Assembly: GCA_000091205.1 (NCBI GenBank)
Contig: AP006499.2
Origin: Cyanidioschyzon merolae
Lineage: Eukaryota
DNA: 64,000 bases
Direction: 5' to 3' (one strand)
Both the position numbers and the translations under genes were made by a program. The notes beneath the pieces are model-generated. The model did no database searches, had not been told where the DNA came from, and worked only from the letters and a program-made list of their open reading frames with translations. Shown here one piece after another: positions 1-64,000 of this stretch. How positions within the stretch are numbered: position 1 is the stretch's first letter; the number at the start of each line of letters is the position of its first letter.

Positions 1-125
1 GATTCGGTCGTCGTCTTTCACCGGGAACGGCAGCGTAGCGTTTTCAGAGACAAAGGCAAGCAAACGGATGCAGCAGTTGCCGTTCGGTACTGTGGAAACC
101 TTCGTGGGAGCTGCTGCGTGTCGGG

Positions 126-1742
126 ATGAACGCGCTCACCGCTTTGGATTCAGCATTGAACGAGTTTGAGCAGCTAGCAAGTGAGTGGTGCACCCTAGTG
201 AGACTCTTAGAGGCGGCTGAACTTGCGCGTGTCCGCGTAGAGCGTGGTGAGTGGGCGCCCTGGTGGAATGCCCGCCGTATCGTCCTTACCCGGCTGGCTC
301 GGCGCTGGAGTCGGCACTTGGCTTCCAAAAGCACTGCAGCGTGCGTTACTAGCCTCCGTTCGCTTCAGCAGAGCGTCGTTCCGAGTAGCCGACCCGCTGT
401 GACTGCAACAAGCACCAACGAAGGTTTGATCGCAACGCTCAGGCAGAAAGCACGAGAACCGCTGTCACCCCTCTCTGCACCGCTGCTCGGTGATACTGTC
501 GAAGAACTGCCCCTGATGGAAGCGGACTTGGACTTGGATTTCACCTCGGCAGAAGTCTCGGGGCTCTGTTTAGACTTACAAGAAGTCTATCGATCGTACC
601 TTTCGCTTCTTCCGCCATTGATAGCGAGCCAGTTACCGTATCTTCGTTTTCTTGAGATCCTCGAGGCGCTGCCTCGTTCCAATGAACTGCGTGCACTGGT
701 TGTGTTTCGAAGACTCGATGGCAGGTGTCTCCCGCCAGAGTGTTTAGATGCCTCTGCGCTCGAAGCTGCATGTCAAAAATTGTCCCCGGGTTGCCGCAAT
801 GCGTATGCCGGGTGGCTCCTTGACGTCCTCCGCTATTTGGTCGAGTTTGCGAGGCGCGCCATGCCATGGCTCTCCCCAGCACACTGGGACAGGATGCGGA
901 GCACTGGGCGAAAAATACCTTCGATTGTCCGGACCAAGCGAGAAGCAGAGGCGCTGAATACACCGCGACCTACAAAAGCGATACTCCGGATCGCAAGTGC
1001 AAGTGCAGACCAGCGACCCGATCACGATAGCATGCCCTCATCGAAGCACTCCACACATGTGGATACCGTGAACACTCCTGTCGACGTTTGGCTCGGTCAA
1101 GAGCTCGATCAGAGCGTTGCCCCCAACCTGGCCGATATCGAGACGCTTGAGCAACATCTCGCATCGCTTGTTACAGATGATGAGTGCGGCATTTTCAGGG
1201 CCAGTTTATTGCGAACGATTCGACACGTTGAGCGCCAGCAAGTCCAAACACTGACAGAATGGATGTTTACGAATCGTGTGGAGCAGGTGACACGCGAAGA
1301 CCTCGCAACGGAGCGTAGCGGGCAATGGTTCCTCCGAGCTGGACCACCAGACGCAGATGCATCGAACACAACGGGAATCAAGATCAACAAGTCCACAGCT
1401 GTGACTTCCAAGGAGGAAACCGAGAATTTCCCGGGCTGGTTACGACGTGCTTTTGCGCTTCATCAGGTTTATCGTTGCGAGATCTGCGATCCTGTCCAGA
1501 CATATTATGGACCGCTGGCTTATGAGCGTCACTTTCGATCGGCTGTGCATGTGCGCGGTCTCCATCGTTTGGGCGTTTACTATACCGCAGACTGGGATTA
1601 TATTGATACTGTGGCTGATGCGCTGCGACTCAAAGCACATCTCGCGAAGCTGAATGATTCGGGTCAGGTGGGCATCGTCGCTGTCGAGCGGGAAGCGGAT
1701 GGCGCGCCCATGGAGGCTAGCACTGGATCCAGTCGTACGTAA
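126..1742 (+). CDS. Hypothetical protein with a C-terminal U1/matrin-type C2H2 zinc finger
   Basis: 538-aa ORF with an ATG at 126. Its C-terminus has YRCEICD...(12)...HFRSAVH, i.e. C-x2-C-x12-H-x5-H spacing typical of U1-like/matrin zinc fingers. The rest has no recognisable family. Confidence 0.45.
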   Translation: MNALTALDSALNEFEQLASEWCTLVRLLEAAELARVRVERGEWAPWWNARRIVLTRLARRWSRHLASKSTAACVTSLRSLQQSVVPSSRPAVTATSTNEGLIATLRQKAREPLSPLSAPLLGDTVEELPLMEADLDLDFTSAEVSGLCLDLQEVYRSYLSLLPPLIASQLPYLRFLEILEALPRSNELRALVVFRRLDGRCLPPECLDASALEAACQKLSPGCRNAYAGWLLDVLRYLVEFARRAMPWLSPAHWDRMRSTGRKIPSIVRTKREAEALNTPRPTKAILRIASASADQRPDHDSMPSSKHSTHVDTVNTPVDVWLGQELDQSVAPNLADIETLEQHLASLVTDDECGIFRASLLRTIRHVERQQVQTLTEWMFTNRVEQVTREDLATERSGQWFLRAGPPDADASNTTGIKINKSTAVTSKEETENFPGWLRRAFALHQVYRCEICDPVQTYYGPLAYERHFRSAVHVRGLHRLGVYYTADWDYIDTVADALRLKAHLAKLNDSGQVGIVAVEREADGAPMEASTGSSRT

Positions 1743-2781
1743 GCACGTGATGATACCGCTTCTGTCCAGCGCTCGTATCGATATGCTGCGAAAACGATTT
1801 TGGAATATGACCGCTCGTGTCGGGCTGATGACGCCTTGTTTTCGCAGCGCCAAGTCAACAGAGCGCTGGTATCGGATGCTGGCCTTGGGAATCGTCGTCA
1901 TCGGGCTGGCAACTGCAGTGCAGGACCCTTTGGCAATCGTTTACGAACGCAAGCAGGCGGCGTCGTGGAACTGCAAAAGGCGAAAAAGACTCACTGTGTA
2001 CGGAATAATATTTGGCGCGCGGAAACCTCAACTAGCCAATAGAGTCCGGCATTACAACTGGTCAGGTGCACCACTCTCGTCAATGGCTCTGCTTTGCCCT
2101 GGCTCCAGCATACCGGAAAAGCGACTTGGTTGCCATGGAAGCTTGAGCTTCACCAGACGCTTACCGCGATGCGTAACAAGAGCAACATACGACGCTGCCA
2201 ATGGATGCATCGATACGAGTGCGCTTACGCATTTGCGTCCGTTTCTACGCGACTGAATGTTTTCGCTCTAAACAGTAAACCTCGACTGCAGCACATTGGC
2301 GATTCCATGTCGATTCGGAGGCACCGACAACAAACAGTAGACCTGCGCTGATTCAACCAGGGAACAAACTCGTACTGTGTTTCACCGGATGCGACGCGAC
2401 ATCTAATCGCACGCAGATTGGCAGGCCTTCCATAACAATACCTTGGCGTCAGCAGTGATAGCATCTCTGGTTGATAGTGGCAGAATGAGGCAGGCTCTCT
2501 CGCCCACAAACGACTATCTCCGCGTGAAAGCTCTGGAGGGAATCATCGTCCAGTTTTCACCTAAATGCGACGACACGGGAGCTAATTCCATCCACCCGGT
2601 ATCCATTGGCTGCGAATCCAAGTCTGTGAGCGCTTCTCTCAAATGAAGCTGCGATGATGCCCCAGGTCATTGTGAAGGCACCAATAACCATGGATAGCTC
2701 GGCAATGGACCGCTCTCGCAATGTGGCGCGCGCTTCGTACATGCGGATGCTGCGGGATTCTCGCGGTCGTATCCGAACCGA

Positions 2782-5700
2782 TTATGCATCATTCTTGTTC
2801 GTAGCATACGCTGCAAAACCTGACCGCAGGCCGTGGTGAGCAAGCTCCTGCTTCCGCAGCAGCATCTTGCTCCAGCTGATGGTATCCGGAGTGCGCCCTC
2901 GAACGAGCAGTAACGTCTCTACGGCTTGCAACATACGCAGAAGCACGCTCCGCTGCGTCGACGGGAGCACATCCTCTGCTTGACTCCGCAGACGATGCTC
3001 GAGTCCCGCGAGACGCTTACCGCACTCCTCGGCGAAACCAAGTGGCAACGTTCCATGTTCATTATGATGCACAAGCTGCTTCAGGAATAGCAACAGACTC
3101 CCTTCGAGCAAGAGAATACGACGTCGCTGCCGCTGGGGCATTTCGCTGCTGCTGTTCAATCCCTGCAGCCAGTGCAGCACCAACATGAGTCCGAGACCCA
3201 TAGTGGGCGTCTCGAGGTCCGTCCAAGTCATCATTGGCGCCCAGACTCCATAATGACCCGTAAGGTGCAGCGCAATCGATATCAGACGACCCATCGCTTG
3301 CTCCAGTTTGTCCGCGAGCGTCTCCTGGACGATAGTCAGCGTGCCCGAGATCGACGTTTGGGTGTGTCGCTCCCCGATTCCATCCTTCATCGAACTCGAT
3401 AGCATCAGCGGGTACTCAGCAAGTGAACCGCGCAACGAAGCATGCGTCCACATGCCCAGGTCGGGCAACGGAAGCGACAGCCACCGTGGTGCCATTCGGA
3501 GACAACGCAGTGCCGCAGCCAGACTCAAACCGACTTGTTGATAGCGTTGCTGGAGCCATTCTGGAGACCATTGTGACTCCAGTTCTGGTAAGAGATCCGC
3601 TTCGGGTGGCGAAGTGAGCAGCGCTTCGAGAAAACCCGCAATCGCAGAGAATTCAGACAGCATCGCCCAGTGCCAGGCGTAGGTTGTGGACCAGGCCTGG
3701 CGCGTCTCTGACTCACTCAGCCGAAGCGCTGTATCTAACCAATGACGGGTGAAGGCAGCGAGTTGCGTCGGTGCACCCTCAAACGAGGACACGAATGCGT
3801 ACACCTCGAGCCGTAGACGCTGCTGCGTTGCTGCAGTCGTGTGCGCACGCGCTTGCTGCAGGAGCACTGCGTACAATCGGAGCAGCATCAGATACATCAT
3901 AAAGTCCGATGTTGGTCGCTTACCATCTGGAGTTAAGCGTTGATGAATGCGAGCGCTTGAGAGCCGTCCCAGGCTCCAGAGTCCCTGCTGCTGTCGAATG
4001 ATCACATCTGCACAGCGCGCTGAACGCACTGCCCAGTTGAGCAGCAGCAGGACAAGCCACCAACGATGCGTCTGCTTGTTTGGCGGGGTTACCGGCGCAC
4101 AGAGTGCGCTGAAAACGACAGGAAGGAAACGCTTCGCCCACTCGGTTTCATCTAAGCGAGCCGGCGAAAACCAGAACTGACACAGCAGTGCGGTTGCAGG
4201 TTGTAGCGATGGCCAACGAGCCGACCGCTCCAGCAGACGCTGCAGGAGCCCTTCGCCGTACGCAAGCTCCGAGGCAGCGTATATCGTGGAGGCGGCCTCT
4301 CGATGCAAGCCTCCGTGGACGACCTGCTTGCAGAGCGCAAGCACAAGTCGTTCCGTAACACCAACTTCGAGGAGCACTTCGACAGAAGACGTCTCTGCGT
4401 CCGGGCGTAGCAGGCGCCAGCTTTGAATCCCAGCAGGATACCAATCATCGGTGCCTTTCATTTCGCTCATGACGCTTGCTTCCAGACGGTCCAGTTGCCT
4501 TTCGAGCGTCTGCAACAGCATTCGAACGTGGGATTGCATTCGCTGCATATCCAGTGCAGCAGAGGCTGCGAAAGCGATTCCAGTTGTTCGGCAACTCGCC
4601 GCGTTGTCTCCAGTAACTGCTGCTTCCAAGCGACTCAAGCGAAAGATGAGCTCAGTCCATGCCAGGCGTCGCATCGCCCCGAGTCCGGTACCAGTGTCGC
4701 TCGCACACAGACGAAGCAGTACCTGCTCGAGACGCTTCAGTGAAACGCTCCATGAAGCCTGTTGTGCAGGCAACGTCAACACGGGACGCTCCGTGGAAGG
4801 CTGTGGAGCCTCCACGACACACAACAGCAGCTCCAAATTGGTTGCCAAGACGGTCTGATGCAGCCACGGTATCCAAAGCTGGTCGGATGTGGCTAGGCTC
4901 TGGAGGACGAGCGCTTCTTTTCGGCGATTTTGCGGCTCGACGTCGAGATCCCGACTGAGGATCGTCTGCAGCACCAACAGCGTCGTCACTGACCAGAGCC
5001 CTGTGACATCACTTCTGTAGTGTTTGTTCCAGAGGATTTGGCCTTCTGGCCAGAGCACACGCTGCGACTCTTCCGTTTCGCCTATGCTTGCCGGTGGTGA
5101 ACACGTTGCGGAACCTTTCCCGGGCGTTTCGATATCGTCCGTGGGTACACGGCAGAGCAAGGTGATGAGCTCGGTCCACGCAGAAACGAGCGCTGGGTTC
5201 ATCGCCGACGACTTCGGGGCAGCCTCTGCGACGAGTTTGCGCTGTACTCCTTGCGTTGGTCGTGATCGCATCCAAAGTCGGTTCACAAGTTCGAGGAAAC
5301 ACGCGAGCACGATGCTCGTCGTAAAGACTGCTACCGCGGTTACTGAATCTGGTGCTTTGGCGAGAATACGCTTCCGCCAAGGGATCAACATATCTCGAAA
5401 CAGCATCGTCAGCCAGGATTCTACCTCTGGCGTCGACACCTGACCTAGTCCAAGGCGTACGAAGAGCGCTCCGAGCGGAGCGAGCTCCGTCAAGTTCACT
5501 CGCTGCTCCGTCGGAATGAAACACCGCCATTCATCCCAGAGGAGCTGCCAGAGGCGGCTCGAACGCAGCACACCAGATGCTGGTGACGAGAAAGGCGACT
5601 CTGAAGCGCGCCGCTCAGCGCTGCTGCTTCGCTCTTCGGTTTGCTGCGATACCCGGGCTGTAACAGATCCCCAGCTAACAAGCAGAGCGGCAGCATTCGG

Positions 5701-7070
5701 GTTGTCCAGGAGCACTGGCTGGTCGACTGCTAACGCTGCCAAAAGAAAGCACAACACTGGTTCGGGATCCACTTGAAGTGCCCGCTGAACCAGTGGAAAG
5801 AAATCAGGCCACCAAGTCGTTGGCCATAGTTCGGAGAGAGCATCTGCTTCCGCAATAGATGCATCTAGGCATTCCCGAACACCCAGATGTAGCAGGGCCC
5901 AGATATCCCAGATATCTGCCGCAATTCCCCGAGCAATCAATTCAGTTCGTGCTCGACAGGCAGGCCCTGTTTCGAAGTGTGCAAGCGCCGGTGCCTGGGG
6001 ATGCAGCGTGCGCCACAGGAACCTCCACAGCGCGGGCAAGTGCTTCGCATGCCGCCCCTGAAGTAGCCAATGATCGGGTTCGTGCTGGCTGCCAGCAAAG
6101 TCCGCTCCGCGAGAAACCTCATCGGAAGCAATGCGCACCAGCGCCTCTCTGGACCAGGTCCGCGAAAAACGGACCGTCAGCATGGTGCGCTGAAAGCAGA
6201 GCACCGCCTGACACATCCCAGCACAGCAGTTGACGAGACTCAACGCTGCAGCGGTAAACTCGGACGCATGCCGCACCTCCGCACGGGACAGGTTTGTGAC
6301 GGCACTGGGCAGCACGTACGCTGCTCGACTGTGGTGCATCATCAGCTCCGTCTGGATAGCATCCACGGTATGGACAACTCGCCAGGCATGCATCCAGAGT
6401 TGATCCAAAAGGGTCTGGTGCTGCCACCAAGGCCATTCTAGGGCGCTGGGCGCATTCGAGCCCGTCGGCACCAGATAACCGCCGGCTCCGTTCCAAGTCG
6501 ACGCTCCTGCTGGTCTCTCGCGTTTGGTAGCAGATTTGCGCGGTGGAAGGCTCTTCTCCAGAGCTCGCGTGACCAGCGCATAGCGGACCTGCACCGACTC
6601 CAGCAGGGTAGCGGGAGAGCGTTGCGCCTCTGTCTCGAGGTCCGCGGGCAACGTTACCAACCAATGGTGCCATGGACTCGGAATAAAGGCGAGTTGCATC
6701 CAGGCTCGGGCAAGCCAAAGCGCTTCAGCCTCGTCCTTCGGCACTGGAGCCGCGGGATTCAGCAGATCCACCGCCTGCGTAAAGAGCTTCTGCTCCACAG
6801 CAGACGACCCTGAAGACGCGTACCTGTTGCAGATGATGGTCATCAGGGTGGCCATGGCCTGCGCCTTTGGCAAAGACGCTAGCGTCGTGTGCAGCTCACG
6901 CTCGCCACGGTGCTGACGGTAATCCATCAGCACCCGTCGAAGGCGCGTCCAGTGCGTCTCGAGCCATATCCAGAGCTGTTCGCGCGTGTCCTGCAGGTAC
7001 CTATTGAGGGTTGCGGTATCGTTGCAAGCATCCTGGATACTGGACAGCGTCGCTTTGTGCGCACCGAGGA

Positions 7071-7102
<32 letters not shown>

Positions 7103-8988
7103 GTATCAGTACCATCTGGCTCCTGGCCTGGTGCCTGCGGTGACGGCAAGTCCAGGCGCTCCATTTGCATCACTCCCGAAGACGAGAACAACACCCATCC
7201 GATGCGGTGGAAAAGCGCTAGTCCCGCTGGACACTCGGGAACGAGCAGCAGACCGTCCCAGTGAACTTTCCAGATCGCTGCATCGAAGTCTGCATACCAG
7301 AGTCCCTGCGATCCTTGTGGTAGCACCAGCCCGGGCGTCTCGAGCACTTGTCGCGGAGCGCTCGTTTGTAGTCGGTGTACGACGAGTCCAGACTCATCTC
7401 GAGCGGGATGGGTATCCATCGTTTGCACATAAGCCGGTGCAATTTTCCAAGGCTCTGCGAAGCTTACACATTCCTGTTGAAAAAATTGAAACGCCAAAAA
7501 GGCCCCAAGAGGCTCCTGAATCGCTGATGCAGCCACTCGAAACACGTAGGTTGCTGTCAGCGGGAGCAGCATGCAGAGTTCTCGCCAAAAGCGAGCCGCT
7601 GTCGCAGAACGCTCCCAATAGGGAGCGTCACCCATGTGTGCTGTTGCTGTGTCTGTGGCGCCGAACCAAACCGCCTTCCAAAACGAGCGCGATAGCTGCT
7701 TGGACTGCTGGAGACACACCGCCATGGCATCGACAGTGTGCTCCAGGAGTACAGGGTTAGGCGTCGACCACACCAGGACGCGCACCGGCACCGTCCTTGC
7801 CTGCAGCAGGCTTTGTTGTGCCTGCCATAACGCCCATGCAGGATCCGTGTTACAGGTCGCAAGCCGATGTCGCCAAGCAGGTGCACTTGCGGCAAGTGGT
7901 CCATCCAGTAATTCCTGGACGGCAGCCAGCGCCAACTCGAGCAAATCATCGCGGATAAATGCCTCCATTGCAGGTGTTTCTGCCTCGGAATCGATACCCC
8001 GCTGCCGTGCATCACCGTCTGGGGCGCCTGCGAAGCGCTCGCTTGAAGCCACACAGGTCTGGGCGAGAACACACAAAAACGCCAGCAGACGGGTCAGCGT
8101 GCCCGACCGATGATATCGATCAGCGTTTGGAAGCGATGGCTCTGTGGAAGCCTCCAGACTGAGCGATTCAAGTAGCTCCTCGGTGGTGCTGACCACCACC
8201 ACCGGGTGTGCCCAACGGTAGCGCGTGCCGCTGGAATGCATCCGGCAAAGCAACACCGCTACGATACAAACCGCCAACCCCGAAGCCGTTCGATCATCGA
8301 TGAGAAACCAACGTGCATTGAGTGCAACAAAAAGTCTCTCAAGAATAGAGTCCCAGAGCACATCCAGCTGGGCAGCTGCTTCCGTCCCGAGCAGCGACGA
8401 CGGCATCAGGGCGAAACGCAAGAGACACTCCAAGTGCCAGGCTCGCTCGAGCTGAACACCGTATCGTCCATGAATCCCCTCAACTGCACGCCGTCCCAAC
8501 AACTCGATGACGTTGCCCAGCTCGAGCCGGTGCAGTGCTTGGCGGGCGGCCAAAGCGAGTGCGGAGTCCGAGTCTGCGGCGTGCTCAAGCAGAAGCCAGA
8601 GCGTGCCCAGTGTGGCCCTTACGAATCGCAAATACCGGTTCTCTAACCACGTGACCTGATCTTCAGTCAGCGTTCCTGTACTTGACGGCGTTGAAACAGG
8701 CGGGAACGGCTCGGTTGCGGCTCTTTCGAAGGGCGGCTGTCGTGCCAGCCTCCTCGCCACTTCTCGTGCTCGTTCCCTCGATACCATCAGTCGTGCGGCA
8801 GTCAGGGTAACGACCAAGCTTGGTGGTGTGGGGCCAGAATCTTCCCCGGGTACCAGCGTCGACTCCATTAGCACCCAGTTGAGGTCTCTAGTCCAGGAGT
8901 GAGCGTGTGATTCCAAGTCAGCTGCCGCGACTTGGGCTCGCTGTAGTTGGTACCAGAGCGCCTCACGTTCCTCCAGTGGATCCGGCAT
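2782..8988 (-). CDS. Large hypothetical protein (2068 aa), Leu/Trp-rich and alpha-helical in character, with an internal polyQ tract
   Basis: Single uninterrupted 6.2-kb ORF with ATG (cat on the plus strand at 8986-8988) and TAA stop. An 11-residue Q run is encoded by the (CTG)n tract at 7073-7101. I recognise no catalytic motif. Confidence 0.5.
7073..7101 (-). repeat. (CAG)n coding microsatellite encoding polyQ
   Basis: ctgctgctg... x about 10 on the plus strand, inside the 2068-aa ORF. Confidence 0.9.
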
Positions 8989-10939
8989 TCTTCTAGCGCA
9001 TGTATAGCCTAACGGTACTAGAGGACAACTGGGCGATCAACCGTAGGACAAGGCAAAGAAAAACTCGAATTGGTACCAGGAGCGACACAGCCTAGTGCGT
9101 TGAGCCGCAACGCCGCCCTTCGGCCTTCTCGAGGTCGGAGATATCCACGTGAGCACCGCGGCGACTTGGGAGCTTCGTTAGCGCAACGCTCGTATGCGTT
9201 TCGAGCGTCTGCGGGCTTGGACTTGCTGTGTTTTGAAAGGGATTCGGGTCAAGAGCACCGAACAGTGGAACAGGTAGCTGTGCCGCAGAGCAAGCGCCGC
9301 TGGATAGCTATTTTTCTTGAACGCGCTCTACTACGACCTGGGGCCTGACGAAGCGCCCCTCAAGCTGGAACTAGTTTCAGTATCGTCGAGCAAGAGCAGC
9401 TCGATAGCTGTTTCCCCTGAACATTCTTCGTCGACGATCCAGAAATAAACCTTGTCAAGGGCGCGGTAACAAGTTTGTGTCTCCACGTTTCAATTCGCTT
9501 GCACATTTTTGGTACAACTATTGCGCTCACAAGCAGCCAAGAGGCGCGCAAAACGCTTTCCAGAGTGCTCATGTTGATCAGCGGTGACGTATCGGGTACG
9601 CAAGTCACGTTGATGCGTCGACGCCCTGCCGCAGTGGTCGTGGGTGCGGGCAGTGTTCACGAAGCCGGGCCCACCACGTGCTTTGGTGGTCTTTCAGAGC
9701 CAGGTGAGCCGCTATCACCACGGCAGTCTGGTCTGCAACAGTACAGCACTCGAACCAGTCATTTCAGTGATCTTTACGTCTGCTTCATTGTGTTCATAGC
9801 ACTTGGTTTAGTGCCTGGTCTTCTTTTCCTTTACTGGGGGACTCGGTTTCCGCCTCGGACGTAGATGCACCGTGTACTTACATGTCGTAGCGCTGGCCTG
9901 GAAACGCAGGTCTCTCTGGCGAGCCGATCCACTGAGGACGAACGAAAGACATCAGCATCATTCGAGGCCCAGGAATCTGGCACTCGATGAGCATAAGGGA
10001 GTTGCCGCTTCGAGAGAGTTCGAAGACCAGTAGCGTCAGTACTTGGGTTCGCGACGTGCGCAAACACTTTTCGACTTTTTCCCCAGCGTATCCCTTTACT
10101 GACCTGTATTTTCATTGGAGCGCGTTATTGTATGACACCAGCGGCACGTAGTGCCTGCGCTTACTTGCCGAATATAGACGTCTTCTTTAAACACAATTGC
10201 GCGCTCGGGGAACATTGGTTAGAGGAAACGACCCTACACCCCAGAAAAAAGGTCCTTCATGATCCAGCGAGAGCCTATTCCCTGGTAGTCGTGAGCACAT
10301 GGACTTGCAGTCGCAGACACTTGTTCGACAATGGCGTCGCATTCCAAGTTGCCTGCACCTTGGCGTTCTAGATGAGGGTGGATCCACGAATGAAGCGATT
10401 GGGTGCAACTCCGACGATGGTGCGCATCTACAAGTGCGAAACGCTCCGCAGTTCTCAGTCCTGCCAAACATACAGCGACTTTGATCAAGCGACTGTGATC
10501 CACGAAAATACAATAAAAAATGAACGCCGAATTCACGTCAAGGCTCTTTCTACATCAAAACTGGTGATAGAGCGGTGCAAGTTGCGGCGAGCAGCCCGCA
10601 ATCAATGTCGACTCCTGATGCCAGCGCATTCAAAGACAGGACAGGAATCGGTAGTTTCGTGCCTCAATATATAGATACGTTGCAATGCAAACTTTTGTTC
10701 ATGTTGGATGAAAAAGTTGCTTCTGTTTCCGTTCCTATCCGCTCCGACGTCTGGTGCAGATCCCAGCCGTCCATTTTACCATACAGCTATGAACACAAAT
10801 GTGCCAGGTGCGTCCCCGCGGGCGTCCATGGATTGACGGCTGTTCCGGAGCTGCTGCTACACCAAGCGGCAGGCGATTCGAAAAATAAACATCTCTCCCG
10901 GTATACGTTTCCAGTCGTTCAACCATTCGCGGTAGCCGC

Positions 10940-12502
10940 ATGGTTCGCGGCAGGGTTTCGCACTCGCAACCGAGTCCAGTGCTTGCTCGTGTGAGGCGAT
11001 CTAGTAGACGTCGTAAGAGAGGCTTCTTTCTCCTCGTTAGCGCTGTAGGCAGCGCTTTCCTCATCGGTCTTTGGCTTGGCTTGAAGCTCGTGTCGCAGTC
11101 GCAACGCGCCGCGGCAAGCACGTCGATCACGCAACGGAAAGAGAGTCTCCGTCAGGTTTCCATACCGAGCATAGGGCGCGCTTCAGACGCCAGTTTATGC
11201 GGTGTCCTGCCTGCTCCTTGTTCCGGCCACGGTGAGTGTCGCATACAACAAGGCCTGCCTACGCTGTACCCGGCACCCGAAGGAAACGTCGCGCTCCCCA
11301 GTGAGCTTCCTCCGAACAGCGTTGCTTTCTGTGCGTGCGACGCAGGCTGGGCGCCACCGGCTTGCGATCGTCCTTTATGCCCTGGAGGCGGTCACTGCTC
11401 TGGAAACGGCGTTTGCTTGCAGGGAACCTGCGTCTGCGAGGGCGCCTGGGGCGGAGAGGCCTGCTCGGAGCTCCAACCGGGTACGGCGACGATGACGACG
11501 GCAGCACCTTGTCCACGGGATGCGGACACTGGACTTGTCTGTGGCGGTCCCCAGCGGGGCGCCTGTGTGTCCAATGGCACTTGCGTGTGCCATGCACCCT
11601 GGACCGGGACTTTGTGCGAAAATCAAGCCTTCCGAACGGTCTATGAGTTCGCGCGACGTGGAGCGGGAACACTCCAGCCCTGTCAAGTATCCCCGTCACC
11701 GCAGGCAACCCCGTTCATTGTCGCTGCATTGCCACCTGCAGAAGCAGGCCGTCGGTGGCTGGGTTTCCAGGCACTGCTCATACCAACGAATCACGAGCCG
11801 TACTTCGGGACGAAGTTACCGTGGCTTTGTATAGCGTACGATTTGGCAGAGCGCTTATCCAGCAACTCGATTGTCAGTGCATTCGACATTGTGGTGACTC
11901 GGTGGATCGAAATGCTCATTTCTGGTGAACGGGCTTGGCAACTGACTGCCGCAATGTACGTGCCTGCGAACTGGACTCTGGACACGTTCCTCCCCCGGTA
12001 CGTGATGCAAATACTGCCAATCAAAATCGGTGTACCGGTCCGAATCGAGGATGTGCGGATTGATGGAGAGGTCTCTTTGATCATAGCGAATGACTCTGAG
12101 CGTGCTTCGCTGTTCAGTGCGCAGGTGACGCGCACCACCACCGCCACCCGGAATGCATCCTCCGTATCCGTGGTAGAGGCGATTGGTATTGCTGCAATGG
12201 GTGCGTTGACATTCGTTGCGGTTCTAGCCGCAGTATTCGGTATCGATGCATGGTTGCAGCGACGTCGCCGCAGCCTGCAACACCAACAGCGCTACGCTGA
12301 CGGAGATACGTCCGCGAATAGCAGTGCAGCGACGAGTCCACCATTGCCACTGGGAACTGCGGACCCAGCGGCTATGCCATCGGCACCGCCCGCAGATCGA
12401 GCACCAGACTCGACACCGCTCGGTATGAACCTCGAGGAATTGGTTACGATATCGCTGTCACCAGAGCGGCCTTGGAAGTATCGCAGCTGGCGGCACCGAT
12501 AG
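10940..12502 (+). CDS. Cysteine-rich EGF/laminin-EGF-like repeat membrane protein
   Basis: ATG at 10940. The N-terminus has a basic stretch followed by a hydrophobic segment (FLLVSAVGSAFLIGLWLGL). It is followed by repeated Cys patterns (CSGHGEC..., CACDAGWAPPAC, CSGNGVCLQGTCVCEGAWGGEAC, CVSNGTCVCHAPWTGTLC). A second TM-like helix (AIGIAAMGALTFVAVLAAVFGI) and a charged tail follow. Confidence 0.5.
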   Translation: MVRGRVSHSQPSPVLARVRRSSRRRKRGFFLLVSAVGSAFLIGLWLGLKLVSQSQRAAASTSITQRKESLRQVSIPSIGRASDASLCGVLPAPCSGHGECRIQQGLPTLYPAPEGNVALPSELPPNSVAFCACDAGWAPPACDRPLCPGGGHCSGNGVCLQGTCVCEGAWGGEACSELQPGTATMTTAAPCPRDADTGLVCGGPQRGACVSNGTCVCHAPWTGTLCENQAFRTVYEFARRGAGTLQPCQVSPSPQATPFIVAALPPAEAGRRWLGFQALLIPTNHEPYFGTKLPWLCIAYDLAERLSSNSIVSAFDIVVTRWIEMLISGERAWQLTAAMYVPANWTLDTFLPRYVMQILPIKIGVPVRIEDVRIDGEVSLIIANDSERASLFSAQVTRTTTATRNASSVSVVEAIGIAAMGALTFVAVLAAVFGIDAWLQRRRRSLQHQQRYADGDTSANSSAATSPPLPLGTADPAAMPSAPPADRAPDSTPLGMNLEELVTISLSPERPWKYRSWRHR

Positions 12503-14479
12503 CGGCGGGCAAGGCGACGTGTGCGACCCCTGCCCTGCAGCAGCGCACTCGATGCGCAGCGTGCTTGTGGCAAACCCACGTGAATGCCGCCGCATCGTAA
12601 CGTTAGCGAGCTGTCAGGTTCCTATGATCTGGCATGTGAAGCGCGCATCAACCAAGAGGACGGCGGTAGGGGAGCGAACGTTCCCGCGAGGATCTTGCGT
12701 TCGAGAACGCATCTCCCGGCTCAGATGCTAGAGGCATTTGTAGTTACGGCGCTTCGAGTAAATAGAATTGTTGCGATAGCTGCACTGTTGTACGTGACTT
12801 GCAGATAGATAAAAACGTAGCTGTTCATCATCGACGAAGCGCACAAATTGAGTTGCTGATGTTTTGCACGAGCGCGTCTAATGTTGCAAACTAGTCTCGA
12901 TCGCTTTCGCGCTCATCACGTGTTCGTTTTGCGAAGAGCGACTCTTCACAGCCGTTACCATTCAACGTTGCATGGTTGCTGGTCCATCGATCCATGCTCT
13001 GAACGCTTGCTTTTTTTTCTTTTGGAGGCGCAAAAGCCGTACATCGGGCGACACCGACAGCACGCGCTCTGCGCTTTTGTTGCCCCATTGCTCTCGAGAA
13101 TGCACCCCGAAGATGCACACGAAGGAGCGCTACGAAGAGAACGAAAAGAGCGGCGACTGTTCTTCCTAGACTGCTGGCGCCCGAGCACTTCGTCTCTATA
13201 TTCGCTTTTGTTTCTCAGCGCTTTGAATCTGGCCCTGGGTACGGAAGTGGACTCTAAGCCAAAGTAAACAAGGTACCGACCTGTTGGATGCTGCGAGGTC
13301 GATCCCTCAAAGTACACTTACATTAGAATCAAACGTGATTGGTCCATTCTGCGATCTAGAGCGTACGCACGGAAGCGTTGGTGACATCCCACTGCCGTGA
13401 ACACCAGCTTTTGTGCGATTTTCCTGGGACTGATTCCTGTCCTTCCCTCTGCGCTTCCGCTTCAAAAGCGCCGACCTCAGCATTCACTCCCGCTCCGCCG
13501 CCAGCGGTCGTCGGATATTAACGGCATCGTTCAGGCGATATTTTTGCAGGTACCGGCTGCTGTCAGCGCCCTTCATACACGGGTCGCATAGCGAGTTATG
13601 CTCTGCACGGAACGTTCATATGCATTGTATGCAGTCTCAGTGCATACTTCGTTGCCGTCACATTCGACTCTGAGCACCTCCTCCCCTTGGTGTGCAACAC
13701 CTACGCCTCCGACCACCGCGCTGCGAGACGTAAACGCTTTCTTCATCACTCGGTATATGGTATTGACGGGTACAGGAGACTCGCCTCGTTGCGCACCTCC
13801 GAGCTGTCGCTCGAAGTCGCATCCAACGATCACGGGCCTCTTCTGGGCGATCGTTTCGGCAACCACTCTGCCGGCTACGCATGGAAGCGCAAAATGTTCC
13901 ATTTGATAGAGAATTCGTGGCATACGATGTGGTTGATGATGGAAAAAGCATCGGAAGGCAAATCGAGGTTGGAGATCCAGTCGAGCAATGTCGATGCGTC
14001 TATGCTCTTTTGACGAAAAGCGATGACGCACGCGCCGCTGGAAGCGATCTCTCCAATGATTGTGAAAAAACGAGTCCAAGTCTCTTCTCTATCAGAAAGC
14101 ACGGGATACCCTGGAAACGTGTCCCATGAGAAATATCATGCTGCTCTACATCTAAAAAAGTTCGAAACCCCCGAATTCCAGGAACAGAGAGAAACACTCG
14201 GTGTTCCTTTCTAGTCTTTTACAGGTGCAGCATCCGCTGGAAGCGCAAGTGCTATCGAGCAAAGGAGTCAAGCGCTTTTCCAACGCATTCCTTGCCACCA
14301 GACACGTCCATGGAGCGTTCGGCACGGCGCGGCTCGGCACGGGCGGCACGGCACGGCACCGCTGCTGAAATAGTGCAGCGACGCGTCCCTCGACGGTTGT
14401 AAACTCGGCCCAGCGAACAGTCGTGGCGCCCCGAGTACGCTGTCACTGCACTGAACCTGTACTGGGCAGGCTGCTGTAG

Positions 14480-16210
14480 GTGCGAACCGGATTCGGCAGA
14501 GACTCGAGTTTTGAAGCGATCACATCTATGTTCGACACACCAAGCGCTCACCTGCTGCCGAGCAACCCCGGTTCCACAACTGCTACTATTGGTGCATGGC
14601 GTGCGGAGCAACTCGAGCTGCGCTTCCGCTGGCAGGCACAGCACATGCGTGCCTTCATCACGAACAGCGTCTGGACTTTTAGATGTCCGAGGTTCGGACA
14701 CCCGTTGGGACCTGTGGAACCGTACGCAACTGATCTGCAACGAAGGCTTCACCGGTACTTGAGGCCTGCGTTGCAGCGCGCTACTTGTAGACTTGTGGAG
14801 GACGGCCTGGAAGCGCCCTCTCGCCAGCACGACGGACTTGAAGTAGACTCACGGGCACCGATACGGGTAGCAGTGGTTGCAATGGGCTGTGCGAAGAACA
14901 CCGTCGACGCTGAGGTTTTCCTCGGAGACCTCAGCGCTAAAGGCTTCCAGATTGTATCCGAAAACGAACCCGCTGACGCGATCATCGTAAATACGTGTAC
15001 CTTCATCGACGAGGCCAAGTCCGAGTCGATTTCCGCAATCTTGGAGGCTGCAGCACGGAAAAAGAGCGGCACACGTGCTCTAGTCGTAACAGGATGCATG
15101 GCGCAACGCTATGCTGACGAGCTGGCCAAAGAGATTCCCGAAGTGGACGCTGTGATCGGCTTTGCTGCTTATAACCAACTTGCTGAGCAGATCCAGCGCC
15201 TCGTCAGGAAGCAGCATCGCATGGAGAAGCAGTCGACTGTTCAGGTTGGAGCGGTGGACGTCCCTTTTCGACCAGAGTATCGAAGGCATCGACTCGGTGC
15301 CAGCCATACAGCGTACTTGCGAGTCGCCGAGGGCTGCGACCATCAGTGTGCGTTTTGTGCAATCCCCCAGTGGCGTGGACGTTTTCGCAGCAAACCGTTC
15401 GATCAGCTCGTGGAGGAAGCGCATCATCTTGTTGAGAGACAGGGTGTACGTGAGCTGTGTCTCATCGCAGAGGACACGAACATGTACGGCATGGACCGGG
15501 GTCCCGAGACGCCCCGACTAGCCGAACTGCTTCGATATTTCCAGAGAGAACTCGTTCCCCGGGGTCTCGTCTGGATTCGACTCCTCTACTGCTATCCATC
15601 GTATTTTTCTGATGACCTTATTGCGGCCATTGCGGAATGTCCAGCAGTGGTGCGGTGTATCGATATTCCGCTCCAGCATGCAAGTGACGCCGTGTTGCAG
15701 CGCATGCGTCGACCGCTGATGTCGCATACAAGTGCGCTGCTGAACAAGCTGCGACAGCGCATTCCAAACCTCAAACTGCGCTCGACGTTTATTAGCGGGA
15801 CCCCGGGGGAAACCGCCCGCGATCATCAACAGCTGGTCCGGTTTATCCAAGAAATGCGCTTTGCCCGAGCGGGTTTCTTTTCCTACTCAGCAGAAGAGCG
15901 TACGCCCATGGCTGAAATGGAGGATCAAGTGCCGCCACAGGTCCAGGAACGTCGCCGCGACCAACTATTTAGTCTGCAACAAACCATTCAGGAGCAAATC
16001 GCCGAATCCCTCATCGGAACCGAAATCGACATCCTCATCGATCGCAGCGAAGGCGGTCATCTGGTAGGCCGCACTTTTATGGACGCTCCGGATATCGATG
16101 CTGTGGCCTATGTCCTGCAGAATGACTGGGAGCCCGGTTCATTGGTTCGGGCGCGCGTTGTGAGCACCAGCGGCTGGGACCTTCTCTGTGTGGCATGTCC
16201 ACTGCCCTGA
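14480..16210 (+). CDS. Radical-SAM methylthiotransferase of the RimO/MiaB family with an N-terminal, presumably organelle-targeting, extension
   Basis: MTTase N-domain (VVAMGCAKNTVDAE..), radical-SAM CxxxCxxC (EGCDHQCAFCAIP), and a C-terminal TRAM-like region. About 100 aa precede the conserved core. The annotated start is GTG; the first in-frame ATG is near 14528. Confidence 0.7.
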   Translation: MRTGFGRDSSFEAITSMFDTPSAHLLPSNPGSTTATIGAWRAEQLELRFRWQAQHMRAFITNSVWTFRCPRFGHPLGPVEPYATDLQRRLHRYLRPALQRATCRLVEDGLEAPSRQHDGLEVDSRAPIRVAVVAMGCAKNTVDAEVFLGDLSAKGFQIVSENEPADAIIVNTCTFIDEAKSESISAILEAAARKKSGTRALVVTGCMAQRYADELAKEIPEVDAVIGFAAYNQLAEQIQRLVRKQHRMEKQSTVQVGAVDVPFRPEYRRHRLGASHTAYLRVAEGCDHQCAFCAIPQWRGRFRSKPFDQLVEEAHHLVERQGVRELCLIAEDTNMYGMDRGPETPRLAELLRYFQRELVPRGLVWIRLLYCYPSYFSDDLIAAIAECPAVVRCIDIPLQHASDAVLQRMRRPLMSHTSALLNKLRQRIPNLKLRSTFISGTPGETARDHQQLVRFIQEMRFARAGFFSYSAEERTPMAEMEDQVPPQVQERRRDQLFSLQQTIQEQIAESLIGTEIDILIDRSEGGHLVGRTFMDAPDIDAVAYVLQNDWEPGSLVRARVVSTSGWDLLCVACPLP

Positions 16211-17002
16211 AGACCCGACAGACTGCGCAACCTCGCAATTCGCGAAACGTTGACCATAGCCATGGATCCGAGCGTAGCCTTTCAATGCTGGACGCAGACT
16301 CGACATCGCGATGCAGCCTCATCGGGCGGATTCCTCTATATATGGATTGAAGGATCGAGTGCATGGTATTGGATCTCGAAGGTCACGCGCAGTGATGCGG
16401 GATGTTTGCGGCACGATGCATGTCGTTGATGTGTGCGCGCATCGCAGCTGGTGGACGCATCTGCCGCAGCGCTGGACAGGGCGCGATGCGTGTCCCTGCG
16501 TTTCAGGTCGGATGCGTGCTGGACACGTGTCCCGAGATGTGATGGCGTTCGTGCCCTGCACGATATGCGACGATGCAAGGCATGACGACCGCGCATTGGT
16601 GTTCTTCATGGAGCGCGCCGATCAGGATGCGTCGCTGCAGCTCTGTGCGTTTTTGCCGCTGCCGCAAACGCTACCGGGCTATGCAATCTATCGAGCCTTC
16701 AGTTGGGTCGATACGCAATCGAACGGAGGTCGTTGCGGATGATCATCGGCATCCGGGTGGTGCCTACCAGGCGAGAGCGCTGGAGGCACGCTTGAACGGG
16801 TGCGGTCGCTGAGGCCAATTGCCGTACGCCAGGGAAGGTGTAGGCTCGATGACACATCGTGCTGCGCTCTTAAATGCCCTGTGATGTAATGTTTCGTTTA
16901 CTGGACTATTCTTTGAGTCTATGTGGTGCACCACAATCAGTAACATTGATGCGAAGACGCGGCGTCTTTGTGCAGGATGCGAAGACAACAACGTTGGCGA
17001 CG

Positions 17003-19141
17003 TTACCAGTGCTCTGCTGCGATGTCGTCCAATGCGCTCGGGTTCAGGTCGATGAGGGCGGCATCGACGCCCTCGGGAACTCGTGTCGAGAGAATCTGCA
17101 AGAGTGTCGACTCGACGTTGCCGATTTCGTAGCGACCGAGTTCGTAAATATGAGCGAATCCTACCGACAAAAACATCATCAGGCCCAGAAGAAGCGTGCT
17201 AATGGCAGCCCTACTTGATAGGTTTTCGGCAAAACTGGAGATCCATGCCATGGCCGGGACTAGTTGGAGCTCTCGCTCGCCCGAATACAGTTCCTTTTCA
17301 TATTCACTGAGCGGGCGTGGCATTGGGGCGGCTCGCAACCACTCCGGGGGTACCGCGGACGCGCTATCACCTCCACCAGTGTTCTCTGTAGATGGTGAAC
17401 TCACTACCGTCGAGCGTAGTGGTGGTCCCAGATTCCATCCAAAGACGTACTGGCCCACGAGACGATCCTCTTCGTAACGTTTTTCAAACCATTTCTGAAA
17501 CGCGCGAACGTCCTCCTCGTTGCGGCGCTCGGCCCAACGTCGAACGCGATCGAGATCATCGCGGCTGCGTTCGGTGATGGCCGCGCGGGCTTGCCGATCC
17601 ATTCGAGTGCGCTCTGCGATGAACGTCAGCACGGTACGCAGGTCCTCCTCCGACCGCCTGTCGATGAGTTTCCGGAGCATCAACAGACGTTCCCCAATGG
17701 TCTCTCGTCGCCGTTCCCGCGTTTCGGGATCACTCCGGTTCGATCGGTACACGTTCCATTCGGGTGCCGGGCTAATGTGGCCCAGTCGCTGCTCCATGTC
17801 GGCCCAGGCCTTTAACATGGGGTCCGTCCTCTTTGCGCCCTCGAGTTCGGAGCGGACACGCCGAACATCATCCACTCTGCCGCCTGCTGCGAGGATACCA
17901 CGCTCGAAGACCTTCCGCGCCTCCTCGTGGTTTCCCAGTCGATCCTCCATTGTTGCCCAAGCATGGTACACGGGAACGTGCGATGGCCACAACTCAGCCG
18001 CCCTCTGGAAGAGATTACGCGCTCTTTCGTAGTGACCTTGTCGGGCCTCGGCAATGCCGTAGGCCTGCAGCGTCGGCACCGACACCGGATCCAACCGGAG
18101 TGCTTGTTCAAATTTGGCTGCCGCGTGCTCCCAGTCGCCTTGTTTACTGAGCGCAATGCCGTACGCCTGCCACGATGGCACATGGCTCGGGTTCGACTCC
18201 ACCGCTCGTTCGAAATACGCGCATGCTTCCACGCTCGCACCATTGCGCAGATGAAACATTCCAAAAGCCTGCAGCAGAAAAACGTTCCTCGGATCACGAG
18301 CGAGGCCGGCCTCGAACAACTCCTGCGCACGCTCGCTGTGACCGGTACGCTCCTCCAGCAACGCATACGCTTGCCATATGACGCCGTCAGAAGGATCTAT
18401 TTTGAGTGCCTTGTCTAAAAGCGACCTAGCCGCGTCAGTATTCTGCATACAACGCGCTTCGAACATAGCAAAAGCGTGCGCAAGCCTTGTATTCGTACAG
18501 TTGACCTGCAGGGCGGCTGCAAAGGTGGCTCGCGCTTTTTCCAAGTCCCGCAGCCGGTACGCATACAGCTGCGCGAGTAGCAACCACGCTCTTCCGTTCG
18601 TTGGCTCACGGTCGACGAGCGCGCGCAGCAGACGCTCTGCTGTGGGCCAGTTCCGACGGCGAATCTCGCGACGAACGTCCCGTATCACGGCCTCTGCGTC
18701 CTCTCTTGCTTGTTGAGCAAGTGCTTGTTGGCGACGCGCACGTCCTGGTTTCCGTGGTCGCTCCACAGTTGCTGTCGCCTCAGGGTGCGCACTCAGCACC
18801 GCCGCGGTAGCGCCAAAGTCGTCGCTCGCCAACGCAGTCGAGCTAGACGCAACCGGCTTTACAGAGGACCCAAAGTTTCTACTTCGAGACAGGTCAGGAC
18901 CGGAATCCTCGTCAGCTGTTGGTACGTTATGTGGTCGCGTTACGGTGACTGGGTTCACATGCGGCGCGCTCACCGCTTCCTCGGCGCGTAGCGTAACGCA
19001 AGCGCGCTTGCTCCGTTCCCAAAACGGATGCCTGGTGCGGCCTGAGCACACCTCCCCAGTTCCAGGCGCTTTTAAGCGAGACAGCTTCGCCCTCGATATA
19101 AGCGAGCCTACGCCCCATCCTAGACCGATACTCGTGAACAT
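17003..19141 (-). CDS. HAT/TPR-repeat protein resembling the plastid RNA-maturation factors HCF107/Mbb1, with a C-terminal charged region and predicted TM helix
   Basis: About 9 tandem HAT-like repeats (e.g. VIWQAYALLEERTGHSERAQELFEAGL, PSWQAYGIALSKQGDWEHAAAKFEQAL, PVYHAWATMEDRLGNHEEARKVFERGI). ATG confirmed (cat at 19139-19141). A C-terminal hydrophobic helix AISTLLLGLMMFLSVGFAHIY is present. Confidence 0.6.
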   Translation of the reverse strand: MFTSIGLGWGVGSLISRAKLSRLKAPGTGEVCSGRTRHPFWERSKRACVTLRAEEAVSAPHVNPVTVTRPHNVPTADEDSGPDLSRSRNFGSSVKPVASSSTALASDDFGATAAVLSAHPEATATVERPRKPGRARRQQALAQQAREDAEAVIRDVRREIRRRNWPTAERLLRALVDREPTNGRAWLLLAQLYAYRLRDLEKARATFAAALQVNCTNTRLAHAFAMFEARCMQNTDAARSLLDKALKIDPSDGVIWQAYALLEERTGHSERAQELFEAGLARDPRNVFLLQAFGMFHLRNGASVEACAYFERAVESNPSHVPSWQAYGIALSKQGDWEHAAAKFEQALRLDPVSVPTLQAYGIAEARQGHYERARNLFQRAAELWPSHVPVYHAWATMEDRLGNHEEARKVFERGILAAGGRVDDVRRVRSELEGAKRTDPMLKAWADMEQRLGHISPAPEWNVYRSNRSDPETRERRRETIGERLLMLRKLIDRRSEEDLRTVLTFIAERTRMDRQARAAITERSRDDLDRVRRWAERRNEEDVRAFQKWFEKRYEEDRLVGQYVFGWNLGPPLRSTVVSSPSTENTGGGDSASAVPPEWLRAAPMPRPLSEYEKELYSGERELQLVPAMAWISSFAENLSSRAAISTLLLGLMMFLSVGFAHIYELGRYEIGNVESTLLQILSTRVPEGVDAALIDLNPSALDDIAAEHW

Positions 19142-19760
19142 GGTCCCGCACGAGTCGGAGCGCAGCGTTAACCGAACGATTTTTCACGCCTGTCGAATGA
19201 TCATGCTTCGCGAAATCGGAGCTCGCGTGCAGCACCGGGGACCACCCGGTGAAACGATACATTTTAGGACAGAATAGCATTTAGCTGTCACGCGCGGCCA
19301 CCGCCATAACTGCATCTACTGCTACCAACGCTGCACCGTTACCGAAACGCATCGACGCTTGCCCTGAGCAACAGCCGCCTCGGTATGCACCGTGCGCTGC
19401 CAGCGCACTATCCGTTGAGGGTCCCGCTGCGTCTGCTGGTGACGATATGAGTGCGTCCTCTATTCCTGATGATGTCGATGCGCAGAGCACGGGCTCCTTC
19501 TCTTCCGCGGAGGTGTTGACGAGAGCGTCCTCGACACGGCGACGGCTATCGTCGCCGCGGCTCTCTCAACTCGGAGGCGAAGGCACTTTTCGAGATGATC
19601 CGTTCGCCACCACTGGACTTGGTGCCGCCCTGCGTGGCAGACCGCCAACGGTCTCAGTCGATCGAGCTGGAATCCAGAGTTTACCGTTCCGCTGACCGCT
19701 GCGGAGACGGATCTGACGGCGAAGGACTCCGTACCTGCCGAAAGTCTGGATCCGGATAGG

Positions 19761-20927
19761 ATGGGTTGTACTTGCGGGGAAGCTCACTCGCTCGACAGAA
19801 AACGATTGCAGTGTGCAATTCGAACTTGCACTCGTCGGGGCGCCAAGACAGGGCGTTCAGAGCAAGCGAAACAGGTAGAGTTACCAGGCACGCAATTCCC
19901 GGATTCGGTTAAGGACTGGTGTCGTCCGTACCGCGAACCAGAATTCTCCCTAGACGATACCCGGGTGTACACGCGGCCGCACGGGAATCCCGAGGTGGGG
20001 TGTTATTTTCGGCGTGTCGATTACGTCGCCCTCGATCCGCAGGTCGCCCGCTCGGGACGCGTCTGGCAGTTTGTGCAGTGCCTTCGCTCCCATGCGTGTT
20101 ATTCGACAAGAGATGAGGTTGCCTCGTTCGTGGTGGTGGGCATCCTCTGTGACTGTCTTCGACAGCCGCGGGCACGACTCAATGACATGGGCGCCTTGAT
20201 GGGTACCGACCTCGGCTCCATGGCGTCCGCACAACGCTTCGGCAACGGACGTGCCCGTTTCTGCACAGATGCCGTGCCTGATGCAGTCGCCAGTCTCGCA
20301 GATGGTCGTGACGCTAACGCACCTGCAGCGAATCGAGAAACGGATACCAGTGCACCAAGCGGGAACGGCATGCTCGCCCGAGGGCGTGCATCGCCGGCTC
20401 GGCGAAGTGCTTCGTCAGCTTCACTGGATCCTGCACAACGGAACCCGGAGTGCTGCCAACAGTGCATCCCTGGCGCCAGTACCGCTGCATTCACGTCGGT
20501 CGGTCGCCCCGGCGAGTTATTGACTGTGAGCACCAAAACCTCAGTTCGCAGCAGGAACGGTGCAGGGCATCGCGCGAGCGTTTCCCCAACAAATAGCGCA
20601 TACGCTAAGCATGGGTCACCGGACCCCGACGAGAATCACGATCATCATACGGGTCAATTTCGGCTTCTACACGAGGTCTCATCCTTGTCACCGGCACCAA
20701 CTGTGGGATTTCTCGTGGGTGACTCGGCGCCGCGCCCTTTGCGTATGATTAGTGACCTGCTGGAAAAACTTGTCACAGAGGGCCGTTGGGTCGCAGCGCT
20801 CATGCTTGTTTCTGGGGCATTTATTATGAGCTGTGGCCTTGTGGCCTTGATTCTGGCGCTTCTATTACGTAGCCTCTATGTGACGCTTTTTCTGAAGCAA
20901 AAACATCCACTGGGCTTCTTGTCATGA
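19761..20927 (+). CDS. Hypothetical protein with a C-terminal tail-anchor-like TM segment and N-terminal MGC motif
   Basis: 388-aa ORF with a low-complexity middle. The C-terminus has AALMLVSGAFIMSCGLVALILALLL. I recognise no family. Confidence 0.3.
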   Translation: MGCTCGEAHSLDRKRLQCAIRTCTRRGAKTGRSEQAKQVELPGTQFPDSVKDWCRPYREPEFSLDDTRVYTRPHGNPEVGCYFRRVDYVALDPQVARSGRVWQFVQCLRSHACYSTRDEVASFVVVGILCDCLRQPRARLNDMGALMGTDLGSMASAQRFGNGRARFCTDAVPDAVASLADGRDANAPAANRETDTSAPSGNGMLARGRASPARRSASSASLDPAQRNPECCQQCIPGASTAAFTSVGRPGELLTVSTKTSVRSRNGAGHRASVSPTNSAYAKHGSPDPDENHDHHTGQFRLLHEVSSLSPAPTVGFLVGDSAPRPLRMISDLLEKLVTEGRWVAALMLVSGAFIMSCGLVALILALLLRSLYVTLFLKQKHPLGFLS

Positions 20928-21144
20928 GCGAGTCCGCTGATTACCGGGTTTCAAGTCCCTAAAACACTACTGACGCGTCGATCGCTTGCCAGATATACGC
21001 ACCTGGAACGAACGAACGCAAGTGATCAGCCGCAATCATCCAGCGCATTCTGGATGAAACCTGGCGCCTGCACCTCGACAGCGACAACATGTTACACCGC
21101 GGGATATGTACACCGAAAGGCGCGCTCGGGTTCGCGGAAGCATC

Positions 21145-21900
21145 CTATCCGATTGCTCTTCGAGAGCGAGCCGGGTCCACGGATGGATACGTGGCCGTCC
21201 AGGTCCAGTCTGCGGCAGCATCGATTGCGGTTCCGTCGGTATCCAGTTTGTCTCGCGTTCCTGCCGTCATTCGATCCGCGATCTTGCAGCGGCTGGGTGC
21301 GTCTTCAAGCGATGGCGCTGGGGCCCGCCACGCCTGCTCGATCGCGTCACACACGCCTTCAGCCGTCGACTCGCACCGTACACCGCCATGATGCAGGAAA
21401 TGTGCATTGATCATCTTTAGGGATGCCGCCGCCCGCATCCACTCCACAATGGGTTCCCAGTAGCCGTCAACGTCAAATAGCACGATGGGTTTATTGTGGA
21501 ATCCGAGCTGACGCCATGACAAGACCTCGGCGAGCTCCTCGAGGGTCCCGAGGCCCCCGGGCAGCGCCACGAACGCATCTGAATCGAGGTAGAGGCCACG
21601 TTTGCGCTCCGCCATGTTTGTGACGGTGCGCACGGATGGCAGTTCCGGATGACAGTTATGGACACGAAAGATATCGAGTATGACGGCATCGACGCGACCA
21701 CCAACGGACAGCGCACCTTCGGTGAGTTTCCCCATAAGGCCAAAGCGGCCGCCACCGTTGCGCTGCGACCAACCGCGCTTCGCAATCGCGACACCTAGCT
21801 CGAATGCTGCCTGTTGGTAGTGTTCAGGGGCATTCGCAGACGACGACGCGTAACACGTTACAACGGGAGTGTCTCTGGGGGCGTCGGGGTTGCCCGCCAT
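21145..21900 (-). CDS. LOG-family protein (cytokinin riboside 5'-monophosphate phosphoribohydrolase / 'lysine decarboxylase-like')
   Basis: PGGxGTxxE motif (LPGGLGTLEELAEV) and GRVDAVILD...KPIVLFDVDGYWEP. The start is taken at the internal ATG (MAGNPDAP, cat at 21898-21900). The ORF-track start at 22107 lies upstream in the divergent intergenic region. Confidence 0.7.
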   Translation of the reverse strand: MAGNPDAPRDTPVVTCYASSSANAPEHYQQAAFELGVAIAKRGWSQRNGGGRFGLMGKLTEGALSVGGRVDAVILDIFRVHNCHPELPSVRTVTNMAERKRGLYLDSDAFVALPGGLGTLEELAEVLSWRQLGFHNKPIVLFDVDGYWEPIVEWMRAAASLKMINAHFLHHGGVRCESTAEGVCDAIEQAWRAPAPSLEDAPSRCKIADRMTAGTRDKLDTDGTAIDAAADWTWTATYPSVDPARSRRAIG

Positions 21901-22442
21901 GACGAAAAAAAAAGATCGCCAAGCGCGACCCTCTTTTGTTCCCGTAAAGCGAGCACTATCGACGCCGATACCTGTCGCTTGGACCCAGAACGGCTTTTCG
22001 AAAAGCCAGTGTATACATGCGGCCTTTCGGACCGTCCAAACACAGAAGCTTTCGCACTTGGAAGCGCGTTCAGGGATACAGGCGTACGGGAGTGTGCGCG
22101 CGCGCATCTTCGCCGGATACGCGCCTTTAACGATCCGTCATGAAAAACGGGCCAAAAGTGGTTGGTATAGTATAAAAAGAATATTTAGGGATGAAGTGGC
22201 CATAGAGCATGGATGACGGGTGTGTCGTTTGCGTGTGGCGCACGCGCGCATCGATCACGGAATGATCGCCATACCACCTCAATGCATAACTCGATCCATA
22301 TGCACGACTTGCTTTTCGCTGACTTGCAGACTCGGTGTGTCTCACCGGCACTCTCGAACAGAATAACACTTGCTTGAGGGTCACGCTTCTTCTGGTGTGG
22401 AGTTCGAGCTCCGTCATACGCGCCCTGGTCGAAGCAGTGTGA

Positions 22443-23306
22443 TTGACCGGAACTCGTGCAGCTCGTCAGCAATACCTGCACCCTGGGAGCATGTTTCAAG
22501 TCGTGCCAGCGATTCAGCGCCAAGTGCCTGGCCACCAAAGCGGCTACTCCTGGGCAACACGGCTCGAGGCGAGGCGCCGCCGCCAGCTTCGTGCTGGCCG
22601 TTTCACCATGCTGTGGCCGTTCGGTGCGCTGGAGAAGCGCCGGCGCGCGTTTGCCGAGCTCTTCACCAACCCGAACTTCCCGCCAAGCTGGCCGTACACT
22701 GCGTCCGATTTTGAGCGTCTCGATGAATCGCCGGATGAGTTGTTTTACACACAGCCGCGATTCGTGACCCATATTGATGACGACGCAATCGCTGCGCTCA
22801 AGTCGTTCTACGGGGAAACACTGCGTGATGGAACCGATCTGCTCGACTTGTGTTCGTCATGGATTTCGCACTTACCGGAGCAGTATCGACCACGCCAGGT
22901 CGTTGGGCTCGGGTTAAACGATCTTGAATTGAAAAAGAACACTCGAATGGACCGGTGGGTGGTTCAGAACCTGAACGAGAACCCGGTATTTCCGTTTGCG
23001 GATGATTCGTTTGATTACGTCACATGCGTGGTATCCGTCGACTACCTGACCAAGCCGTTACAAGTATTTCGCGAAATACGACGGGTACTTCGTCCCGGAG
23101 GAATGGCCATCATTGCCCAGTCAAATCGATGTTTTATGCAGAAAGTGATTGCGATCTGGCTTTCCACGAATGACCTGGAGCACGCTTATATCATAGGATC
23201 CTATTTTCATTACGCCGGTGGTTTTGAGAACTTGCTTGCACGCGACATTTCACGGGGACGTGGCGACCCCATGTTCGTGGTCACCGCTACGAAGCAGAGG
23301 ACATAG
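22443..23306 (+). CDS. Class I SAM-dependent methyltransferase (Methyltransf_11-like)
   Basis: Motif I-like VVGLGLNDLEL and post-II/III region DDSFDYVTCVVSVDYLTKPLQVFREIRRVLRPGGMAIIA. The annotated start is TTG; the true ATG is probably near 22491 or later. Confidence 0.55.
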   Translation: MTGTRAARQQYLHPGSMFQVVPAIQRQVPGHQSGYSWATRLEARRRRQLRAGRFTMLWPFGALEKRRRAFAELFTNPNFPPSWPYTASDFERLDESPDELFYTQPRFVTHIDDDAIAALKSFYGETLRDGTDLLDLCSSWISHLPEQYRPRQVVGLGLNDLELKKNTRMDRWVVQNLNENPVFPFADDSFDYVTCVVSVDYLTKPLQVFREIRRVLRPGGMAIIAQSNRCFMQKVIAIWLSTNDLEHAYIIGSYFHYAGGFENLLARDISRGRGDPMFVVTATKQRT

Positions 23307-23727
23307 TTGCTGCTGGCGCTGCCGCTGCCGCTGACGAAGATGATGACGAAGGGTGGCGCTTCGCGTCTCGGAACATGGACGCAAAGAAGGCCTTGTCGCG
23401 GCGATCCTGTTCGCGAAGAATGCGCTTCAGCTCCTGGTATTTGCGTTGCGCCGGTTCGTTCCGAGGTTCGAGTTCCAGGATTCGCCGCAAGTCGCTCGCT
23501 GCTTCGTCGTAGTCGGCGCGAGCGATGTACGCGCACGCTCGTCGATACAGCGCCTTGGTTTGGGCGCTTTCGCGCTCGAGCACCTTGTTGCAATGCTCTA
23601 TGACCTTGTCAGGGCGCCGGCGTTTCTCGTACACAGCGGCAAGGTTGAGCCATGCTGCCCGCATGAGTTCCGCAGCCTCTGCTTTGAGGTCAGCCGGCAG
23701 TTCTGCATCATGACTGCATGCATTCAC
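23287..23727 (-). CDS. TPR-repeat segment, possibly the 3' exon of the gene that also contains the Sm-like ORF at 23773-24318
   Basis: AWLNLAAVYEKRRRPDKVIEHCNKVLE...ALYRRACAYIARADYDEAASDLRRILELEP is a classic TPR. It lies 46 bp downstream of the Sm-like ORF on the same strand. Confidence 0.4.
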   Translation of the reverse strand: MNACSHDAELPADLKAEAAELMRAAWLNLAAVYEKRRRPDKVIEHCNKVLERESAQTKALYRRACAYIARADYDEAASDLRRILELEPRNEPAQRKYQELKRILREQDRRDKAFFASMFRDAKRHPSSSSSSAAAAAPAATMSSAS

Positions 23728-23772
23728 AATAAAATCATAATGGGGCTCGGCTCGATCGTAGCGTTGCTCTTT

Positions 23773-24318
23773 CTAAAGTTTGTTACCGATTTCCTTGTGG
23801 CGTCTGGTGGCCTCAATTTTCTCCTGTGGCGACATTTCATAGCCGTGCTTGCCGTTCGTGAAACCGCAAAGCTTCACGTGATAGCTTTTCGGCAACTCGC
23901 TCTCTGGCGTTGCTGGATCAGCGTACTGCTTGCTATGGATGGTGACAACCGCCTCCGCGCATTTCTTCATTTTCGCGAGCGCCATCTCGAGGCCCGTGCA
24001 AGCCATACTGCCGTCGCCGAGCCTGACCTCTTTTCGCTGGGTTGGCATCCCCAGCGACCGAACGAGGACGACGTTTTCGCCTTTGAGGAGGATCGTCCCT
24101 AGAGCAACCGTCCGCCGCTTATGCTTTGCAGTACTTCCCCACTGCTCCACGGTGTCGACCAGAACTAGATTGGTGTGTTCGTCGAAGCCGCGCAAGGTGC
24201 CTTCCAGAGAGTATCTGGTGTTTTCGAATAACCAGACCTCAACGCGGGCTTGTTGGCGCGCCAGCGTTGCTAACAACTGCTCTGGAACTATCCGTCTGTC
24301 CAGAGCGTCCTTCGGCAT
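23773..24318 (-). CDS. Sm-like (LSm) domain protein
   Basis: ATG confirmed. The N-terminal roughly 90 aa have an Sm fold signature (VEVWLFENTRYSLEGTLRGFDEHTNLVLVDTVEQ...LGTILLKGENVVLV). Confidence 0.5.
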   Translation of the reverse strand: MPKDALDRRIVPEQLLATLARQQARVEVWLFENTRYSLEGTLRGFDEHTNLVLVDTVEQWGSTAKHKRRTVALGTILLKGENVVLVRSLGMPTQRKEVRLGDGSMACTGLEMALAKMKKCAEAVVTIHSKQYADPATPESELPKSYHVKLCGFTNGKHGYEMSPQEKIEATRRHKEIGNKL

Positions 24319-25259
24319 CTATGTTCACCACTTAAGTTGGCTGCAGGCGTGCAACCAGGAGATTGTACCTGCTTTTCACGGTTTGCTCGGGAGCATATAA
24401 CAGCGCGAATGCCGGAGCGAACAACGTTACGTCAGTGCAGCAAACCCGTTTCGCAACAATATCGTGTACATGAATATCCACCCGCAGACGTCTCTCAGCC
24501 TTTTCTTACAGGTTTCTGGTATCGGTTTCAGTTTCTCCATATACACCCCGACGCTGTGAGGCTGCCCAACAAAGTTAGCTTGCCGCAGCGCTGCGTGCCT
24601 CGTATTCAGCACAAGCATCTCCTGATATTGATACCAGCGTTGAGGTCTCGGTTCATGGACTCCATGCGTTTGTTGCCGCTGGTTGATCTCACCAATGATA
24701 GGAGACCACGAACTCGTGTACGCTGTGCCATTGGGTGCTCTGTCAGCTCTTCGTGCTGATTTGTCGACGAAATGCTCCGCTGGCCTCGCTCCAACTCAAC
24801 GTCCTAGGGTGTATATTCCAGCTCGTCCCTTAGATTTTTCGAAAATGAACGCACTTGTTTATAGCCTGAGATGACGACCTTCCCGCATCGAGCAGCACAT
24901 GCGGAATAAAGACCAAATGTGCCCCGGTTGGTCACCATGTGCTGAACGCTTCATCAATTCGCCCGGTGGAGCGGTCGTGACGATTCAGGACGCAAAACTC
25001 TCCTTCTATGGGGATGAAACACAGTTGAGAAGAAGGAATGAAACCAGCTCTACCCGTCGATAGAATTGGCAAGCGCTCGAACTGAAGCAGAACGGCTAAA
25101 TACCACTATGTCCAATAGAAGGACTTCACCAGGCGTTTGGGACAAGTCTTCAATGACTCGACAAAAAGAGGGCGCTGCTGCATGAGTGTTCTCTTCAGCG
25201 GAACTGAGGCAGCCAAATGAATCCACCGCAGCTAGAACAGATGATGATGTCGACGTTCT

Positions 25260-25868
25260 CTACGATTTCGAGCGTACGAGCAACGGGCTCCCGCTCAGCA
25301 AGTATTCATCTGCGCTGCGATTGTCTCGTTTGAAGCAAGTCTCATCGAGTGAGAAAACAAACTGATGTTCCTGTGCTTCATACCGATCGCGACGTTCCAG
25401 GAACGCCGTGCCTGCGATTTCGGTGGAAGCTGGCCGTGAATGAACTAGCACTTTATTGCGATTGGATCCCGGTGTTTTCAGGATCACTCGAATAAGCTGT
25501 TGAGAAACAGAGACGCCCGTGGTGGCTACTATGGACGCATTTGCTTCCCGTAAATTGATCAACTGGTCGTTTTCTATCACTGAGTGCAGGCAGGCTTTGA
25601 GAATATCAGGTTTCGGCCCGGAGCGCATATACTTGTTTCTTTCAGTGCTCGTCAAGCATCTGAGTATAGTGGTATGATTGACATCGAGGAGCAATGCAAT
25701 CATCATTGCATTGTTCAGTGAAGAATACATATGCCGTATGCAATTCGTCGACAATCTATACAATACATTACCTAGTGATTTCGTCCTCCTCCTATACACC
25801 GTAGCCGCGATGAAACAAAATTGAGTTGAAAGACTCTCAACAGAAGCGCCTCTACGTCGTAACAGCAT
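25260..25868 (-). mobile_element. Degenerate Tc1/mariner-superfamily transposase fragment (HTH region plus the start of the DDE domain)
   Basis: 202-aa ORF in a locally lower-GC stretch. VSVSQQLIRVILKTPGSNRNKVLV is HTH-like. EAQEHQFVFSLDETCFKRDNRSADEYLL matches the W..VLFSDE(S/T)KF......YVRR block that starts Tc1/mariner DDE domains. It is truncated and I saw no TIRs. Confidence 0.35.
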
Positions 25869-26338
25869 CTGGTACTCGAAATTCTAACGCAGCCGCGTAC
25901 CAGCAGCGGATCGAGACGGTGAACGGACGCATCAGCGCATACCTCTATGAATGGCATTCGCCTCTACCAGATACCCAGCATGCCTGCGATCGATGCGAAC
26001 AGGCATCGAAGTGCCCTTGGTACCCAAGTTTTGCCGTCCGAGCATGCCTTCCTCGAAGACGCACCTTGCATCGATCCTCAGATCGTCGAAAACGACACCA
26101 AACATGCTTCTGCACAGCGTCCTGTCGTACAAGCGCACTATGTAGGCGTTTGTTTTCAGCGCGGTGCTGTCTGACGCTTGGACTGCACGAGTGTAGATGC
26201 TACCGCTCCCGACCACGTCCATGGCACCTGATAGCTGACGAGCAGGTTCCGCTGCGACTCCAAGCCCGGTCATTGGCAAGCACACGAGTCGCGCTCAACC
26301 TGCAGAGCGCTGTGTCGATCGTCGATGCTGCCCTTGGT

Positions 26339-28225
26339 CTAACGATTCAGAGTGGCAGTGTTGACAGCAGGCACGCGCCGCTGACGCACAGCTCGAGGAT
26401 CGCTTCGATTCGAGACCACGGCGACAATACGTGACCATTTCAGCGCACCGAATGCGACTTCTCCGGCACTGGCGTGCAGCTCAACTAGGCGTCGTGCAAC
26501 GCGCATCTTAGCTTCCAGGACCTCGAGAGAAGCGTCCGTCGGGTCGCAGAGCCATTCCACAAAGTCCGCCATACTAGCCAACGCGACAACTCCGATTCTC
26601 GACAGACTTAGCGCAGCGAATACCGCCGCAGCAGCGAGCCGCTCTTCTTCCGAAGGATGCCGTGCACAGTCCAGGACAATGGGCAGTGCATTCGTGAACG
26701 CCTTGACGGCATCCGCATCCCTGATCGCATCAGTGAACAGATGCAGCACCCTTTGCTGCCGAAATTCGAGGTCGGATTCGGAGGCTCCGTACCCTGAGAC
26801 GGCTGCTGATGAAAGCGGCTCGTCGAGACCTGCCAGGAACACACTCAAAGCACGCAAGGAGGCCACTCGAATATCGCACACGCTCGCCGTATGAATGAAA
26901 CGAAGCGTTAGTTTCAAGGTGTCAACGTCCGCAAGCAGCACGTCCATGCCGCGTTCACAGAGCCCCAGAGCGCCTACCGCGGAGATCAGATGCACCAGCA
27001 GCGTCGTCCGACGAACTTGATCAAGTTGTACGGACCAGTGTGCTGTCTCAGTCTCGCCATCTACCACGTGAACCAAGAGAAAGCGCCCAAGAATCTCTAC
27101 GAGATTGGCGTCCATCCAAGCGTGGAAGGCGCAACGGCTGGACCCGGCACTGGTGCGCACGAACCTCAGAATCCCACACATCCAAATAAACCAGCGTTCC
27201 GCCAAGTCGCTCGAGGCAGGCTCGTCTGGCGCCAACAAATGGGCAAGGTGTTGGCGTAGCAGCACATCGAATACCGAAATTTGGTCGAGCAACTCGGCTG
27301 CTATTGCACTGCGTTGCATAAAAGCCCCAAGCACATCCAGCAAGTTCAAGCGGAGTAGCAAGTCCTCATCCAAACGAACAGGAGCTGCGATTTTGGCTAC
27401 AAGCACGGTTGGCAACAGCCGACGTGCGGCAATCTCTGCAACAGACGAGTAGTCGCAGATCTCAAGCAGCAAGCTCAAGGCTCGGATATGCGCAACCGCA
27501 CCCGCTGCACCCGAGAGCATCTCCTGTACGAGGATTTGCGCGCCTCGTGCTTCGCTGAAGAGCACAACTGCGCCGCGGAACGGCTTCAGCTGTACCAGGT
27601 TCTTCAGGATTTTTTCACAAAGTCCCGCAGCTTCGGTGGATGGATCATCACGGAAGCTCAGCAGCACCAGTGACAGGATATCGCTGGCGTGCTGTGCAGT
27701 TGTGCTGGGAGCGTTCACTTCTGGACCTGGCGCTTGTGCGGCCTCTATCTCCGGACGAAGCTCGTTCGTACTTTCAAAACGTTCGATAATGGTGTCTGCA
27801 ACTTGCTGACAAAACGCTTCAGGCAAGTCATTCCGTTCAAGAAGGAGACAAAGCAGACGAAGCGCAGCTGTGCGTACCAGCGGGTACCGGCTGCTCAGAC
27901 CGAGCTGGATGAGCTGGAGCACCTGCTCTATAGGTACGAGGTGACGCACTCGGGCACTTGTTGCAGAAAGCTTGACCAGTTTCTCCATTGTTTTCGTTAA
28001 TACCCGGATGGAATCAAATATGTTGTCAGAAGGTACCGCGTCGCTGTCTGAAGCCTCGAGCGACGCCCGCACCGCGTACTCCTCCAGTGTCCAGCCCAGC
28101 AGCGGTAACGGCAAACGCTCCAGCAAGTCCAGTGCCGCACACTCCGACAGTGCTCCAGCGTCTACATATTCCCTCACTGTATCCAATACTTTATCGGGAG
28201 TCCAGTCATTGTGGTGAGCGTTCAT
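26339..28225 (-). CDS. Armadillo/HEAT-type helical repeat protein (hypothetical)
   Basis: 628-aa ATG-initiated ORF (cat at 28223-28225). Leu-rich amphipathic repeats throughout, with no catalytic motifs. Confidence 0.45.
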   Translation of the reverse strand: MNAHHNDWTPDKVLDTVREYVDAGALSECAALDLLERLPLPLLGWTLEEYAVRASLEASDSDAVPSDNIFDSIRVLTKTMEKLVKLSATSARVRHLVPIEQVLQLIQLGLSSRYPLVRTAALRLLCLLLERNDLPEAFCQQVADTIIERFESTNELRPEIEAAQAPGPEVNAPSTTAQHASDILSLVLLSFRDDPSTEAAGLCEKILKNLVQLKPFRGAVVLFSEARGAQILVQEMLSGAAGAVAHIRALSLLLEICDYSSVAEIAARRLLPTVLVAKIAAPVRLDEDLLLRLNLLDVLGAFMQRSAIAAELLDQISVFDVLLRQHLAHLLAPDEPASSDLAERWFIWMCGILRFVRTSAGSSRCAFHAWMDANLVEILGRFLLVHVVDGETETAHWSVQLDQVRRTTLLVHLISAVGALGLCERGMDVLLADVDTLKLTLRFIHTASVCDIRVASLRALSVFLAGLDEPLSSAAVSGYGASESDLEFRQQRVLHLFTDAIRDADAVKAFTNALPIVLDCARHPSEEERLAAAAVFAALSLSRIGVVALASMADFVEWLCDPTDASLEVLEAKMRVARRLVELHASAGEVAFGALKWSRIVAVVSNRSDPRAVRQRRVPAVNTATLNR

Positions 28226-28471
28226 TCAGCAACAGGTTATCACGCTTTGAGATAGACATATCCAGAAGCAATCTCCTGATCGGCGGCGGGGCGCAGGTCA
28301 GCCGCTGCGCGTGCACGCGCACCTGGCAGATCCGGCGGGCACGAGACACGACGCTCTGGTCGCTCCTGAGGGGAACAGTGATCCTGATCATTGGCGTGCT
28401 ATTCTACTGTAAAAGTTGTATTCGCGTTGAGGTCGTAGCAAAGTATAGGTTTTCTGTTCCATCCTATTCCG

Positions 28472-30876
28472 ACCCTCAATTGAGTATATTCAAGTGTTTT
28501 TTCGAAGTATATAACAGAAGCGTTCAAAGAGCGTTCGTTTTCAAAAAAAATTAAAAGGAAAGTCATGGAAATGGAAGTGGAGGATCCCGGAGGGCCGATA
28601 TCGCCGGCTGTCGGAAAAGAAGGATAAACATGGCGGAGCAAAGAGGAACAGGAATTGATGAAGAATCAAAAGGGGGCGAGGTTCTAGGTCGAAGGCGGCA
28701 AGAAAGGCAACTGTACAACGAGATAGTGGTGAAAGCCTGTGTTCTTAAATATATCAAGGATCCGTAGAAGGAAAAGTTGCGGGACGCCATCAAAAACCGT
28801 CTCGAGTCGTACTCCATGAGTATTATAAAGGCTTCTTCAGGACCGACGCATTTGGTGAGGGAGATGTATCGCTACGTGACGAACATGGAAACGGTCGGGA
28901 TTCCGGACGAGTTTTTCGATAACACATTTTTTCGTCACTTGATGCTTGGCACAGGGGAAGAGCGGAAGGATATAAGAGCCAGTGCATGCCCTTCACGAAC
29001 AACATCCCTTTTAGAGGTTCGAGGGTAATCGAAACAAGGGGGCAGGGGTATTTACGACTATGGGGCGATGAAGTACATCACGAACCTGAAGAACCATTTG
29101 ACAACGAACCTCGAACGTTTCATGATACGCGCCGTGTTTGCACTCTACCGGGGCCTGTCTCGCAAAGGAATATGGGCGATTATCAATGGCATCATGAACG
29201 ATCGAAACTATGGAAATGAGGTCGAATTCGTTGACAAGAAGGAGTCAAACCAGAGCACGAATGAGGATTCTGTAATCCGTGCGGCTATTAAAGAGCATCG
29301 TGCGGTCTTGGGGTTGGCGAATCCAGCAGAAAAGATATCAGCGTTGAAAAAAGATAGGGAAAGATACGATCGCCTCATTCTGCGCTATTCTGTGTTTCTG
29401 GACCGAGAGCTCGAACGCAAAGCGGAGATGAAGCTGAGTGAAGAGACAAAGGAAGAGTGGGAGAGACGGAAGGCTTTCCGAATGGGTAAGCGCTTCGACG
29501 TGGTTCCAATGTGCAAGATCAAGTCACATTTTATGACTATCGACTCCGGCCTCTTTTACGGCATCATGAAGGAGATCTGTCCGGAGTTCGATGTAAGGAA
29601 GACAGAGTTCCCCGGTGAAAACCGTGAGACGTACTGGAAGAATATCTTCGATTTCAAACGTCTCAAAGTCAGCAAACAAAAGGTATTCACTGGGTTGATC
29701 GAAACCGATGGAGTAGCCACGTGTGTACAATATCGGCGCTTGAAGAAAAATCGTCCAGTTCCGCCCTCGGCTTCGCCCGTTACGAAGCATGAAGATGAGA
29801 AGGAGTCGGATCCAGCGATGCAGGAGGTAGAGGATAACGACCTAGTCGTTGACGCGGAGAAGCATGAAGATGAGACGGATGCGGATCCTGCGATGCAGAA
29901 AGTGCAGGGTAACGACTTTGTCGTTGGCGCGGATCCCGGAAACACAATATCATCACCATCGCAGTACCCAAGCATGCGAAAGATGATATCAACGGCAAAT
30001 TATTCCAGAGCGACATGCGTCGGTTGAGGTCCTCTAGAGCAAGATAATATCGAAAAAAGTCGGGAATCATGAATGCAAGAAAGAAAATCGAGACGTAGAA
30101 TGCAGGAATGAAAGGGCACCTGGAAGCTTTGAGCGAGGTGACGAGCCGCAGAGCGGACTTTCAAGCTTTTCCGGAATTCATGGAAGTTCGTGTTGCTCAT
30201 TGGGAGGCGCTGTGGAAAGAACATACAAAGCCTCGGTGAGCTCGATTGCGTATGAACCTATACGGTGGGAGGCAGCGGGCGTTTGCCAACTTTTTCAATC
30301 ATTTGAGCGCCCTCTAAGAGATTGAAAGTCAGAGGCCCGTAGTAGCTTATGCAACAGGGCGCTGAGCGCCCAAAAAAGTACGTACACCAGCTCCAACGAC
30401 GAGAGCGTACAAAGAGTGTGCAAGGCGTTACGTAACGATACCGATAGATGAGTTCCGAACAGCGTATGTGCATTATGAACTGGGGTGCGTACTTCAGACG
30501 GTCGAAATGGAAAAATGCCAACGGAGTCCTGAAGACATAGCAAAGTACGGGCCGCTGACCGAAGAGCAAATGGGAAGGAGAGCGAAAGTTCGAGGACCAC
30601 TTTCATCAGTAAGTACAACCAATGATGGCAAGACGCGTATGGAGTTTGTGAATCGTGACTTTAACGCCGCTATCAATATACGGAAGTGCGCGGTGCTGGA
30701 GAGAAGGCGTCCACAGCTGACACGAGAGCGCTTTGTTGGACAATTACTCAAAGCCGAACTATATGAGAAACAGTTGGAAGCAGTAGTAGGTGGCCGTTCC
30801 AAAAAGACCGGGAGACTTCTGCGCATCAGTTGTAGACGTTTCGTCTAGGGCGGGTTTCTCGCCACTACTGTGCACC
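28472..30876 (+). mobile_element. Fanzor/TnpB-like (IS200/IS605 OMEGA-family) element, copy 1, heavily decayed
   Basis: Homologous end-to-end to 60867-63189 at roughly 80 % nt identity. It encodes the Fanzor N-terminal region, RuvC-I (VVGADPG), a zinc-finger-like segment (YVHYELGCVLQTVEMEKC) and RuvC-III (MEFVNRDFNAAINIRKCAV). Left-end motif: GTGTTTTTTCGAAGTATATAACAGAAGCGTTC. Right-end block: GCCACTACTGTGCAC. Confidence 0.65.
28565..30848 (+). pseudogene. Fanzor (eukaryotic TnpB-like RNA-guided nuclease) pseudogene, copy 1
   Basis: The reading frame is split into pieces at 28565-, 28777-29028, 29068-30027 and 30468-30848. Relative to copy 2 it has a roughly 110-bp internal deletion, a 69-nt tandem duplication ([12 protein letters not shown]...), a 1-nt deletion just after GADPG, an in-frame TAG (ctctagag vs ctcgagag) and a TGA in the last segment. 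Confidence 0.6.
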
Positions 30877-31202
30877 GTTGGCAGGAACGCTTTTCTTTGG
30901 AAAGGCGTTTGATGGTGTACACGGATGCGTGCATGCGTGCGTGCATGCGTGCGCAACATCCCGCTCACAGTGAATACGCACAAAGCATTGTCGTTGTTCG
31001 CCGTGCAGTGCCGAGAATGCTGCACCGCTGCAACAGCAGTGCGCGTCTCTTGGCACTGCTAAGCGCGCTTCGCCTGCATGTCGCCCATACACCGTCGTTA
31101 CGGACCCAGCGACTGCATCATGGGCGCTGCATTAGTGGCAAACCATCGGTGTCTGGTTCACCGCCAGGAAAGCAGAGTCACCCGCGCCTGCATGGGTGGC
31201 GT

Positions 31203-34200
31203 CTAGCGTCGACTTGCGGTCGCCGGCGATGCTTCGGTTGCCGCCAGCTGACGAAGCGCCTGCAACGGGCCCTGCATACGCACCCCATGGCGCTCCACAC
31301 GGTCCGAGTCCGGAAAGAACGACAGAAAATGACGCAGCTGACCGTACCAAAACTTGACAAGCGGCGCGAGCGCTTCCGCGACCGTCTCATCATCCCGAAT
31401 ATACACCTGAAACACATCCCATTTGAAGATGTAACTGTAGCAGGTGAGCGCCAGTTGCAAAACCGTATCGCTCTGATCGCGCAGGGCGTAAAACACCAAC
31501 TCATCCGTGCAGTAGTGTGCCTCGAAGAGCAACGCTGCGTACGCAATGGTGGCGCCCGCCGCCCCGCCAACGACACCAGTTGCGCGGCGGACGCGCTCGA
31601 GCCAGACGATCAGCGGTTCGCGCTCGTCGCGATCCTGGCCGTGCTGTCGAGCGCGAAGGCGATGCACCAGGTCGCCGGCACCGCGCTCGCTTGCCGTTAC
31701 CGCCAGATGCATAGAATCGGTCCCGGCACCGGGGGTTCTCGGACGCTGGTACGGCGCCCAGAATGCCGCAAATTGGCAGAGGAAGCGACTGACCGTCTGT
31801 TCCAGCACATAGACGCGCGTTCGCGGCGGCGCAGCACTGAATTCGGGCACGGCGCTGCCGCTGCCGCTACCGCCACCAACATGCAAACGCAGCCGAATCC
31901 AGAAAAATTCACGGGGGCGTCTTCGGTTGTAGATGGAGCAGTGTTCTTCGATGTATTTCTCCGAGGGTGCTTGCTCGGCTACCACACTGAGCCGTGGCTC
32001 GATGGACAGCGTTCCTGGTTGTACCTCCGTGACCGCAAAGAACAGCGCCGAGGAGCGCAGCTCATACAAGTGATGAACTCCCGGTACCAGCGTTTCGATG
32101 AAAAGCTGCATGCTGGGCATCGGTTGCCACGCCAGATTCGGCACAGTGAATGAAACGTCGTTCGTTGAGACGCGAAGCTCCGGCGCATGGCACGCACATC
32201 GAATCTCGATGCACTCCTCGAAGTCTCGCACCAGGCGACAACTCACATAGAGATGGAACGTCCGCGTCACTACACTGCCGCAGAGCTGATCAGTCTCCGT
32301 CGATTCCGGTTCGGGTCGCAAGTACAGAAATACTCGGCGAGAGGAGGCTTTTTCAACCCAGACGCTGGTGACCTTGCGCAGCGCCAGATTGCTGGTGCTG
32401 AAGTGCAATTCGCTCCGAGATTGCGGATCCAGATCGTGGCGCAAGAGGAACTCCAGCGGCTGATCGCTCAAGTTTCGAATGCGTATCGACTTGTTTCGAT
32501 AGACGTGGTGCAACATGACGGCACCATAGTCGATCTCTCGTGGACTGGTCTCGAAGATCGTCGACGCATCAGCTCGCTCGGCGACGACTTCCATGCGAAC
32601 GCGCAAGAGCGCCAAGTTCGCTGGCGATTGGCGATCCGTGAATAACAAATACTCCTGGAAGAACCCCAAAGACTCCGGTTTCATGGTCAAGCAAATCGTC
32701 TGGCTGGGTCGTGTCCGTTCGAGAATACCACCCATGCGATCGAGCGCGAACCATTCGGTCGATTCCGGACGCGCACGCCGCCAGTGCGTCGGGACGCGAT
32801 GAATCTTGTACTCGAGAACGTGCTCAGCAGTTGATGCGCTCGCCTCGCTCTCAGACTCGGGATCTACCGATGTGGATACAGGCATGCATCGTTGCAGCGG
32901 ACGCTGCACGATGATGATTGTCCGTTGAATCGCTTGGCTCCCGAGTGGTACAACACCAGCGTCGAGTTCGTAGAGGTGCTCACCAATGTCAGCACAGCCG
33001 TGGAGACCGAATGTGCGCGGGCCCCGCTGTGGTGCTGTTTCGTCTGCGTCCACGCAGGTGGTGGTGGTGGCGGCGGCGGCTGCGGCGAAGACGTCGCCAT
33101 GGGTCTCCGAATCATCGATCGCGGCCATTGGCTGCTCTGGTGCTGATAACGTATCCTTCGGATGCAAGCCGGGAGCAGTTGCAGCGTCGGAGGCCTCAGC
33201 GCTAAACGAAGCGCTGACCGGCTCTTGCTCGACACCGGCTTGCGCTGCTGCGCCAGTCGTGCACGAACTCGTCGCCAAAGTCGCAGCAGTCATGTCAGAC
33301 TGCGGACTCGTCGCCAATGGCAGGCGCTCGGGGTGCCCCACGCGAGGCGCCGCAGCTTGTCGCTCACCGACGACAACCGGTTCCAGTGCCGCGGCGTCCG
33401 TGCGGGATTCGTGCGGCTCCTCTGCCGCCGCCAGTGGCACCGGTGACTGCTGCACACGATCATCGCGCGTTTGCAAGTCGTCCCGATTGGACGCTTCTCG
33501 TGCCTCGGATTGTGACGAGGCTCGCGTGTCGCTCATCATCATCATCATCATCATCGACGTTGTCGGTGGCGGTGGCGGTGCATCGGAAGTATCCGCGGGC
33601 ACCATGACCTGTTGCATCGGCAGTGACCGCTTTCCTTGGTACACCGGGATGCGCTCCAGAGGGCCCGCCTCGGCGTCCTGTTTTCGTCGCAGAGCTAACT
33701 CAATCCAGGCGATCGGCTCCGAGTCGATGCCCAGATCCAGGCTTGGTGCTGCCGCAGCGGCCTCCGCGCCTCCGACCGAACAGCCCGCAACACGTTCATG
33801 CTCGGTTTCTTTGGGCGTCGCCACTACCGCCAGTTCGAACTTTTCACCACTGGCGAGCGTTAGCGAACGTAACGTCGCTGAACTGGCACGATCTTGGAGC
33901 ACAAGGTCTCGATAGGGCCCGGTAGGTACCACGCTTGTCTGCCAAGTGACCTGAACATCACCACGAGCAGCCTCGGGAATGCTGATCGCCAACGTGCCGT
34001 GGCCTTGCTCATTGAGCAGTACCGGACTCGATTCCTGTATCAAGCGAACGGAGAACTGACCAACAATGCGGAGTTCCAGGTGCTCTTGCGGTTGCCAGAC
34101 GTTCTCAATTGTCACCAGGAGCTCAAATGGACCAGCTCCCAGCGATAGCGCCGCTGGCCGCACCACGAGTGGTACCCAGACTTGCTCACCGGGCTCAAGT

Positions 34201-37200
34201 TGGCCTTCAAGGGCGCTCGCATCCGCTTCATGTAGCAACGACATGCGCGTCTGAGTCGGTACCAGTTGCGAGGTTGCAGCGGTCGCCGACGTCGATGCGG
34301 AGGCGCCCCTGCGATCCACGTCTGCCGAAGCGGCTTCGTGCGGGGGCACGCCCATACGCGTTCCGCTTGCGTATGCATCTCGAAGATCTTGCGCTACTGG
34401 TGGCGTCATGACGTCGGCACTGGCGCTGGGCGGCACGAGTGTCTCAGATTCGGCATCGGGATGAGGCGAGCTCCAAGTCGCCTGCGGCCGCCACGACGCC
34501 TCTAGCGAGGCTGCATGCCACGCATCAGGTGCGTCTTTGGAGACGTTGCCCCTAGTGCCATCAAAACGATGCTCAATGGCACTGGGCTCGAGGTGCGGCG
34601 TCTCCAGGGCCGGCCTCTGTTGCTCGTTTGGAACAGGGCTGGCTCCCGGGGGTCCCGCTTCGACCCCTGGCGGCAGTACCGAGAACGGCAAACGCCAACG
34701 TGCAGCGACTGCGCCCACGTTCCGAAGTAGAGCGTGCACCACCACGGGAGCGTTGCGCTGCGCGTACCCGATGGTGCCAATGTCGATCGTCGGGGTCACC
34801 AGGGCCATGCGCGCACAGCCGTATCGCAACGATACCGGAACGCTATCGAGATAGCGTCCGGCGAGCTGGGCCACAAGCAAGGCGCGTCGTTCGACGAGCG
34901 AGCCCTCGCGAAGCAGATCCCGTTCGCGTTCGTGGAGCAGCGACGGCACCAGCTGGTAGCGAAGCACCTCGGCCGGAACCGCTTCCCAGAACACGCCGTT
35001 GAGTCTCGGCTCTGTCAGATTCGGTAGCATCCGCGCTTCTTCTTCTTCTTCTTCTGCTGCTGCTGTTGCTGATGATGATGACAGCGGCGGCGAGTCCGAG
35101 CCACACGCAACATGCGGCCAGGGCCAGTGTTCAGGAAAGCCATCTACATACAGGCGAAATGAGACGCCTTGGGGTGTTGCTATGGTTGTTATTGCTGCTG
35201 CTGCTGCTGCTGCTGACGACGACGACGACGACGGCGAATCGTCGTTGATCCAGCGAATGTGCCAGTTGCCGGGACGCACTTGCCCCATCGTATCCGCTCG
35301 AAGCAGACAGGGCTCGTTAAGCTCCAGGTGCAGACGCGAGAGCCGACTATCCTGCTGCACTGCCGGCACCCGATGCACAAATACCAACTGCAAGTCGTAA
35401 GATCGACGCGAGTACGCCAGGTTCTCGAGGCGCACCCGTTGCTCGAGGAGCGCTGCTCGCCTGCAGTTACGCCACTCGAAGGTCAGCACATCTTGAGACT
35501 GGGGAGCGATGGTGATTTGCTGCTGAGCAAATACCAGAGATGGTTGTTGCTCGCAATCTTCGTCCTCGGGGGCGTCATCAGGCACGGCAGGATCAGGGCG
35601 TCGCTCATCAACAGTGACCTCCGAGCCAAGTTCCGAGCGCCCGAGATCGTCACCGGCAAAGGCGTGGAGCACGGAACGCTCTTCATATCGAAGTTGCAAT
35701 CTGAGCGATAATCCATTGCTGAGATTACGAATTTGTAGTCGGCCTCGAGCACCAAAGCGGAACCAGGCAGTCTGGAACAGATGCGATAGGCCCGGACGCC
35801 GTTCCCCCGATCCAGTGACTCCATCTGCGATACCGGAACTAATACTTTGCTTCCCGTTGAGGTCCACAAGTGCTTGCAGCGTTGCAGTCGGCCACAGTGC
35901 AAGCAACTCGGGCGCCGGTCTAATCGGGTGTCGTTGTCGCAGTCCACGCCGCTGCTCTGCTGTGAACGCATGAGTATCCTGCACGTAATGAATCGTCGCG
36001 ATCGCGTTCTCCTCTGTTGAGAACGCTTGCGTATCCTGCACATCATCAGTGGATTCCATCACACTGTCTGCAACTCGACCGCGTACACCTCTGTCGGCCT
36101 CTGTGACTGCAATCGGGCCCGTTACCCCGAGCACCAGCACCAGTGATCGCAAACACACTGGGTAGACGAATCCCGCCCGGGCCTTCAGTTTCACCGTAGC
36201 GATATCCACGAGCGCAGCTTGCGCACATCCAGCATCCAGGGACGCTTCGCTCTGGACTGGATCAGGGCGCCAGGCTCTCAGCAGGAGCCCCGCAACGAGC
36301 TCCCGAACAACCCCTGCATATAACTCAAGAATCGGAATGCGTGGTGCGAGACCCACGTGCACGGTAACCGTCGCGCCCGGTGCAACGCGGACTGCTCGCG
36401 GGAACGGTGTCTGCCGCATCGCGTCTGTGAAAAGCAGGATCTGTTTCGCCAGGTTGCTCCGAACCTGTAACATTAACGGTTCATCGCTTCTCGAGACAAT
36501 CGTGAGGCTCCGCACCGCACACACACCACCCTGCTCGGGGTCGAGAGCGAGATCACCCCAATCCCACACGAGTACGGTCGAAGAGGCTCGTAGCGGCTCC
36601 GATGAAGGCGCCGCTTCCCTCTGAACACCAATCGATGATAGCTCGACGGCACTGGATTCCAACTGAGGCAGGTACAGCGCCCGACGAGGCAGCACATGAC
36701 CCTGTACCCGAACACGCACCGTCTCAACTGGTGCAGTCGAGGCTGGCGAGGTGCCAACCCAGCCACCACCACCACCACCACCACTACCACCACTGTTCCC
36801 GCCGGAGCGTCCAGTGGCGTGCACGAGGCGACTCGCCGGAGCGCCCACCAAAGCCTCGGTCGCTGGTTGAAGCCAGGCGGTTACCACCAGCGTTCTCGAT
36901 AGTGTACCCATGCGGTCGGGGCGAAAACTGAGGCGCACCTGGGCAACACCGTGCACGTCGACGGTACCGCGCATGGGACTCCAGAGCAGCGTGGCAGGAA
37001 GCGCCACCTGCGTATCCTCCAGCACCGAGAACGCAACCTTTCGATCAGAAACGTTCTGGATCGTCAGGCGGCTGGTCACCGTCTGACCGAGCGACACTTT
37101 GCCAAACGCGATCACCAGCGGTGATATCTGAATGAGTCGCGAGCTCCCTGTGCGCTCCACGCGTCTTGCGGTACTGGGCAGAACCGGTACCGTTTCCGCA

Positions 37201-40200
37201 AATGCAGGCCAACGTCCGGCGCTATCTGGTGACCCATTCCAGTCACTGGACACGGTGTCGTTGCATGCGCTCTCGTGCGCGGAGCTTCTCGTCGCCATCA
37301 CGTCTTGTTCAGGGACGACGTTTGACGGAGCGTCGTCGCTCGTTGCCGTCGGTGGTACCGCAGGGTCCGAATCCCAGACCTCCATTGAACAGCAGATACA
37401 TTGCTGCTCATCCCGATTACGTTGTTCAAACACACGCAGAGATACTTGTCGACGACCTCGTACGCCTGCAACCGACGTCAGCGACACAGCCAGACGAGCG
37501 ACTTGACCAGGAGCAAGCGTAACGACCAAGCGCCCGGCATGAAGCGCGGTTGCTGCCCTGCGTGAAGCAGTAGGTGCCGCTCGAGGTCGCATCCCCGAGA
37601 CACACGTCGATGCCTCGCGGACATTCTCCGGTGGCATCGAATGCGCTTCTGGAGCGTCCAGCTCGGTGACCGACTCACCTTGCGTCAGCGTTCTTGTCGA
37701 TGAGTCCGCATCCTGCAACTGATGCGTTCGCTGCTGTGCGATTGCTGCACGGAGGCGCTCCACTTTTTCCGTCCGGCCCTTTCTTTCGGCGATACGGAGT
37801 TTCTGTTCCAGTGCCTCGATCGCTGCGTTGGTATCAAGGGACGTCTGCATCGATCCGGGTATAGCACCAGCACCAGCGAATAGCGCTTGTTCCTGCTCAT
37901 GCGCCTGCGGCAGCATGGAAGCAGCAACAGATTCGGCTAGTGCCGCTTCGGCGACGCGTCCTCCACAGGCGCTGCGTTCGTTATCCGGGGTCTCGTGCGC
38001 TCGCGATTCCCCGTCGTACACTGACGAGTGAACCACAGACTCGGAAGGCGTTGCTGTTTCGGTTGCTTCCGTTCCTGGTCCGGGCAAGAACGCCGGCCGA
38101 GACTCACCAGGCTGCACGCGAATCGACATCGAGGACTCGAGAGCGTCCACCGCAAGCCACACCGTGGCTGTCGTCCGTTGATCAGCAGCGTCCTGCTCGA
38201 TCACGAAGACACGCCGACGATCCGAGCAGTTCTGGAGCTGAAAGGAACGCCGTATGCCAGCACCGGGCGCTACTGCACACGATACGCTCCCAAAGTCGAG
38301 CTGCAGCGGTCGCACGACAAAATGGGTACGGCGGTGTACGAGTGCCTTCATGGTTACCGGATGGGCATCGCTGGGATCCAGCAGATTGACAATCCAGACA
38401 CACTCCTCGAAGGCACCATGAAACGAAGGCCGAAATACGAAAGGAACTTCCTTGGCACTGAACGGCCGCAGAACTCCGCGCCGATCAGACCCAAAGTGCA
38501 AATAACTGCTATCCACAGAACCAGACTTGCGTACAGCGTAGAAAGCCGGCATCTCCGATACGTTCTGCAGAAGCAGCGTCTTAGATCGTTGCTCACCTGC
38601 GACGATACCCCCAAAGTTGATATGCGGCTGGGCAACTTCCATTCGAGAGATGCAAACCCGACCTCGCAGCACCAGCTCCCGTGGCGGCAAAGACGACGCA
38701 TGCAGCCGTGTCGGTGTCAGCGGGAGACGACTTTGATCATAGTCCACGAGGTGCAGATAGAGGCGCTCCTCAAAAGGACGCAGTTTGGTGCGCAGTCGGC
38801 GGTCGGCGGCGTCGAACTGGATAACCACATAGAGGGTTGCCTCGGCGTTGGGCTCGATCTCCAGCTGCTGCTGTTGTATCCGTCGGAGCAGGCCTGCATC
38901 ACACGCCTGGACCAGCGCTTGTGCGGGACGCAGCGACTCGCGAATAAAGTCTGCTTCTGCTTCGGCAGTCGAAAAGAAGGATGGAATGGCGGGCGGCATC
39001 CGCATCAGCTGCGCGAAAATGTCAGCGGCACGTAGACTCACTGGTGAGGTTTCGTTTCTACCCAGTTCGTTTGAGTCTGAGGTCTCCGACAGCGTCTCCT
39101 CATCTGAATCACTGGAAGCCTGTGATCGACGACGCCGAACTGTCTGCCGCAAACGGACGCTATGTCGATACCGACGACGATGATGACGAGACGGCTGCAG
39201 AAGCTGACTCGCGCCCGTTCGCGAGGCATCACTGGAGTGCTCACCCGCCGACGCATTTCGTACTGGTGTGCAGAGGCGCGTTCCGGTTGTCGTCGAATCA
39301 GCGGCTGCCGCTGTACCTGGAAGAGCCATCGCTTCCTCAGTGTGCTCAGTAGACTGTGTTTCGACGCCCGTGTTACGCCACTGGGTCCGTGCTCGAGAAG
39401 CAGGTGCCGCTGCTTCCGTCGCTTCCGTAGCCGTGCATGCCTCGTTGCCAGACGTGCGAGCCGAGCACTGCAGCTGCACACCGTCCGCTACGACATGCGC
39501 TGCAGGGGCAGGTGCCGCTGCCTCTGCATCCGCCAAGGCAGCGTGCGGTAGACAAGCTTCCGTTGGTAACGTCGCTGGTTGGCGTTGCTGTTCCGAAGCG
39601 TCCTTTTCGGAGATTGACGGGTGCGGTTGAGCGCGCTCGAACCGGGGATCCGCGAGCAGCTCCACATGCGGCCGTGCCGGGCAGGTAAAACCCAGGACAA
39701 GGCGCTTGTCGGTCAGGTTCCGCACCTGAAAAGCGCGAATGTACGCGTGACCAGCCACCACGTTCCCGTAATCAAGCTCATTCACCTGGGTGGAACGCTC
39801 GGTAGCAAGTCGGTAGAAGAGCGCGTGGTAGAGCACGCGAAAGCGGTCGACACAGTTCGCGCGTATCACCACGACATGTTCATCGCGAGGATTCCGCAAA
39901 TTCAGTATCGTCAACTGTTTGCTATAGTCTGGATTCACACGATGCGGTGTAAAGTCGATCCGGAGATCATAGATCTGGCGAGGGCCAATGATAGGCTCAA
40001 GCGATGCCACCCGGAGCGACGTCGAGGAGAAGCGCACCGAGAGAAAGGCTGGGAGGTCGGCAAGGTTCACCACCTGCACAGACGTGGTCACTGTGGATTC
40101 CACGTAACAGTCGCCCAGGTGAATTTCCGTCGGATGCACCCGCACGAGTGACTCACTGACTCGCGCTCGTCCGTAGAGTATTTTGCGCTGGGCGAGTACC

Positions 40201-42131
40201 TCTCCGTCGTCGAGAGCGTCGCGTCCCGAAAGCGAACGAAAAGGCACAACCTCTTCACCAGAAGTTGCCGACGACGTGTTTGCGGCTGGCATCCAGGCAG
40301 CTGCACCAGCGGGTACGGTGCTGGGCGCGCAGGCGCTCCCGTCCAAGAGGTCGGACCTGAGCTCAGCGCCATTACCCTGCTGGTGCTGTTGTTGTTCGTA
40401 CATGGTGCGTTCGCTGGCGCTTAGCGCGTGCAGCGACGCCCGTTCTGGAGCGCTCTGGAGGCCGGCATCTGGCGCGGATACCGCACTGTCGATTAGCGGC
40501 TCTTGCTGCTCGTCCCCGAGCGGAAAGCGACTCGCTGCAACTCGCGAGGCAGCGCTCCCAGTGCTCGTTCCGCAGACGCGATCGGATCCCAGCAAGCCGG
40601 TGTCATCGGTGTACCCCGCTGGTCCAGGGAAGACATGCTCGAGCACCTCGCTCGGTGAACCAGGAGTTGTCGCTTCTGATTCCATCGCAACTCGCTGCGC
40701 TCTGGTACGCTCTGGTACCTCGGACGTCCTGAGCATTACCCAGAACACCAGAGGGAAGCGCCTCTCCACAAAGCGTCCATCTACTGCGGCGATCACTGCC
40801 TGCGAGCGCAAAGGTGGTTGATAAACAATCCGAATGGGACGTGCCTCCTTTGCTGGGACCTCGACCGGTGCAACAGGTACAATGGACCAGCGGGCGGCTA
40901 GCTCTTGGTCCATGGATATCAGAATTGTAGCGTCAGTTGCACAGTTCTGCACAACAAGGTCGCGCGCAACTGTCGAGCCAGCGTACACGTCACCAAAGTC
41001 GAGTTCATCGATCGCCACACTCGCCGGTTGTTCAGCTAGGCGAAAAACGGCCAGCGTGGCCGGTTTCTGGATACCGCACAGGCAATGGATGGAGAGTAGC
41101 GCTTGATTCTCCGGATTTCTCCAGTTGAGGCACCGTACTGTATACTGGAAACGCCCGCATTCCGTAGCTTCCAAGGCAAAGCGCAATCGTCGGTACTGCA
41201 GACCGCCAATTCGGTGAGGTCCCGGCCCCAGAGGCACGCCACTCTCCAGGTCGGTGCACGTTAGACTGCCGCTCTTGGGTTGAATTTGTAAACTGAACTG
41301 GGTAGCCAGCTCACTTTGGTTCCAGAGAAGCACATCCTTGGCGGTCGTTGTTTGCGATACGGGCACCTCGAGCAGTAGCGTCTTCTCGACGCTGGGGCCT
41401 GACTCTATGCCTTGGGTCGCTTTCGCGTTGACGGGTGTAGCGGCATGCCGCAGGTCGCCACTAGACTGGTCCATGCGTCCACTGTTGTTGTCGGTAGGCG
41501 TTCGCGGACTCGCAGCGCCTGTTGCTCGCTCCTCCCCGCCGGTATCCCGTTGCAGCGGTGCGGTCGCGTCGGGCCGGCTGTCCAGCGTGAAGGTGAGCAA
41601 AGAACGAATAACACGGCCGTTCACAGGTAACGAGCAGAGCAACGTTCCGTCTGGTACAGATGTGAGGTTGATCAGGCCGTGTACGCGTTGGAAGCTGAAG
41701 CCAGCTTGCCGAACTAGTTCAGGTTTGACCTGTACGATTACGGGCAAAGGTTCCGTCTCTGCGGTTTTCGGAACTTGGAACGTTTCAGTCAAGTTCAGCT
41801 CGTGAAAGAGAGCGTTTTGCTGGGCATAGGGGACGTCCCAGTTGGCGTTCTCGCGCTGGAAACAGATGAACGGAGCTAGCGGGCCTTCTACGCTGATGCG
41901 CACCACCAGTGGCTCTGTCGGACTTGCTGCTCGTGTTCGCTGTAAGTGCACGAGAAAGAGCGTCGGTATTTCCGCGGTGAGCTCTCCGAGTTCCAGTACA
42001 CGCTCCCTGAAGACCACTGGAACGTCGGGAGGTCGCTCTTGAGCCGATTCGCCAGCGGTTTTTGTAGCGCTTGCCATGAGCATCAGGATTTTTGTCGATA
42101 CGCTGTCGTTGTACCAAGTCGTAGCGTCCAC
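31203..42131 (-). CDS. Giant (3642 aa) ASH-domain repeat protein, Hydin/CFAP-like, likely ciliary/flagellar
   Basis: Uninterrupted 10.9-kb ORF. About 9 copies of the ASH/MSP-like motif (L/I)DFGxVxxG......LxLxNxS.....F, e.g. LDFGSVSCAVAPGAGIRRSFQLQNCSDRRRVF, IAFGKVSLGQTVTSRLTIQNVSDRKVAF, IDYGAVMLHHVYRNKSIRIRNLSDQPLEF. The annotated start is GTG; the first ATG is near 42083. Internal homopolymeric tracts: M7, G8, E6, S/A. Confidence 0.55.
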   Translation of the reverse strand: MDATTWYNDSVSTKILMLMASATKTAGESAQERPPDVPVVFRERVLELGELTAEIPTLFLVHLQRTRAASPTEPLVVRISVEGPLAPFICFQRENANWDVPYAQQNALFHELNLTETFQVPKTAETEPLPVIVQVKPELVRQAGFSFQRVHGLINLTSVPDGTLLCSLPVNGRVIRSLLTFTLDSRPDATAPLQRDTGGEERATGAASPRTPTDNNSGRMDQSSGDLRHAATPVNAKATQGIESGPSVEKTLLLEVPVSQTTTAKDVLLWNQSELATQFSLQIQPKSGSLTCTDLESGVPLGPGPHRIGGLQYRRLRFALEATECGRFQYTVRCLNWRNPENQALLSIHCLCGIQKPATLAVFRLAEQPASVAIDELDFGDVYAGSTVARDLVVQNCATDATILISMDQELAARWSIVPVAPVEVPAKEARPIRIVYQPPLRSQAVIAAVDGRFVERRFPLVFWVMLRTSEVPERTRAQRVAMESEATTPGSPSEVLEHVFPGPAGYTDDTGLLGSDRVCGTSTGSAASRVAASRFPLGDEQQEPLIDSAVSAPDAGLQSAPERASLHALSASERTMYEQQQHQQGNGAELRSDLLDGSACAPSTVPAGAAAWMPAANTSSATSGEEVVPFRSLSGRDALDDGEVLAQRKILYGRARVSESLVRVHPTEIHLGDCYVESTVTTSVQVVNLADLPAFLSVRFSSTSLRVASLEPIIGPRQIYDLRIDFTPHRVNPDYSKQLTILNLRNPRDEHVVVIRANCVDRFRVLYHALFYRLATERSTQVNELDYGNVVAGHAYIRAFQVRNLTDKRLVLGFTCPARPHVELLADPRFERAQPHPSISEKDASEQQRQPATLPTEACLPHAALADAEAAAPAPAAHVVADGVQLQCSARTSGNEACTATEATEAAAPASRARTQWRNTGVETQSTEHTEEAMALPGTAAAADSTTTGTRLCTPVRNASAGEHSSDASRTGASQLLQPSRHHRRRYRHSVRLRQTVRRRRSQASSDSDEETLSETSDSNELGRNETSPVSLRAADIFAQLMRMPPAIPSFFSTAEAEADFIRESLRPAQALVQACDAGLLRRIQQQQLEIEPNAEATLYVVIQFDAADRRLRTKLRPFEERLYLHLVDYDQSRLPLTPTRLHASSLPPRELVLRGRVCISRMEVAQPHINFGGIVAGEQRSKTLLLQNVSEMPAFYAVRKSGSVDSSYLHFGSDRRGVLRPFSAKEVPFVFRPSFHGAFEECVWIVNLLDPSDAHPVTMKALVHRRTHFVVRPLQLDFGSVSCAVAPGAGIRRSFQLQNCSDRRRVFVIEQDAADQRTTATVWLAVDALESSMSIRVQPGESRPAFLPGPGTEATETATPSESVVHSSVYDGESRAHETPDNERSACGGRVAEAALAESVAASMLPQAHEQEQALFAGAGAIPGSMQTSLDTNAAIEALEQKLRIAERKGRTEKVERLRAAIAQQRTHQLQDADSSTRTLTQGESVTELDAPEAHSMPPENVREASTCVSGMRPRAAPTASRRAATALHAGRLVVTLAPGQVARLAVSLTSVAGVRGRRQVSLRVFEQRNRDEQQCICCSMEVWDSDPAVPPTATSDDAPSNVVPEQDVMATRSSAHESACNDTVSSDWNGSPDSAGRWPAFAETVPVLPSTARRVERTGSSRLIQISPLVIAFGKVSLGQTVTSRLTIQNVSDRKVAFSVLEDTQVALPATLLWSPMRGTVDVHGVAQVRLSFRPDRMGTLSRTLVVTAWLQPATEALVGAPASRLVHATGRSGGNSGGSGGGGGGGWVGTSPASTAPVETVRVRVQGHVLPRRALYLPQLESSAVELSSIGVQREAAPSSEPLRASSTVLVWDWGDLALDPEQGGVCAVRSLTIVSRSDEPLMLQVRSNLAKQILLFTDAMRQTPFPRAVRVAPGATVTVHVGLAPRIPILELYAGVVRELVAGLLLRAWRPDPVQSEASLDAGCAQAALVDIATVKLKARAGFVYPVCLRSLVLVLGVTGPIAVTEADRGVRGRVADSVMESTDDVQDTQAFSTEENAIATIHYVQDTHAFTAEQRRGLRQRHPIRPAPELLALWPTATLQALVDLNGKQSISSGIADGVTGSGERRPGLSHLFQTAWFRFGARGRLQIRNLSNGLSLRLQLRYEERSVLHAFAGDDLGRSELGSEVTVDERRPDPAVPDDAPEDEDCEQQPSLVFAQQQITIAPQSQDVLTFEWRNCRRAALLEQRVRLENLAYSRRSYDLQLVFVHRVPAVQQDSRLSRLHLELNEPCLLRADTMGQVRPGNWHIRWINDDSPSSSSSSAAAAAAAITTIATPQGVSFRLYVDGFPEHWPWPHVACGSDSPPLSSSSATAAAEEEEEEARMLPNLTEPRLNGVFWEAVPAEVLRYQLVPSLLHERERDLLREGSLVERRALLVAQLAGRYLDSVPVSLRYGCARMALVTPTIDIGTIGYAQRNAPVVVHALLRNVGAVAARWRLPFSVLPPGVEAGPPGASPVPNEQQRPALETPHLEPSAIEHRFDGTRGNVSKDAPDAWHAASLEASWRPQATWSSPHPDAESETLVPPSASADVMTPPVAQDLRDAYASGTRMGVPPHEAASADVDRRGASASTSATAATSQLVPTQTRMSLLHEADASALEGQLEPGEQVWVPLVVRPAALSLGAGPFELLVTIENVWQPQEHLELRIVGQFSVRLIQESSPVLLNEQGHGTLAISIPEAARGDVQVTWQTSVVPTGPYRDLVLQDRASSATLRSLTLASGEKFELAVVATPKETEHERVAGCSVGGAEAAAAAPSLDLGIDSEPIAWIELALRRKQDAEAGPLERIPVYQGKRSLPMQQVMVPADTSDAPPPPPTTSMMMMMMMSDTRASSQSEAREASNRDDLQTRDDRVQQSPVPLAAAEEPHESRTDAAALEPVVVGERQAAAPRVGHPERLPLATSPQSDMTAATLATSSCTTGAAAQAGVEQEPVSASFSAEASDAATAPGLHPKDTLSAPEQPMAAIDDSETHGDVFAAAAAATTTTCVDADETAPQRGPRTFGLHGCADIGEHLYELDAGVVPLGSQAIQRTIIIVQRPLQRCMPVSTSVDPESESEASASTAEHVLEYKIHRVPTHWRRARPESTEWFALDRMGGILERTRPSQTICLTMKPESLGFFQEYLLFTDRQSPANLALLRVRMEVVAERADASTIFETSPREIDYGAVMLHHVYRNKSIRIRNLSDQPLEFLLRHDLDPQSRSELHFSTSNLALRKVTSVWVEKASSRRVFLYLRPEPESTETDQLCGSVVTRTFHLYVSCRLVRDFEECIEIRCACHAPELRVSTNDVSFTVPNLAWQPMPSMQLFIETLVPGVHHLYELRSSALFFAVTEVQPGTLSIEPRLSVVAEQAPSEKYIEEHCSIYNRRRPREFFWIRLRLHVGGGSGSGSAVPEFSAAPPRTRVYVLEQTVSRFLCQFAAFWAPYQRPRTPGAGTDSMHLAVTASERGAGDLVHRLRARQHGQDRDEREPLIVWLERVRRATGVVGGAAGATIAYAALLFEAHYCTDELVFYALRDQSDTVLQLALTCYSYIFKWDVFQVYIRDDETVAEALAPLVKFWYGQLRHFLSFFPDSDRVERHGVRMQGPLQALRQLAATEASPATASRR
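33534..33556 (-). repeat. (ATG)n coding microsatellite encoding polyMet, inside the giant ORF
   Basis: catcatcat... x about 8 on the plus strand, giving TTSMMMMMMMSD. Confidence 0.85.
35032..35232 (-). repeat. Cluster of coding trinucleotide microsatellites ((TCT)n, (GCT)n, (GAC)n) inside the giant ORF
   Basis: tcttcttct.., gctgctgct.. x 8 and gacgacgac.. on the plus strand, giving EEEEEE and SSSSSSAAAAAAA in the protein. Confidence 0.85.
36764..36795 (-). repeat. (CCA)n coding microsatellite encoding polyGly
   Basis: ccaccacca... on the plus strand, giving GGSGGGGGGGW. Confidence 0.85.
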
Positions 42132-43078
42132 GACGCCTCGGGTAACTGCTCAACGGTCTGAGTGCGAAACGCAGCGACTTTTGCGCGCAAGGCGCTGCCA
42201 AAGAACCCAGTGCGAAGGTCGGGTTCGCCTTACGTAACCAATTAGCACGCTCACAACAGCGGTTCACAGTAAAACGCGTTCCGAAATAGAGTCCTCCGCG
42301 TTTCACGACTCGTCTGCGTTGGATGATGCGCTCAGTAGACGCTTGTTTACGAACTGCGTCTCATCATTGAGGTTACACGTTGGACAAGGAAAAGGTCGTC
42401 AGCGCGACGAAGTCAATGACCTCCTCAAAGTCTACCGGGTGTCTTGTTCTCTGGTGGACGCAAGTACGTCACACAACTTGACCAGTAAAGTACTGACCCT
42501 GGTACCGGTACCCGCGTCCAACGAACAGCGTAGTTGTTGTCGTCGTTGCCGCATTCGTACACAGCGGGCAGCGATCATCGACTGCAGATCGCGTCGCTTC
42601 GTGGCGAAGCCAGATGCCAAACGCTTGAAAAGCGGGCATTGTGTTTGCGTTTCAAGTGCCGATCTTGACAGTCTGGTGTCACTTGGGGAGCGTGGACTCG
42701 CTCGACTGTGCTCGATACAACAGCTGAACGCAGGAACCCTGCTGCCTGTGGAGACTGTGTGTGCGTCCACCACGAAACAGTCGGAGGCGTCCACTGCACC
42801 CGGGGGCACACCTGGAGCTCCCGGTGAATCGCTTCGTTCTTCTCGTTGCCAACGGTTTTACCGGTGATCTGGTTTCTACTGGGGCGTTCAGCGTAGTTTT
42901 CTGTAGAGCGTCGTGCTTCTCGGTGGTGCCTGGTGACGATTGCAGCGAGCTCGCGCCGGGGACGTTCCATAGTCTCTGGAGCGCACTGAGCGCCGCAGCC
43001 GACACGCTCCAGACCTGCTCCGGCAGTCCCGCAAAGATAACGTGCGACTTGTCGCCTTAAAATTTTCTCTGTGGCAAT

Positions 43079-44494
43079 ATGGTGCTACGATTCAAAGGAT
43101 TGCACCGCGGAGCAGCCCGGGTACCCGTGTTTCGATTTGCGCAGCTGGCGACTGGCTGCCGCTCTCCGCGGCCACCGCAGTGCCTGTCCAGCGCTGCTGG
43201 ACTTGCTGGGCTGCACCAGCGCTGCTTTCATACGACCGTCCTGTCGAGACAGCGCGGCACTCCGTTGCACCACGTGAGGCAGACTTTTCGCAACACCCCT
43301 GGGATGATGCATCCGCGGTGCCGCGCTCCGAGCGACAATACATACAGGCAGCGAGCCGCTTTCGCCACGCTATTCGAAACTCCGAAAAGACTTGTGCACG
43401 GGGATGTCAGCGCTACCCCAACACCCACGATAGCACCAGGGTCGATTCGTCTAGCGAGCGATCTCGAAAGGGATTCGAAGGTTCTTGTCTATAGATCACT
43501 GCATCGTTTCGAGCCGTCCTGTTTTGCTTCGGTATCCAGGGCGCTCTTGGATGCACCCTTTAGACCGGACGTTATCCACCGGGTGGTGCTCTACCAACGG
43601 GCCGCACAACGTCGAGGGACAGCGCATACCAAGACAAGAGCAGAAGTGTCCGGGTCTGGTCGAAAACCTTGGGCACAGAAAGGCACCGGAAGGGCCCGCG
43701 CGGGAAGTCTCCGTGCACCTCAGTTTCGGGGCGGAGGTGTTGCGCACGGCCCACGCGCTGATCGCATATGGGCTCAGAGACTACCCAAGAAGGTTCGCTG
43801 GCTCGGTTTGGCCTCTGCGCTTACACGACGTTTTCAAGAGGGACGTCTCTGGGTCCTGGAACGTTGGTGCAACGGGTCACCGCAAGAACATGCACCCACA
43901 AACATATGTCTGGATGTTTCGGATTCATCCGATACGCGTTCGAACGCGTCCACGGCTGCCGCTGACTCGACGGAGGATGCGCTAGCGGGGACTTCAACAA
44001 CGAGACATCTGCAGCCTTCGGTAGCTTTGGTACATGCCGACCAGCTGGAACTCTTTCTGCGTGAGAGAGGATGGCGCTCACTGCTCATCATTGGTGCTAG
44101 TCTCCGAGATCGCTCTTCCGTCGATGACGCAGACAACGCTCAAAGCGTCAATATCACAAATAGATCAATCAGCTTTGCGGATCTAGACCCTGGTACTGCT
44201 GAGGGTCTCTGGGACCTCTGCGGGCGACTGGGTCGCGATAGCCTCTCAGAATGGCACCAACTTGAACGAGCAGCGAGAAACCTGGATGCGAATGTTCTGT
44301 TGCGCACGTCACTATCCGTGGGCGTGTACGACCTTGTGCGTTACCCGCACATCCTCATCACCGTGAATGCCTTGCGCGAACTGGAGTTGCGAATACGGGG
44401 TCAGTCTCGAGTGCTTGTCCAGGCAATGCGACTGGGCTCCCTGCGGTACGCGCTTCAACCGAGTTTGCGACAGGGATCGGTTGGAAAACCTTAG
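43079..44494 (+). CDS. Organellar (bacterial-type) ribosomal protein uL4 with long N- and C-terminal extensions
   Basis: ATG at 43079. The uL4 signature SGSGRKPWAQKGTGRARAGSLRAPQFRGGGVAHGPR is present. The N-terminus is Arg-rich (presequence-like). About 200 aa follow the L4 core. Confidence 0.75.
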   Translation: MVLRFKGLHRGAARVPVFRFAQLATGCRSPRPPQCLSSAAGLAGLHQRCFHTTVLSRQRGTPLHHVRQTFRNTPGMMHPRCRAPSDNTYRQRAAFATLFETPKRLVHGDVSATPTPTIAPGSIRLASDLERDSKVLVYRSLHRFEPSCFASVSRALLDAPFRPDVIHRVVLYQRAAQRRGTAHTKTRAEVSGSGRKPWAQKGTGRARAGSLRAPQFRGGGVAHGPRADRIWAQRLPKKVRWLGLASALTRRFQEGRLWVLERWCNGSPQEHAPTNICLDVSDSSDTRSNASTAAADSTEDALAGTSTTRHLQPSVALVHADQLELFLRERGWRSLLIIGASLRDRSSVDDADNAQSVNITNRSISFADLDPGTAEGLWDLCGRLGRDSLSEWHQLERAARNLDANVLLRTSLSVGVYDLVRYPHILITVNALRELELRIRGQSRVLVQAMRLGSLRYALQPSLRQGSVGKP

Positions 44495-45035
44495 ACGAAG
44501 GAAAAGCTATGGAAGAATTTGAGGTGTTCTCGGTGAAGCTGGTGCTTTCGGATGACCAATGCATGAGTGTGTGTGTGTTTGTTTTCGTAGAATGGTGCTC
44601 GTATGAGGGCAAGAGCAGCACCATGAACACGTTCCAGATGCAAGGCACGAACTCGGATCGCATGGACAATGCATCTGTATACTGCAGCATGATCATCTCG
44701 AAGTGGTAATCGAACGATGTTGACACGGTTGCAAACGCTAGAACGGCAACATCTCCTTTGCTTTTCTCGACGCACGTGCAGCGCCATGATGCCCATTGCG
44801 TATCTGACACCGCTTCCTCTGCTGCTTACTGTGCATCGTTTTCCGCACCATATGGACGACGCCGCTCGTAAGGCATTCGCGAGCGCCCGCGTAACTTGGA
44901 CGAGGGAATGCGTCCACCAAGCGCAAGCGCTCCCTACGACTCTGTTTAAATGCCGTTGCTTGGAATAACCGCACATGCCGACGAGGAATCGCGGCACTAG
45001 AGGCCCGTGTCGAAGCACGGTCTCGGTTTGCGTGC

Positions 45036-45985
45036 TCAATAGAAACGCAACAAACGTGCCTTTCTTTTTTTGTGCTGGCTTTCCAGAACGCGATCAGGTC
45101 TGTGCCGCTGTTCCCGGGAAAGCGCACATCCCATCTTTTCCTGGTATGAGAAACAGGAGTTTCGTGGTGATGCGAAACGCAACAAACGTGCCTTTCTTTT
45201 TTTGTGCTGGCTTTCCAGAACGCGATCAGGTCTGTGCCGCTGTTCCCGGGAAAGCACACATCCCATCTTTTCCTGGTATGAGAAACAAGAGTTTCGTGGT
45301 GATGCGAAACGCAACAAACGTGCCTTTCTTTTTTTGTGCTGGCTTTCCAGAACGCGATCAGGTCTGTGCCGCTGTTCCCGGGAAAGCACACATCCCATCT
45401 TTTCCTGGTATGAGAAACAGGAGTTTCGTGGTGATGCGAAACGCAACGAACATGCCTTTCTTTTTTTGTGCTGGCTTTCCAGAACGCGATCAGGTCTGTG
45501 CCGCTGTGCCCGGGAAAGCGCACATCCCATCGTTTCCTGGTATGAGAAACAGGAGTTTCGTGGTGATGCGAAACGCAACAAACATGCCTTTCTTTTTTCG
45601 CACTGGCTTTCCAGAACGCGATCAGGTCTGTGCCGCTGTTCCCGGGAAAGCACACATCCCATCGTTTCCTGGTATGAGAAACAGGAGTTTCGTGGTGATG
45701 CGAAACGCAACAAACATGCCTTTCTTTTTTTTGTGCTGGCTTTCCAGAACGCGATCAGGTCTGTGCAGCTGTTCCCGGGAAAGCGCACATCCCATCGTTT
45801 CCTGGTATGAGAAACAGGAGTTTCGTGGTGATGCGAAACGCAACAAACGTGCCTTTCTTTTTTCGCACTGGCTTTCCAGAACGCGATCAGGTCTGTGCCG
45901 CTGTTCCCGGGAAAGCACACATCCCATCTTTTCCTGGTATGAGAAACAGGAGTTTCGTGGTGATGCGAAACGCAACGGCCGCAAT
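45036..45985. repeat. Tandem array, 132-bp unit x about 7.2 copies
   Basis: The CCCGGG landmark recurs at 45113, 45245, 45377, 45509, 45641, 45774 and 45906. Units are about 90-95 % identical and each contains the palindrome TTCCCGGGAA. It is intergenic, between uL4 and the 987-aa gene. Confidence 0.9.
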
Positions 45986-47660
45986 ACGGCCTCTACCTCC
46001 ACCCGAACCAGATGAGAACGGGGTATTGCATTGCTCGCGCTGCTCCTGCCTTGAGATTTCTTACCGCCCGCTTCGTGGATATACAGCCTCTACATTTGCA
46101 ATCCATGACAAAGCACTTTCGTATACATATGGAGTTGTAGGAGTCTCGGTCATGTTTTCGGAGTGCTTGTGTCGATCCGTTGCCGCTCGGGATTCGTCGT
46201 GCCATCGGATTGGAGCGGATTCACGACGACCTCGAACACGACTTTGTAAAATCGTCGATGACGTCATCAGAGTCGGACGTGAAAAAATCCACGCTTTTCG
46301 ATTCCCTCAGTGCTCTATACGCAAACGACACACGCTTCAACTCGATCGTTCTGATTCAGGGCAATTCGTGGGCACGGCAATTCGTTCTGATGAATCGATG
46401 AGGAAAGAAAACTCGATGTCGTGCTTTGACGACTGGGTCACGAGCATATACCGAATGTTCATTGGGCTTCTCACGTCAATTCATCGATATCGTTCGAAAG
46501 AGAAATCCTCTTCTCTTTGTGGTCAACGATGAAGCGGCATTCTACAGCAGCAGCGTGAGACGTCTCAGAAGCTGCTCCCCGAGGCTTCCGTATCCTCTGT
46601 TTGCCTGGGTACGGGTCTTGGACGCAAACCAGAGTCACTACAGCGATCGATAGCTTTGGAGCGTGCGTCACCGCCTGGAACGACGAGCGTGCAGATGGGA
46701 CGAAATGTCTCGACTAGTTCCGCAACCTGGGTTTTCCATCGGCTGCCTGTTTCATCGATGAGCTAAATCGCTTTCTCCAATTCCGCAATCGAAACGAATC
46801 GCGCGCACTTGCATATGCAGCAGACAGCAAAGTCGCGGCGAGCATCGCTCAGAAGAAGCCCGTGATCTTCGGGTACAGCAGCGAGCGCGGAAACAGAACA
46901 GGGCATCCATCGGTGCCGTCAGCAACTTCCAAGGACGCGTGTGTCGAGCCGTGAAGCACGGGGTCACGCGCCTCAAGTCGGTGCTCGGAGAACAAAGTGT
47001 TGCGGGTGTGTATAGGAGCATCTGAGCGGCATCAAGCGTTACCGCTGCGAAGCGCGCTCAGAGACTCTAGACATAGATGATGAAATGAACAAGCGACATG
47101 CAGACTGCGACTTTTGCCTGTATATGTATCTTATCGTGAGCAACAACCGATAACTGCGAGCATGGGGCTTTCACGTTGCCATCAACGTCCTTCCACTGCT
47201 GGCAATGTAGCTGGAGGAACGGGAAAGACTTTCCTGTATTACGCCGGAGATAAAAGAACGGAAAGAAGCAAATCGACGAAAAACCGCGGAAAACCCTGTT
47301 CTAATTCCAGTCGCAGGAGACCCGAAACATAGTCCGTACGCCCAAGTTAGTCGACTTGACCCGTTCCATTTTATGCGAATATGGGTGTACACCAGCCTGA
47401 GCGCCCCAGAACAACAACAACAACAACGGCTTTTCTGCTGCGCCGATTTTCCAAAAGCATCCGGACTCTGTGGAACGATTTTTCGTGGAAACATGCGGAT
47501 ACCAGCATGAGCGAACATGCATGGACGTGCTGCTCACGGACTTGTACACACTGTGCTCGTCCTCGCTTCCCAGGATTCGCGTCACGATGCTTCCGCCTGT
47601 CACTGGCTGCGTAGTGCCCCACGTTACGCCCTGACGCTTACACGTCGCAGCTGCAGCAGG

Positions 47661-47690
<30 letters not shown>
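47661..47690. repeat. (GAC)10 microsatellite immediately 3' of the stop codon of the minus-strand 987-aa gene
   Basis: gacgacgac... x 10. The stop codon (cta on the plus strand) is at 47693-47695. Confidence 0.9.
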
Positions 47691-47692
<2 letters not shown>

Positions 47693-50656
47693 CTACGATA
47701 CGTAATGACCTCGCCTGAGCACGTTCAGAAGCGACGACCAATCGATGAAAACAGATGATCCAAATCGCTCACTACCGTCGACAGAGCGATTCCGCTCTGG
47801 TCTGGGTCCACACAGCTCCTGTTGCCGTCCAGCGGCGATACGGCGAAGGTAGGTGACTGCCCTGCCGTCCTGGAACGCTAAGAGCTGTTGGTAGTTCGCG
47901 TCAGCCTCGAGTCGTTTTGCGAATCCAGGATCTTGCTGCGCCAGCGTTTCAGCACATTCCAAACAACGGGCCAGATACGGCAGACTTGCCAAGTGAGTTC
48001 CCTGTTTCCGCCGCTCCCAGAGCTGCCCCGGCTCCGAAACTGCCTCTGATGGTTTTCGCTGCTGAAGCAGCTGACGCTGATACCACTCAAAATCAGCACA
48101 GACCCCGCGATAGATCGCTTCGAGGACAGAACACCGGGCCAACTCCGTGGACTCGGACGCCGCATGCGACCCAGAACTCGACACTTGCTGCGATGCTTCT
48201 GATTGCCCTGCTATCGCCTCGCCAAACCAAAGTTGACTGCAGAGTTGGCGCCCAGGCGTCGTATCTGCAGCGTTCGTGTGCTCGTTTGGCGACCACCGAG
48301 CCGCATCTGAAACTTGTTCGACGATCGATAGCAGCACCGCGTGGACACAGTTGGACCAAGGATGATCCAGAAACATCATCATGACGAGCGAAAGCGCGCT
48401 AGTGGACGCGAGGGCGCTATCGATAGCAGCTCGACGTGCTTGAACAAGCCGCTGCAAGACACAGAGGTACCTGTAGCGCGCCAGGGATACGGGTCGCTCA
48501 ATCCAGAGCCCTGCTTGATTCTCTCGTGGTGCCGGCTCCGGAAGCGCCCAGATGCCCCGCTCTAGCACGGTCAGGTTCGCAACCAGAACGCGCAGAAGGA
48601 GCGGAAGACCCTGACTGGAAACCTCCGGATCATAGGACTGCTCTGGAAGAGCGCACAGGGACGACGGTTCAAGAGATGTGGGCAGGTTCTCCATTGACGA
48701 CCCGGATACCAGGTTTGGGCCTCTCGCATCAGTGGTACGCATCGACTTGCCGACATCGTCGTCGTTGCCATCGTCAGGTGGACGCGACGGCGACCACGAC
48801 ATTGACCTATCGGCAACCGCTGCACCAGACGCCACGGGCGAGAACGGAGTCTCCAGCGCTAGTCCCGAGAAATGATTGGCATCCAGTCCCAGCAGGCGAT
48901 CCAATCCATGCAGGAGACTCTCCAGGTAGTCGTTCACTTCGGAACGCGCAGCGCCGTCGCGATCTGTGTCCTGGATTTGCTCCAGCGCCTCAAAGAGCTG
49001 GTAAAAGTCGTATCCATCAGCGTCATCAGGGGTATCTTCGTTGCCTCTTGGGGTGCAGGCAAGCATCGCTGCCTCGGTGGTGGTCTCGTTCCCGTCGCCC
49101 GATGCAGCAGCGTCGAGCACCAGTGCATCAAGCGTAGATGTCGGTTGCTTTTCGGTATCGGCTGCTGGGGTGCTTTGCGTTCGGTTGCTCAAAGCTGGGC
49201 GTTGCGGACTCGAGGCTGCGCTGCTGTCGCCAGTTGCAGCACGAGGCGACGACTGGTGTCGCCGACCGGGGTCCGCGGTCAGTCGGCACCTCTGTTCAGC
49301 GTCTCCGAGTATCGCGTTGTCACCTGCCTCCTCAACGGCCGCGTCCAGATGCGGAACATCCGTATAAATCGCCCAGGTGCCGTCACCGAGTGTCAGCACG
49401 AGTCGACTCTCCTCCAGGGACATTTTCAGACACGTTCGACCGGCTGCCGCAGAGGAGCGCTCTTCATGCCTCGCAGCATCATCGGTGCCTGCTCCATTTT
49501 CCAAACGTCGTGCTGTTTCCCAGAGCGCACGAATCGTGCTCTCCGGATAGATGTTGTGAATCTGGAGAATATGACGCGGAGTTGATGGCGCAGCAGCCGT
49601 GCTGCCGTGTCTGCGTGGCGCTGCCCCAGCAGCGGTGCTGGTGCCCAGGGCACTCGTGTCGCCGGGTGCACGGGTCAGCGTGTCTGCTCCAGCGCGTGCG
49701 TCAGTCGCCAGCGGCTTTTCAGCCAACGCAGTGAGGAGAAACACTGCGCTCTCCTCACTGAGCCCGCGAGAGCCATCGAGAACGCAGTGTGCCAGGACGC
49801 TGCAGGCCGGTGAGCGCAGCAGACGCAGGAGAGGCCTCGCTACCAAATGGCGAGACTCGTCGCCATCGCCCTTCTCCAGATTGTCGTACAAGTCGCATTC
49901 TGAAAAATCGAGAACCGTGAAGAGCCCATCCAGTTCCTGGGTAGGCAGCGGGGAACCGTCCGCTCCGAGAAGCGCCTCCACGAACGCTTCCAATGCGCTG
50001 GCGTTTAGCGGGTTTCGTCCCATGTCCAGAGCGATACCACCGAGTCGTCGCTTGCGAGCGGCCTCCCTGATAGCCATGCCCAACGTCTTCGCTTTGCGGT
50101 TCGATACACCGCAATGGGATACATCCAGAAACAGGAATGCGCCGTTCTCTGCGTTACGGATCTCGTTCAAGGCACTGAAAAAGACGTTTTCCGAGCGTTC
50201 TCGTTTCGAAAGCGGCGGCGGTCGCCATACCGTCTCCGCCGAGTCTGACGTTTTCGGAGGTGCAGCCAGGCCGGTGAGCGACTCGGTAGCCGTCGTTCCC
50301 GAGGCGTCTGCTGCAACAGCCGCGCTATCTTGTTTTCTCCAGAGCGGTTTCTTCCGGGCGCGCCCTCCGCGTCGCCTGCTGCGCCTCACGAAGCTCAACG
50401 CTTCTGCGGTAACATTCGCCTGCGAGTCGCTGGGTGCACCCAAAGTGTCGTGTCCAGCTTCAGCACCCGTACTCGAAGGTGACACAGCGACTACCGCACC
50501 GCTGCTGCTCGTGCCGCCCGGCGAGTGCACCGACAGCGTTGCCGCAAACAGCTCAGTGCTGCTTGCACCAAGCACTTGAGGTCCGTTCGAGTCCAAAACA
50601 CCTGAACACGGTGCGTTCGACTCGCGCGTCGCAGGATCCTCCCTCACCAGCACCAT
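47693..50656 (-). CDS. Leucine-rich-repeat (ribonuclease-inhibitor-like LRR) protein, 987 aa, with an uncharacterised C-terminal domain
   Basis: ATG confirmed (cat at 50654-50656). RI-type LRR segments include LDVSHCGVSNRKAKTLGMAIREAARKRRLGGIALDMGRNPLNASALEAFVEAL and LLRLLRSPACSVLAHCVLDGSRGLSEESAVFLLTAL. Confidence 0.5.
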   Translation of the reverse strand: MVLVREDPATRESNAPCSGVLDSNGPQVLGASSTELFAATLSVHSPGGTSSSGAVVAVSPSSTGAEAGHDTLGAPSDSQANVTAEALSFVRRSRRRGGRARKKPLWRKQDSAAVAADASGTTATESLTGLAAPPKTSDSAETVWRPPPLSKRERSENVFFSALNEIRNAENGAFLFLDVSHCGVSNRKAKTLGMAIREAARKRRLGGIALDMGRNPLNASALEAFVEALLGADGSPLPTQELDGLFTVLDFSECDLYDNLEKGDGDESRHLVARPLLRLLRSPACSVLAHCVLDGSRGLSEESAVFLLTALAEKPLATDARAGADTLTRAPGDTSALGTSTAAGAAPRRHGSTAAAPSTPRHILQIHNIYPESTIRALWETARRLENGAGTDDAARHEERSSAAAGRTCLKMSLEESRLVLTLGDGTWAIYTDVPHLDAAVEEAGDNAILGDAEQRCRLTADPGRRHQSSPRAATGDSSAASSPQRPALSNRTQSTPAADTEKQPTSTLDALVLDAAASGDGNETTTEAAMLACTPRGNEDTPDDADGYDFYQLFEALEQIQDTDRDGAARSEVNDYLESLLHGLDRLLGLDANHFSGLALETPFSPVASGAAVADRSMSWSPSRPPDDGNDDDVGKSMRTTDARGPNLVSGSSMENLPTSLEPSSLCALPEQSYDPEVSSQGLPLLLRVLVANLTVLERGIWALPEPAPRENQAGLWIERPVSLARYRYLCVLQRLVQARRAAIDSALASTSALSLVMMMFLDHPWSNCVHAVLLSIVEQVSDAARWSPNEHTNAADTTPGRQLCSQLWFGEAIAGQSEASQQVSSSGSHAASESTELARCSVLEAIYRGVCADFEWYQRQLLQQRKPSEAVSEPGQLWERRKQGTHLASLPYLARCLECAETLAQQDPGFAKRLEADANYQQLLAFQDGRAVTYLRRIAAGRQQELCGPRPERNRSVDGSERFGSSVFIDWSSLLNVLRRGHYVS

Positions 50657-50993
50657 GAGCCGGGGTCCATCCAGCGAAGCGTAGACGACTCGTTGATAGC
50701 GATAGCGAGCTGCTGGCTCACCACCTGCCCTAACCAGGTTCTACCCTGTAGCTGCGTCTGTTACTGCTGCTCCTGCGGCTGCTGTGCGAAGTAGTCGATC
50801 CATCGACGGCGATGCCGTGGCGCTGCCGCTGCCTCCCAGGGAGTGGCTTTGGTGTGTGTGGCAACAGCCGGGGCTGCGGTGTCGCTGCGCAAGGTGCTTG
50901 TGTCAACCGAATAGACTTGGTGTTTGTGTGCTTCAATCTGTACAAACACTCAAATCCTAGTACCTTCTCAAGTGGTACCGGCTCGGGGGTGCT

Positions 50994-52679
50994 ATGCTCG
51001 GCACCTCGGTGGCTCGCTTCAAAGGCGTCACGGAGCCGGTGTCGACGGCGACGCCTACCGCCGCTGAACTACGACTTACCCGGACGCTTGAAGAGTGCTT
51101 GCACGCGAACAACCTGTACCCTTCGCGGGAGGAGCAGCGTCAGCGCTTAAATGTTCTGGGGGCACTCAACGCGGTTGTCGTCGAGTGGGTTCGGCGGGTT
51201 GCGCTGGCGCAGCGCCTCAGTGAGGACGTCGTCGAGGAGCACGGGGCGCGCATCTTCACATTCGGCTCGTATCGTTTGGGTGTGAACGGCCCTGGGGCCG
51301 ATGTCGACACGCTTTGTGTCGTTCCGCGTTTTGTTGAGCGCAACCGCTACTTTTTCGGTTTACCGGACGAGCAGGGTAGTCGTGCGCCGACGCAAGTCGT
51401 GCTTGCCGACATGCTGCGCCAGGACGACCGCACCGAGGAGCTCGTTACCGTGGAATCCGCATACGTACCAGTGATAAAGATTCGGTTTATGGGTGTGGAT
51501 ATGGATCTGCTGTGTGCGCCTATCGCTTTGATGAAGATACCCAAGAACTTTAACATCTTGGATGATGCCGTGCTGCGGAATGTCGATGATGCGACGCAGC
51601 GTTCACTGAACGGCGTCCGGGTGACGGACTCTATTTTGGAACTGGTGCCCGATGTAGACACGTTTCGCACGACGCTTCGCTGTATCAAGTTTTGGGCAAA
51701 ACGTCGAGGGATCTACAGCAACGTGCTCGGGTACCTTGGTGGTGTCGCCTGGGCGATGCTGGTGGCACGTGTGTGCCAGCTGTACCCAAACGCGACCGCT
51801 GCTGTGGTATTGAGTGCTTTTTTTCGCCTCTATAGTCAGTGGCAATGGCCCAAGCCTGTGAAACTATGTCCAATCATTCGTCATCAACATGCTGGACTGC
51901 GCCAGCTTAAAGTCTGGGATCCGACTGACCCGCGCGACCGGCGGCACCTGATGCCGATCATCACGCCTGCTTATCCGTCCATGAACAGCACGTACAACGT
52001 GACGCATAGTACACTGCGTATTATGATGGAAGAGTTCGCCCGGGGTCAGCAGATATGCGCGGATGTACTTGCGGCTGCCGGGTCTGACGGTACGGGCGTC
52101 TCCCCGCGTGACTGGGAACGTCTGCTGGAGCCGTCCGATTTTTTCGCCCGTTATAAGCATTACTTACAGATAGAGATAACCGCTGGTAATATGGATGACT
52201 TGAAAAAGTGGCGCGGGCACGTGGAGTCGCGTCTGCGACTCTTGGTGCAGAGACTCGAAGTGCTGCCTCCGGTCTCGGTTCATCCCTGGCCTGAGGCCGA
52301 CGAGAGAGGCACTTCCGTTTTCTTCTATTTCGGTCTTCGCTTGGAAACCGATAAAATCGCTCGGGAAGAGGGCACGAAACGTGCTCGTATTGACCTGAAC
52401 TCTCCGGTGGAGTCCTGGCTATCGACTCCGGACCCGCGGGATACACGCAGTGTTCCGGTGCTGCACTGGCCGGAGCGCACACCGGACATGCTCGTGCACG
52501 TGACTCCGCTGAAGCGTGCACAGTTACCAGAATCTTTGCGCGTGCAGCGAAAACGTCCAGCTGAGACTGATCCCTCCGCTGCCGCTGCTCCTGCAGCGCT
52601 CCAAGTCGTGACGAAAAAGTCGCGCTCGACCCCGGACGGCGCTTCTGCGTCCCTGCTTCGTGCTCCAACGGAGACGTGA
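50994..52679 (+). CDS. Canonical eukaryotic poly(A) polymerase
   Basis: ATG at 50994. The N-terminus GVTEPVSTATPTAAELRLT..L matches the PAP N-terminus. The catalytic FGSYRLGVNGPGADVDTLCVVP (DxD) is present. The central and RNA-binding domains are conserved (VTDSILELVPD, IKFWAKRRGIYSNVLGYLGGVAWAML). Confidence 0.8.
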   Translation: MLGTSVARFKGVTEPVSTATPTAAELRLTRTLEECLHANNLYPSREEQRQRLNVLGALNAVVVEWVRRVALAQRLSEDVVEEHGARIFTFGSYRLGVNGPGADVDTLCVVPRFVERNRYFFGLPDEQGSRAPTQVVLADMLRQDDRTEELVTVESAYVPVIKIRFMGVDMDLLCAPIALMKIPKNFNILDDAVLRNVDDATQRSLNGVRVTDSILELVPDVDTFRTTLRCIKFWAKRRGIYSNVLGYLGGVAWAMLVARVCQLYPNATAAVVLSAFFRLYSQWQWPKPVKLCPIIRHQHAGLRQLKVWDPTDPRDRRHLMPIITPAYPSMNSTYNVTHSTLRIMMEEFARGQQICADVLAAAGSDGTGVSPRDWERLLEPSDFFARYKHYLQIEITAGNMDDLKKWRGHVESRLRLLVQRLEVLPPVSVHPWPEADERGTSVFFYFGLRLETDKIAREEGTKRARIDLNSPVESWLSTPDPRDTRSVPVLHWPERTPDMLVHVTPLKRAQLPESLRVQRKRPAETDPSAAAAPAALQVVTKKSRSTPDGASASLLRAPTET

Positions 52680-54210
52680 CAAGGTTGTTGCGAAACGCTC
52701 ACTGGCCGGGCGCTTCCTGTTCAGGCGGTTCAATGGTGAGCGGGGCAGTCGTCGCCAGGGCAGTGGCGATAGATTTCGAACCCCAATGCAAACGCATAGG
52801 GCGTGTATCTCAGTGAAATGCTATAGAAACCTGTATATTCCAAAGAAAAATCTGCGAAGCGTCGGAGTGATAAAGTGCATGCCGGGGACAAGCGCTGATC
52901 CGACGTACCCGTGGCATGCTCGGAATCGAGTCACGACTTGGTGATACCTTCCTGCGCACATCAGCGCACTTTTGCTTCACGGACGTACGCGAAGTACTGA
53001 TGAACGATGGAACAACATATGTTTCTACCGATTGCGCAGGAAAAATCGTAAACGATATATATATGGCGCTGCTATATTCATGGATTGCTGGACGGATCGT
53101 ACCAGTGCCTCGTTCGCGCGAGAATCGCATGACTTTACACCTCGCGACTGATTTTTACATCGCCAGACTTTCTGTTTTCAGCACCATGTCCATAAAGAGT
53201 ACTACACGAGTACCTCGCGAGCCCGCTCGACACAAGGCTGTTGGACGCTCCCGATGCACGAGACATTTCCGGATGTTGGTTGAGGCATACAGGTCTCCGT
53301 GCAGAATGCCTCTGCCTATGTTTGCCTGCGGAATCGCATCATTGCAAGACGCTCATTTTCGATTGCCTCGCCAGTTGGCGTTCGATCAGCTTACCGTTCA
53401 CCATCTCGTGCATGCGACTATTCACTACGCTCTTCTTCTGTGCACGGTTCAGCGTACAGCCATGCTTGTGCAGCTTGCGTATCGTCCTGAATATATCGAT
53501 GGAAATTGTCCGGCATGGATTGGTGCACTCTTTGGACGCTCTCGTTGAATGAGCAGGTGCGCATCCAGTTTGACAAGTGCTGTATTGGATGCACGGAACG
53601 TTCAGGATAAGCATGCGAAGAAGCGTGCTTCACTCATCGAAGGACTTTCGAATACCTGATTTGAACAAGTAAGGCCGTTTCATCCAATTACCATGAAACA
53701 TATCAGTTCCTTTCACCTCTTTTTCCAACCCACAAGATGCATTCCTTTTGTTGAACACATCCCAGATAAACACCCAAAAAAGTCCTAATGGTCTAGGCGT
53801 TCTAGAATTCACCACCCTAGTTATACCGACAATCACCATTTGCGTGTCCGTGCATCTTCGACGAGTCGCTCGCGGTATCGACCGCCCCATCCGCACCGCA
53901 GTTGCGCTGCAGCGTGCAACAGCGCATGCGATCCTGCATCAGCAGCTAGCCGCGAACCTGCATGGCACGCGGCATCCACGCCGCCGAGTCTCCAAAGCGT
54001 ACCAGGAACACGAAATCCCAATCCCGAAACCCGAACGGTCTGGTACGAAGAAAGCATCAATGCAGCTCCGCATGTCCATACCCATCGCACACATGAAGAA
54101 GCACACCAGGTACTGGAATGTAGCCTCTAGCAGAGCATCCCGGTATTGGGTGATCGTTCCCGCCCACGTTATCCCGGGATCTCGCTTCAACGATGATTGT
54201 ACAAGCGAAT

Positions 54211-54515
54211 CGCCCTCTTTAGAGCCCCTAAAGGTGGACGCTGTACAGATCGTCCTCTCCAGCGCACATGAAGGCTGCCGCTGTACAGATCGCCCTCTTC
54301 AGAGCCCCTAAAGGTGGACGCTGTACAGATCGTCCTCTCCAGCGCACATGAAGGCTGCCGCTGTACAGATCGCCCTCTTCAGAGCCCCTAAAGGTGGACG
54401 CTGTACAGATCGTCCTCTCCAGCGCACATGAAGGCTGCCGCTGTATAGATCGTCCTCTTCAGAGCCCCTAAAGGTGGACGCTGTACAGATCGTCCTCTCC
54501 AGCGCACATGAAGGC
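54211..54515. repeat. Tandem repeat, 80-bp unit (two diverged 40-bp halves) x about 3.8 copies
   Basis: AGAGCCCCTAAAGGTGGACG recurs at 54221, 54301, 54381 and 54461. Each unit is CTGTACAGATCGTCCTCTCCAGCGCACATGAAGGCTGCCG + CTGTACAGATCGCCCTCTTCAGAGCCCCTAAAGGTGGACG. It lies about 100 bp upstream of the Pol-X ORF. Coordinates here may be off by 1. Confidence 0.85.
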
Positions 54516-54626
54516 GGACATCGACGCGCATGCACCGAGGCGATCTCTCGCCAAATATCTCTGAGGGAAAACGAGAGGGCTCTCTACTGTACCTCAGGTG
54601 CGCGTGCCGCTACCAAGTCCGATTGA

Positions 54627-56795
54627 GTGGAGAAAGGCTCACTTGGAATGCCCCGCGCAACGAATCGGAGTTCTAGTGCGGCTGAAAGTGCTGCTGACAA
54701 CGGGGATACGCAGAACTCGGGCAACCTGGGGAGTGGAAGCGCGCGAGCAGCGCCGCGACTGCGAGGCCCCGGGAGAGCTCGTGGTGCCTGGCGTGGAGTA
54801 GCAAACGCGAGCGCTGCTACCTCGGGTCGGGTGCCTGCATCGCGATCACGAGTCACGCGAAGTCGATCAGGGACCAGTGCGAGTCCAGAGGCGACAGAAT
54901 CGACGGATCCAGTGGCTACGGCAACCGGAGCAGCTCCGCCGACACCTGTGGAGCTCTCCGCGGTACTCGCCTCGGTAAGTGCAAACGAATACAATCAGGC
55001 GCTCGCAGCGGAGTTGCTGGAGTTAGCGGAAGTCTACGAGTCGGGGTTTGCATCGGCGTATGAGCCGTCGCTATTCCAGCAGTTTGATGAGCGAGACTTG
55101 CGGCGAGCGCAGTCGCTCCGGTATGCGGCCTGGCGCGTTCGCCAACTTCCCGAAAACTGCGGTATTTTGGTACTGGATGAAGCCAGCCTAGCACAAGTGT
55201 TGTTTGAGGGACAATGGATAGCGTTTGCAAAGGAGCCTCATTTACCTGTAAGTCAGAACGGCGTACCTGTCCACATAGACGTGCACCATGCTGAGGCGGC
55301 AGCAGCTGCAGCCACGGGACTCGACACCGAGGACGCGCCGTATCTAAAACTCTTCCAGAGGGTTCCCATGACGCGCGTGATTTTCTTCGATGTGCTCCCA
55401 GCCGTGCGCGAATTTGCTCTACTTTGGGGATCGGGTATCGCCAGAGGCAGATCACCAGAAAATCTGCTCGAGCTTCGCACCTTTCGAGACGAGAGTGCAG
55501 CCCAGGCGCTGACGCTCTTTCATTGTGTCTGGCATGCGAAACGAATTCGCGCAATGCAGTGGTATCATGCGGGGTGCAAAACGCTGGAAGAAGTTGCATC
55601 GCGGTGTCGTCTCACGGACAAGAGGTTTCAATTGGGGATTCTCTACTACGATGATTTTCGGCTCTTGGTGCCGTACGGCGAGGTTGCAGCGATTACGAGC
55701 ATCTTTGCGTCGGCGTCTACGGAGATCGATGCAGATCTCTCGGTGATTCCGGTCGGTGCACTTCGACGCAATTACCAGGAATGCGGCGATGTGGACTTGA
55801 TCGTGACAGGCGAACCGGAAACCCTGCACCCCGACGGTGAACGATACGGCTCGTTGAAAGCGCTTATCAAACTGCTCCGTGAGCGACATTTCATAACGGA
55901 TGAGGCGGTTTCCATAGAGGTTGCAATGCAGCGACTGCAGCGGATACGCGAGAGCGAGGCCTACATGGCCGCGCACATGGGTCTGCTTCCCGACGAGCGC
56001 ACGAAGCCCTATGTCCGACCCGACTGGGCGGGCATCATCCAGGCGCCCGGATACCCGTCCGGGCCGGATGGTAACAGGCACAGCGACAGCTGCACCGATG
56101 CTGCGTACAACCTTCCAGCACTGGGCGGTGCCATGGTGCAAACTGCATCTAGCTGGGCGGGCGTGGACTTGCTTTCCTCGTCGCTGCCAGCAGCGGAGTC
56201 CATGGCTGGCGTTACGGCATCGGTGTCGGAGGAGTCGACTGCCCTGATGGCAACGGCCGCGAAGTCACAGTCCCCGCTACCGTACTGGTGGGCAACGCAT
56301 CTGCACGACGACGAACTCGATACGGAGGATGAGGTCACCTGGTCTGGAGTCGTTCGTCTCGCCGGGAAACCGCATCGCAGAGTGGATATCTATGTTGTCG
56401 AGAAAGATGAGCTACCCTGGGCACTGATCTGCTACACGGGCTCGCGAGCGTTTGTGAACGCCTTGTTGCGCCACGCCCGGCAGAAAGGATTGTACCTGAG
56501 TGCCCGTGGTGTCCGAAAGCTAGGTCATGCGTTGGGTCCAGGCTCGGGAGGTTTCGTAGCGCTCGAAGGGCCCGCGATGCACAAGGAGCGATCGTCGGAC
56601 GCAGGCTCCCGCGCAGCGTCAACTGCGATGGACTGCTCGGATACGCGGGTCGAGGTCGATCCCATGGAACGGTTTCGCAACGTGCATTCCGAGCGTGCAG
56701 CGTTCGAAGCACTCGGTCTGCGGTATCGAGAGCCCACCGAACGGGAATCAGCAGATGATCTCATCGTTGCTCATGAAATACCGGAAGTATCTTGA
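54627..56795 (+). CDS. Family-X DNA polymerase (Pol beta/lambda-like) with a low-complexity N-terminal extension
   Basis: An 8-kDa-like domain (NEYNQALAAELLELAEVYE), palm with YQECGDVDLIVTG, and thumb ICYTGSRAFVNALLRHARQKGLYLSARGV. The annotated start is GTG; an internal ATG (MPRATN) lies about 21 nt downstream. Confidence 0.75.
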   Translation: MEKGSLGMPRATNRSSSAAESAADNGDTQNSGNLGSGSARAAPRLRGPGRARGAWRGVANASAATSGRVPASRSRVTRSRSGTSASPEATESTDPVATATGAAPPTPVELSAVLASVSANEYNQALAAELLELAEVYESGFASAYEPSLFQQFDERDLRRAQSLRYAAWRVRQLPENCGILVLDEASLAQVLFEGQWIAFAKEPHLPVSQNGVPVHIDVHHAEAAAAAATGLDTEDAPYLKLFQRVPMTRVIFFDVLPAVREFALLWGSGIARGRSPENLLELRTFRDESAAQALTLFHCVWHAKRIRAMQWYHAGCKTLEEVASRCRLTDKRFQLGILYYDDFRLLVPYGEVAAITSIFASASTEIDADLSVIPVGALRRNYQECGDVDLIVTGEPETLHPDGERYGSLKALIKLLRERHFITDEAVSIEVAMQRLQRIRESEAYMAAHMGLLPDERTKPYVRPDWAGIIQAPGYPSGPDGNRHSDSCTDAAYNLPALGGAMVQTASSWAGVDLLSSSLPAAESMAGVTASVSEESTALMATAAKSQSPLPYWWATHLHDDELDTEDEVTWSGVVRLAGKPHRRVDIYVVEKDELPWALICYTGSRAFVNALLRHARQKGLYLSARGVRKLGHALGPGSGGFVALEGPAMHKERSSDAGSRAASTAMDCSDTRVEVDPMERFRNVHSERAAFEALGLRYREPTERESADDLIVAHEIPEVS

Positions 56796-57994
56796 TTTCT
56801 AGCCTTCCTTCGCGGGCGCAGCGTAGAGGCGCTTAACTGACGATCGGTACCTATGTGGCTGCGAATATCAGCTGCAAAAACGAAGCAGCATCGCTTGAGC
56901 AGCGGCCTGCACAGGAGCGGAATCCAACGGAGCAGCTGAGGCTCTCATTTGGCCACCAGACCGGCATCGAGCAGCATTCGGGAAGCAGGTAACGAGAACG
57001 TGGGATTCGGCAGTGCTGCTGCCTGCACTGGGCGATGCTTGCCATCACCACAACTATCCGGTTTGCAAGAGGCGCTCAACAGCTGGCTGCGTTTCTCCCT
57101 GCACACTGAGCGGCTGTGTTGTGCAGGGACCTGAGATGCTGCCGAACGCAACTTTCGTGTGCAACTCGCTCGGTCTGTCGGGCGCGCAGTGGTGCAACAC
57201 GCCAGCACGCCTCGTTTTTCGCGGAGGCAGCTTGGGATCTGTTGGTCGCTCGGGCACGAGCCAGCACCAGACGCGTACGCTGTGATGCCCAGGCTGTTTG
57301 GTGCCGCGCGCATTCGCAACATGCGTGGGTGTCGTGGTCGACGATGTGGCAAATTCACAGACTTTAGATCCTCAGAACAAACAATCCTGAGCCTGAGTAG
57401 AGCCCTGGGCGATTTCGACTCCACGTATGTCGTTGTAATCGCATTCGCGGACGTGAGTCTGGATTTCGCCAACTCGCAGATCAGCGTTGCGTTGTGTGGC
57501 TGCACCAGGGCATTTACTCATCGATTGGCACCTGCTGGAAAGTTTTTGTATTTGTGTCGTCACGTGTATTACGAATAGTTCTATACTGTTGGCGTGTACC
57601 AGAGATGCACGGGAATCTATTTCTGCTTGCGACGGTGCGTACTTAGGCGGACCACCAATGCCCCGTCGACATGCAACGCTCTGAATCGCAGGCATCCTTG
57701 TCATTAGATGTGTCGGTTGGCGAGCGACTGGGCGTGTTCGCGTTGCGGTCATTTGGCGCGATAATCACCCGGTTGGAGGTGAAGCACCTCGCATCTCTCC
57801 AACGACGAATTGGCCAAGCTGTTTCGACAACACGTTCCACCGTGGACTCGGCAGCAGTGTCCACGGAAACGATGCCGCAGACGATGGCGCGGAAGCCGCA
57901 CTCGACCCAGTATTGTCCGATGCGCTACGCACCCACAGGTATCAGAGCTTTAGAGTCGCGCCTGGAACCCGTGATCGAGCACGTTCGCAGGTGT

Positions 57995-58861
57995 TCAGGG
58001 AATGAATACCGTTTTCGTAAGCCCGCCATACACTTTAATCAGCATATCGCCCGCCAGGTTCAGGATAAACACTGCGCCAACGGTGCGGATGCCTCGCGGC
58101 ACGAGTCCCGAAAAAAAGAAGCGGATACTTTGTTTCTCCTGGTACACTTTTCGAGCGGTTTGGAAGAAATTTCTATAACGCTTCCCGACATCCGGTGTTT
58201 CATTTGGATCGCCCGGGTGGGGAATATCTGCCTGCTGGATGGTCTTGATGGTATCCGCCCACTGCGAAGCGGACGCCGCAACAACCCCAGCGATGATGCC
58301 GCTGGATGCGAATGCGACCACGCCTGGTCCACCTGTTCGCGCCTCAATTTCGGCCCGAAGAACTGGAGCAAGCCCTAAATAACCCCCCGTGTAGATACCC
58401 TCTCGAATAGCGGTGGCGAGAAACCCCTTGTAGAGTCTGAACGGCCCCTGCCGAGCAACGTTCACGAACTCTGAAACGAGGGTTGTCCCGCGTTTTTGTT
58501 GCTGAATCATGACGAGTTCCGCGGGCGAACTTACCGTTGCGGAGAGCGCACCGCCAAAGCACGCCGCTGCAATCTTTTCCCCATTGGAGAGACCAGTGTC
58601 GGAGCCAGCGTCCGCGTGCCGCGCAGCAAAGAAGTTGCGACCAATGCCGGTCCCCGCAAACTGGATACCCGTGATCGGGGCAATGCTCGCTGCATTCACG
58701 AAGAGCCCTCTGTACCAGTGGCTTGGGCGAAAGACTATTTCAGCGCTCCGTTGAATTTGGTTCTTGAAATAAATTGTCGGTTGTTGAATGCAGAGTTCGA
58801 TGACACCGGCCAAGGCGCCGATGCCAACGAGCTCACCCGGTCGTAGTTTTCGTTCCTGCAT
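57995..58861 (-). CDS. Divergent mitochondrial-carrier-family-like protein
   Basis: 288 aa made of three roughly 95-aa repeats, each with a hydrophobic helix followed by a degenerate Px[DE]xx[KR]-like stretch (PTIYFKNQIQ, PAELVMIQQQKRG, WADTIKTIQQ). Gly-rich helices are present. The carrier signatures are only partly conserved. Confidence 0.5.
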   Translation of the reverse strand: MQERKLRPGELVGIGALAGVIELCIQQPTIYFKNQIQRSAEIVFRPSHWYRGLFVNAASIAPITGIQFAGTGIGRNFFAARHADAGSDTGLSNGEKIAAACFGGALSATVSSPAELVMIQQQKRGTTLVSEFVNVARQGPFRLYKGFLATAIREGIYTGGYLGLAPVLRAEIEARTGGPGVVAFASSGIIAGVVAASASQWADTIKTIQQADIPHPGDPNETPDVGKRYRNFFQTARKVYQEKQSIRFFFSGLVPRGIRTVGAVFILNLAGDMLIKVYGGLTKTVFIP

Positions 58862-60866
58862 GCTCTACCAAAGCCGCAGCCTCCACCAATAACGTACAGA
58901 ATGAAAACGTAGTCCCAGAAACGTTCGAGCGCCTCTGGAACCCCGACTTGTCCACAAGGCGCTGCTCGTGCTCGTGGCGTGCACCCCAGTGGTGCAGCGT
59001 CCGGGCACCACGCAGGCAACGCTACGTGTCCATGCACGCATCGATCGCACGTATCGATCGATTGATCGATCGATGCGCAGCGGCGGCTAGAGGCGCTCAG
59101 CGGCCGCCGCTGCCGCCTGTGCATCCGGTCCGGTGCCGGGGTGAGCACGACGCGCCTGCTCGAGCGCGAAGCGGCAGCGGCTCTTCGCATGCAGTGCCTG
59201 TTCGTTGTAGCGAGGTTTGTTCTGGGTCGGCGTTGGGTCATTCGACGAAATGCTCTCCGACGCACGGGCGCTGGTCGTTGGCGATACATGAATACGAGCT
59301 GGATGGAGAAAGGAATAGCGGCATCGGGCTGAGCGCTGGGAAGCGGCGCGTCGATGCGTGCGTGCGCTGCTGCGCTCTTTTCCCTGATCTGCGCGGGCGA
59401 TGTGTGTCTCTGGCGTTTCCGCATCGATGCAGCAGGGATCCGAATAGTGATCTGAGCGTCGCTTTCTCGGTTATCCTATGACTGCGAAAAAGTGTCGAGC
59501 GCGGAATTTGCGGTCGACTGCAGCATCGACGGAGCGGATACGACGCCCGCTCCCTGGCGACGTCGATTTGGGGCGCTGGCAACCGCGGTGGCCAGCGGGG
59601 CTGTTCACACCCAGCGGTATGCGAGCGCTGAGGTGTCGCGCAGAACGGTTGACCGTCTCCATGGCGACGCTACTGAGACACCATGCGCAATAGCCGGTGT
59701 GACATGAAGTGCCGGATGCGATCACGCGGCTTTGCTGGACGATTTCGGATGCTTCTCGTAATCGAGCGGCATGCTTTCCGAATCACTGAGAAAGCGCGCT
59801 TCCGGGGCTTCGAACACGCATCGCGCTCCGCTGATGCATCTGGAGAACCCGGCACTGTGGTCAGCTCGAGGTCGGAAAATGTGCTGCTCGGCTTCGCCGG
59901 CTGGGAAACGGAATCGCATCGACACGAAGTGTGAAGAAGACGCTGTCTGCGTTCTCTCGTTGCAAGACAGCTGAGCGTTGTGTTCAGCGGTGCCCTGGTG
60001 CCCAGCAGCGCAACCGCGTCCATCTATGCGACGTTTCACCAATGACAGCCACGTGCATGAGCACTCGCACCTGACACATCGTTAACGTTCTGAAAACAGC
60101 ACCGATGCGACCGCCCCCGTCTGCTTCTGGCCAAGGAGCGCTCCCGACGTACAGTTAAGGAGGTCGCGAACGGTGTGTGCGGCACGCGCCGGTTGCGTCA
60201 CACCGGTACGTTCCGAGCGAGCGGTTCCCCCACACGCAGCCGCAGAACGCTAAACCATCCTCTGGACCCCAAAACGCTGGTGCAAAGAGCCGCCCCCAGC
60301 CAAGTACCCTGTCTATGTGGAAGGCATTTCGCACTGGTGCATGCGCCTCGCCCACCTGTGCATCGCGTGGGCGCGCGGCGAGCATTGCGGCGAGCGCAAA
60401 TGCAGGATACCGGGAGATAATTGCAACATGGGCGACGCCCAGACGCAGCTTAACTGCCCCTAGTCCCAGAATACAATGCGTTGCGGACGATTTGCGCAGC
60501 TCACGTAGCAGTACCTGCCACTGCAGAGTCGAACGGGTGACGAGCCTGGCAGACTGCTCCGGCTCGCGGGACCTTTCGCGTGGAAGGAAAACTTTCTAGA
60601 ATACGAAAAGCTTTTCCCCTTTCAAAGTATATCACAGAAGGGGAAAGCAATACATATACATGCCGGTGAATCCAGAGTCTATGTGCGTTAATCTAAATAG
60701 CGCGCGCTAGATACGCGCATCACGAGATCTGGCTGGCACGAGATACGATGCGCATGTCGCCGTTGAAGAGAAAAGCGATTCCGATCAGAAGCGTGTTCTA
60801 CCGGAACAAGTTGGATTTCCGTTGGAGTTTTACAAAAGAGCAGTTTTTTCATTTCATTTGGTCTTC

Positions 60867-63189
60867 AACCCTCAAACAAGTCTAGTAAAGTGTTTTTTCG
60901 CAGTATATGACAGAAGCGTTCGAAGAGCGTTGTTTTTCAAAAAAACTAAAAAATGAAAGCTATGAAAAAGCAAGTCGACGATCCTGGAGGCTCAGTGTGG
61001 CTGGCTGCCAGAAAAAAAAAACAATAAACATTACCGAGTCCAGAAGAAAAGGAAGAGAAAAAGAACCGAAAGGGGGAGGCTCTACGTCGAAGGCCGCAAG
61101 AAAGACGACAGTACGACGAGATGGTGGTGAAAACCTTTCTTCTTGGACATACCAAGGATCCCTGCAGGGAAAAGTTGCGAGACGCTGTCGAAAAACGTGT
61201 CGACTCTTACTTCAGGAATATTGTGAAGGCGTCGTCAGGACTGATGCATTTGGCGAGGGAGATGTATCGCGACGTGACGCACATGGAAACGGTCAAGATT
61301 CCGGACAAGTTCTTCGACAAGACCTTTATTCGACACCTCATGCTTGGTACAGAGGAAGCGCGGAGGGAAAATGAGCGGGTGCACGTCCTCCACGGAAAAC
61401 ACTCCTTTTACAGCTTTAATGGTACTCGATACAAGGGTGACCGGGATATGTACGACTATGGGGCGATGAAGTACCTCACGAACCTGAAGAACCATCTGAT
61501 CGTGAACCTCGAACGTTTCATGATACGCGCCGTAGTTGCACTCTACCCGGACCTGTCTCGCCAAGGAATATGGGCGATTATCAATGGCATCACGAAAGAT
61601 CGCAGGCGTGAAGACGAGGTCGAATTTGTCGAGAAGAAGGAGTCAAACGAGAGCACGAATGAGGATTCTGTAATCCGTGCGGCTATGAAAGAGCATCGTG
61701 CGGTACTGGGGTTGGCGAATTCAGCAGAAAAGATATCAGCGTTGAAAAAAGATGAGGGAAGATCCTATCGCCTCATTCTGGGATATTTTGTGTTCCTGGA
61801 CCGAGAACTGGGACGCGAGGCAGAGATGAAACTGGGTGAGGAAAAAATGAAGCGTGGGAGAGACGGAAGGCTTTCCTAATGGGGAAGCGCTTCAACGGCG
61901 TTCCAATGTGCAACATCAGTTCACATTTTGTGACTATCGACTCCAGAATCCTTTACGGCATCATGTAGGAGATCAGTCCGGAGTTCAGTGTCAGCAGGGA
62001 GGAGTTCTCCGCTGAGAAGCGGGAGACGCACTGGAAGAACATCTTCAATTTCAAACTTCTCAAAGTCAGCAAACAAAAGGTATTCACTGGAATGATCGAA
62101 ACCGATGGAGTAGCCACGTGTGTACACTATCGGCGCTTGAAGGCAGATCGTCCAGTTCTGTGTTCAATATTGTCCGTAACGAAGCATGAAGATGAGAAGG
62201 AGGCGTATCCTGCGACGCAGAAAGTGCAGAATAACGACTTTGTCGTTGGCGCGGACCCCGGAACCACAAATATCGCAACCATCGCAGCACCCAAGCGTGC
62301 GGAAGATGGTACTGACGGCAACCTACGTCGGAAAGACGTGCGTCTTTTGAGGCTCTCGAGAGCAAGATACTATCGAGAATCGGGAATCATGAATGCAAGG
62401 AAGAAAATTGAGGCATGGAATGCAGGAATGAAAGAGCACCTGGAAGCCTTGAGTGAGATGACGAGCCGCGGAGCGGACTTTGAAGCTTTTCGGAAATTCA
62501 TGGAAGTTCGTGTTGCTCATTGGGATGCGCTGTGGGAAGAGTATACAAATCCCCGGTGCGCTCGTCTGCGAATGAATCTGTATTGTGGGAAGCGGCGCGC
62601 GTTCGCGAATTTTTTAATGAGTGCCTTGAAGGAGAATGAAAGTCAGGGCTCGTGGTAGCGTACGGAGCAGGGCGCCGGAGGATACAAAAAGGGTGTACAC
62701 CAGCTCCAACGGCAAGAACGTACATGGAGTGTGCACGGCGTTTTGTTACAATACCTGTAGATGAGTTTCGAACATCGTATACACACCATGAGCTGGGTTG
62801 TACACTTCAGAGAGTGGAGATGGAAAAGTGCCACCGGAGCCCTGAAGATATAAAAAAGTATGGACGGCTGACGGAAGAGCAAATGGAAAGGACGTCGAAA
62901 GTTCGTGGACTCCTTGCATTAGTAAGTACAACCAATGATGGAAAGAAGCGTATGGAGTTTGTGAATCGTGACTTTGATGCCGCTATCAATATCAGGAAAT
63001 GTGCGGTGATGGAGCATAGACCTCCAGAGTGGACAAGAGTGAATTTTGTTGGACAACCTCTCAAAGTCGAACTATATGAGAAAAAGTTGGAAGCAGTATT
63101 CGGTAGACTGTTCAAAAAAACTGGGAGGCATCTGCACGTCAGTTGGCGACGTCTCGTCCAAGGCGCGGTTGCCGCCACTACTGTACACG
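60867..63189 (+). mobile_element. Fanzor/TnpB-like (IS200/IS605 OMEGA-family) element, copy 2, less decayed
   Basis: Same left-end motif (GTGTTTTTTCGCAGTATATGACAGAAGCGTTC) and right-end block (GCCACTACTGTACAC) as copy 1. It encodes RuvC-I VVGADPGTTNIATIA, RuvC-II-region AFANFLMSALKE, the zinc-finger-like FRTSYTHHELGCTLQRVEMEKC, and RuvC-III MEFVNRDFDAAINIRKCAV. Confidence 0.7.
60953..63170 (+). pseudogene. Fanzor (eukaryotic TnpB-like) gene, copy 2, disrupted
   Basis: Coding potential of about 740 aa is spread over three frames: 60953/61121-61879, 61879-62658 and 62652-63170. There is a 1-nt deletion near 61850 (relative to copy 1), an in-frame TAG at about 61966 (AAG in copy 1), and a frame change at 62642-62670 that coincides with a GT...AG 29-nt segment. 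Copy 1's stop codon (TAG) is CAA here, so the ORF runs on to 63395. Confidence 0.6.
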
Positions 63190-63241
63190 CCCGACGTCGT
63201 TCGACTTTCGAGCGGCGTTTGGCCGGTGTCACCTCTAATCC

Positions 63242-64000
63242 ATGTCAGGAGTGGAACTCCCAGAAGCAGAGACGAGGTCAGTTCTTTCCGATGCGATTCA
63301 AGTGGCGGTTCGTGTTCGTCCTATTCTTCCGAAAGAAGCAGAGACTAGGGGTGCGGCTGAGACCTGGCGCGCTGTACCTCACGCAGGTCAAGTGATCCGC
63401 GTTGGCCGGCTTCCCACGGGTGCCGGAGGCACGACGACCTGCCCGACTGTCTTCTCGTATGATTTCGTGTTCGGTAAGGAGTCCACCAACGTAGAAGTCT
63501 ACGAAAAGGTGGCGAGGCCTCTGGTTGAAAGCGCTCTAGTTGGTTACAATGGCACCGTCTTTGCCTATGGGCAGACGTCTTCCGGGAAAACGCACACCAT
63601 GTGGGGCAGCGAGGCGGATCCCGGTGTCATGCGTCGGGCTGTACGTGACCTCTTCGAGCTTGCGCGCCGAACGCCTCAGCGAGAGTTCCTCATTCGGGTG
63701 TCTTACCTGGAGATCTACAACGAGACTATCAGAGATCTGCTGCATTCGAACCCAGCCGTGACCAATGTCCGGGTTCTTGAGGATAGCGATGGTCGCATCT
63801 GCACCGATGCGCGAGAGGAAATCGTTGTCACTGCTGAGCAAGTCTGTGAGTTGCTCAAGAATGGCGAGGCGAAGCGTATGACCGGAGCAACGGACATGAA
63901 TGAGCGAAGTTCTCGCTCGCACACGATCCTGACACTAGTGATTGAGAGCAGGGAGCGCGCTGCGGAAGACTCAACCTCTGGGGATGCCGAAGACTCGTCA
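63242..64000 (+). CDS. Kinesin motor domain protein (5' part; continues beyond the window)
   Basis: ATG at 63242. IQVAVRVRP..., the P-loop GYNGTVFAYGQTSSGKTHTMWG, and switch-I NERSSRSHTILTL are all present. There is no stop before the window end. Confidence 0.85.
   Translation, partial: MSGVELPEAETRSVLSDAIQVAVRVRPILPKEAETRGAAETWRAVPHAGQVIRVGRLPTGAGGTTTCPTVFSYDFVFGKESTNVEVYEKVARPLVESALVGYNGTVFAYGQTSSGKTHTMWGSEADPGVMRRAVRDLFELARRTPQREFLIRVSYLEIYNETIRDLLHSNPAVTNVRVLEDSDGRICTDAREEIVVTAEQVCELLKNGEAKRMTGATDMNERSSRSHTILTLVIESRERAAEDSTSGDAEDSS

Follow-up and report, generated by a model that had tools for sequence, protein, structure and literature searches.

Two decayed loci matching the Fanzor1 element CMe-1A on chromosome 17 of Cyanidioschyzon merolae

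Introduction

Fanzor1 proteins are eukaryotic relatives of TnpB and Cas12 with a single RuvC nuclease domain. A D-P-G at the RuvC-I aspartate has been described as a Fanzor rule, and a zinc finger is found in "many", not all, Fanzor proteins (PMC10711439). At RuvC-II, the canonical glutamate has given way to an inert residue, and a glutamate further downstream, immediately ahead of [TS][TS], is the alternative (PMC10530073); the RuvC-III aspartate corresponds to "RD" in the motif of Bao & Jurka (PMC3627910).

In Cyanidioschyzon merolae, the group is represented by CMe-1A, a Fanzor1 element described by Bao & Jurka (2013, Mobile DNA 4:12; PMC3627910). According to that work, the genome contains about 150 copies, which individually share about 80% identity with the consensus; the element has a one-exon ORF of 734 aa and no terminal inverted repeats (TIRs; table entry "N"), and its target-site duplications (TSDs) are listed as undetermined (PMC3627910). 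Here, we analyse two copies of this family, A and B, lying in a stretch of 64,000 nt (hereafter, the window) from chromosome 17 of C. merolae 10D; five proteins of the window are identical to C. merolae 10D entries, CMQ418C among them.

Results

An earlier note, made from the letters of the window alone, had paired 28472–30876 with 60867–63189 from end to end at roughly 80% identity. Comparison of the window with itself by BLASTN bore this out, as 28472–29858 matched 60868–62255 at 82.6% over 1393 columns and 29859–30875 matched 62181–63188 at 80.9% over 1021 columns (both on the + strand, E = 0). The segments 28472–30875 and 60868–63188 thus form a collinear pair with 81–83% identity overall, and the similarity spans their full length rather than a short stretch of low complexity. 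No other full-length copies are present in the window. The GC content of the two copies (0.50–0.52) is below that of the surroundings (0.55–0.61).

Both copies also matched the published CMe-1A consensus (3169 bp; sequence from the supplement of PMC3627910) at ~85% nucleotide identity. In these BLASTN alignments, copy A covered consensus positions 658–3169 (28315–29858 at 85.0% and 29853–30907 at 84.2%), and 60386–63188 of copy B corresponded to consensus 333–3137 (84.5% over 2816 columns). Multi-copy alignments placed the common 3′ end at ~30912 in A and ~63222 in B. Because A corresponds to consensus 658–3169, and B to consensus 333–3137 with a 3′ continuation, the limits first given for the element were too short, by about 150–480 bp on the 5′ side and about 35 bp on the 3′ side. 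We regard 28315–30912 as very probably an inactive, 5′-truncated CMe-1A relic and 60386–63222 as a second, less decayed copy:

28315..30912, + strand: copy A of CMe-1A, 5′-truncated (BLASTN to the consensus and multi-copy 3′ end)
60386..63222, + strand: copy B of CMe-1A, the less decayed comparison partner (BLASTN to the consensus and multi-copy 3′ end)

The idea of an old multicopy family agrees with the ~150 published copies and with relatives that we found at 71 further loci in hot-spring metagenomes, where dozens of copies lie on contigs with differing flanks. As the family has been known since 2013, the copies are a real but ordinary finding.

Homology ends abruptly on both sides of the copies, whose flanks are unrelated host genes. 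The 5′ end of A is supported by homology to the loci L004 and L001, which begins at 28315 and 28327. Across loci, the 5′ limits of homology lie at −16/−20, −155, −183, −308 or −565 from a common anchor, and the 3′ terminus is shared. The same start recurs in many independent copies and marks the junction with a separately mobile TE-N2-like 5′ module; copy A is without a TE-N2_CMe-like 5′ part. No TSDs could be defined from the copy junctions. An inverted-repeat scan found no terminal pair in A and none at the ends of the consensus; in copy B, it returned a lone 19-nt pair (79%), which is the palindromic 3′ hairpin.

A single CMe-1 ORF, although disrupted, can be aligned throughout A and B, and its upstream ATG is kept in both copies according to the alignment to the published ORF. 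Within the element, we found no second ORF with a family match and no transposase gene. The consensus reconstruction suggested earlier was carried out with a 32-copy majority and regained a single open frame, except within the repeat array described below. In copy A, the ORF is 85.6% identical to the consensus ORF in a codon-aware alignment.

28565..30848, + strand: remnant of the 734-codon Fanzor1 (CMe-1) ORF in A, starting with the ATG still present (MEMEVEDPGG) and ending with the ancestral TAG
28966..29041, + strand: frame-shifted stretch in A, between a +1 insertion (28966) and a −1 deletion (29041)

Copy A is indeed the more decayed of the two, with nine premature stops (28625, 28765, 28973, 29012, 30045, 30096, 30237, 30315 and 30363) against two in copy B, which together with the consensus match upholds the earlier reading of A as a further and more degraded copy of the Fanzor-like element. 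TAG and TGA stops had been noted in A, and TAG, TGA and TAA stops are in fact numerous there. At least four frameshifts were also found (+2 at 28676, +1 at 28966, −1 at 29041 and −1 at 29946), in addition to a local −1/+1 pair at 30369/30382; the one at 29946 is the 1-nt deletion that had been noticed right after GADPG. Copy B carries the stops TAA 61025 and TAG 61966 and −1 frameshifts at 61842 and 62647, and has lost its stop codon. The lesions are independent, as had been claimed, for all but one, since the TAA at consensus codon 21 is common to both copies (28625 and 61025). In contrast, a deletion of roughly 110 bp reported for A does not exist: 28896–29095 in A and 61294–61493 in B are both 200 nt long, and EPVHALHEQHPF*RFEGNRNKG can still be read in the shifted frame of A, its counterpart in B being ERVHVLHGKHSFYSFNGTRYKG. 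Copy A has no function today; with nine in-frame stops, it is very unlikely to yield a working product, for instance through programmed frameshifting.

To follow the selective history of the pair, dN/dS was calculated as the earlier note had proposed. It was 0.45–0.48 for A versus B and 0.35–0.37 for each copy versus the consensus, compared with 0.8–1.2 in out-of-frame controls. These codon comparisons indicate that most of the divergence arose under purifying selection, before inactivation.

Directly upstream of RuvC-I, copy A contains a tandem duplication, which had been recognised before at about 29790–29930 with a unit of 69 nt; the duplication stands, and the length of the unit is 75 nt instead.

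29784..29933, + strand: two tandem 75-nt (25-codon) units directly upstream of RuvC-I (TRF)

The units, 29784–29858 and 29859–29933, were reported by TRF with period 75, 2.0 copies and 84% matches, and encode ..KHEDEKE.DPAMQ.V..ND.VV.A. The number of 25-aa units is one in B and in the published consensus and reaches about six across the family, variable numbers being seen in the relatives P0001, P0006 and P0007. At locus L013, the sequence shows identity with A as far as the repeat array and with another copy beyond it, a junction that may stem from ectopic recombination or from a chimeric assembly.

The catalytic motifs of a Fanzor1 can be located in copy A:

29926..29940, + strand: RuvC-I motif GADPG (Fanzor-type "DPG"), with the 1-nt deletion (29946) just downstream
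30339..30359, + strand: VVAYATG strand at the canonical RuvC-II position, with Gly or Thr in place of the TnpB catalytic Glu
30444..30464, + strand: IDEFRTA, the alternative (rearranged) RuvC-II glutamate, which aligns with Fanzor1 in the profile search
30651..30680, + strand: RuvC-III motif NRDFNAAINI (motif and profile search)

In copy B, GADPG lies at 62248–62262 and RuvC-III reads NRDFDAAINI, a motif nearly invariant among 116 relatives. The family consensus at the canonical RuvC-II strand is VVAYGAG, and VDEFRTS/IDEFRTA follows 33 residues downstream of VVAYGAG/VVAYATG; in the profile search, IDEFRTA was aligned to DEFRTS of PpFz1 and DEYKTS of SpuFz1. The C4 zinc finger (CxxC...CxxC, OrfB_Zn_ribbon/TNB) expected between this glutamate and RuvC-III is absent from CMe-1. 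The corresponding region, YTHHELGC-x9-KCQ, has two Cys only (HHxxxC...CH), most clade members are without CxxC, and PF07282 (TNB) was hit below threshold in one relative only (P0046, E 2.4e-4). Bao & Jurka nevertheless assigned CMe-1 to Fanzor1 (PMC3627910).

Fold and profile tests were made on an intact relative, P0044, which shares 40% identity with the stitched protein of copy B over 95% of the latter, and on a family profile, rather than on the broken product of A or B. With a deep alignment, the AF2 model of P0044 reached pLDDT 92 and pTM 0.89, and its seven best Foldseek matches in the PDB were all Fanzor1 (SpuFz with E 1.5e-17 and TM 0.66/0.72, PpFz and GtFz), followed by Cas12f at TM 0.24/0.35. 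An earlier model from a 10-sequence alignment had pLDDT 55 and Fanzor1 fold matches at TM about 0.3. In agreement with the deeper model, hmmsearch with a 116-sequence profile against 177,635 PDB sequences retrieved only PpFz1 (1e-18), SpuFz1 (5e-12) and GtFz1 (8.5e-3); neither phmmer with the stitched protein nor a profile of 10 sequences found anything relevant in the PDB. In Pfam, neither the separate ORF pieces nor the stitched protein had a significant match. PF26935/DUF8286 was listed as a precomputed match. The Fanzor1 identity of CMe-1 is thus supported by the predicted fold and the profile search.

Downstream of the ORF, a 42-copy alignment delimits a conserved non-coding end:

30849..30912, + strand: conserved 3′ non-coding end, 64 nt (42-copy alignment)

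A short hairpin (GGCGGG..CTCGCC) lies in it, together with a CGCCACTACTGTRCAC block that hardly varies among copies and a 10-bp terminal hairpin (30886–30909) whose end coincides with that of the element. On the last 260 nt of the 42 copies, RNAalifold predicted a single 5-bp hairpin only, the first of the two, with one CG/GC swap (16 versus 14 sequences). The terminal hairpin folds in about 30/42 copies, and 79.7% of its cells are paired, versus 35–66% when the pairing is slid; covariation is modest. An Rfam scan of the whole window gave no match. Long-range pairing of an ORF-internal 16-mer with the conserved 3′ block was considered and rejected, as it did not exceed chance (about 0.5 expected). 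This 64-nt untranslated, hairpin-ended segment is the strongest candidate terminus of the guide-RNA scaffold; alternatively, its hairpins could act at the DNA level.

Discussion

The ancestral CMe-1A unit coded for one intron-less Fanzor1 of 734 aa, with a "DPG" RuvC-I and a relocated RuvC-II glutamate. Homology to SpuFz1, PpFz1 and GtFz1 suggests that this protein would have associated with a guide RNA (omegaRNA/fRNA), produced by transcription of the element's 3′ end, and would have cleaved DNA of the same sequence as the element's flank. For a long time the family diversified under purifying selection on its protein; copies A and B later died and have since decayed neutrally.

As to mobility, CMe-1A might derive from a Tc1/mariner-like (IS630/DDE_3) transposon and be non-autonomous, with Fanzor1 as a passenger in an accessory role and DDE_3 acting in trans. 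A DDE_3 transposase gene lies directly upstream of intact Fanzor relatives at loci L003, L076, L077 and L079, the DDE_3 and Fanzor unit is enclosed by inverted repeats of 41 nt (L003) or 30 nt (L079) that have GGGACACC in common, and some Fanzor1 are linked to Mariner/Tc1 in published work (PMC10530073, PMC3627910). In the window itself, a decayed DDE_3 relic at about 25600–24950 (minus strand) adjoins a Fanzor C-terminal fragment. However, the ends of A, B and the consensus are without TIRs, the motif GGGACACC has 0 matches in the whole window and no TA target-site duplication can be defined. Moreover, a constant 3′ end with varying 5′ ends is untypical of cut-and-paste TIR elements, and we consider this origin unlikely.

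A more speculative proposal, to which we assign a rather low probability, is that the transposase-less CMe-1A spreads via its own nuclease, with an fRNA scaffold at the 3′ end, a guide read from the flank, a cut, and 3′-primed repair that copies the element. If so, cuts would be made at unoccupied or related sites, which would explain why the 3′ end is constant and the 5′ ends vary, why the ORF stayed so long under selection (dN/dS about 0.35) and why the element often adjoins other copies or TE-N2-like modules; the zinc-finger-less Fanzor1 clade would then also be active.

The same fixed 3′ and truncated 5′ ends would be expected from 3′-primed replicative copying that often stops early, either by target-primed reverse transcription driven in trans by a LINE or by break-induced or homing synthesis after a Fanzor cut. 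A begins at consensus 658 and B at 333, yet both reach the 3′ end, the 5′ limits differ among loci that share one 3′ terminus, and Fanzor1c has been reported with LINEs, among other elements (PMC10530073). Against this, the 3′ end carries neither a poly(A) tail nor a simple repeat, a reverse transcriptase is missing from the vicinity, many independent copies start at the junction with the TE-N2-like module, so that modular composition fits better than random truncation, and deletions may have occurred after insertion. We hold such copying to be quite improbable.

Finally, an origin of A and B as host paralogues, by segmental duplication or from an integrated giant virus has a negligible probability and is effectively refuted because they match the published CMe-1A consensus: although the window has just two full-length copies and one relative (P0175) shares its contig with a D5_N primase-like gene, homology stops sharply at unrelated host-gene flanks, dozens of metagenomic copies have different flanks, ~150 copies are published for the genome (PMC3627910), both copies are pseudogenes and their GC departs from that around them.

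On its own, relic A is of little importance: it belongs to a family catalogued in 2013 with about 150 decayed copies, and the appropriate treatment is masking or a pseudogene annotation under CMe-1A. As a natural experiment, the family itself has a mild interest: a transposase-less Fanzor1 was kept under purifying selection through about 15–20% nucleotide divergence, has lost the zinc finger once used to define its superfamily and combines an expandable 25-aa repeat beside the catalytic strand with a conserved terminal hairpin. Independently of the dead copy A, this thermo-acidophilic alga could offer a candidate for a heat-tolerant RNA-guided nuclease in the form of an intact or consensus CMe-1.

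Comparison with known systems

The CMe-1A consensus is the closest described sequence, and A and B share with it the single-ORF layout, the 3′ terminus (...TTTTGAAAGGCG), the absence of TIRs and the host. Copy A differs from it in missing positions 1–657 and in its extra 75-nt unit, nine stops and several frameshifts, and copy B in missing positions 1–332 and in a variant terminal hairpin sequence in the last ~32 nt.

Among Fanzor1 proteins of solved structure, SpuFz1 (8GKH, 9CEU–9CEZ), PpFz1 (9CF0–3) and GtFz1 (9CER–T) share the full-length fold with the CMe-1 relative (TM 0.55–0.73), at a sequence identity of only 11–15%. Profile homology extends over the REC-like region and RuvC, with the motifs D-P-G, DE[FY][RK]TS, GLL.C and NRD. 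SpuFz1 and PpFz1 retain the first zinc-finger CxxC (VCPRC and FCPKC), which is missing from CMe-1 and most of its clade, and the variable 25-aa tandem repeat just before RuvC-I sets the CMe-1 family apart from them.

The Mariner/Tc1-associated Fanzor1 elements of Pythium ultimum (PUl-1, PUl-2 and PUl-4) have TIRs of 24–33 bp and TA TSDs (PMC3627910). Their layout is shared by the nearest intact CMe-1 relatives, in which DDE_3 and then Fanzor1 lie inside inverted repeats of 30–41 nt, and a decayed example occurs in the window (about 25600–24549, minus strand). In contrast, A, B and the CMe-1A consensus have neither a transposase gene nor TIRs.

Prokaryotic TnpB (IS200/IS605 and IS607) has in common with CMe-1 the single RuvC with its D..E..D triad, a weak TNB similarity and an expected guide RNA at the right end of the element. 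CMe-1 differs from it in having DPG instead of D-hydrophobic-G, a relocated glutamate with Gly at the canonical Glu position, a far larger N-terminal half, no TnpA partner and a eukaryotic nuclear host.

Two decayed copies of the CMe-1A transposon

Self-comparison of the window showed that 28472–29858 matches 60868–62255 (82.6% identity over 1393 columns) and that 29859–30875 matches 62181–63188 (80.9% over 1021 columns), both on the plus strand and collinear. Since the similarity was also unbroken in a global alignment, with small indels only, the repeat pair is real, far beyond chance, and runs end to end as an earlier note on this DNA had claimed. GC content at both loci is 0.50–0.52 versus 0.55–0.61 in the surroundings, and their plus strands are purine-rich. 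Five proteins encoded in the window, including CMQ418C, the nuclear poly(A) polymerase and uL4m, are identical to entries of the red alga C. merolae 10D, which makes the window part of its nuclear genome.

One Fanzor1 family, named CMe-1A, has been described in C. merolae (Bao & Jurka, 2013; PMC3627910). It comprises about 150 copies, each ~80% identical to a ~3-kb consensus, lacks terminal inverted repeats (TIRs), and its target-site duplications are given as undetermined; its 5′ 635 bp equal a separate element, TE-N2_CMe, and intact copies still exist (PMC3627910). The supplement of that paper provides a consensus of 3169 bp together with the CMe-1 protein sequence of 734 aa; BLASTN of the consensus against the window gave the following matches.

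CMe-1A consensus matches in the window
28315–29858, plus strand: copy A, part 1, 85.0% identity
29853–30907, plus strand: copy A, part 2, 84.2% identity
60386–63188, plus strand: copy B, consensus 333–3137, 84.5% identity
24757–24549, minus strand: third, weak match

The two parts of copy A together correspond to consensus 658–3169. These matches place both copies in an already described family, and copy A is a dead member of a family present in the literature and in Repbase. The earlier interpretation, a Fanzor-like element of a multicopy family, was right, with lesions and limits to be corrected. According to the consensus and a multi-copy alignment, the proposed limits fell short by ~150 bp (A) to ~480 bp (B) at the 5′ end and by ~35 bp at the 3′ end; the common terminus in an alignment of ~50 copies, ...GGAAAGGCGTT, lies at ~30912 in A and ~63222 in B. 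Copy A is directly flanked by a GCGTGCACG motif on its 5′ side (~28305–28314) and by a GCGTGCAT-type short repeat (ATGCGTGCATGCGTGCGTGCATGCGTGCG) on its 3′ side (30925–30965), which are too weak to call as a target-site duplication.

Lesions and the 25-aa repeat

Lesions were called by aligning both copies to the published CMe-1 ORF.

Lesions relative to the CMe-1 ORF
Copy A, identity: 85.6%
Copy A, premature stops: 28625, 28765, 28973, 29012, 30045, 30096, 30237, 30315, 30363
Copy A, frameshifts: +2 at 28676, +1 at 28966, −1 at 29041, −1 at 29946
Copy A, local frameshift pair: −1/+1 at 30369/30382
Copy A, in-frame changes: +75, +3
Copy B, identity: 86.8%
Copy B, premature stops: 61025, 61966
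Copy B, frameshifts: −1 at 61842, −1 at 62647
Copy B, in-frame changes: +3, −6

The natural stop codon is also gone in copy B. With nine premature stops against two, and more frameshifts, copy A is the more decayed, as had been proposed. The lesions were likewise said to be independent, which holds for all of them except a TAA at codon 21, common to both copies. A ~110-bp deletion attributed to copy A is an artefact of reading only one frame: the stretch from the +1 to the −1 indel still encodes EPVHALHEQHPF*RFEGNRNKG. The shared TAA (28625 in A, 61025 in B) lies in an A-rich tract. Of 30 further copies aligned at this consensus codon, 27 have AAA or AAG, and the T recurs only in two metagenome loci closely related to A (L012 and L013); it may have arisen in parallel or by gene conversion, or be tolerated, lying upstream of an alternative start.

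The in-frame tandem duplication reported for copy A is present, with a period of 75 nt rather than 69 nt (2.0 copies, 84% matches). As B and the CMe-1A consensus each have one unit, and the relative proteins P0001, P0006 and P0007 three to six, the array is a copy-number-variable 25-aa repeat just N-terminal to the RuvC-I strand, and not simply a lesion. Compared with window 27156–30883, a metagenome contig (Ga0080006_1142693; L013:1-4026) is orthologous to copy A in the upstream flank (99.2% identity) and in the element's first 1.6 kb (97.0% overall). Identity to A falls to 79% in its last 1.1 kb, and its downstream flank is unrelated; the switch point falls inside the 75-nt array, which points to ectopic recombination between the copies or, alternatively, to a chimeric assembly.

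Selection on the protein

By the Nei–Gojobori method, dN/dS between A and B was 0.48 in frame, against control values of 0.77 and 0.93 from the two wrong frames, and was lowest in the RuvC half (0.31–0.34). Copies A and B were combined with 30 non-redundant copies from metagenomes into a majority consensus, which restored a single open frame with the same TAG end, except inside the misaligned repeat array. Against this consensus, A gave a dN/dS of 0.37 and B one of 0.35 (median of all copies, 0.35), with out-of-frame controls at 0.9–1.2. Most of the divergence therefore arose under purifying selection on the protein, with neutral decay afterwards. This is in agreement with the old multicopy family first proposed, and with the long-lasting coding capacity of CMe-1A remarked by Bao & Jurka (PMC3627910). 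A near full-length open frame is kept in only one of 71 related metagenomic loci.

5′ ends, related elements and mobility

The 5′ ends vary, homology among independent copies stopping at discrete points from the common anchor. In long copies, the 5′ ~650 bp are a separately mobile module also found at other places and in either orientation, as published for TE-N2_CMe (PMC3627910); short units, copy A among them, begin with its last ~70 nt. Solo modules of this type (L055:345-984, minus strand; L035:1941-2495; L022:3780-4039; and others) occur in both orientations and often adjoin Fanzor units.

In intact relatives, a DDE_3 (IS630/Tc1-mariner-type) transposase gene lies directly upstream of the Fanzor gene, and the unit is bounded by 30–41-nt inverted repeats. 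Neither transposase nor TIRs were found in copy A, copy B or the CMe-1A consensus. Trans-mobilisation, 3′-anchored copying and nuclease-driven homing are alternative ways in which CMe-1A could have been copied.

Other relics and repeats in the window
25600–24549, minus strand: composite DDE_3 (IS630/Tc1-mariner-like) transposase and Fanzor relic
53611–53176, minus strand: fourth Fanzor relic, C-terminal and strongly diverged, where GC dips locally
45042–45976: tandem array, 132-bp unit, 7.1 copies, 96% identical
54209–54519: tandem array, 80-bp unit, 3.8 copies, 98% identical

The transposase of the composite relic is decayed (Pfam DDE_3 E 0.017; BLASTP E 7e-15 to the intact transposase of locus L003) and lies ahead of what is left of a largely deleted Fanzor ORF, a C-terminal fragment with NRDLNAGINIRRC that shares 72% identity with CMe-1A consensus 2806–3018. 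The relic at 53611–53176 has 34–55% protein identity to family members and is nearer the P0044 type (..NIRKCLVHRERPTALCR..). Open ORFs cross the 132-bp array on both strands. The 80-bp unit consists of two diverged 40-bp halves, and its array lies just upstream of a DNA polymerase beta/lambda-like gene (54627–56795).

A conserved 3′ end

Conservation does not drop past the stop codon: over the next 64 nt it equals or exceeds that of the coding region. This 3′ end carries an almost invariant CGCCACTACTGTACAC block and a short hairpin in which one pair is fully compensated, being CG in 16 sequences and GC in 14. About 30 of 42 copies have a terminal hairpin of 10–13 bp that stops 0–2 nt from the element boundary, with at least three different sequences in the same place.

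Terminal hairpin
30886–30909, plus strand: copy A
63193–63219, plus strand: copy B

On the common alignment, 79.7% of its cells are paired versus 35–66% with the partners slid, and the covariation score is above all but 4 of 500 shuffles; this support is modest. The guide RNA scaffold of TnpB and Fanzor terminates at the element's right end (PMC10530073, PMC10711439), and by analogy the hairpin-ending 3′ end is the strongest candidate for the end of an fRNA. Alternatively, the conserved hairpins may act at the DNA level. Solo 3′ terminal modules of ~110 nt (GGAAGCGTCTGCACGTCAGT...CGCCACTAC...hairpin) occur at L007:295-500 and L038:300-505, each preceded by unrelated sequence and with another CMe-1A unit ~700 nt downstream, a layout suggestive of tandem insertions or of short derivatives that are non-autonomous.

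Relationship to Fanzor1 nucleases

Direct Pfam and PDB sequence searches gave no relevant match for the stitched protein. A database search recovered 47 close relatives, nearly all from JGI hot-spring metagenomes, and distant intact ones including P0044 (40% identical across 95% of the query); a profile search extended these to at least 138 proteins of ~600–700 aa. The AlphaFold2 model of P0044, built on a 116-sequence alignment, was confident (pLDDT 92.2, pTM 0.89). In a Foldseek search of the PDB, places 1–7 were all Fanzor1, led by SpuFz (E 1.5e-17, TM 0.66/0.72) and then PpFz and GtFz; Cas12f came next (TM 0.24/0.35). Searched against all PDB sequences, the 116-sequence profile matched only PpFz1 (1e-18), SpuFz1 (5e-12) and GtFz1 (8.5e-3), with the DPG, DE[FY][RK]TS, GLL.C and NRD motifs aligned.

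The C4 zinc finger that defines the original Fanzor motif is absent from CMe-1 and most of its clade, whereas its first CxxC is still visible in SpuFz1 and PpFz1. The clade lacking CxxC...CxxC holds at least 138 Fanzor1-like proteins (P0044, P0113–P0227; family alignment A5), in which a conserved RGLLWC.S motif sits in place of the finger. The Pfam TNB domain PF07282 appears in few members (P0205 and P0214, precomputed; P0046, sub-threshold). The window copies carry the diagnostic GADPG and NRDFNAAINI motifs, a VVAYG whose Gly takes the place of the canonical RuvC-II Glu, and a DEFRTS holding the alternative Glu, in agreement with published Fanzor signatures (PMC10530073, PMC10711439).

Follow-up and report, generated by a model that had tools for sequence, protein, structure and literature searches.

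The published system closest to the locus described here is CMe-1A of Cyanidioschyzon merolae, whose protein CMe-1 was classed as a Fanzor1 by Bao & Jurka in 2013 (Mobile DNA 4:12; PMC3627910). CMe-1A has no TIRs and is present in moderate copy number in the C. merolae nuclear genome. It was described as having about 150 copies, ~80 % identical to the consensus and some of them still intact, with TSDs that were not defined and with a 5′ region of 635 bp equal to the repeat TE-N2_CMe (PMC3627910).

Three Fanzor1s have solved structures, namely SpuFz1 (8GKH, 9CEU-9CEZ), PpFz (9CF0-3) and GtFz1 (9CER-T), and these match the family with TM scores of 0.54–0.72 over ~670–800 aligned columns. They share with it the DPG, TDG, alternative-Glu and RD motifs, a eukaryotic host, carriage on a transposon and structure at the 3′ end, behind the ORF. 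Sequence identity to the CMe-1 clade is only 11–16 %, however, and the CxxC...CxxC zinc ribbon that the solved proteins retain in their NUC/TNB domain is gone from this clade. SpuFz1, PpFz and GtFz1 are also experimentally characterised, and for the CMe-1 family a bound RNA, an adjacent motif and cleavage are putative. The published Fanzor1s scored best by our family profile were VCa-1 and VCa-2 of Volvox carteri (170.6 and 157.5 bits; PMC3627910), in which no clear C4 finger follows the (D/N)EFR motif either, but which come from green-algal hosts and show a similarity much below that within the Cyanidioschyzon family.

More distant relatives are bacterial TnpB (for example ISDra2, 8H1J), whose guide RNA derives from the right end of the transposon, and Cas12f. 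Both share the RuvC fold and D-E-D chemistry, but their Foldseek matches were weak (E 1e-4 to 1e-3, TM ~0.2–0.3) and the Pfam models remained below threshold on the CMe-1 family. TnpB further differs from the family in having the canonical RuvC-II Glu, a zinc ribbon and a TnpA partner. Fanzor2 (for example mimivirus ApmFz2, 9B0L, and ACa-1) comprises eukaryotic or viral TnpB homologues that also have a rearranged RuvC site, but these are shorter and IS607-associated, and the fold match to ApmFz2 was weak (E 3e-4).

The window, the 64-kb stretch analysed here, belongs to chromosome 17 of C. merolae 10D. Six host ORFs of the window are identical to proteins from this chromosome. A trypanosomatid host, which the GC content of 57 % and the long intronless ORFs had suggested, was rejected on the strength of these exact protein matches. 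The CMe-1A consensus (3,169 bp) and the CMe-1 protein (734 aa) were taken from the supplements of PMC3627910, and blastn aligned positions 60386–63188 with consensus positions 333–3137 at 84.4 % identity (2.8 kb, E=0). The similarity was collinear over the whole 2.8 kb rather than confined to short motifs. The complete copy, referred to as copy 2, was delimited to 60386–63226 on the plus strand, corresponding to consensus positions 333 to ~3169, and is 5′-truncated or diverged. The order of its parts is that of the published element, with a 5′ non-coding region, one intronless ORF and a short 3′ tail. It lies between a carnitine-carrier gene on the minus strand (57998–58861) and a kinesin ORF with a putative ATG at 63242. 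The stretch from 60386 to ~63226 is thus almost certainly an old, fixed and inactivated insertion of CMe-1A with a Fanzor1 as its only gene. The family is already known from the 2013 description (PMC3627910) and copy 2 is an ordinary relic of it.

The window holds two CMe-1A copies and two relics. Copy 1, a ‘short form’, occupies 28315–30915 on the plus strand, corresponds to consensus positions 658–3169 plus a few nucleotides (84–85 % identity) and lies tail-to-tail with a gene for a protein of 3,642 aa. It is more decayed than copy 2 and contains an internal tandem duplication of 75 bp at 29784–29947. Nucleotide identity between copy 1 (28315–30907) and copy 2 was ~81 %, bearing out the paralogue proposed in the sequence-only reading. 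The central proposal of that reading, an intergenic, pseudogenised Fanzor element in two paralogous copies, agrees with the CMe-1A and CMe-1 matches, with the family profile and with the fold. The segment it had delimited as a discrete mobile unit was too short, the real unit extending ~480 nt further 5′ and ~40 nt further 3′.

The Fanzor1 pseudogene occupies 60953–63161 on the plus strand. Its repaired translation, read in three frames, is 738 aa long and 78 % identical to CMe-1 over residues 1–734. The N-terminal ATG noted previously is present at 60953, and the start of the consensus is the second ATG, at 60962. The roughly 740-aa frame and the ordered RuvC motifs of the earlier reading were found where it had placed them, although the segment it took for the RuvC-II neighbourhood, AFANFLMSALKE (62599–62634), is not the catalytic site. 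Ahead of the RuvC motifs is TDG (62101–62109, within IETDGVATC at 62095–62121), a named motif characteristic of the Fanzor1 WED domain (PMC10711439), the D of which is invariant in our 80-sequence alignment. The RuvC-I strand VVGADPGTTNIATIA (62242–62286) carries the catalytic Asp of DPG at 62254–62256. This residue never varies in our alignments of 9 and of 80 sequences, and its surrounding VVGADPG (62242–62262) aligns with VVIDPNKRD of SpuFz1.

The canonical RuvC-II strand, VVAYGAG (62652–62672), has no glutamate. An alternative catalytic Glu is instead found at 62763–62765 in the VDEFRTS segment VDEFRTSYTHHELGCTLQRVEMEKC (62757–62831), and is invariant in the 80-sequence alignment. It aligns with LDEYKTS of SpuFz1, in which E541 is a metal ligand (PMC10432273). 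A rearranged RuvC-II with an alternative Glu is typical of Fanzors (PMC10530073, PMC10711439), and the family thus has the Fanzor1 arrangement, with the canonical Glu absent and its alternative in a (D)E(F/Y)(R/K)TS motif. The RuvC-III motif MEFVNRDFDAAINIRKCAV (62952–63008) has its catalytic Asp at 62970–62972, and its core FVNRDFDAAINI (62958–62993) fits RD...N(A)A.NI with R, D and N invariant. All of these features are on the plus strand. Neither alignment shows any variation in the active-site residues D, E and D, and all the RuvC active-site motifs remain recognisable in the sequence of copy 2.

The motif by which Fanzor/TnpB proteins were originally defined includes a C4 zinc finger (Bao & Jurka 2013, PMC3627910). 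Between the TS and RD motifs of copy 2 and CMe-1 no such finger was found; both have HH...C...C without CxxC, so that the region after VDEFRTS is a degenerate zinc ribbon with two His and two Cys. The zinc-finger-like segment reported previously is present as VDEFRTSYTHHELGCTLQRVEMEKC, but it has no C4 or CxxC arrangement and instead carries the alternative Glu. Parsing was possible for 47 of the 80 aligned clade members, and 44 of these have no CxxC, making zinc-ribbon loss a candidate trait of a large environmental clade. Since the finger is missing across the CMe-1 subclade, the nuclease competence of this subclade is only putative.

Single-sequence searches with copy 2, its ORF pieces or the repaired protein gave no match to the Pfam TnpB/Cas12 models, and PDB sequences were matched neither by single sequences nor by a profile of nine sequences (A1). 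The best family result on a Pfam TnpB-type model was for the homologue P0053 against PF07282 (21.7 bits, cut-off 26.3, E 2.4e-4). A profile built from the 80-member family alignment (A2) was successful, and matched only PpFz (9cf0, E 6.9e-25), SpuFz (8gkh, 4.3e-18) and GtFz (9cer, 5.4e-14) in the PDB, in alignments that placed the DPG, DEF/DEY and NRD motifs together. The profile search proposed earlier thus led to Fanzor1 structures with the 80-member profile and to blank results with single sequences. The lack of any significant TnpB, Fanzor or Cas12 match had been named as evidence against the assignment; with the family profile such matches were obtained. The A2 profile also scored the repaired copy 2 at 568.7 bits and detected the published Fanzor1s VCa-1, VCa-2, CVu-1 and CRe-1.

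The Fanzor1 fold (WED-REC-RuvC-NUC with REC insertions) was assessed on the homologue P0048, which shares 41 % identity with the repaired copy, and not on the broken copy itself. An AF2 prediction with a shallow alignment was discarded (pLDDT 51.6), and the P0048 model reached a pLDDT of 90.2 and a pTM of 0.87. Its top Foldseek match was SpuFz over the full length (E 5.7e-18, TM 0.63/0.70), followed by PpFz and GtFz, with weaker matches to Cas12X, Cas12f, Fanzor2 and TnpB at 1e-5 to 1e-3. The RuvC fold anticipated from the motifs was in this way recovered in a model matching SpuFz1, and the encoded protein is identified as a Fanzor1 by sequence profile and by predicted fold. Assignment to TnpB of IS200/IS605-IS607 was not supported, the family staying below the Pfam gathering scores of OrfB_IS605, OrfB_Zn_ribbon and Cas12f1-like_TNB, and neither was assignment to Fanzor2, the type closer to TnpB, with ACa-1 missed by the A2 profile and ApmFz2 matched by Foldseek at E 3.1e-4 and TM 0.22.

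The blank single-sequence results in Pfam and the PDB are the one observation favouring a reading of the resemblance as chance short motifs in a non-coding repeat. This reading is refuted by the alignment to the CMe-1A consensus, the family profile and the fold match, and we regard its probability as negligible. The repaired protein is homologous, collinearly and over its full length, to proteins of 3,774 representative clusters (E<=1e-3), the profile matches are exclusively Fanzor1 structures, and the fold match is accompanied by a codon-position bias. Mismatches to the consensus occurred at 0.127, 0.105 and 0.189 for codon positions 1, 2 and 3, against ~0.19–0.21 for non-coding sequence; as judged from the alignment, this bias is a trace of past selection on the protein.

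In the alignment to the consensus, the frame of copy 2 is shifted by −1 twice and interrupted by two nonsense codons, its stop codon is lost, and consensus positions 1–332 are missing from its truncated 5′ region. The first lesions on the plus strand are an in-frame +AAA insertion in an A-run at 61012 and an in-frame TAA at 61025–61027, in the basic N-terminal region. Slippage of this A-run had been proposed for both copies; copy 2 has indeed gained three A's in frame, but copy 1 has not, its N-terminal frameshift being a +2 insertion at 28676. The first frameshift lies in an A-run at 61838–61845, with a 1-nt deletion at ~61842 (consensus 1783), and is followed by a TAG at 61966–61968 where the consensus has AAG (Lys). 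Further downstream are an in-frame −6 deletion at 62618 and a second 1-nt deletion at ~62647, directly before VVAYGAG. The two 1-nt deletions and the TAG had been recognised previously, and the other lesions are additions. The natural stop position, 63159–63161, reads CAA, where the consensus and copy 1 have TAG. With its reading frame destroyed, copy 2 cannot be a source of the nuclease.

In the 5′ part of copy 2, a non-coding module remnant at 60386–60699 (plus strand) is common to the separate repeat TE-N2_CMe (consensus 333 to ~640). It is followed at 60700–60718 (plus strand) by a GC-rich hairpin, GCGCGCGCTAGATACGCGC, which starts the core common to all copies and is the point at which copy 1 and many environmental copies begin. 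The stem of this hairpin is maintained although its sequence varies (GCGCTC-GGT-GAGCGC versus GCGCG-gtcgata-CGCGC), and at least four different modules were found upstream of it. These comparisons suggest that several 5′ modules can replace one another and that the first ~640 nt are one of them. At the other end, the alignment of copy 2 runs through the 3′ hairpins to about 63218–63233. Multi-copy comparison revealed a (T)GATTTTTTT(C) motif before consensus position 1 and ~12–15 GT-rich nucleotides after position 3169, which suggests that the published consensus is slightly short at both ends.

The 3′ tail begins directly after the stop position with hairpin H1 (GGCG...CGCC, 63162–63176), followed by ACTACTGTACAC (63177–63188), a near-invariant single-stranded motif, and by the terminal hairpin H2 (63189–63223), with a 12-bp core stem of GACGUCGUUCGA-CUU-UCGAGCGGCGUU, all on the plus strand. 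The MFE of the copy 2 tail was −30.2 kcal/mol (z = −2.4), and the mean z among 38 copies was −1.67. The place of H2 is taken by two alternative stem sequences, and at one locus (L017) a G-C pair is replaced by U-A in a compensatory manner. H2 is a candidate for the last stem of a guide-RNA (fRNA/omegaRNA) scaffold, or for a cis element used in mobilisation; H1 and H2 could equally be cis elements at the DNA level. An Rfam scan of 60000–63600 gave only a chance-level match to a bacterial sRNA (E 0.86). A longer terminal stem, in which the GT-rich nucleotides after H2 would pair with the conserved CACCGCTGGCG, was unsupported by a permutation test; arm-tail duplexes had a mean of −8.82 kcal/mol for own pairs and −8.69 for cross pairs, and 1578 of 5000 permutations were as good.

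The persistence of H1, ACTACTGTACAC and H2 in a copy with a broken ORF (again z = −2.4) raises the question of whether copy 2 is dead as a protein gene but active as RNA, its 3′ hairpins yielding a guide RNA for the Fanzor1 protein of one of the few intact copies elsewhere, which would load it in trans, with the 5′ region of the kinesin gene as guide. Some CMe-1A copies are reported to be intact (PMC3627910), and about 20 additional stand-alone fRNA copies are reported for Chlamydomonas (PMC10530073). Against this, the tail has diverged by 0.167, about the neutral rate (0.19–0.21), its last 30 nt are the most diverged part of copy 2, and a near-full ORF survives at only two of 80 environmental loci. 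RNA activity of copy 2 is accordingly considered unlikely.

The same broken copy was found in environmental contigs at 98.2–98.9 % identity, and the insertion is present in every environmental contig that reaches the site. This fixation, together with the distance of only ~10–25 nt between the end of copy 2 and the kinesin ATG at 63242, would be compatible with host co-option of the insertion, which may supply the kinesin gene with its promoter or 5′ UTR. In a compact genome, however, an old insertion is expected to be fixed even when it is neutral, and the context of copy 1 beside its 3,642-aa neighbour is a different one. The kinesin start is moreover only putative, and a search for homologues of the N-terminus at E<=1e-60 returned none. 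We consider co-option quite improbable, and retain the reading of copy 2 as an inactivated CMe-1A insertion.

How such insertions arose was addressed from the ends of the element. No inverted repeat joins the ends of copy 1 or copy 2, and no shared flank of at least 8 nt indicative of a TSD was found in 11 full-length loci or in both window copies. Empty sites sought via the flanking host genes were not found, as each contig had the insertion or else was interrupted there, and an apparent insertion difference at one locus (L084) proved to be an assembly fold-back. Long ORFs in 60386–63226 and 28315–30915 were fragments of the Fanzor frame only, with no TnpA (Y1 or serine recombinase) ORF among them. 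No transposase for CMe-1A mobility was found at the copies. Terminal direct repeats or circular permutation, as homology of the 5′ flank of full-length copies to the 3′ tail, were rejected because scores equalled those of shuffled controls, the sole exception being a genuine tandem arrangement (L032/L035). A LINE-like origin was considered because of 3′-only relics, and was rejected since most 5′ truncations are contig edges or internal deletions.

The lack of TIRs (also PMC3627910) and of detected TSDs leaves room for CMe-1A not being a DNA transposon but a retroposon-like or rolling-circle-like passenger, with a 3′ hairpin that would be used for mobilisation by an enzyme from another locus. 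Features that would suit such a passenger are the constant 3′ end, which has a terminal stem-loop and tails of GT-rich or microsatellite sequence, the variable 5′ modules, the 3′-only relics and the hairpin near each end of the core. Most of the apparent 5′ truncations, however, fall at contig edges or result from internal deletions, the latter being typical of DNA transposons. There is no poly(A), no reverse transcriptase or Rep/HUH gene came to light nearby, and other Fanzor1s ride many DNA transposon superfamilies (PMC3627910, PMC10711439). We therefore judge passenger mobilisation to have a low probability.

For intact members of CMe-1A, experiments on SpuFz1 and GtFz1 (PMC10432273) suggest by analogy that the protein would bind a structured RNA from the 3′ end of the element. 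The bound RNA would span the end of the ORF plus the ~65-nt tail with H1 and H2, and its 3′ extension into flanking DNA would serve as guide. The ribonucleoprotein would then cut DNA bearing a short adjacent motif plus a sequence matching the guide, with the Asp of DPG, the alternative Glu of VDEF and the Asp of NRD as predicted residues of the cleavage site. By analogy with TnpB, the effect of cleavage may be a bias in the inheritance or retention of the element, and not transposition itself.

At the family level, 344 related stretches were found in metagenomes. A speculative and unlikely extension is that the 3,774 clusters (E<=1e-3) represent a very large zinc-finger-less Fanzor1 subclade of ~2.5-kb minimal units, delimited by the 5′ GC hairpin and the 3′ double hairpin, the latter of which would be a compact fRNA scaffold. 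Such units might swap 5′ modules and spread without a transposase of their own, via homing-type repair by the Fanzor ribonucleoprotein or via an unrecognised hairpin-recognising enzyme.

As a catalogued repeat, copy 2 by itself adds little. As a model alga C. merolae is tractable, since its genome is complete, very small and almost free of introns and homologous recombination is easy. With its ~150 old CMe-1A copies, some reportedly intact, it could be a natural system for the role of Fanzor in a eukaryotic element. The two-hairpin 3′ tail, the loss of the zinc ribbon, the modular 5′ regions and the refined ends are candidate leads for reconstitution of a CMe-1 ribonucleoprotein.

In the window, the three forward frames of a 2.8-kb plus-strand segment at about 60.4–63.2 kb join up, when pieced together, into a single long protein. 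The window itself corresponds to chromosome 17 of Cyanidioschyzon merolae 10D (locus tags CMQ...), with six of its long ORFs residue-for-residue identical to annotated proteins, and the segment (copy 2) occupies an intergenic site between a carnitine-carrier gene (57998–58861, minus strand) and an ORF whose N-terminus is that of a kinesin motor (first ATG at 63242). Candidate start codons were located at 60953 and, as a second ATG, at 60962 (+). The motifs named in the sequence-only reading were all found on the plus strand: VVGADPGTTNIATIA (RuvC-I, 62242–62286), AFANFLMSALKE (the proposed 'RuvC-II neighbourhood', 62599–62634), VDEFRTSYTHHELGCTLQRVEMEKC (the VDEF segment, 62757–62831) and MEFVNRDFDAAINIRKCAV (RuvC-III, 62952–63008). 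Its lesions were likewise present, namely one-nucleotide deletions at ~61842 and ~62647 and a TAG at 61966–61968, and the list was extended by four more on the same strand: a TAA nonsense codon (61025–61027), an in-frame +3 (61012), an in-frame −6 (62618) and a natural stop codon changed to CAA (63159–63161). Copy 2, whose frame is shifted twice, interrupted by two nonsense codons and no longer closed by its stop, has lost the capacity to encode the nuclease and is a dead relic. The claimed paralogous copy (copy 1) was present at 28315–30875/30907 with ~81 % nucleotide identity, and its ORF is more damaged than that of copy 2.

It has been reported that C. merolae carries one Fanzor1 family, CMe-1A, with about 150 copies, each ~80 % identical to a ~3-kb consensus and some still intact; the family has no TIRs, its TSDs were given as undetermined, and over its 5′-terminal 635 bp it shares 95 % identity with TE-N2_CMe, a repeat in its own right (PMC3627910). 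References for the comparison came from the supplementary files of that study: the consensus, 3,169 bp long, and the CMe-1 protein of 734 aa. Copy 2 (60386–63188) matched consensus positions 333–3137 at 84.4 % identity, and its repaired protein was 78 % identical to CMe-1 across all 734 residues. This match identifies it as a CMe-1A copy, 5′-truncated or diverged, and it belongs to a family already published in 2013 rather than to a new one. Copy 1 (28315–30907) matched positions 658–3169 at 84–85 % identity and, judged by its sequence, is a 'short form' of CMe-1A beginning just past the TE-N2-like part.

Single-sequence searches of Pfam and PDB with the decayed copy 2 gave no match. With the repaired protein as query, a database search returned 53 relatives, including a near-intact 752-aa homologue at 67 % identity (P0001) and distant homologues at 31–41 %. 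A nine-sequence family profile found no match in PDB. A profile search for relatives yielded 3,774 clusters at E≤1e-3 among 1.84 billion representatives, from which an 80-sequence alignment (A2) was drawn. Only three distinct sequences in PDB matched the A2 profile, each of them a Fanzor1, from Parasitella parasitica (E 6.9e-25), Spizellomyces punctatus (4.3e-18) and Guillardia theta (5.4e-14), with the DPG, DE(F/Y)(R/K)T(S/T) and NRD motifs in register. Repaired copy 2 scored 568.7 bits against this profile, which also detected the published Fanzor1 proteins VCa-2, VCa-1, CVu-1 and CRe-1; the Fanzor2 protein ACa-1 gave no score. With A2 as input, AlphaFold2 produced a confident model of the homologue P0048 (pLDDT 90.2, pTM 0.87), for which Foldseek placed the solved Fanzor1 structures SpuFz, PpFz and GtFz on top in PDB (E 5.7e-18 to 1.7e-15, TM ≤0.72) and Cas12X, Cas12f, Fanzor2 and TnpB at lower ranks (1e-5 to 1e-3). 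The assignment to the TnpB/Fanzor lineage was upheld by the match to the published repeat and protein and by the family profile and homologue fold; the single-sequence searches had no match.

Acidic residues that never vary within the family were the DPG Asp (62254–62256), the VDEF Glu (62763–62765) and the NRD Asp (62970–62972). In the A2 profile, the VDEF Glu aligns with the glutamate in LDEYKTS of SpuFz1, whose structure has D383, E541 and D606 as metal ligands (PMC10432273). The canonical RuvC-II strand, VVAYGAG (62652–62672), is without glutamate; this is the 'rearranged' RuvC-II site that has been described as common to all Fanzors (PMC10530073, PMC10711439). Since the glutamate lies in VDEF rather than VVAYGAG, AFANFLMSALKE, named earlier as the RuvC-II neighbourhood, is not the catalytic position. 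The Fanzor1-specific TDG motif was present (62101–62109, +). The segment read as zinc-finger-like exists at 62757–62831, but no C4 zinc finger was found between the TS and RD motifs of copy 2, only two His and two Cys, which differs from the 2013 Fanzor motif definition. CxxC was absent in 44 of the 47 parsable clade members in A2 (80 in all). A 75-bp unit just upstream of RuvC-I, encoding KHE(D/E)EK..DPA.Q.V..ND.VV, varies in copy number, with one in copy 2 (62181–62269) and the consensus, two in copy 1 (29784–29947) and four in P0001 (metagenome locus L001:10001–12259).

The broken copy 2 recurs with neighbouring host genes in hot-spring metagenome contigs at 98.2–98.9 % identity, indicating an old insertion that has reached fixation in the populations sampled. 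Measured over 53 non-redundant copies, the mismatch rate relative to the consensus was 0.127 at the first codon position, 0.105 at the second and 0.189 at the third, compared with 0.19–0.21 in non-coding parts. This pattern shows that part of the family's divergence accrued under selection for the protein, in agreement with the long-lasting coding capacity remarked upon in 2013 (PMC3627910). A near-full ORF was retained at only 2 of 80 environmental loci.

Many copies, including copy 1, begin at consensus position 640–690, at the GC hairpin (60700–60718; ~28300–28315) with which the core common to all copies starts; its stem is kept while its sequences differ. No fewer than four unrelated 5′ modules sit in front of this hairpin, depending on the copy (metagenome loci L002–L081); TE-N2 is one of them and occurs in either orientation, and head-to-head pairs are seen in L009, L047, L050 and L058. 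This comparison makes the published 3.2-kb consensus appear to be one composite among several. A (T)GATTTTTTT(C) motif immediately before consensus position 1 is common to the full-length copies. No TIRs joined the ends of either window copy, no TSD was found among 11 full-length loci and the two window copies, and no empty site was found in metagenome contigs carrying the flanking host genes. At one environmental locus (L032:1459–3212 / L035:2590–4047), a TE-N2-like 5′ module begins 55 nt past a CMe-1A 3′ end as a tail-to-head tandem, the only case in which the sequences of a 5′ flank and a 3′ tail genuinely coincide. Copy 1 starts 90 nt upstream of the ATG of CMQ418C (26339–28225, minus strand), a 628-aa hypothetical protein that clusters at 90 % identity with CMM108C, encoded on a different chromosome, which points to a recent segmental duplication. 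One candidate empty site (L084:1–97) was rejected, as 16 nt before the ATG of the CMQ418C orthologue the contig turns into inverted gene-internal sequence, most likely an assembly fold-back at a repeat boundary. The 5′ modules and refined ends, which go beyond the 2013 paper, are leads rather than conclusions.

In characterized Fanzor1s, the guide RNA is a transcript of the element's right end that can include the stop codon, the guide is a flank-derived 3′ extension of this RNA, and cleavage requires a short 5′ adjacent motif (PMC10432273, PMC10530073, PMC10711439). CMe-1A has only ~60–75 nt downstream of its stop codon, with a constant layout in 38 distinct copies: a GC hairpin, GGCG...CGCC (H1), directly 3′ of the stop, then ACTACTGTACAC, which hardly varies, and the terminal hairpin (H2), followed by GTTTG and 12–15 GT-rich nucleotides that run past the published consensus end. 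H2 exists in at least two sequence versions at the same place in different folding registers, CGUUUUUC-UUUU-GAAAGGCG and CGUCGUUCGA-CUU-UCGAACGGCG, and one copy (L017) carries a clean compensatory change from G-C to U-A. Relative to shuffled sequences, the copy 2 tail folded with z = −2.4, and the 38 tails had a mean z of −1.67, with 15 below −2. A test for a longer outer stem did not support it. The tail is probably the last part of a candidate fRNA scaffold, and by analogy with characterized Fanzor1s intact family members would take their guide RNA from the 3′ end including H1 and H2; the same conserved tail could instead serve as a DNA-level cis element for mobilization. Adjoining the copy 1 3′ end is a (GCGTGCAT/GTGC)n microsatellite (30920–30960), of which the orthologous metagenome contig L076 has a longer version, and GT- or TG-rich runs also terminate several other copies.

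In the stretch 63226–63245, the first kinesin-motor ATG (63242) lies only ~10–25 nt past the copy 2 3′ end, and any promoter or 5′ UTR of that gene would overlap the element; a homologue search with the N-terminus of this ORF at E≤1e-60 unexpectedly gave no match. Two far more diverged Fanzor1 relics, at 24520–24950 and 53176–53611 (both minus strand), retain only the C-terminal 100–140 residues, including the RuvC-III region, with 38–55 % amino-acid identity to CMe-1 and the homologues P0048 and P0133, and probably go back to Fanzor1 families that are older or distinct. Tandem arrays were also observed at 44896–46120 (132-nt unit, ~8–9 copies, within overlapping long ORFs of both strands) and 54169–54555 (40-nt unit, ~7–9 copies).

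As a dead relic from a published family, copy 2 is of low interest for discovery. It remains useful mainly for drawing attention to a Fanzor1 clade that lacks the zinc finger and has a compact 3′ hairpin tail, in an alga that is a tractable model.

Follow-up and report, generated by a model that had tools for sequence, protein, structure and literature searches.

The analysed stretch of the Cyanidioschyzon merolae genome (64,000 nucleotides of contig AP006499.2, assembly GCA_000091205.1; hereafter the window) carries two copies of a Fanzor1 element, both located on the plus strand, as are all features described below unless stated otherwise. C. merolae is a genetically tractable red alga with the smallest well-studied genome of a photosynthetic eukaryote. 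Copy 1 spans positions 28303..30920, as delimited by repeat extent, reading frames and stops, and has no 5′ module similar to the element TE-N2_CMe, while copy 2 (60420..63232) includes such a module in a 5′-truncated form (~60420-60712). Both copies are pseudogenes: copy 1 has at least one frameshift and at least five in-frame stops, and copy 2 has lost its stop codon and contains one in-frame stop and two frameshifts. An intact Fanzor1 ORF is absent from both, and nearly all of 80 sampled copies are pseudogenes as well. Another strain has an orthologous locus of copy 2 (L067), with 97.6% identity. Two strongly decayed relics of Fanzor C-termini are found on the minus strand, at 24484..24824, where no tail was detectable, and at 53227..53566, the latter revealed by tblastn. 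Copy 2 ends 10 nt ahead of the ATG of a kinesin-like gene (63242), and copy 1 starts ~85 nt from the ATG of a divergent gene.

The protein encoded by both copies is a Fanzor1. The original prediction of a TnpB-type protein was thus borne out and made more specific, by profile and by predicted fold. A profile built from 44 family members and compared with the PDB matched only the solved Fanzor1 chains, namely PpFz1 (PDB code 9cf0; E value of 7.8e-21), SpuFz1 (PDB code 8gkh; E value of 4.2e-14) and GtFz1 (PDB code 9cer; E value of 1.6e-9). The depth of this profile was needed, as PDB searches with a single protein or a shallow profile returned no match. In Pfam, searched in a collection without PF26935/DUF8286, the ORF pieces and full relatives gave no match, and the Cas12f1-like_TNB family was matched by 5 of the 44 members. 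The close relative P0052, modelled with AF2 (pLDDT of 85.8, pTM of 0.83), has a predicted fold of TnpB/Cas12 type that includes a REC enlarged as in Fanzor1. The top Foldseek matches of this model are SpuFz, GtFz and PpFz (E ~1e-16, TM of 0.63/0.73), followed by Cas12 proteins with E > 1e-4. Residues D421, E592 and D658 do not vary across the family alignment, their catalytic roles being assigned via an HMM alignment with SpuFz and PpFz. Both window copies carry the motifs VVGADPG, IP(V/I)DEFRT and NRDF(N/D)AAINI. The place of the TnpB glutamate is occupied by VVAYGAG, the Fanzor1-type glutamate being located at the rearranged VDEFRT[ST] position.

By host and published description, the window copies belong to CMe-1A, a Fanzor1 element family of C. 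merolae described in 2013 (Bao & Jurka, PMC3627910). The family was reported as ~3 kb long, with a Fanzor1 ORF, no terminal inverted repeats (TIRs) and a 5′ region of ~635 bp in common with TE-N2_CMe (PMC3627910). That paper predates omega RNAs and includes neither the 3′ hairpin described below, nor its two variants, nor a scaffold (PMC3627910). The window copies share with CMe-1A the C. merolae host, a single Fanzor1 ORF, a length of ~3 kb and the lack of TIRs and of determined target-site duplications (TSDs). The likeness extends to the identity between copies (~77-85%) and to a 5′ module of ~640-700 bp, equivalent to TE-N2_CMe, that also occurs alone and in either orientation. No feature contradicts membership, and copies with other 5′ modules were also observed here. 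We take CMe-1A to comprise ~150 copies in the C. merolae genome.

Directly 3′ of the end of the copy 1 ORF, as originally predicted, lies a block of sequence shared by the two copies, comprising GGCGGGTTTCTCGCCACTACTGTGCAC at 30849-30875 in copy 1 and GGCGCGGTTGCCGCCACTACTGTACAC at 63162-63188 in copy 2, with 22 of 27 bases identical. The block is real in both copies, although the coordinates first assigned to it were 1-3 nt off. In copy 1 it follows the TAG stop codon at 30846..30848, the family-consensus stop of the Fanzor1 ORF; more copies stop at this position than at any other, and it lies 15 nt ahead of the anchor GCCACTACTGT. Copy 2 displays CAA at 63159-63161 in place of the stop codon, and its frame extends to 63395. 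The block is part of a repeat found in at least 429 metagenome stretches and is thus not a chance match.

The blastn alignment of the two ~2.5-kb window copies ends at 30875/63188, immediately after the CAC that closes the block, and this abrupt loss of homology (at 30876/63189) had been interpreted as the element end and guide boundary. The original prediction named homology beyond the block in further copies as the observation that would speak against this interpretation, and such homology was found: 62 additional distinct copies from metagenomes align for 34 nt past CAC, to the motif GGCGTT, which refutes CAC as the element end. The flanks past CAC are unrelated by plain identity, as claimed, but they fold into the same long hairpin, align under one covariance model and contain common downstream motifs, with GGCGTTTG located 25-28 nt past CAC in both copies and followed by GGTGT(A)CAC. 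The break appears sharp because the two copies compared bear different apical variants of this hairpin. An element terminating at ...CTGT(G/A)CAC (30875/63188), with a guide starting straight after it, would agree with the point where the pairwise alignment stops. This is nevertheless extremely improbable, since the 62 further copies are alignable at least 34 nt past that point, the covariance model follows copy 1 as far as 30925 and the supposed guides form part of the conserved hairpin. The CAC boundary is internal to the terminal hairpin, on its 5′ strand, and the sequences just past it, CGTTGGCAGGAACGC... in copy 1 and GCCCGACGTCGTTCG... in copy 2, are element sequence and not guides. The actual right end of the element is about 35-45 bases past the proposed one. 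Thus, the existence of the observation is partly confirmed and its interpretation partly supported, being right in kind and wrong in place.

The structured tail, from stop codon to right end, comprises ~70-75 nt, with sequence conservation across the 62 distinct copies that starts at the stop codon and reaches GGCGTT. It starts with a small hairpin (helix 1), which in copy 1 extends from 30849 to 30863 (GGCGGG-UUU-CUCGCC); this element is 88-94% paired and almost invariant, and is uninformative on covariation because of this invariance. The near-invariant linker ACUACUGU (30864-30871 in copy 1), proposed to be single-stranded, connects it to a terminal hairpin of 19-22 bp that is rich in G·U pairs, such that the shared block covers the small hairpin and the linker and reaches into the initial bases of the terminal hairpin. 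On its 5′ strand the latter starts with GT(G/A)CAC, and its 3′ strand ends with GGCGUU plus ~(G/U)AUGGUG. In copy 1 (30870..30920; apical variant B), where the hairpin is delimited by folding, covariance model and information content, it reads GUGCACCGUU, an internal loop, AACGCUUUUC-UUUG-GAAAGGCGUU and UGAUGGUGUAC. In copy 2 (63183..63232; apical variant A), delimited by folding and a seed member of the covariance model, it reads GUACACGCC, GACGUCGUUCGA-CUU-UCGAGCGGCGUU and GGC..GUGU.AC. GGCGTT, at 30904-30909 in copy 1 and 63214-63219 in copy 2, is the family-wide limit of sequence conservation; beyond it lie 7-12 subfamily-specific, weakly conserved nucleotides, after which the information content is 0. 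The element ends are ATTTTTTTCGATGAC... and ...GGCGTT(GATGGTG). The exact right end is uncertain by ~10 nt (within 30909-30920 in copy 1 and 63219-63232 in copy 2), because pairing in the outer hairpin is seen in only ~60% of copies. Flanks past GGCGTT and the following 7-12 nt are variable and unique to each locus, orthologous loci excepted. The microsatellite predicted in the 3′ flank of copy 1 is real, consisting of 2.3 units of TGCGTGCATGCG at 30926..30953.

Comparison of the secondary structure and covariance of the two 3′ regions, suggested along with the original prediction, revealed one common long hairpin in both. The minimum free energy (MFE) of the hairpin is -22 to -27 kcal/mol in copy 1 (z = -5.1 against shuffles) and -26 kcal/mol in copy 2 (z = -4.0 against shuffles). 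When copy 1 was left out of the covariance model, the model still aligned it over its whole length, from 30847 to 30925, with a score of 44 bits (E = 4e-8), while copy 2, as a seed member, scores 83.5 bits. In a MAFFT alignment the paired fraction of the hairpin cells is 78%, compared with 33-50% for slid controls, and eight pairs are altered on both sides. In an alignment of 58 distinct copies the hairpin is 80% paired, with compensatory changes at 14 of 23 pairs and a covariation score of 0.152 against 0.102, reached in 0 of 500 shuffles; these covariation counts derive from related copies, and this second alignment was fitted to the model. A 10-bp stem is retained in each of the apical variants (UUCGA-CUU-UCGAA and UUUUUC-UUUU-GAAAGA). 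At four positions of the hairpin, G·U occurs more often than any other pair, and folding is more favourable for the sense strand (-16.9 kcal/mol) than for the antisense strand (-12.5 kcal/mol; Wilcoxon p = 1e-7), which points to an RNA of the ORF strand. A raw MAFFT alignment of 61 copies gave no consensus structure with RNAalifold, because decayed copies and the A and B variants are misaligned in it, and structure was assessed instead by per-copy folds, a clean type-A alignment and the covariance model. A search of Rfam with the tail returned no family match. A candidate long-range helix would pair GCAGUAGUAGGUGGCCG, within the ORF at 30782..30799, with its predicted partner at 30853-30871; it is 80% paired over 64 copies, over which its covariation is not significant. 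The putative scaffold region is identical between strains over 77 nt, which does not depart significantly from a background divergence of ~1.5-2%.

In characterised Fanzor1 systems the omega/fRNA scaffold is supplied by a structured 3′ terminal region of this kind, and in this respect the original assignment of the conserved non-coding block behind the stop codon holds (SpuFz1, PMC10432273). In SpuFz1, the Fanzor of Spizellomyces punctatus, 75 nt of scaffold separate the stop codon from the right end and are continued by a variable guide of 14-15 nt (PMC10432273), and the fRNAs of other Fanzors lie 3′ of the ORF and extend beyond the right end (PMC10530073). A scaffold role for the CMe-1A tail is plausible because its ~70-nt structured stretch behind the stop codon parallels the 75-nt scaffold of SpuFz1. 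By this analogy, the block probably represents the start of a structured 3′ tail whose most likely function is that of a Fanzor omega/fRNA scaffold. The order of elements from the stop codon would be the GGCG...CGCC hairpin, the linker, the long hairpin and then the unrelated flank, with the transcript running through the tail into the flank. The guide would correspond to the first 15-20 bases of the flank, and would start near 30910-30921 in copy 1 and 63220-63233 in copy 2, not at 30877 and 63190. The candidate guide region of copy 1 (30910..30940) lies in unique flank where conservation is down to background, and that of copy 2 (63220..63252) enters the kinesin-like ORF. Matches to these flanks elsewhere in the window and the sampled loci were restricted to orthologous loci. 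An intact Fanzor1 from another copy would take up the guide and cut matching DNA beside a TAM, to which the window copies, as dead genes, would at most contribute RNA in trans. In a broader form of this proposal, which we regard as very unlikely, decayed copies may be transcribed in a "ghost-like" manner into flank-reading guide RNAs used in trans by the few intact Fanzor1 proteins. If true, the minimal C. merolae genome would hold a dispersed repertoire of guides that target host sequence close to promoters, and these might act in regulation or genome maintenance beyond selfish homing.

Other functions of the terminal hairpin are less probable than a guide-RNA scaffold. The hairpin and a GC-rich palindrome near the left boundary of the core could be DNA signals for an HUH-type single-strand transposase, with no guide-RNA role, analogous to the ends of IS200/IS605 elements or to the 3′ hairpin of the Helitron/Helitron2 elements that carry Fanzor1 in Chlamydomonas. 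A hairpin at the extreme 3′ end, the lack of TIRs and of clear TSDs, the palindrome itself and the documented presence of Fanzor1 in Helitron2 elements that bear a hairpin at each end (PMC3627910, PMC10530073) are consistent with such signals. However, no Rep/Hel or TnpA ORF was identified in 80 loci around copies, 5′-TC and CTRR-3′ ends are absent, and the four G·U positions and better folding of the sense strand fit RNA better than duplex-derived DNA, making this explanation improbable. Both roles could coexist, because the right-end hairpin of IS200/IS605 elements sits within the omega RNA. It is slightly less probable still that the tail is an ordinary 3′-UTR element of the Fanzor mRNA, acting in 3′-end formation or stability without guide function. 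Its position immediately behind the stop codon and its strand specificity at the RNA level, as judged by folding, would suit such an element, but the same position is that of the scaffold in all biochemically characterised Fanzor1 and TnpB systems (PMC10432273, PMC10530073). Moreover, in a stop-less subfamily (copy 2, W_c2, and locus L059, the latter with an intact ORF of 772 aa) the ORF reads through the entire tail and the structure is kept.

In IS200/IS605 TnpB systems of the ISDra2 type the scaffold extends over both the 3′ portion of the ORF and the right-end hairpin, with a guide derived from the flank. The possible long-range helix into the ORF of CMe-1A resembles this arrangement, while CMe-1A differs in its eukaryotic host, its Fanzor1-type protein of ~700 rather than ~400 residues and the lack of TnpA. 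No further family ORF encoding an IS200/IS605 or IS607 TnpA (Y1 or serine recombinase) was found within the copies or 5′ modules. SpuFz1 (Saito et al. 2023, PMC10432273; PDB code 8GKH) belongs to the same protein family by profile and fold, and shares with CMe-1A copies a single-ORF organisation of ~2-3 kb without transposase and a conserved structured stretch of ~70-75 nt from stop codon to right end, followed by variable flank. In contrast to CMe-1A copies, which present no TIR and no TAM-like motif, the SpuFz1 element has inverted repeats of 30 nt and, at its left end, a CA/CATA motif, and no sequence similarity is detectable between its RNA and the CMe-1A tail. SpuFz1 also has RNA-alone "ghost" loci, whereas the covariance model found no stand-alone scaffold in the window, and its extra matches in 81 loci belong to neighbouring copies. 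RNA expression and cleavage were demonstrated for SpuFz1, while the CMe-1A tail is described here from sequence. The Fanzor1-bearing Helitron2 elements of Chlamydomonas (CRe-1/2/3; PMC3627910, PMC10530073) resemble CMe-1A in their Fanzor1 passenger, 3′ terminal hairpin and non-autonomous copies. They differ in their asymmetric terminal inverted repeats (ATIRs), T/TC start, CTRR end and RepHel partner; none of these Helitron/Helitron2 hallmarks (5′-T(C), CTRR-3′, ATIRs, RepHel) and no inverted terminal matches were observed in CMe-1A copies. The known picture of Fanzor function is unchanged by these findings, which provide the first concrete anatomy, as far as we could find in the searchable literature, of the putative guide-RNA end of CMe-1A. 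Newly specified are the limits of the putative scaffold, the 19-22-bp G·U-rich hairpin with two interchangeable apical modules and the corrected candidate guide starts.

The left ends of the elements are heterogeneous, and no TAM-like motif is common to the sequences upstream of the clearest left boundary. Inverted repeats between left and right ends do not exceed chance. In five full-length copies, candidate TSDs within the same element are 4-7 nt long, no longer than the 3-10 nt of cross-element controls, and no locus in the window presents both flanks contiguously as an empty site. LINE-like retrotransposition was considered as an explanation for 5′ ends that vary among copies, a hairpin at the 3′ end and flanks with microsatellites. 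It was not adopted, as no RT partner was seen, microsatellite-like flanks occur in only ~4 of 37 cases and the 5′ ends differ by discrete modules, not by truncations of graded length. Three or more distinct 5′ modules are represented among the left ends, copy 1 having none. The many decayed CMe-1A copies retain an intact covarying hairpin and are often located right at gene starts.

Two direct copies of a ~2.5 kb repeat are located in the window at 28315-30875 and 60713-63188 (77% blastn identity; also MAFFT-aligned). Both are pseudogenes, belonging to Fanzor1 elements on the + strand, copy 1 (28303-30920) and copy 2 (60420-63232), and they share a 3' block, GGCGGGTTTCTCGCCACTACTGTGCAC at 30849-30875 and GGCGCGGTTGCCGCCACTACTGTACAC at 63162-63188, in which 22 of 27 bases are identical. 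The original prediction had recognised this block at the right site, with positions 1-3 nt off, and had correctly set it 3' of the copy 1 ORF stop, as the TAG codon (30846-30848) immediately precedes it; copy 2 displays CAA in place of this TAG and the reading frame continues. The microsatellite proposed in the copy 1 flank is found at 30926-30953. The abrupt break in homology after CAC holds for the pairwise alignment, which stops there, but the sequences beyond are not unrelated, since GGCGTTTG and GGTGT(A)CAC are common to both copies 25-45 nt beyond the block in the MAFFT alignment. The raw observation of a shared block thus stands, and overall it is partly confirmed. Two decayed relics of a Fanzor C-terminus (RuvC-III region), at 24484-24824 and 53227-53566, both on the - strand, bring the Fanzor remnants in the 64-kb window to four; no scaffold was detectable at either relic.

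Scanning metagenomes with the C-terminal peptide provided 80 sampled loci, out of at least 429 stretches carrying the repeat. One of them (L067, 97.6% identical) is the orthologue of copy 2 from another strain. Positions 60713-61099 diverge from it by 12.4%, against 1.4-2% for the remaining element and flanks, a pattern resembling gene conversion by a different copy. When anchored on GCCACTACTGT, 62 distinct tails, the structured stretches from the stop codon to the right end of the element, align well beyond the CAC at which the original prediction had placed the element end and guide boundary, and that boundary is therefore abandoned. The tail consensus reads ...AGACGTTTTGTCTAG GGCG-N7-CGCC ACTACTGTACAC nGYnGG CGTCGTTCGA CTT TCGAACGGCGTT, with information per column of ~1.5 bits through GGCGTT, 0.3-0.5 bits over the next 7-9 positions and zero thereafter. 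The weak zone after GGCGTT is subfamily-specific, comprising (G/A)ATGGTGC, TGGTGTG or TGTTTCCAGGGG, and each variant is common to loci with unrelated further flanks. Family-wide conservation stops at 30909 in copy 1 and 63219 in copy 2, while the extended end lies at ~30917-30920 and ~63228-63232, respectively. The stretch re-mapped in this way is almost certainly the structured 3' end of a Fanzor1 element of the C. merolae CMe-1A family. Tails also seem prone to local duplication, as 49 nt of the tail are duplicated in tandem (CCGCCACTACTGT...GGCGTTT) at the copy 2 locus of another strain (L055:655-812), and another locus (L008:1710-1730) has a partial second GCCACTACTCTG immediately past the element end.

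The tail folds into a terminal hairpin, extending from 30870 to 30920 in copy 1 (GUGCACCGUU - internal loop - AACGCUUUUC UUUG GAAAGGCGUU - UGAUGGUGUAC) and from 63183 to 63232 in copy 2 (GUACACGCC - GACGUCGUUCGA CUU UCGAGCGGCGUU - GGC..GUGU.AC). The GT(G/A)CAC closing the shared block is the start of the hairpin 5' strand, and its partner is GGUGU(A)C. Above a common base, two apical variants each retain an inner stem of 10 bp, variant A (UUCGA-CUU-UCGAA, the copy 2 type, in 26 distinct sampled copies) and variant B (UUUUUC-UUUU-GAAAGA, the copy 1 type, in 12), and it is because these modules differ that the two copies seem unrelated after CAC. The window copies fold far more stably than dinucleotide shuffles (z = -5.1 and -4.0); the mean over 61 copies is only -1.9, since many are decayed.

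Covariation among the copies, which are mutually related, agrees with this fold. In a plain MAFFT alignment of the 26 variant-A copies, 78% of cells are paired (33-50% with slid partners) and both partners have changed in eight pairs; the covariation score of 0.124 (against 0.099) was reached in 2 of 500 shuffles. The covariance model derived from this alignment, whose seed does not include the variant-B copy 1, matches copy 1 over its full length (44 bits, E = 4e-8) and nothing else in the window. Model-fitting, which biases the alignment towards the model, gave 80% paired cells over 58 distinct copies, compensatory changes in 14 of 23 pairs and a score of 0.152 (against 0.102) reached in 0 of 500 shuffles. 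At four stem positions G·U occurs more often than any other pair, and the sense strand folds on average 4.5 kcal/mol better than the antisense (Wilcoxon p = 1e-7), which together favour RNA with the polarity of the ORF over a symmetric DNA signal. In well-preserved copies a long-range helix is also predicted between GCAGUAGUGGGUGGCCGG within the ORF and the GCCGCCACUACUGU block (80% paired over 64 copies); both strands are merely conserved, with no significant covariation, and the helix is thus still hypothetical.

Stitching the copy 2 frames produced a ~680-aa protein containing VVGADPG, IPVDEFRT and NRDFNAAINI. It matched 51 metagenome proteins in an indexed homologue search, and a profile of seven of these matched 2783 cluster representatives in an exhaustive search. 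The only PDB matches of a 44-sequence profile are solved Fanzor1 proteins (PpFz1, 7.8e-21; SpuFz1, 4.2e-14; GtFz1, 1.6e-9). The same three are the top structural matches (E ~1e-16, TM 0.63/0.73) to an AlphaFold prediction (pLDDT 85.8) for an intact close relative, with Cas12 proteins far behind, and D, E and D are invariant across the family alignment. By sequence, fold and catalytic motifs the protein is a Fanzor1. Just upstream of the RuvC-I motif lies an in-frame 75-nt tandem repeat (KHEDEKE..DPA.Q.V.DND.VVDA), with two units in copy 1 (29784-29947), one in copy 2 (62181-62269) and ~4 in a metagenome homologue (P0001). Exactly at this repeat, one metagenome contig (L015) switches from a copy-1-like sequence (96.5%) to another variant (79%), which suggests an assembly chimera or recombination. 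The sole long uninterrupted ORF among the 80 sampled copies (L059:830-3146, 772 aa) shares with copy 2 a CAA at the position of the consensus stop, and its frame stays open across the entire tail, to 84 nt beyond the anchor.

CMe-1A was described as ~150 copies of ~3 kb, ~80% identical to their consensus, which lack TIRs, whose TSDs were not determined and whose 635 bp on the 5' side are common to a separate element, TE-N2_CMe (Bao & Jurka 2013, PMC3627910). These features were independently found here, and the window repeat agrees with CMe-1A, as described in that paper, in all of them. Many Fanzor copies follow a non-coding 5' module of ~640-700 nt, probably TE-N2_CMe, whose upstream edge is sharply defined (ATTTTTTTCGATGAC...); beside other copies the module also stands alone, in either orientation (60386-60650 in the window; L076:326-1064, L070:285-942 (-) and L016:325-969 (-) in the metagenomes). 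In other copies, different and unrelated modules, at least two in number, stand 5' of the same Fanzor core. The module/core junction is a GC palindrome (TCGCGCTC GGT GAGCGCACC). No TIRs were found between the left and right ends of the element, and no convincing TSDs in five full-length copies.

The closest characterised system, SpuFz1, is a single-ORF element of ~2.1 kb whose 75-nt omega-RNA scaffold extends from the stop codon to the right end, with a variable guide of 14-15 nt after it (PMC10432273); in other Fanzors the fRNA lies 3' of the ORF and extends beyond the right end (PMC10530073). In CMe-1A, 61-74 nt separate the stop codon from the conserved end, forming a structured stretch followed by unique flank, and we therefore read the tail, with moderate confidence, as the guide-RNA scaffold (omega/fRNA) of this Fanzor1. 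At the sequence level the tail carries the three features expected of an omega-RNA. The original prediction is right in kind and misplaced by 34-45 nt. The scaffold may reach ~70 nt back into the ORF, and guides would start at ~30910-30921 in copy 1 and ~63220-63233 in copy 2. The RNA would be transcribed, bound by the protein and used with its guide, possibly in homing. No shared TAM-like motif was found upstream of the clearest left boundary.

Two other explanations of the hairpin are weakened. A hairpin with a DNA-level role in transposition (Helitron2-like or IS200/IS605-like) sits poorly with the G·U bias, with the lack of a Rep/TnpA gene around the copies at the 80 loci and with the absence of Helitron termini, although such a role and that of a scaffold are not mutually exclusive. 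A plain 3'-UTR element is disfavoured by precedent from the Fanzor systems characterised so far and by copies in which the tail retains its structure although the ORF runs on through it. No description of a CMe-1A RNA was found in the literature searched, and the guide-RNA scaffold reading with its re-mapped tail thus constitutes a corrected annotation within the known Fanzor kind, not a new type of system.

Both insertions are tight against gene starts. The copy 2 tail ends 10 nt upstream of a kinesin-like ORF with its ATG at 63242 (interval 63232-63244), and the copy 1 left end is ~80-90 nt from the start codon (ATG at 28225, minus strand; interval 28225-28303) of a 628-aa ORF (26339-28225, - strand). 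The latter falls in a 90%-identity cluster with C. merolae 10D genes CYME_CMQ418C and CYME_CMM108C, located on different chromosomes. This assigns the window to C. merolae or a very close strain and makes the region part of a recent duplication; the ORF's label in some JGI records, "preprotein translocase subunit Sss1", looks like a mis-annotation. Two tandem arrays, of eight 132-nt units (44896-46120) and at least seven 40-nt units (54169-54555), are unrelated to the Fanzor tail.

Follow-up and report, generated by a model that had tools for sequence, protein, structure and literature searches.

The only kinesin of Cyanidioschyzon merolae assigned to family 7 (CENP-E), CMQ429C, has its start codon at most 22 nt downstream of the right end of a decayed transposon of the CMe-1A family, the remnant of an element carrying a Fanzor1 gene. 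Because this gap is too short to hold an independent promoter, the core promoter of the kinesin probably falls within the element's right end, as judged from the geometry of the locus, and would represent co-opted transposon sequence on which expression of the gene physically depends. The analyzed window, a 64-kb stretch of DNA, was assigned to chromosome 17 of C. merolae 10D by exact protein matches and contains four copies or remnants of the transposon family. The relevant features are the following:

28315–30909, plus strand: copy 1 of the family, short form, heavily decayed, TAG stop codon kept at 30846–30848
57995–58861, minus strand: mitochondrial carrier gene, divergent from the kinesin (exact match to BAM82264.1, “carnitine carrier Crc1p”; Pfam Mito_carr)
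58862–60406, no strand: non-element intergenic DNA on the carrier side, 1,545 bp, G+C-rich, no homology to other family copies
60407–63219, plus strand: copy 2, CMe-1A Fanzor1 element, pseudogene, 2,813 bp (blastn, 75–85% identity to copies L101, L102, L104, L098, L099, L105, and L107)
61966–61968, plus strand: in-frame TAG in the Fanzor coding region (three-frame translation)
62652–63395, plus strand: last open reading frame (ORF) fragment of the dead Fanzor gene (ORF list and frames)
63094–63183, plus strand: conserved structured region around and after the stop position (RNAalifold on 10 copies)
63159–63161, plus strand: CAA at the position of the ancestral stop codon of the family (TAG or TAA in 7 of 10 copies)
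63198–63219, plus strand: terminal hairpin (CGTTCGA-CTT-TCGAGCG) and GCGTT, the final block common to the family copies, used here as the element's right end
63220–63241, plus strand: 22-nt spacer separating the right end from the kinesin ATG, with an in-frame TAA at 63236–63238
63242–64000, plus strand: 5′ part of the CENP-E/kinesin-7 gene CMQ429C, 1,175 aa, running off the window (Pfam Kinesin, 7.8e-60; exact match to BAM82265.1)

The kinesin start codon (63242–63244) is fixed by the upstream in-frame stop codon, the 10D annotation, and the N-terminus of the ortholog from a related alga, which is of the same length; the two proteins are 69% identical over their full length. In a wild strain, translation from this ATG gives a protein identical to BAM82265.1, annotated as “centromere protein E.” The gene, one of five kinesin genes in C. 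merolae, has EST support (PMC1434745, Table 2) and is intact, conserved, and expressed. A protein search with the kinesin N-terminus returned distant kinesins only and not the gene itself. The long, intron-less ORFs of the region suggested a trypanosomatid origin with polycistronic units, which would make the notion of a promoter meaningless here, but this possibility was ruled out because the genes alternate between strands and the exact protein matches are to C. merolae.

The identification of the element as a Fanzor carrier, initially made from the sequence alone, is corroborated by its match to CMe-1A, a family of about 150 copies of about 3 kb that are about 80% identical to the consensus, lack terminal inverted repeats, and encode a TnpB-like protein as their sole gene (Bao & Jurka 2013, Mob DNA 4:12, PMC3627910). 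The organism is the same, the copies analyzed here are 75–85% identical with a full-length form of about 3,080 bp, the element ends showed no inverted repeat, and the long and short forms differ by a 5′ block, the TE-N2_CMe of that paper. On comparison with IS200/IS605-type transposons, the element showed neither a second ORF nor a transposase; a right-end hairpin is present and the left end is fuzzy. A literature search found no published reports on the family beyond that of Bao and Jurka, in which termini and target sites are undefined and the position relative to host genes is not mentioned. What is new is a defined right end, a conserved hairpin ending in GGCGTT, located just upstream of host start codons.

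The Fanzor protein contains the RuvC motifs GADPG, DEFRTS, and NRDFxAAINI (NRDFDAAINI in the translation of copy 2), and the RuvC triad (D484, E656, and D725) is invariant among relatives with identities as low as 32%. In Foldseek, matches with E ≤ 0.001 were limited to the three solved Fanzor structures (9cer, 2e-7; 8gkh, 3e-7; 9cf1, 2.5e-5), the next match having E = 0.14; the query was a low-confidence predicted model (pLDDT of 57, TM-scores of 0.2–0.28), and only the Foldseek ranking was used. Pfam yielded a single weak match (Cas12f1-like_TNB, E = 0.0012) and no family for the stitched protein of copy 2, and PDB sequence and profile searches with the Fanzor protein retrieved nothing relevant. 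The RuvC triad, the fold match to SpuFz, GtFz, and PpFz, and a conserved structured non-coding block that spans the stop codon and reaches the right end are all shared with the Fanzor/TnpB OMEGA systems (Saito et al. 2023, PMC10432273). In those systems, the guide corresponds to flanking DNA, which at copy 2 would, by analogy, be the kinesin leader and its ATG. The case differs from OMEGA systems in that copy 2 is a dead gene known here from its sequence alone, and in that the known right-end transcript serves the element, supply of a promoter to a host gene not having been described.

The position of the right end is central to the argument. Comparison of copies 1 and 2 had placed it at about 63189, leaving a gap of about 50 bp before the kinesin. 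The end of the homology between these two copies was reproduced (blastn, about 80.5% identity, ending at 63188 in copy 2 and at 30875 in copy 1), but it underestimates the extent of the element because only two copies were compared and the terminus of copy 1 is decayed. Homology to eight other family copies extends to 63203–63219, and the terminal block of the family, CGTTCGACTTTCGAACGGCGTT, matches the last 22 nt of copy 2 with one mismatch (0 matches expected by chance). Compensatory changes were found in four of the seven stem pairs of the terminal hairpin. A loosely shared tail, G.TGGTG, at 63220–63228 (TGGCCGGTG) may also belong to the element, which would reduce the gap to about 13 nt. 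The proposal that the kinesin promoter or 5′ UTR lies within the element, or was supplied by it, is accordingly stronger with a gap of at most 22 nt than with one of about 50.

Upstream of the terminal hairpin, the conserved structured region is closed by a long-range stem (63094–63106 pairing with 63172–63183) that encloses smaller hairpins. In the alignment, 89% of the cells are paired, compared with 38–56% when the structure is slid, and nine pairs show compensatory changes, compared with 3.5 ± 1.4 in shuffles; the single-sequence fold is unexceptional (z = -0.65), and an Rfam search gave no relevant family. From the alignment, this putative structure resembles an omega-RNA scaffold. Within the element, the ATG closest to the kinesin is at 63076, so that 163 nt before the kinesin ATG are AUG-free, and the right-end leader is likewise AUG-free in 8 of 10 copies. 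No core-promoter motif was recognized in the right end.

The element had also been thought to occupy essentially the whole divergent promoter region between the carrier and kinesin genes. It does fill most of it (2,813 of 4,380 intergenic bp), but the 1,545 bp on the carrier side do not belong to the element and are compositionally distinct (G+C content of 0.61, compared with 0.46–0.50 in the element). This carrier-side DNA probably holds the carrier promoter together with the displaced ancestral promoter of the kinesin. Copy 2 lacks the first ~265 bp of the full-length form; at its left end, no sharp boundary was found and no flanking target motif was recognized.

In the related alga (L095), the carrier and kinesin genes are also divergent, but their ATGs are 1,287 bp apart, and no Fanzor was detected between them by tblastn. 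The orthologous site is empty and its spacing differs from the 4,380 bp in 10D; the same spacing at an empty site would have told against the promoter proposal, and it was not seen. The intergenic DNA of the two algae is unalignable, only the coding parts aligning at ~75% identity, so the exact empty site was not reconstructed, and parsimony is the basis for both the precise point of insertion and the polarity (insertion in one lineage as against loss in the other). In Cyanidium caldarium, the kinesin side of the locus is not syntenic, and a scan of metagenomes for the kinesin recovered the same species only, always with the insertion, and no intermediate relatives. The insertion is carried by L011/L016, L015, and L017, which are 97–99% identical. 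Over the final 162 nt of the element together with the spacer, 10D and L011 do not differ, compared with 3.5% divergence in the body of the element and 1.9% in the intergenic DNA to its left, and no SNP was found from 63132 to 63241 among four strains. The right end and spacer may therefore be under constraint, a reading of sequence divergence over very few sites (about three to five differences expected, none seen).

The Fanzor gene itself is dead. Matches to copy 2 in tblastn run through frames 2, 1, and 3, with stops, which places two frameshifts at about 61860 and about 62650, in addition to the nonsense codon and the lost stop; no intact ORF remains. The decay of copy 1 is worse, and both copies are relics rather than active members of the family. 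The difference at the stop position between the copies, noted in the sequence-only reading, is real: the TAG of copy 1 corresponds to CAA in copy 2, and across the family a sense codon is found at this position only in copy 2, L098, and L104. The opposite polarity, with copy 1 having gained its TAG, was suggested by two relatives with glutamine at this position but was ruled out by the 10-copy alignment. As previously claimed, the frame stays open to 63395: the last ORF fragment, and only this one, passes the lost stop and the right end and then overlaps 154 nt of the kinesin coding sequence in a different frame. Any significance of this run-on ORF is unsupported: the gene was already broken upstream, which makes the overlap a by-product. 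It is very improbable that translation of the Fanzor fragment continues over the start of the kinesin, as a regulatory overlap or to form a fusion tail. L098 and L104 have lost the stop likewise, but such losses are spread over decayed copies, the kinesin is read in another frame where the two overlap, and with a transcription start site (TSS) downstream of 63076 there would be no in-frame AUG to begin the ORF.

We propose that a CMe-1A copy inserted in the orientation of the kinesin at most 22 nt upstream of the CMQ429C start codon, most probably into the ancestral 5′ leader of the gene. On parsimony, this would have happened after the split from the GCA_041825655.1 lineage and before the present-day C. 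merolae strains diverged, and would have displaced the ancestral shared promoter region by about 2.8 kb. Decay of the Fanzor gene would have followed, the ORF entering the kinesin being a meaningless by-product. Because the kinesin gene is intact and conserved and is expressed, transcription of it would start in, or be positioned by, the last 100–200 nt of the element, that is, its structured, omega-RNA-type right end. In active Fanzor/TnpB elements, the omega RNA is encoded at the transposon right end and transcribed outward, and we infer that such outward transcription (of omega RNA or as read-out) was co-opted, with the TSS located in the right end.

The main competing account, to which we give a low probability, is read-through. 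Transcription would start from the 5′ promoter of the element or from the displaced ancestral promoter (58862–60406), and the 2–3 kb of element in the leader would either be kept or be removed at the structured right end when the RNA is processed. In favor of this account, the element lies on the strand of the kinesin, its right end shows no identified terminator or poly(A) signal, and 9 of 12 family copies are co-oriented with the downstream gene, an orientation bias that alone is not significant (P = 0.07). In bacteria, processing of the tnpB transcript can release omega RNAs, and by analogy, omega-RNA-type processing would provide a natural cleavage point near the right end. Unless the leader were removed in this way, the many upstream AUGs and short ORFs before 63076 should block scanning ribosomes. 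Furthermore, the pseudogene body looks unconstrained, because its divergence between strains exceeds that of the neighboring DNA. Still less probable is a very short leader, with transcription starting inside the 22-nt spacer, little upstream requirement, and the element as a tolerated neighbor. The last 12–22 nt before the ATG are probably host-derived, the kinesin leader of the relative likewise ends in TCC before the ATG, and four host genes tolerate a right end 19–58 nt from their ATG. Even so, the region from -40 to -1 that positions polymerase II would still fall inside the right end, which makes this account a variant of the core promoter in the element rather than an alternative to it.

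By itself, a transposon relic at a promoter is ordinary: such relics commonly supply promoters, and this family has been described since 2013. The locus resembles known transposon-derived promoters (LTR or MITE exaptation and transposons that prefer gene 5′ ends) in three respects: transposon DNA sits where the core promoter of an expressed host gene that looks essential should be, a relative has an empty orthologous site, and the insertion is fixed across strains. It differs in that the donor is a Fanzor-carrying element whose end next to the gene is the one that encodes the guide RNA in active systems, and in that several genes share the arrangement, in a eukaryotic genome that is among the most compact. 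C. merolae shows efficient homologous recombination, which makes these loci a route to the first defined core promoter in this organism and allows a test of Fanzor preference for gene 5′ ends. A 2025 paper states that TSS or TATA information is available for none of the endogenous promoters of C. merolae (PMC12770821).

Among 12 family copies, all taken from metagenome contigs, the right end lies within 150 nt upstream of the ATG of a same-strand host gene in seven, compared with a chance expectation of about 8% per copy (binomial, 1e-5). The distances from the right end to the ATG are as follows:

L107 ORF: +19 (start codon unconfirmed)
Kinesin: +23
CMD066C: +39
SMC1: +58
Sm E: about +124
COQ6: +131
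CMD063C: +144

A broader reading, which we offer tentatively, is that CMe-1A elements are aimed at, or selectively kept at, gene 5′ ends, the guide-RNA-encoding right end turned towards the start codon, and that outward transcription from this end acts as the promoter of several host genes. Essential chromosome-segregation genes, those for the CENP-E kinesin and SMC1, might then be among the genes served, a suggestion that we regard as no less speculative. If true, this would make CMe-1A in effect a set of mobile promoters within a minimal eukaryotic genome. The similar G/T-rich sequences that follow the right ends could possibly reflect guide-directed choice of the insertion site. The 5.9-kb interval between CMD066C and CMD063C is made up of two elements arranged back to back, each with its right end towards the neighboring gene.

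The two Fanzor elements and the host genes flanking the second are placed in the window as follows:

28315..30909, plus strand: Fanzor copy 1
57995-58861, minus strand: carrier gene BAM82264.1, 'carnitine carrier Crc1p' (protein match to the 10D annotation)
60407..63219, plus strand: Fanzor copy 2
starting at 63242, plus strand: kinesin gene BAM82265.1, 'centromere protein E', 1175 aa, CMQ429C (protein match)

A sequence-only reading had put the right end of copy 2, the terminus facing the kinesin, ~50 bp from the start codon, with homology between the two copies ending at ~63189. For that pair, the boundary is correct: in a blastn search of copy 2 against the window, 60713-63188 matches 28315-30875 (~80.5% identity), and ACTGT[A/G]CAC is the last sequence before the pairwise alignment breaks off. 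However, the comparison stopped at 63188 because the terminus of copy 1 has decayed. Against eight other independent copies (one found in both L098 and L100, two in L102, and one each in contigs L099, L101, L104, L105, and L107), homology of copy 2 extends from 60407 to 63203-63219. At its right end, the family shares a conserved block, ...GCCACTACTGTACAC-(8-12 nt)-CGTTCGACTTTCGAACGGCGTT; copy 2 carries the final 22 nt of this block, apart from one mismatch, at 63198-63219. Most copies then continue into a loosely shared G.TGGTG tail, which may lengthen the element by ~9 nt. By this alignment, the right end of copy 2 is 13-22 nt from the kinesin ATG. The full-length family form (~3080 bp; L101, 4926-8005) begins ~265 bp before the first match of copy 2, which is thus 5'-truncated, so that 58862-60406 (1545 bp, GC 0.61) is not element. 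Copy 2 accordingly does not fill essentially the whole divergent region, as had been proposed, but 64% of the 4380-bp carrier-kinesin interval.

Ten ORFs of the window exactly match annotated 10D proteins, all on the 1,232,258-bp chromosome with CMQ locus tags. The genes lack introns and alternate strands, so each is expected to own a promoter. The kinesin ATG lies at 63242-63244, as first read, with an in-frame TAA one codon before it, and is confirmed by the equal length of the kinesin N-terminus in a more distant relative, GCA_041825655.1. The ORF is intact, the protein is identical between strains and conserved in this relative, and ESTs exist; CMQ429C is described as a single-exon gene with EST support and is the only one of the five C. 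merolae kinesins placed in family 7 (PMC1434745 Table 2).

The insertion is also present, with an identical junction, in three wild-strain contigs (L017 among them) of 97-99% identity to 10D. The comparison with an orthologous locus lacking the insertion, proposed in the sequence-only reading, is provided by GCA_041825655.1 (carrier protein 90%, kinesin 69%, and coding DNA ~75% identical to 10D): the same divergent pair is present, with ATGs only 1287 bp apart, and no Fanzor was found at this locus. No alignment of its intergenic DNA to that of 10D was obtained, so the insertion point is bracketed rather than resolved base by base. The 1545 bp left of the element are similar in length to the full 1287 bp of the relative's interval, which agrees with insertion directly beside the kinesin ATG. 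In Cyanidium caldarium, the carrier gene and the kinesin are not neighbors.

The element is correctly called a Fanzor and belongs to a known family: the window copies match the published description of CMe-1A, a ~3-kb element without terminal inverted repeats, its ends undetermined in that paper, present in C. merolae in ~150 copies, each ~80% identical to the consensus (Bao & Jurka 2013, PMC3627910). The stitched translation of copy 2 contains the RuvC motifs GADPG, DEFRTS, and NRDFDAAINI. A protein search recovered 50 relatives, of which hot-spring metagenomes supplied almost all, and a further three that are distant (32-41% identity); all retain the catalytic Asp, Glu, and Asp. Pfam and PDB sequence searches with the element protein were nearly blank. 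The AlphaFold model of one relative, P0047, is poor (pLDDT 57); in a Foldseek search of the PDB, its only significant matches were the three solved Fanzor structures (GtFz, 2e-7; SpuFz, 3e-7; PpFz, 2.5e-5), followed by Cas12i (E = 0.14).

Judged from their reading frames, both copies are dead: copy 2 has two frameshifts (~61860 and ~62650) and a TAG at 61966-61968, copy 1 has many more coding defects, and the wild-strain contigs carry the same broken ORF pieces. As first read, TAG at 30846-30848 of copy 1 aligns with CAA at 63159-63161 of copy 2, and the ORF 62652..63395 is open, overlapping the kinesin coding sequence out of frame. Loss of the stop by copy 2 is borne out by the 10 aligned copies (TAG in five, TAA in two, and CAA, CAG, and TGG in one each); because seven hold a stop there, the ancestral Fanzor gene ended at this position, leaving ~58 nt to the right end. 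Two relatives considered by themselves would have suggested the reverse, a gain of TAG by copy 1. The run-on frame, to which significance had been attached, has no evident meaning, the gene being already broken. The coding region also contains a ~75-78 bp unit (encoding roughly KHEDEKEADPATQKVQDNDLVVD; window 62175-62253 and, in copy 1, 29784-29947) in variable tandem number, with one unit in copy 2, two in copy 1, and three to five in others (L098, L099, L100); the count differs between two strains at one locus (L098 versus L100). Further, far more decayed Fanzor remnants lie at 24430-24908 and 53212-53611, both on the minus strand (33-47% aa identity to the family).

The region ~63094-63219 spans the stop codon, and its post-stop part is as conserved as the coding sequence. 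For the 10 copies, RNAalifold predicts a 12-bp long-range stem (63094-63106 with 63172-63183), inner hairpins, and a terminal 7-bp hairpin. In the predicted pairs, 89% of cells are paired, versus 38-56% with partners slid, and nine pairs, four of them in the terminal hairpin, show compensatory change, versus 3.5 ± 1.4 in shuffles (0/500 reach the observed value). Single-sequence folding gives nothing exceptional. The structure predicted from the 10 copies is of the kind expected of an omega-RNA scaffold or a transposition hairpin; in Fanzor/TnpB systems, omega RNA is encoded at the right end of the transposon (Saito et al. 2023, PMC10432273). In the 5' arm of the long-range stem, 10D and the wild-strain contig L016 have four derived substitutions in common (63102, 63106, 63108, and 63131); at these sites, wild strains L015 and L017 retain the consensus bases of the family. 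L017 (669-766) carries a 49-bp tandem duplication of window 63172-63220, precisely the block that terminates the right end (CCGCCACTACTGTACAC...GGCGTTT). The duplication stops at the inferred element terminus and has short GCGKTTKG repeats at both borders; this suggests replication slippage, though it may be an assembly artefact.

The earlier claim that the kinesin has no room for an independent promoter holds: because at most 22 nt of non-element DNA precede the ATG, the sequence that positions RNA polymerase II has to be within the right end, unless transcription comes in from at least 2.8 kb upstream. We infer that the kinesin promoter is located in the right end; no C. merolae gene has a known TSS (PMC12770821). 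A transcript from far upstream would have a leader full of upstream AUGs. By contrast, no ATG occurs in the final 143 nt of the element or in the spacer (63079-63241), and 8 of the 10 copies are likewise free of ATG there. Strain conservation is suggestive of constraint at the right end, but only suggestive, because just 3-5 differences were expected: 10D and the wild-strain contig L011 show none across the element's last 162 nt and the spacer, versus 3.5% divergence in the element body and 1.9% in the left intergenic DNA. Across four strains, there is no SNP at 63132-63241, the sequence being identical downstream of 63131 to the kinesin ATG.

We then determined how far the GGCGTT terminus lies from the next gene's first ATG in 12 copies, a small sample from metagenome contigs that includes the two degenerate window remnants, with starts checked against the 10D annotation where possible.

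Distance from CMe-1A right ends to the next start codon (nt)
L107, 895-aa ORF (putative start): +19
copy 2, CENP-E kinesin: +23
L102 minus-strand copy, CMD066C: +39
L105, SMC1: +58
window remnant 24430-24908 (-), same-strand Sm E (ATG at 24318): ~+124
L101, COQ6: +131
L102 plus-strand copy, CMD063C: +144
L098, Rad3-like helicase: +435
L104, PheRS-beta: +659

The remaining three copies face a gene's 3' end. By a calculation on the gene map of the window, an intergenic insertion at random would fall within 60 nt of a same-strand ATG in ~3% of cases and within 150 nt in ~8%; the observed counts are 4/12 (P = 4e-4) and 7/12 (P = 1e-5), respectively. In L102 (1705-7577), two copies arranged back to back make up all 5.9 kb separating the divergent CMD066C and CMD063C; their left ends are ~100 bp apart, and their right ends adjoin the genes, 39 and 144 nt from the start codons. 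Given this recurrence, the kinesin case is not a one-off. Either CMe-1A prefers gene 5' ends, or the ability of the right end to drive the neighbor leads to retention of copies at such sites. A transposon in promoter position is already known as a general phenomenon; a defined right end at most 22 nt from the start codon of an essential-looking gene, and the recurrence of this arrangement across the family, appear to be new.

Immediately upstream of the copy abutting SMC1 there is a reverse-transcriptase (RVT_1) ORF (L105, 814-2710), so a different mobile element adjoins that copy. In the window, the ATG of CMQ418C (26339-28225, minus strand) is only ~89 bp from the 5' end of copy 1 (28225-28315), so its upstream region is largely occupied by the left end of a Fanzor. 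For several genes within 19761-22107 and 26339-28225, other chromosomes hold paralogs of at least 90% identity (CMQ418C/CMM108C; CMQ413C and its neighbor/BAM79860 and BAM79861), which points to segmental duplications. Two tandem arrays are unrelated to the Fanzor finding: eight copies of a 132-bp unit at 44896-46120 and seven 40-bp units at 54169-54555, just upstream of a DNA polymerase beta-like gene.
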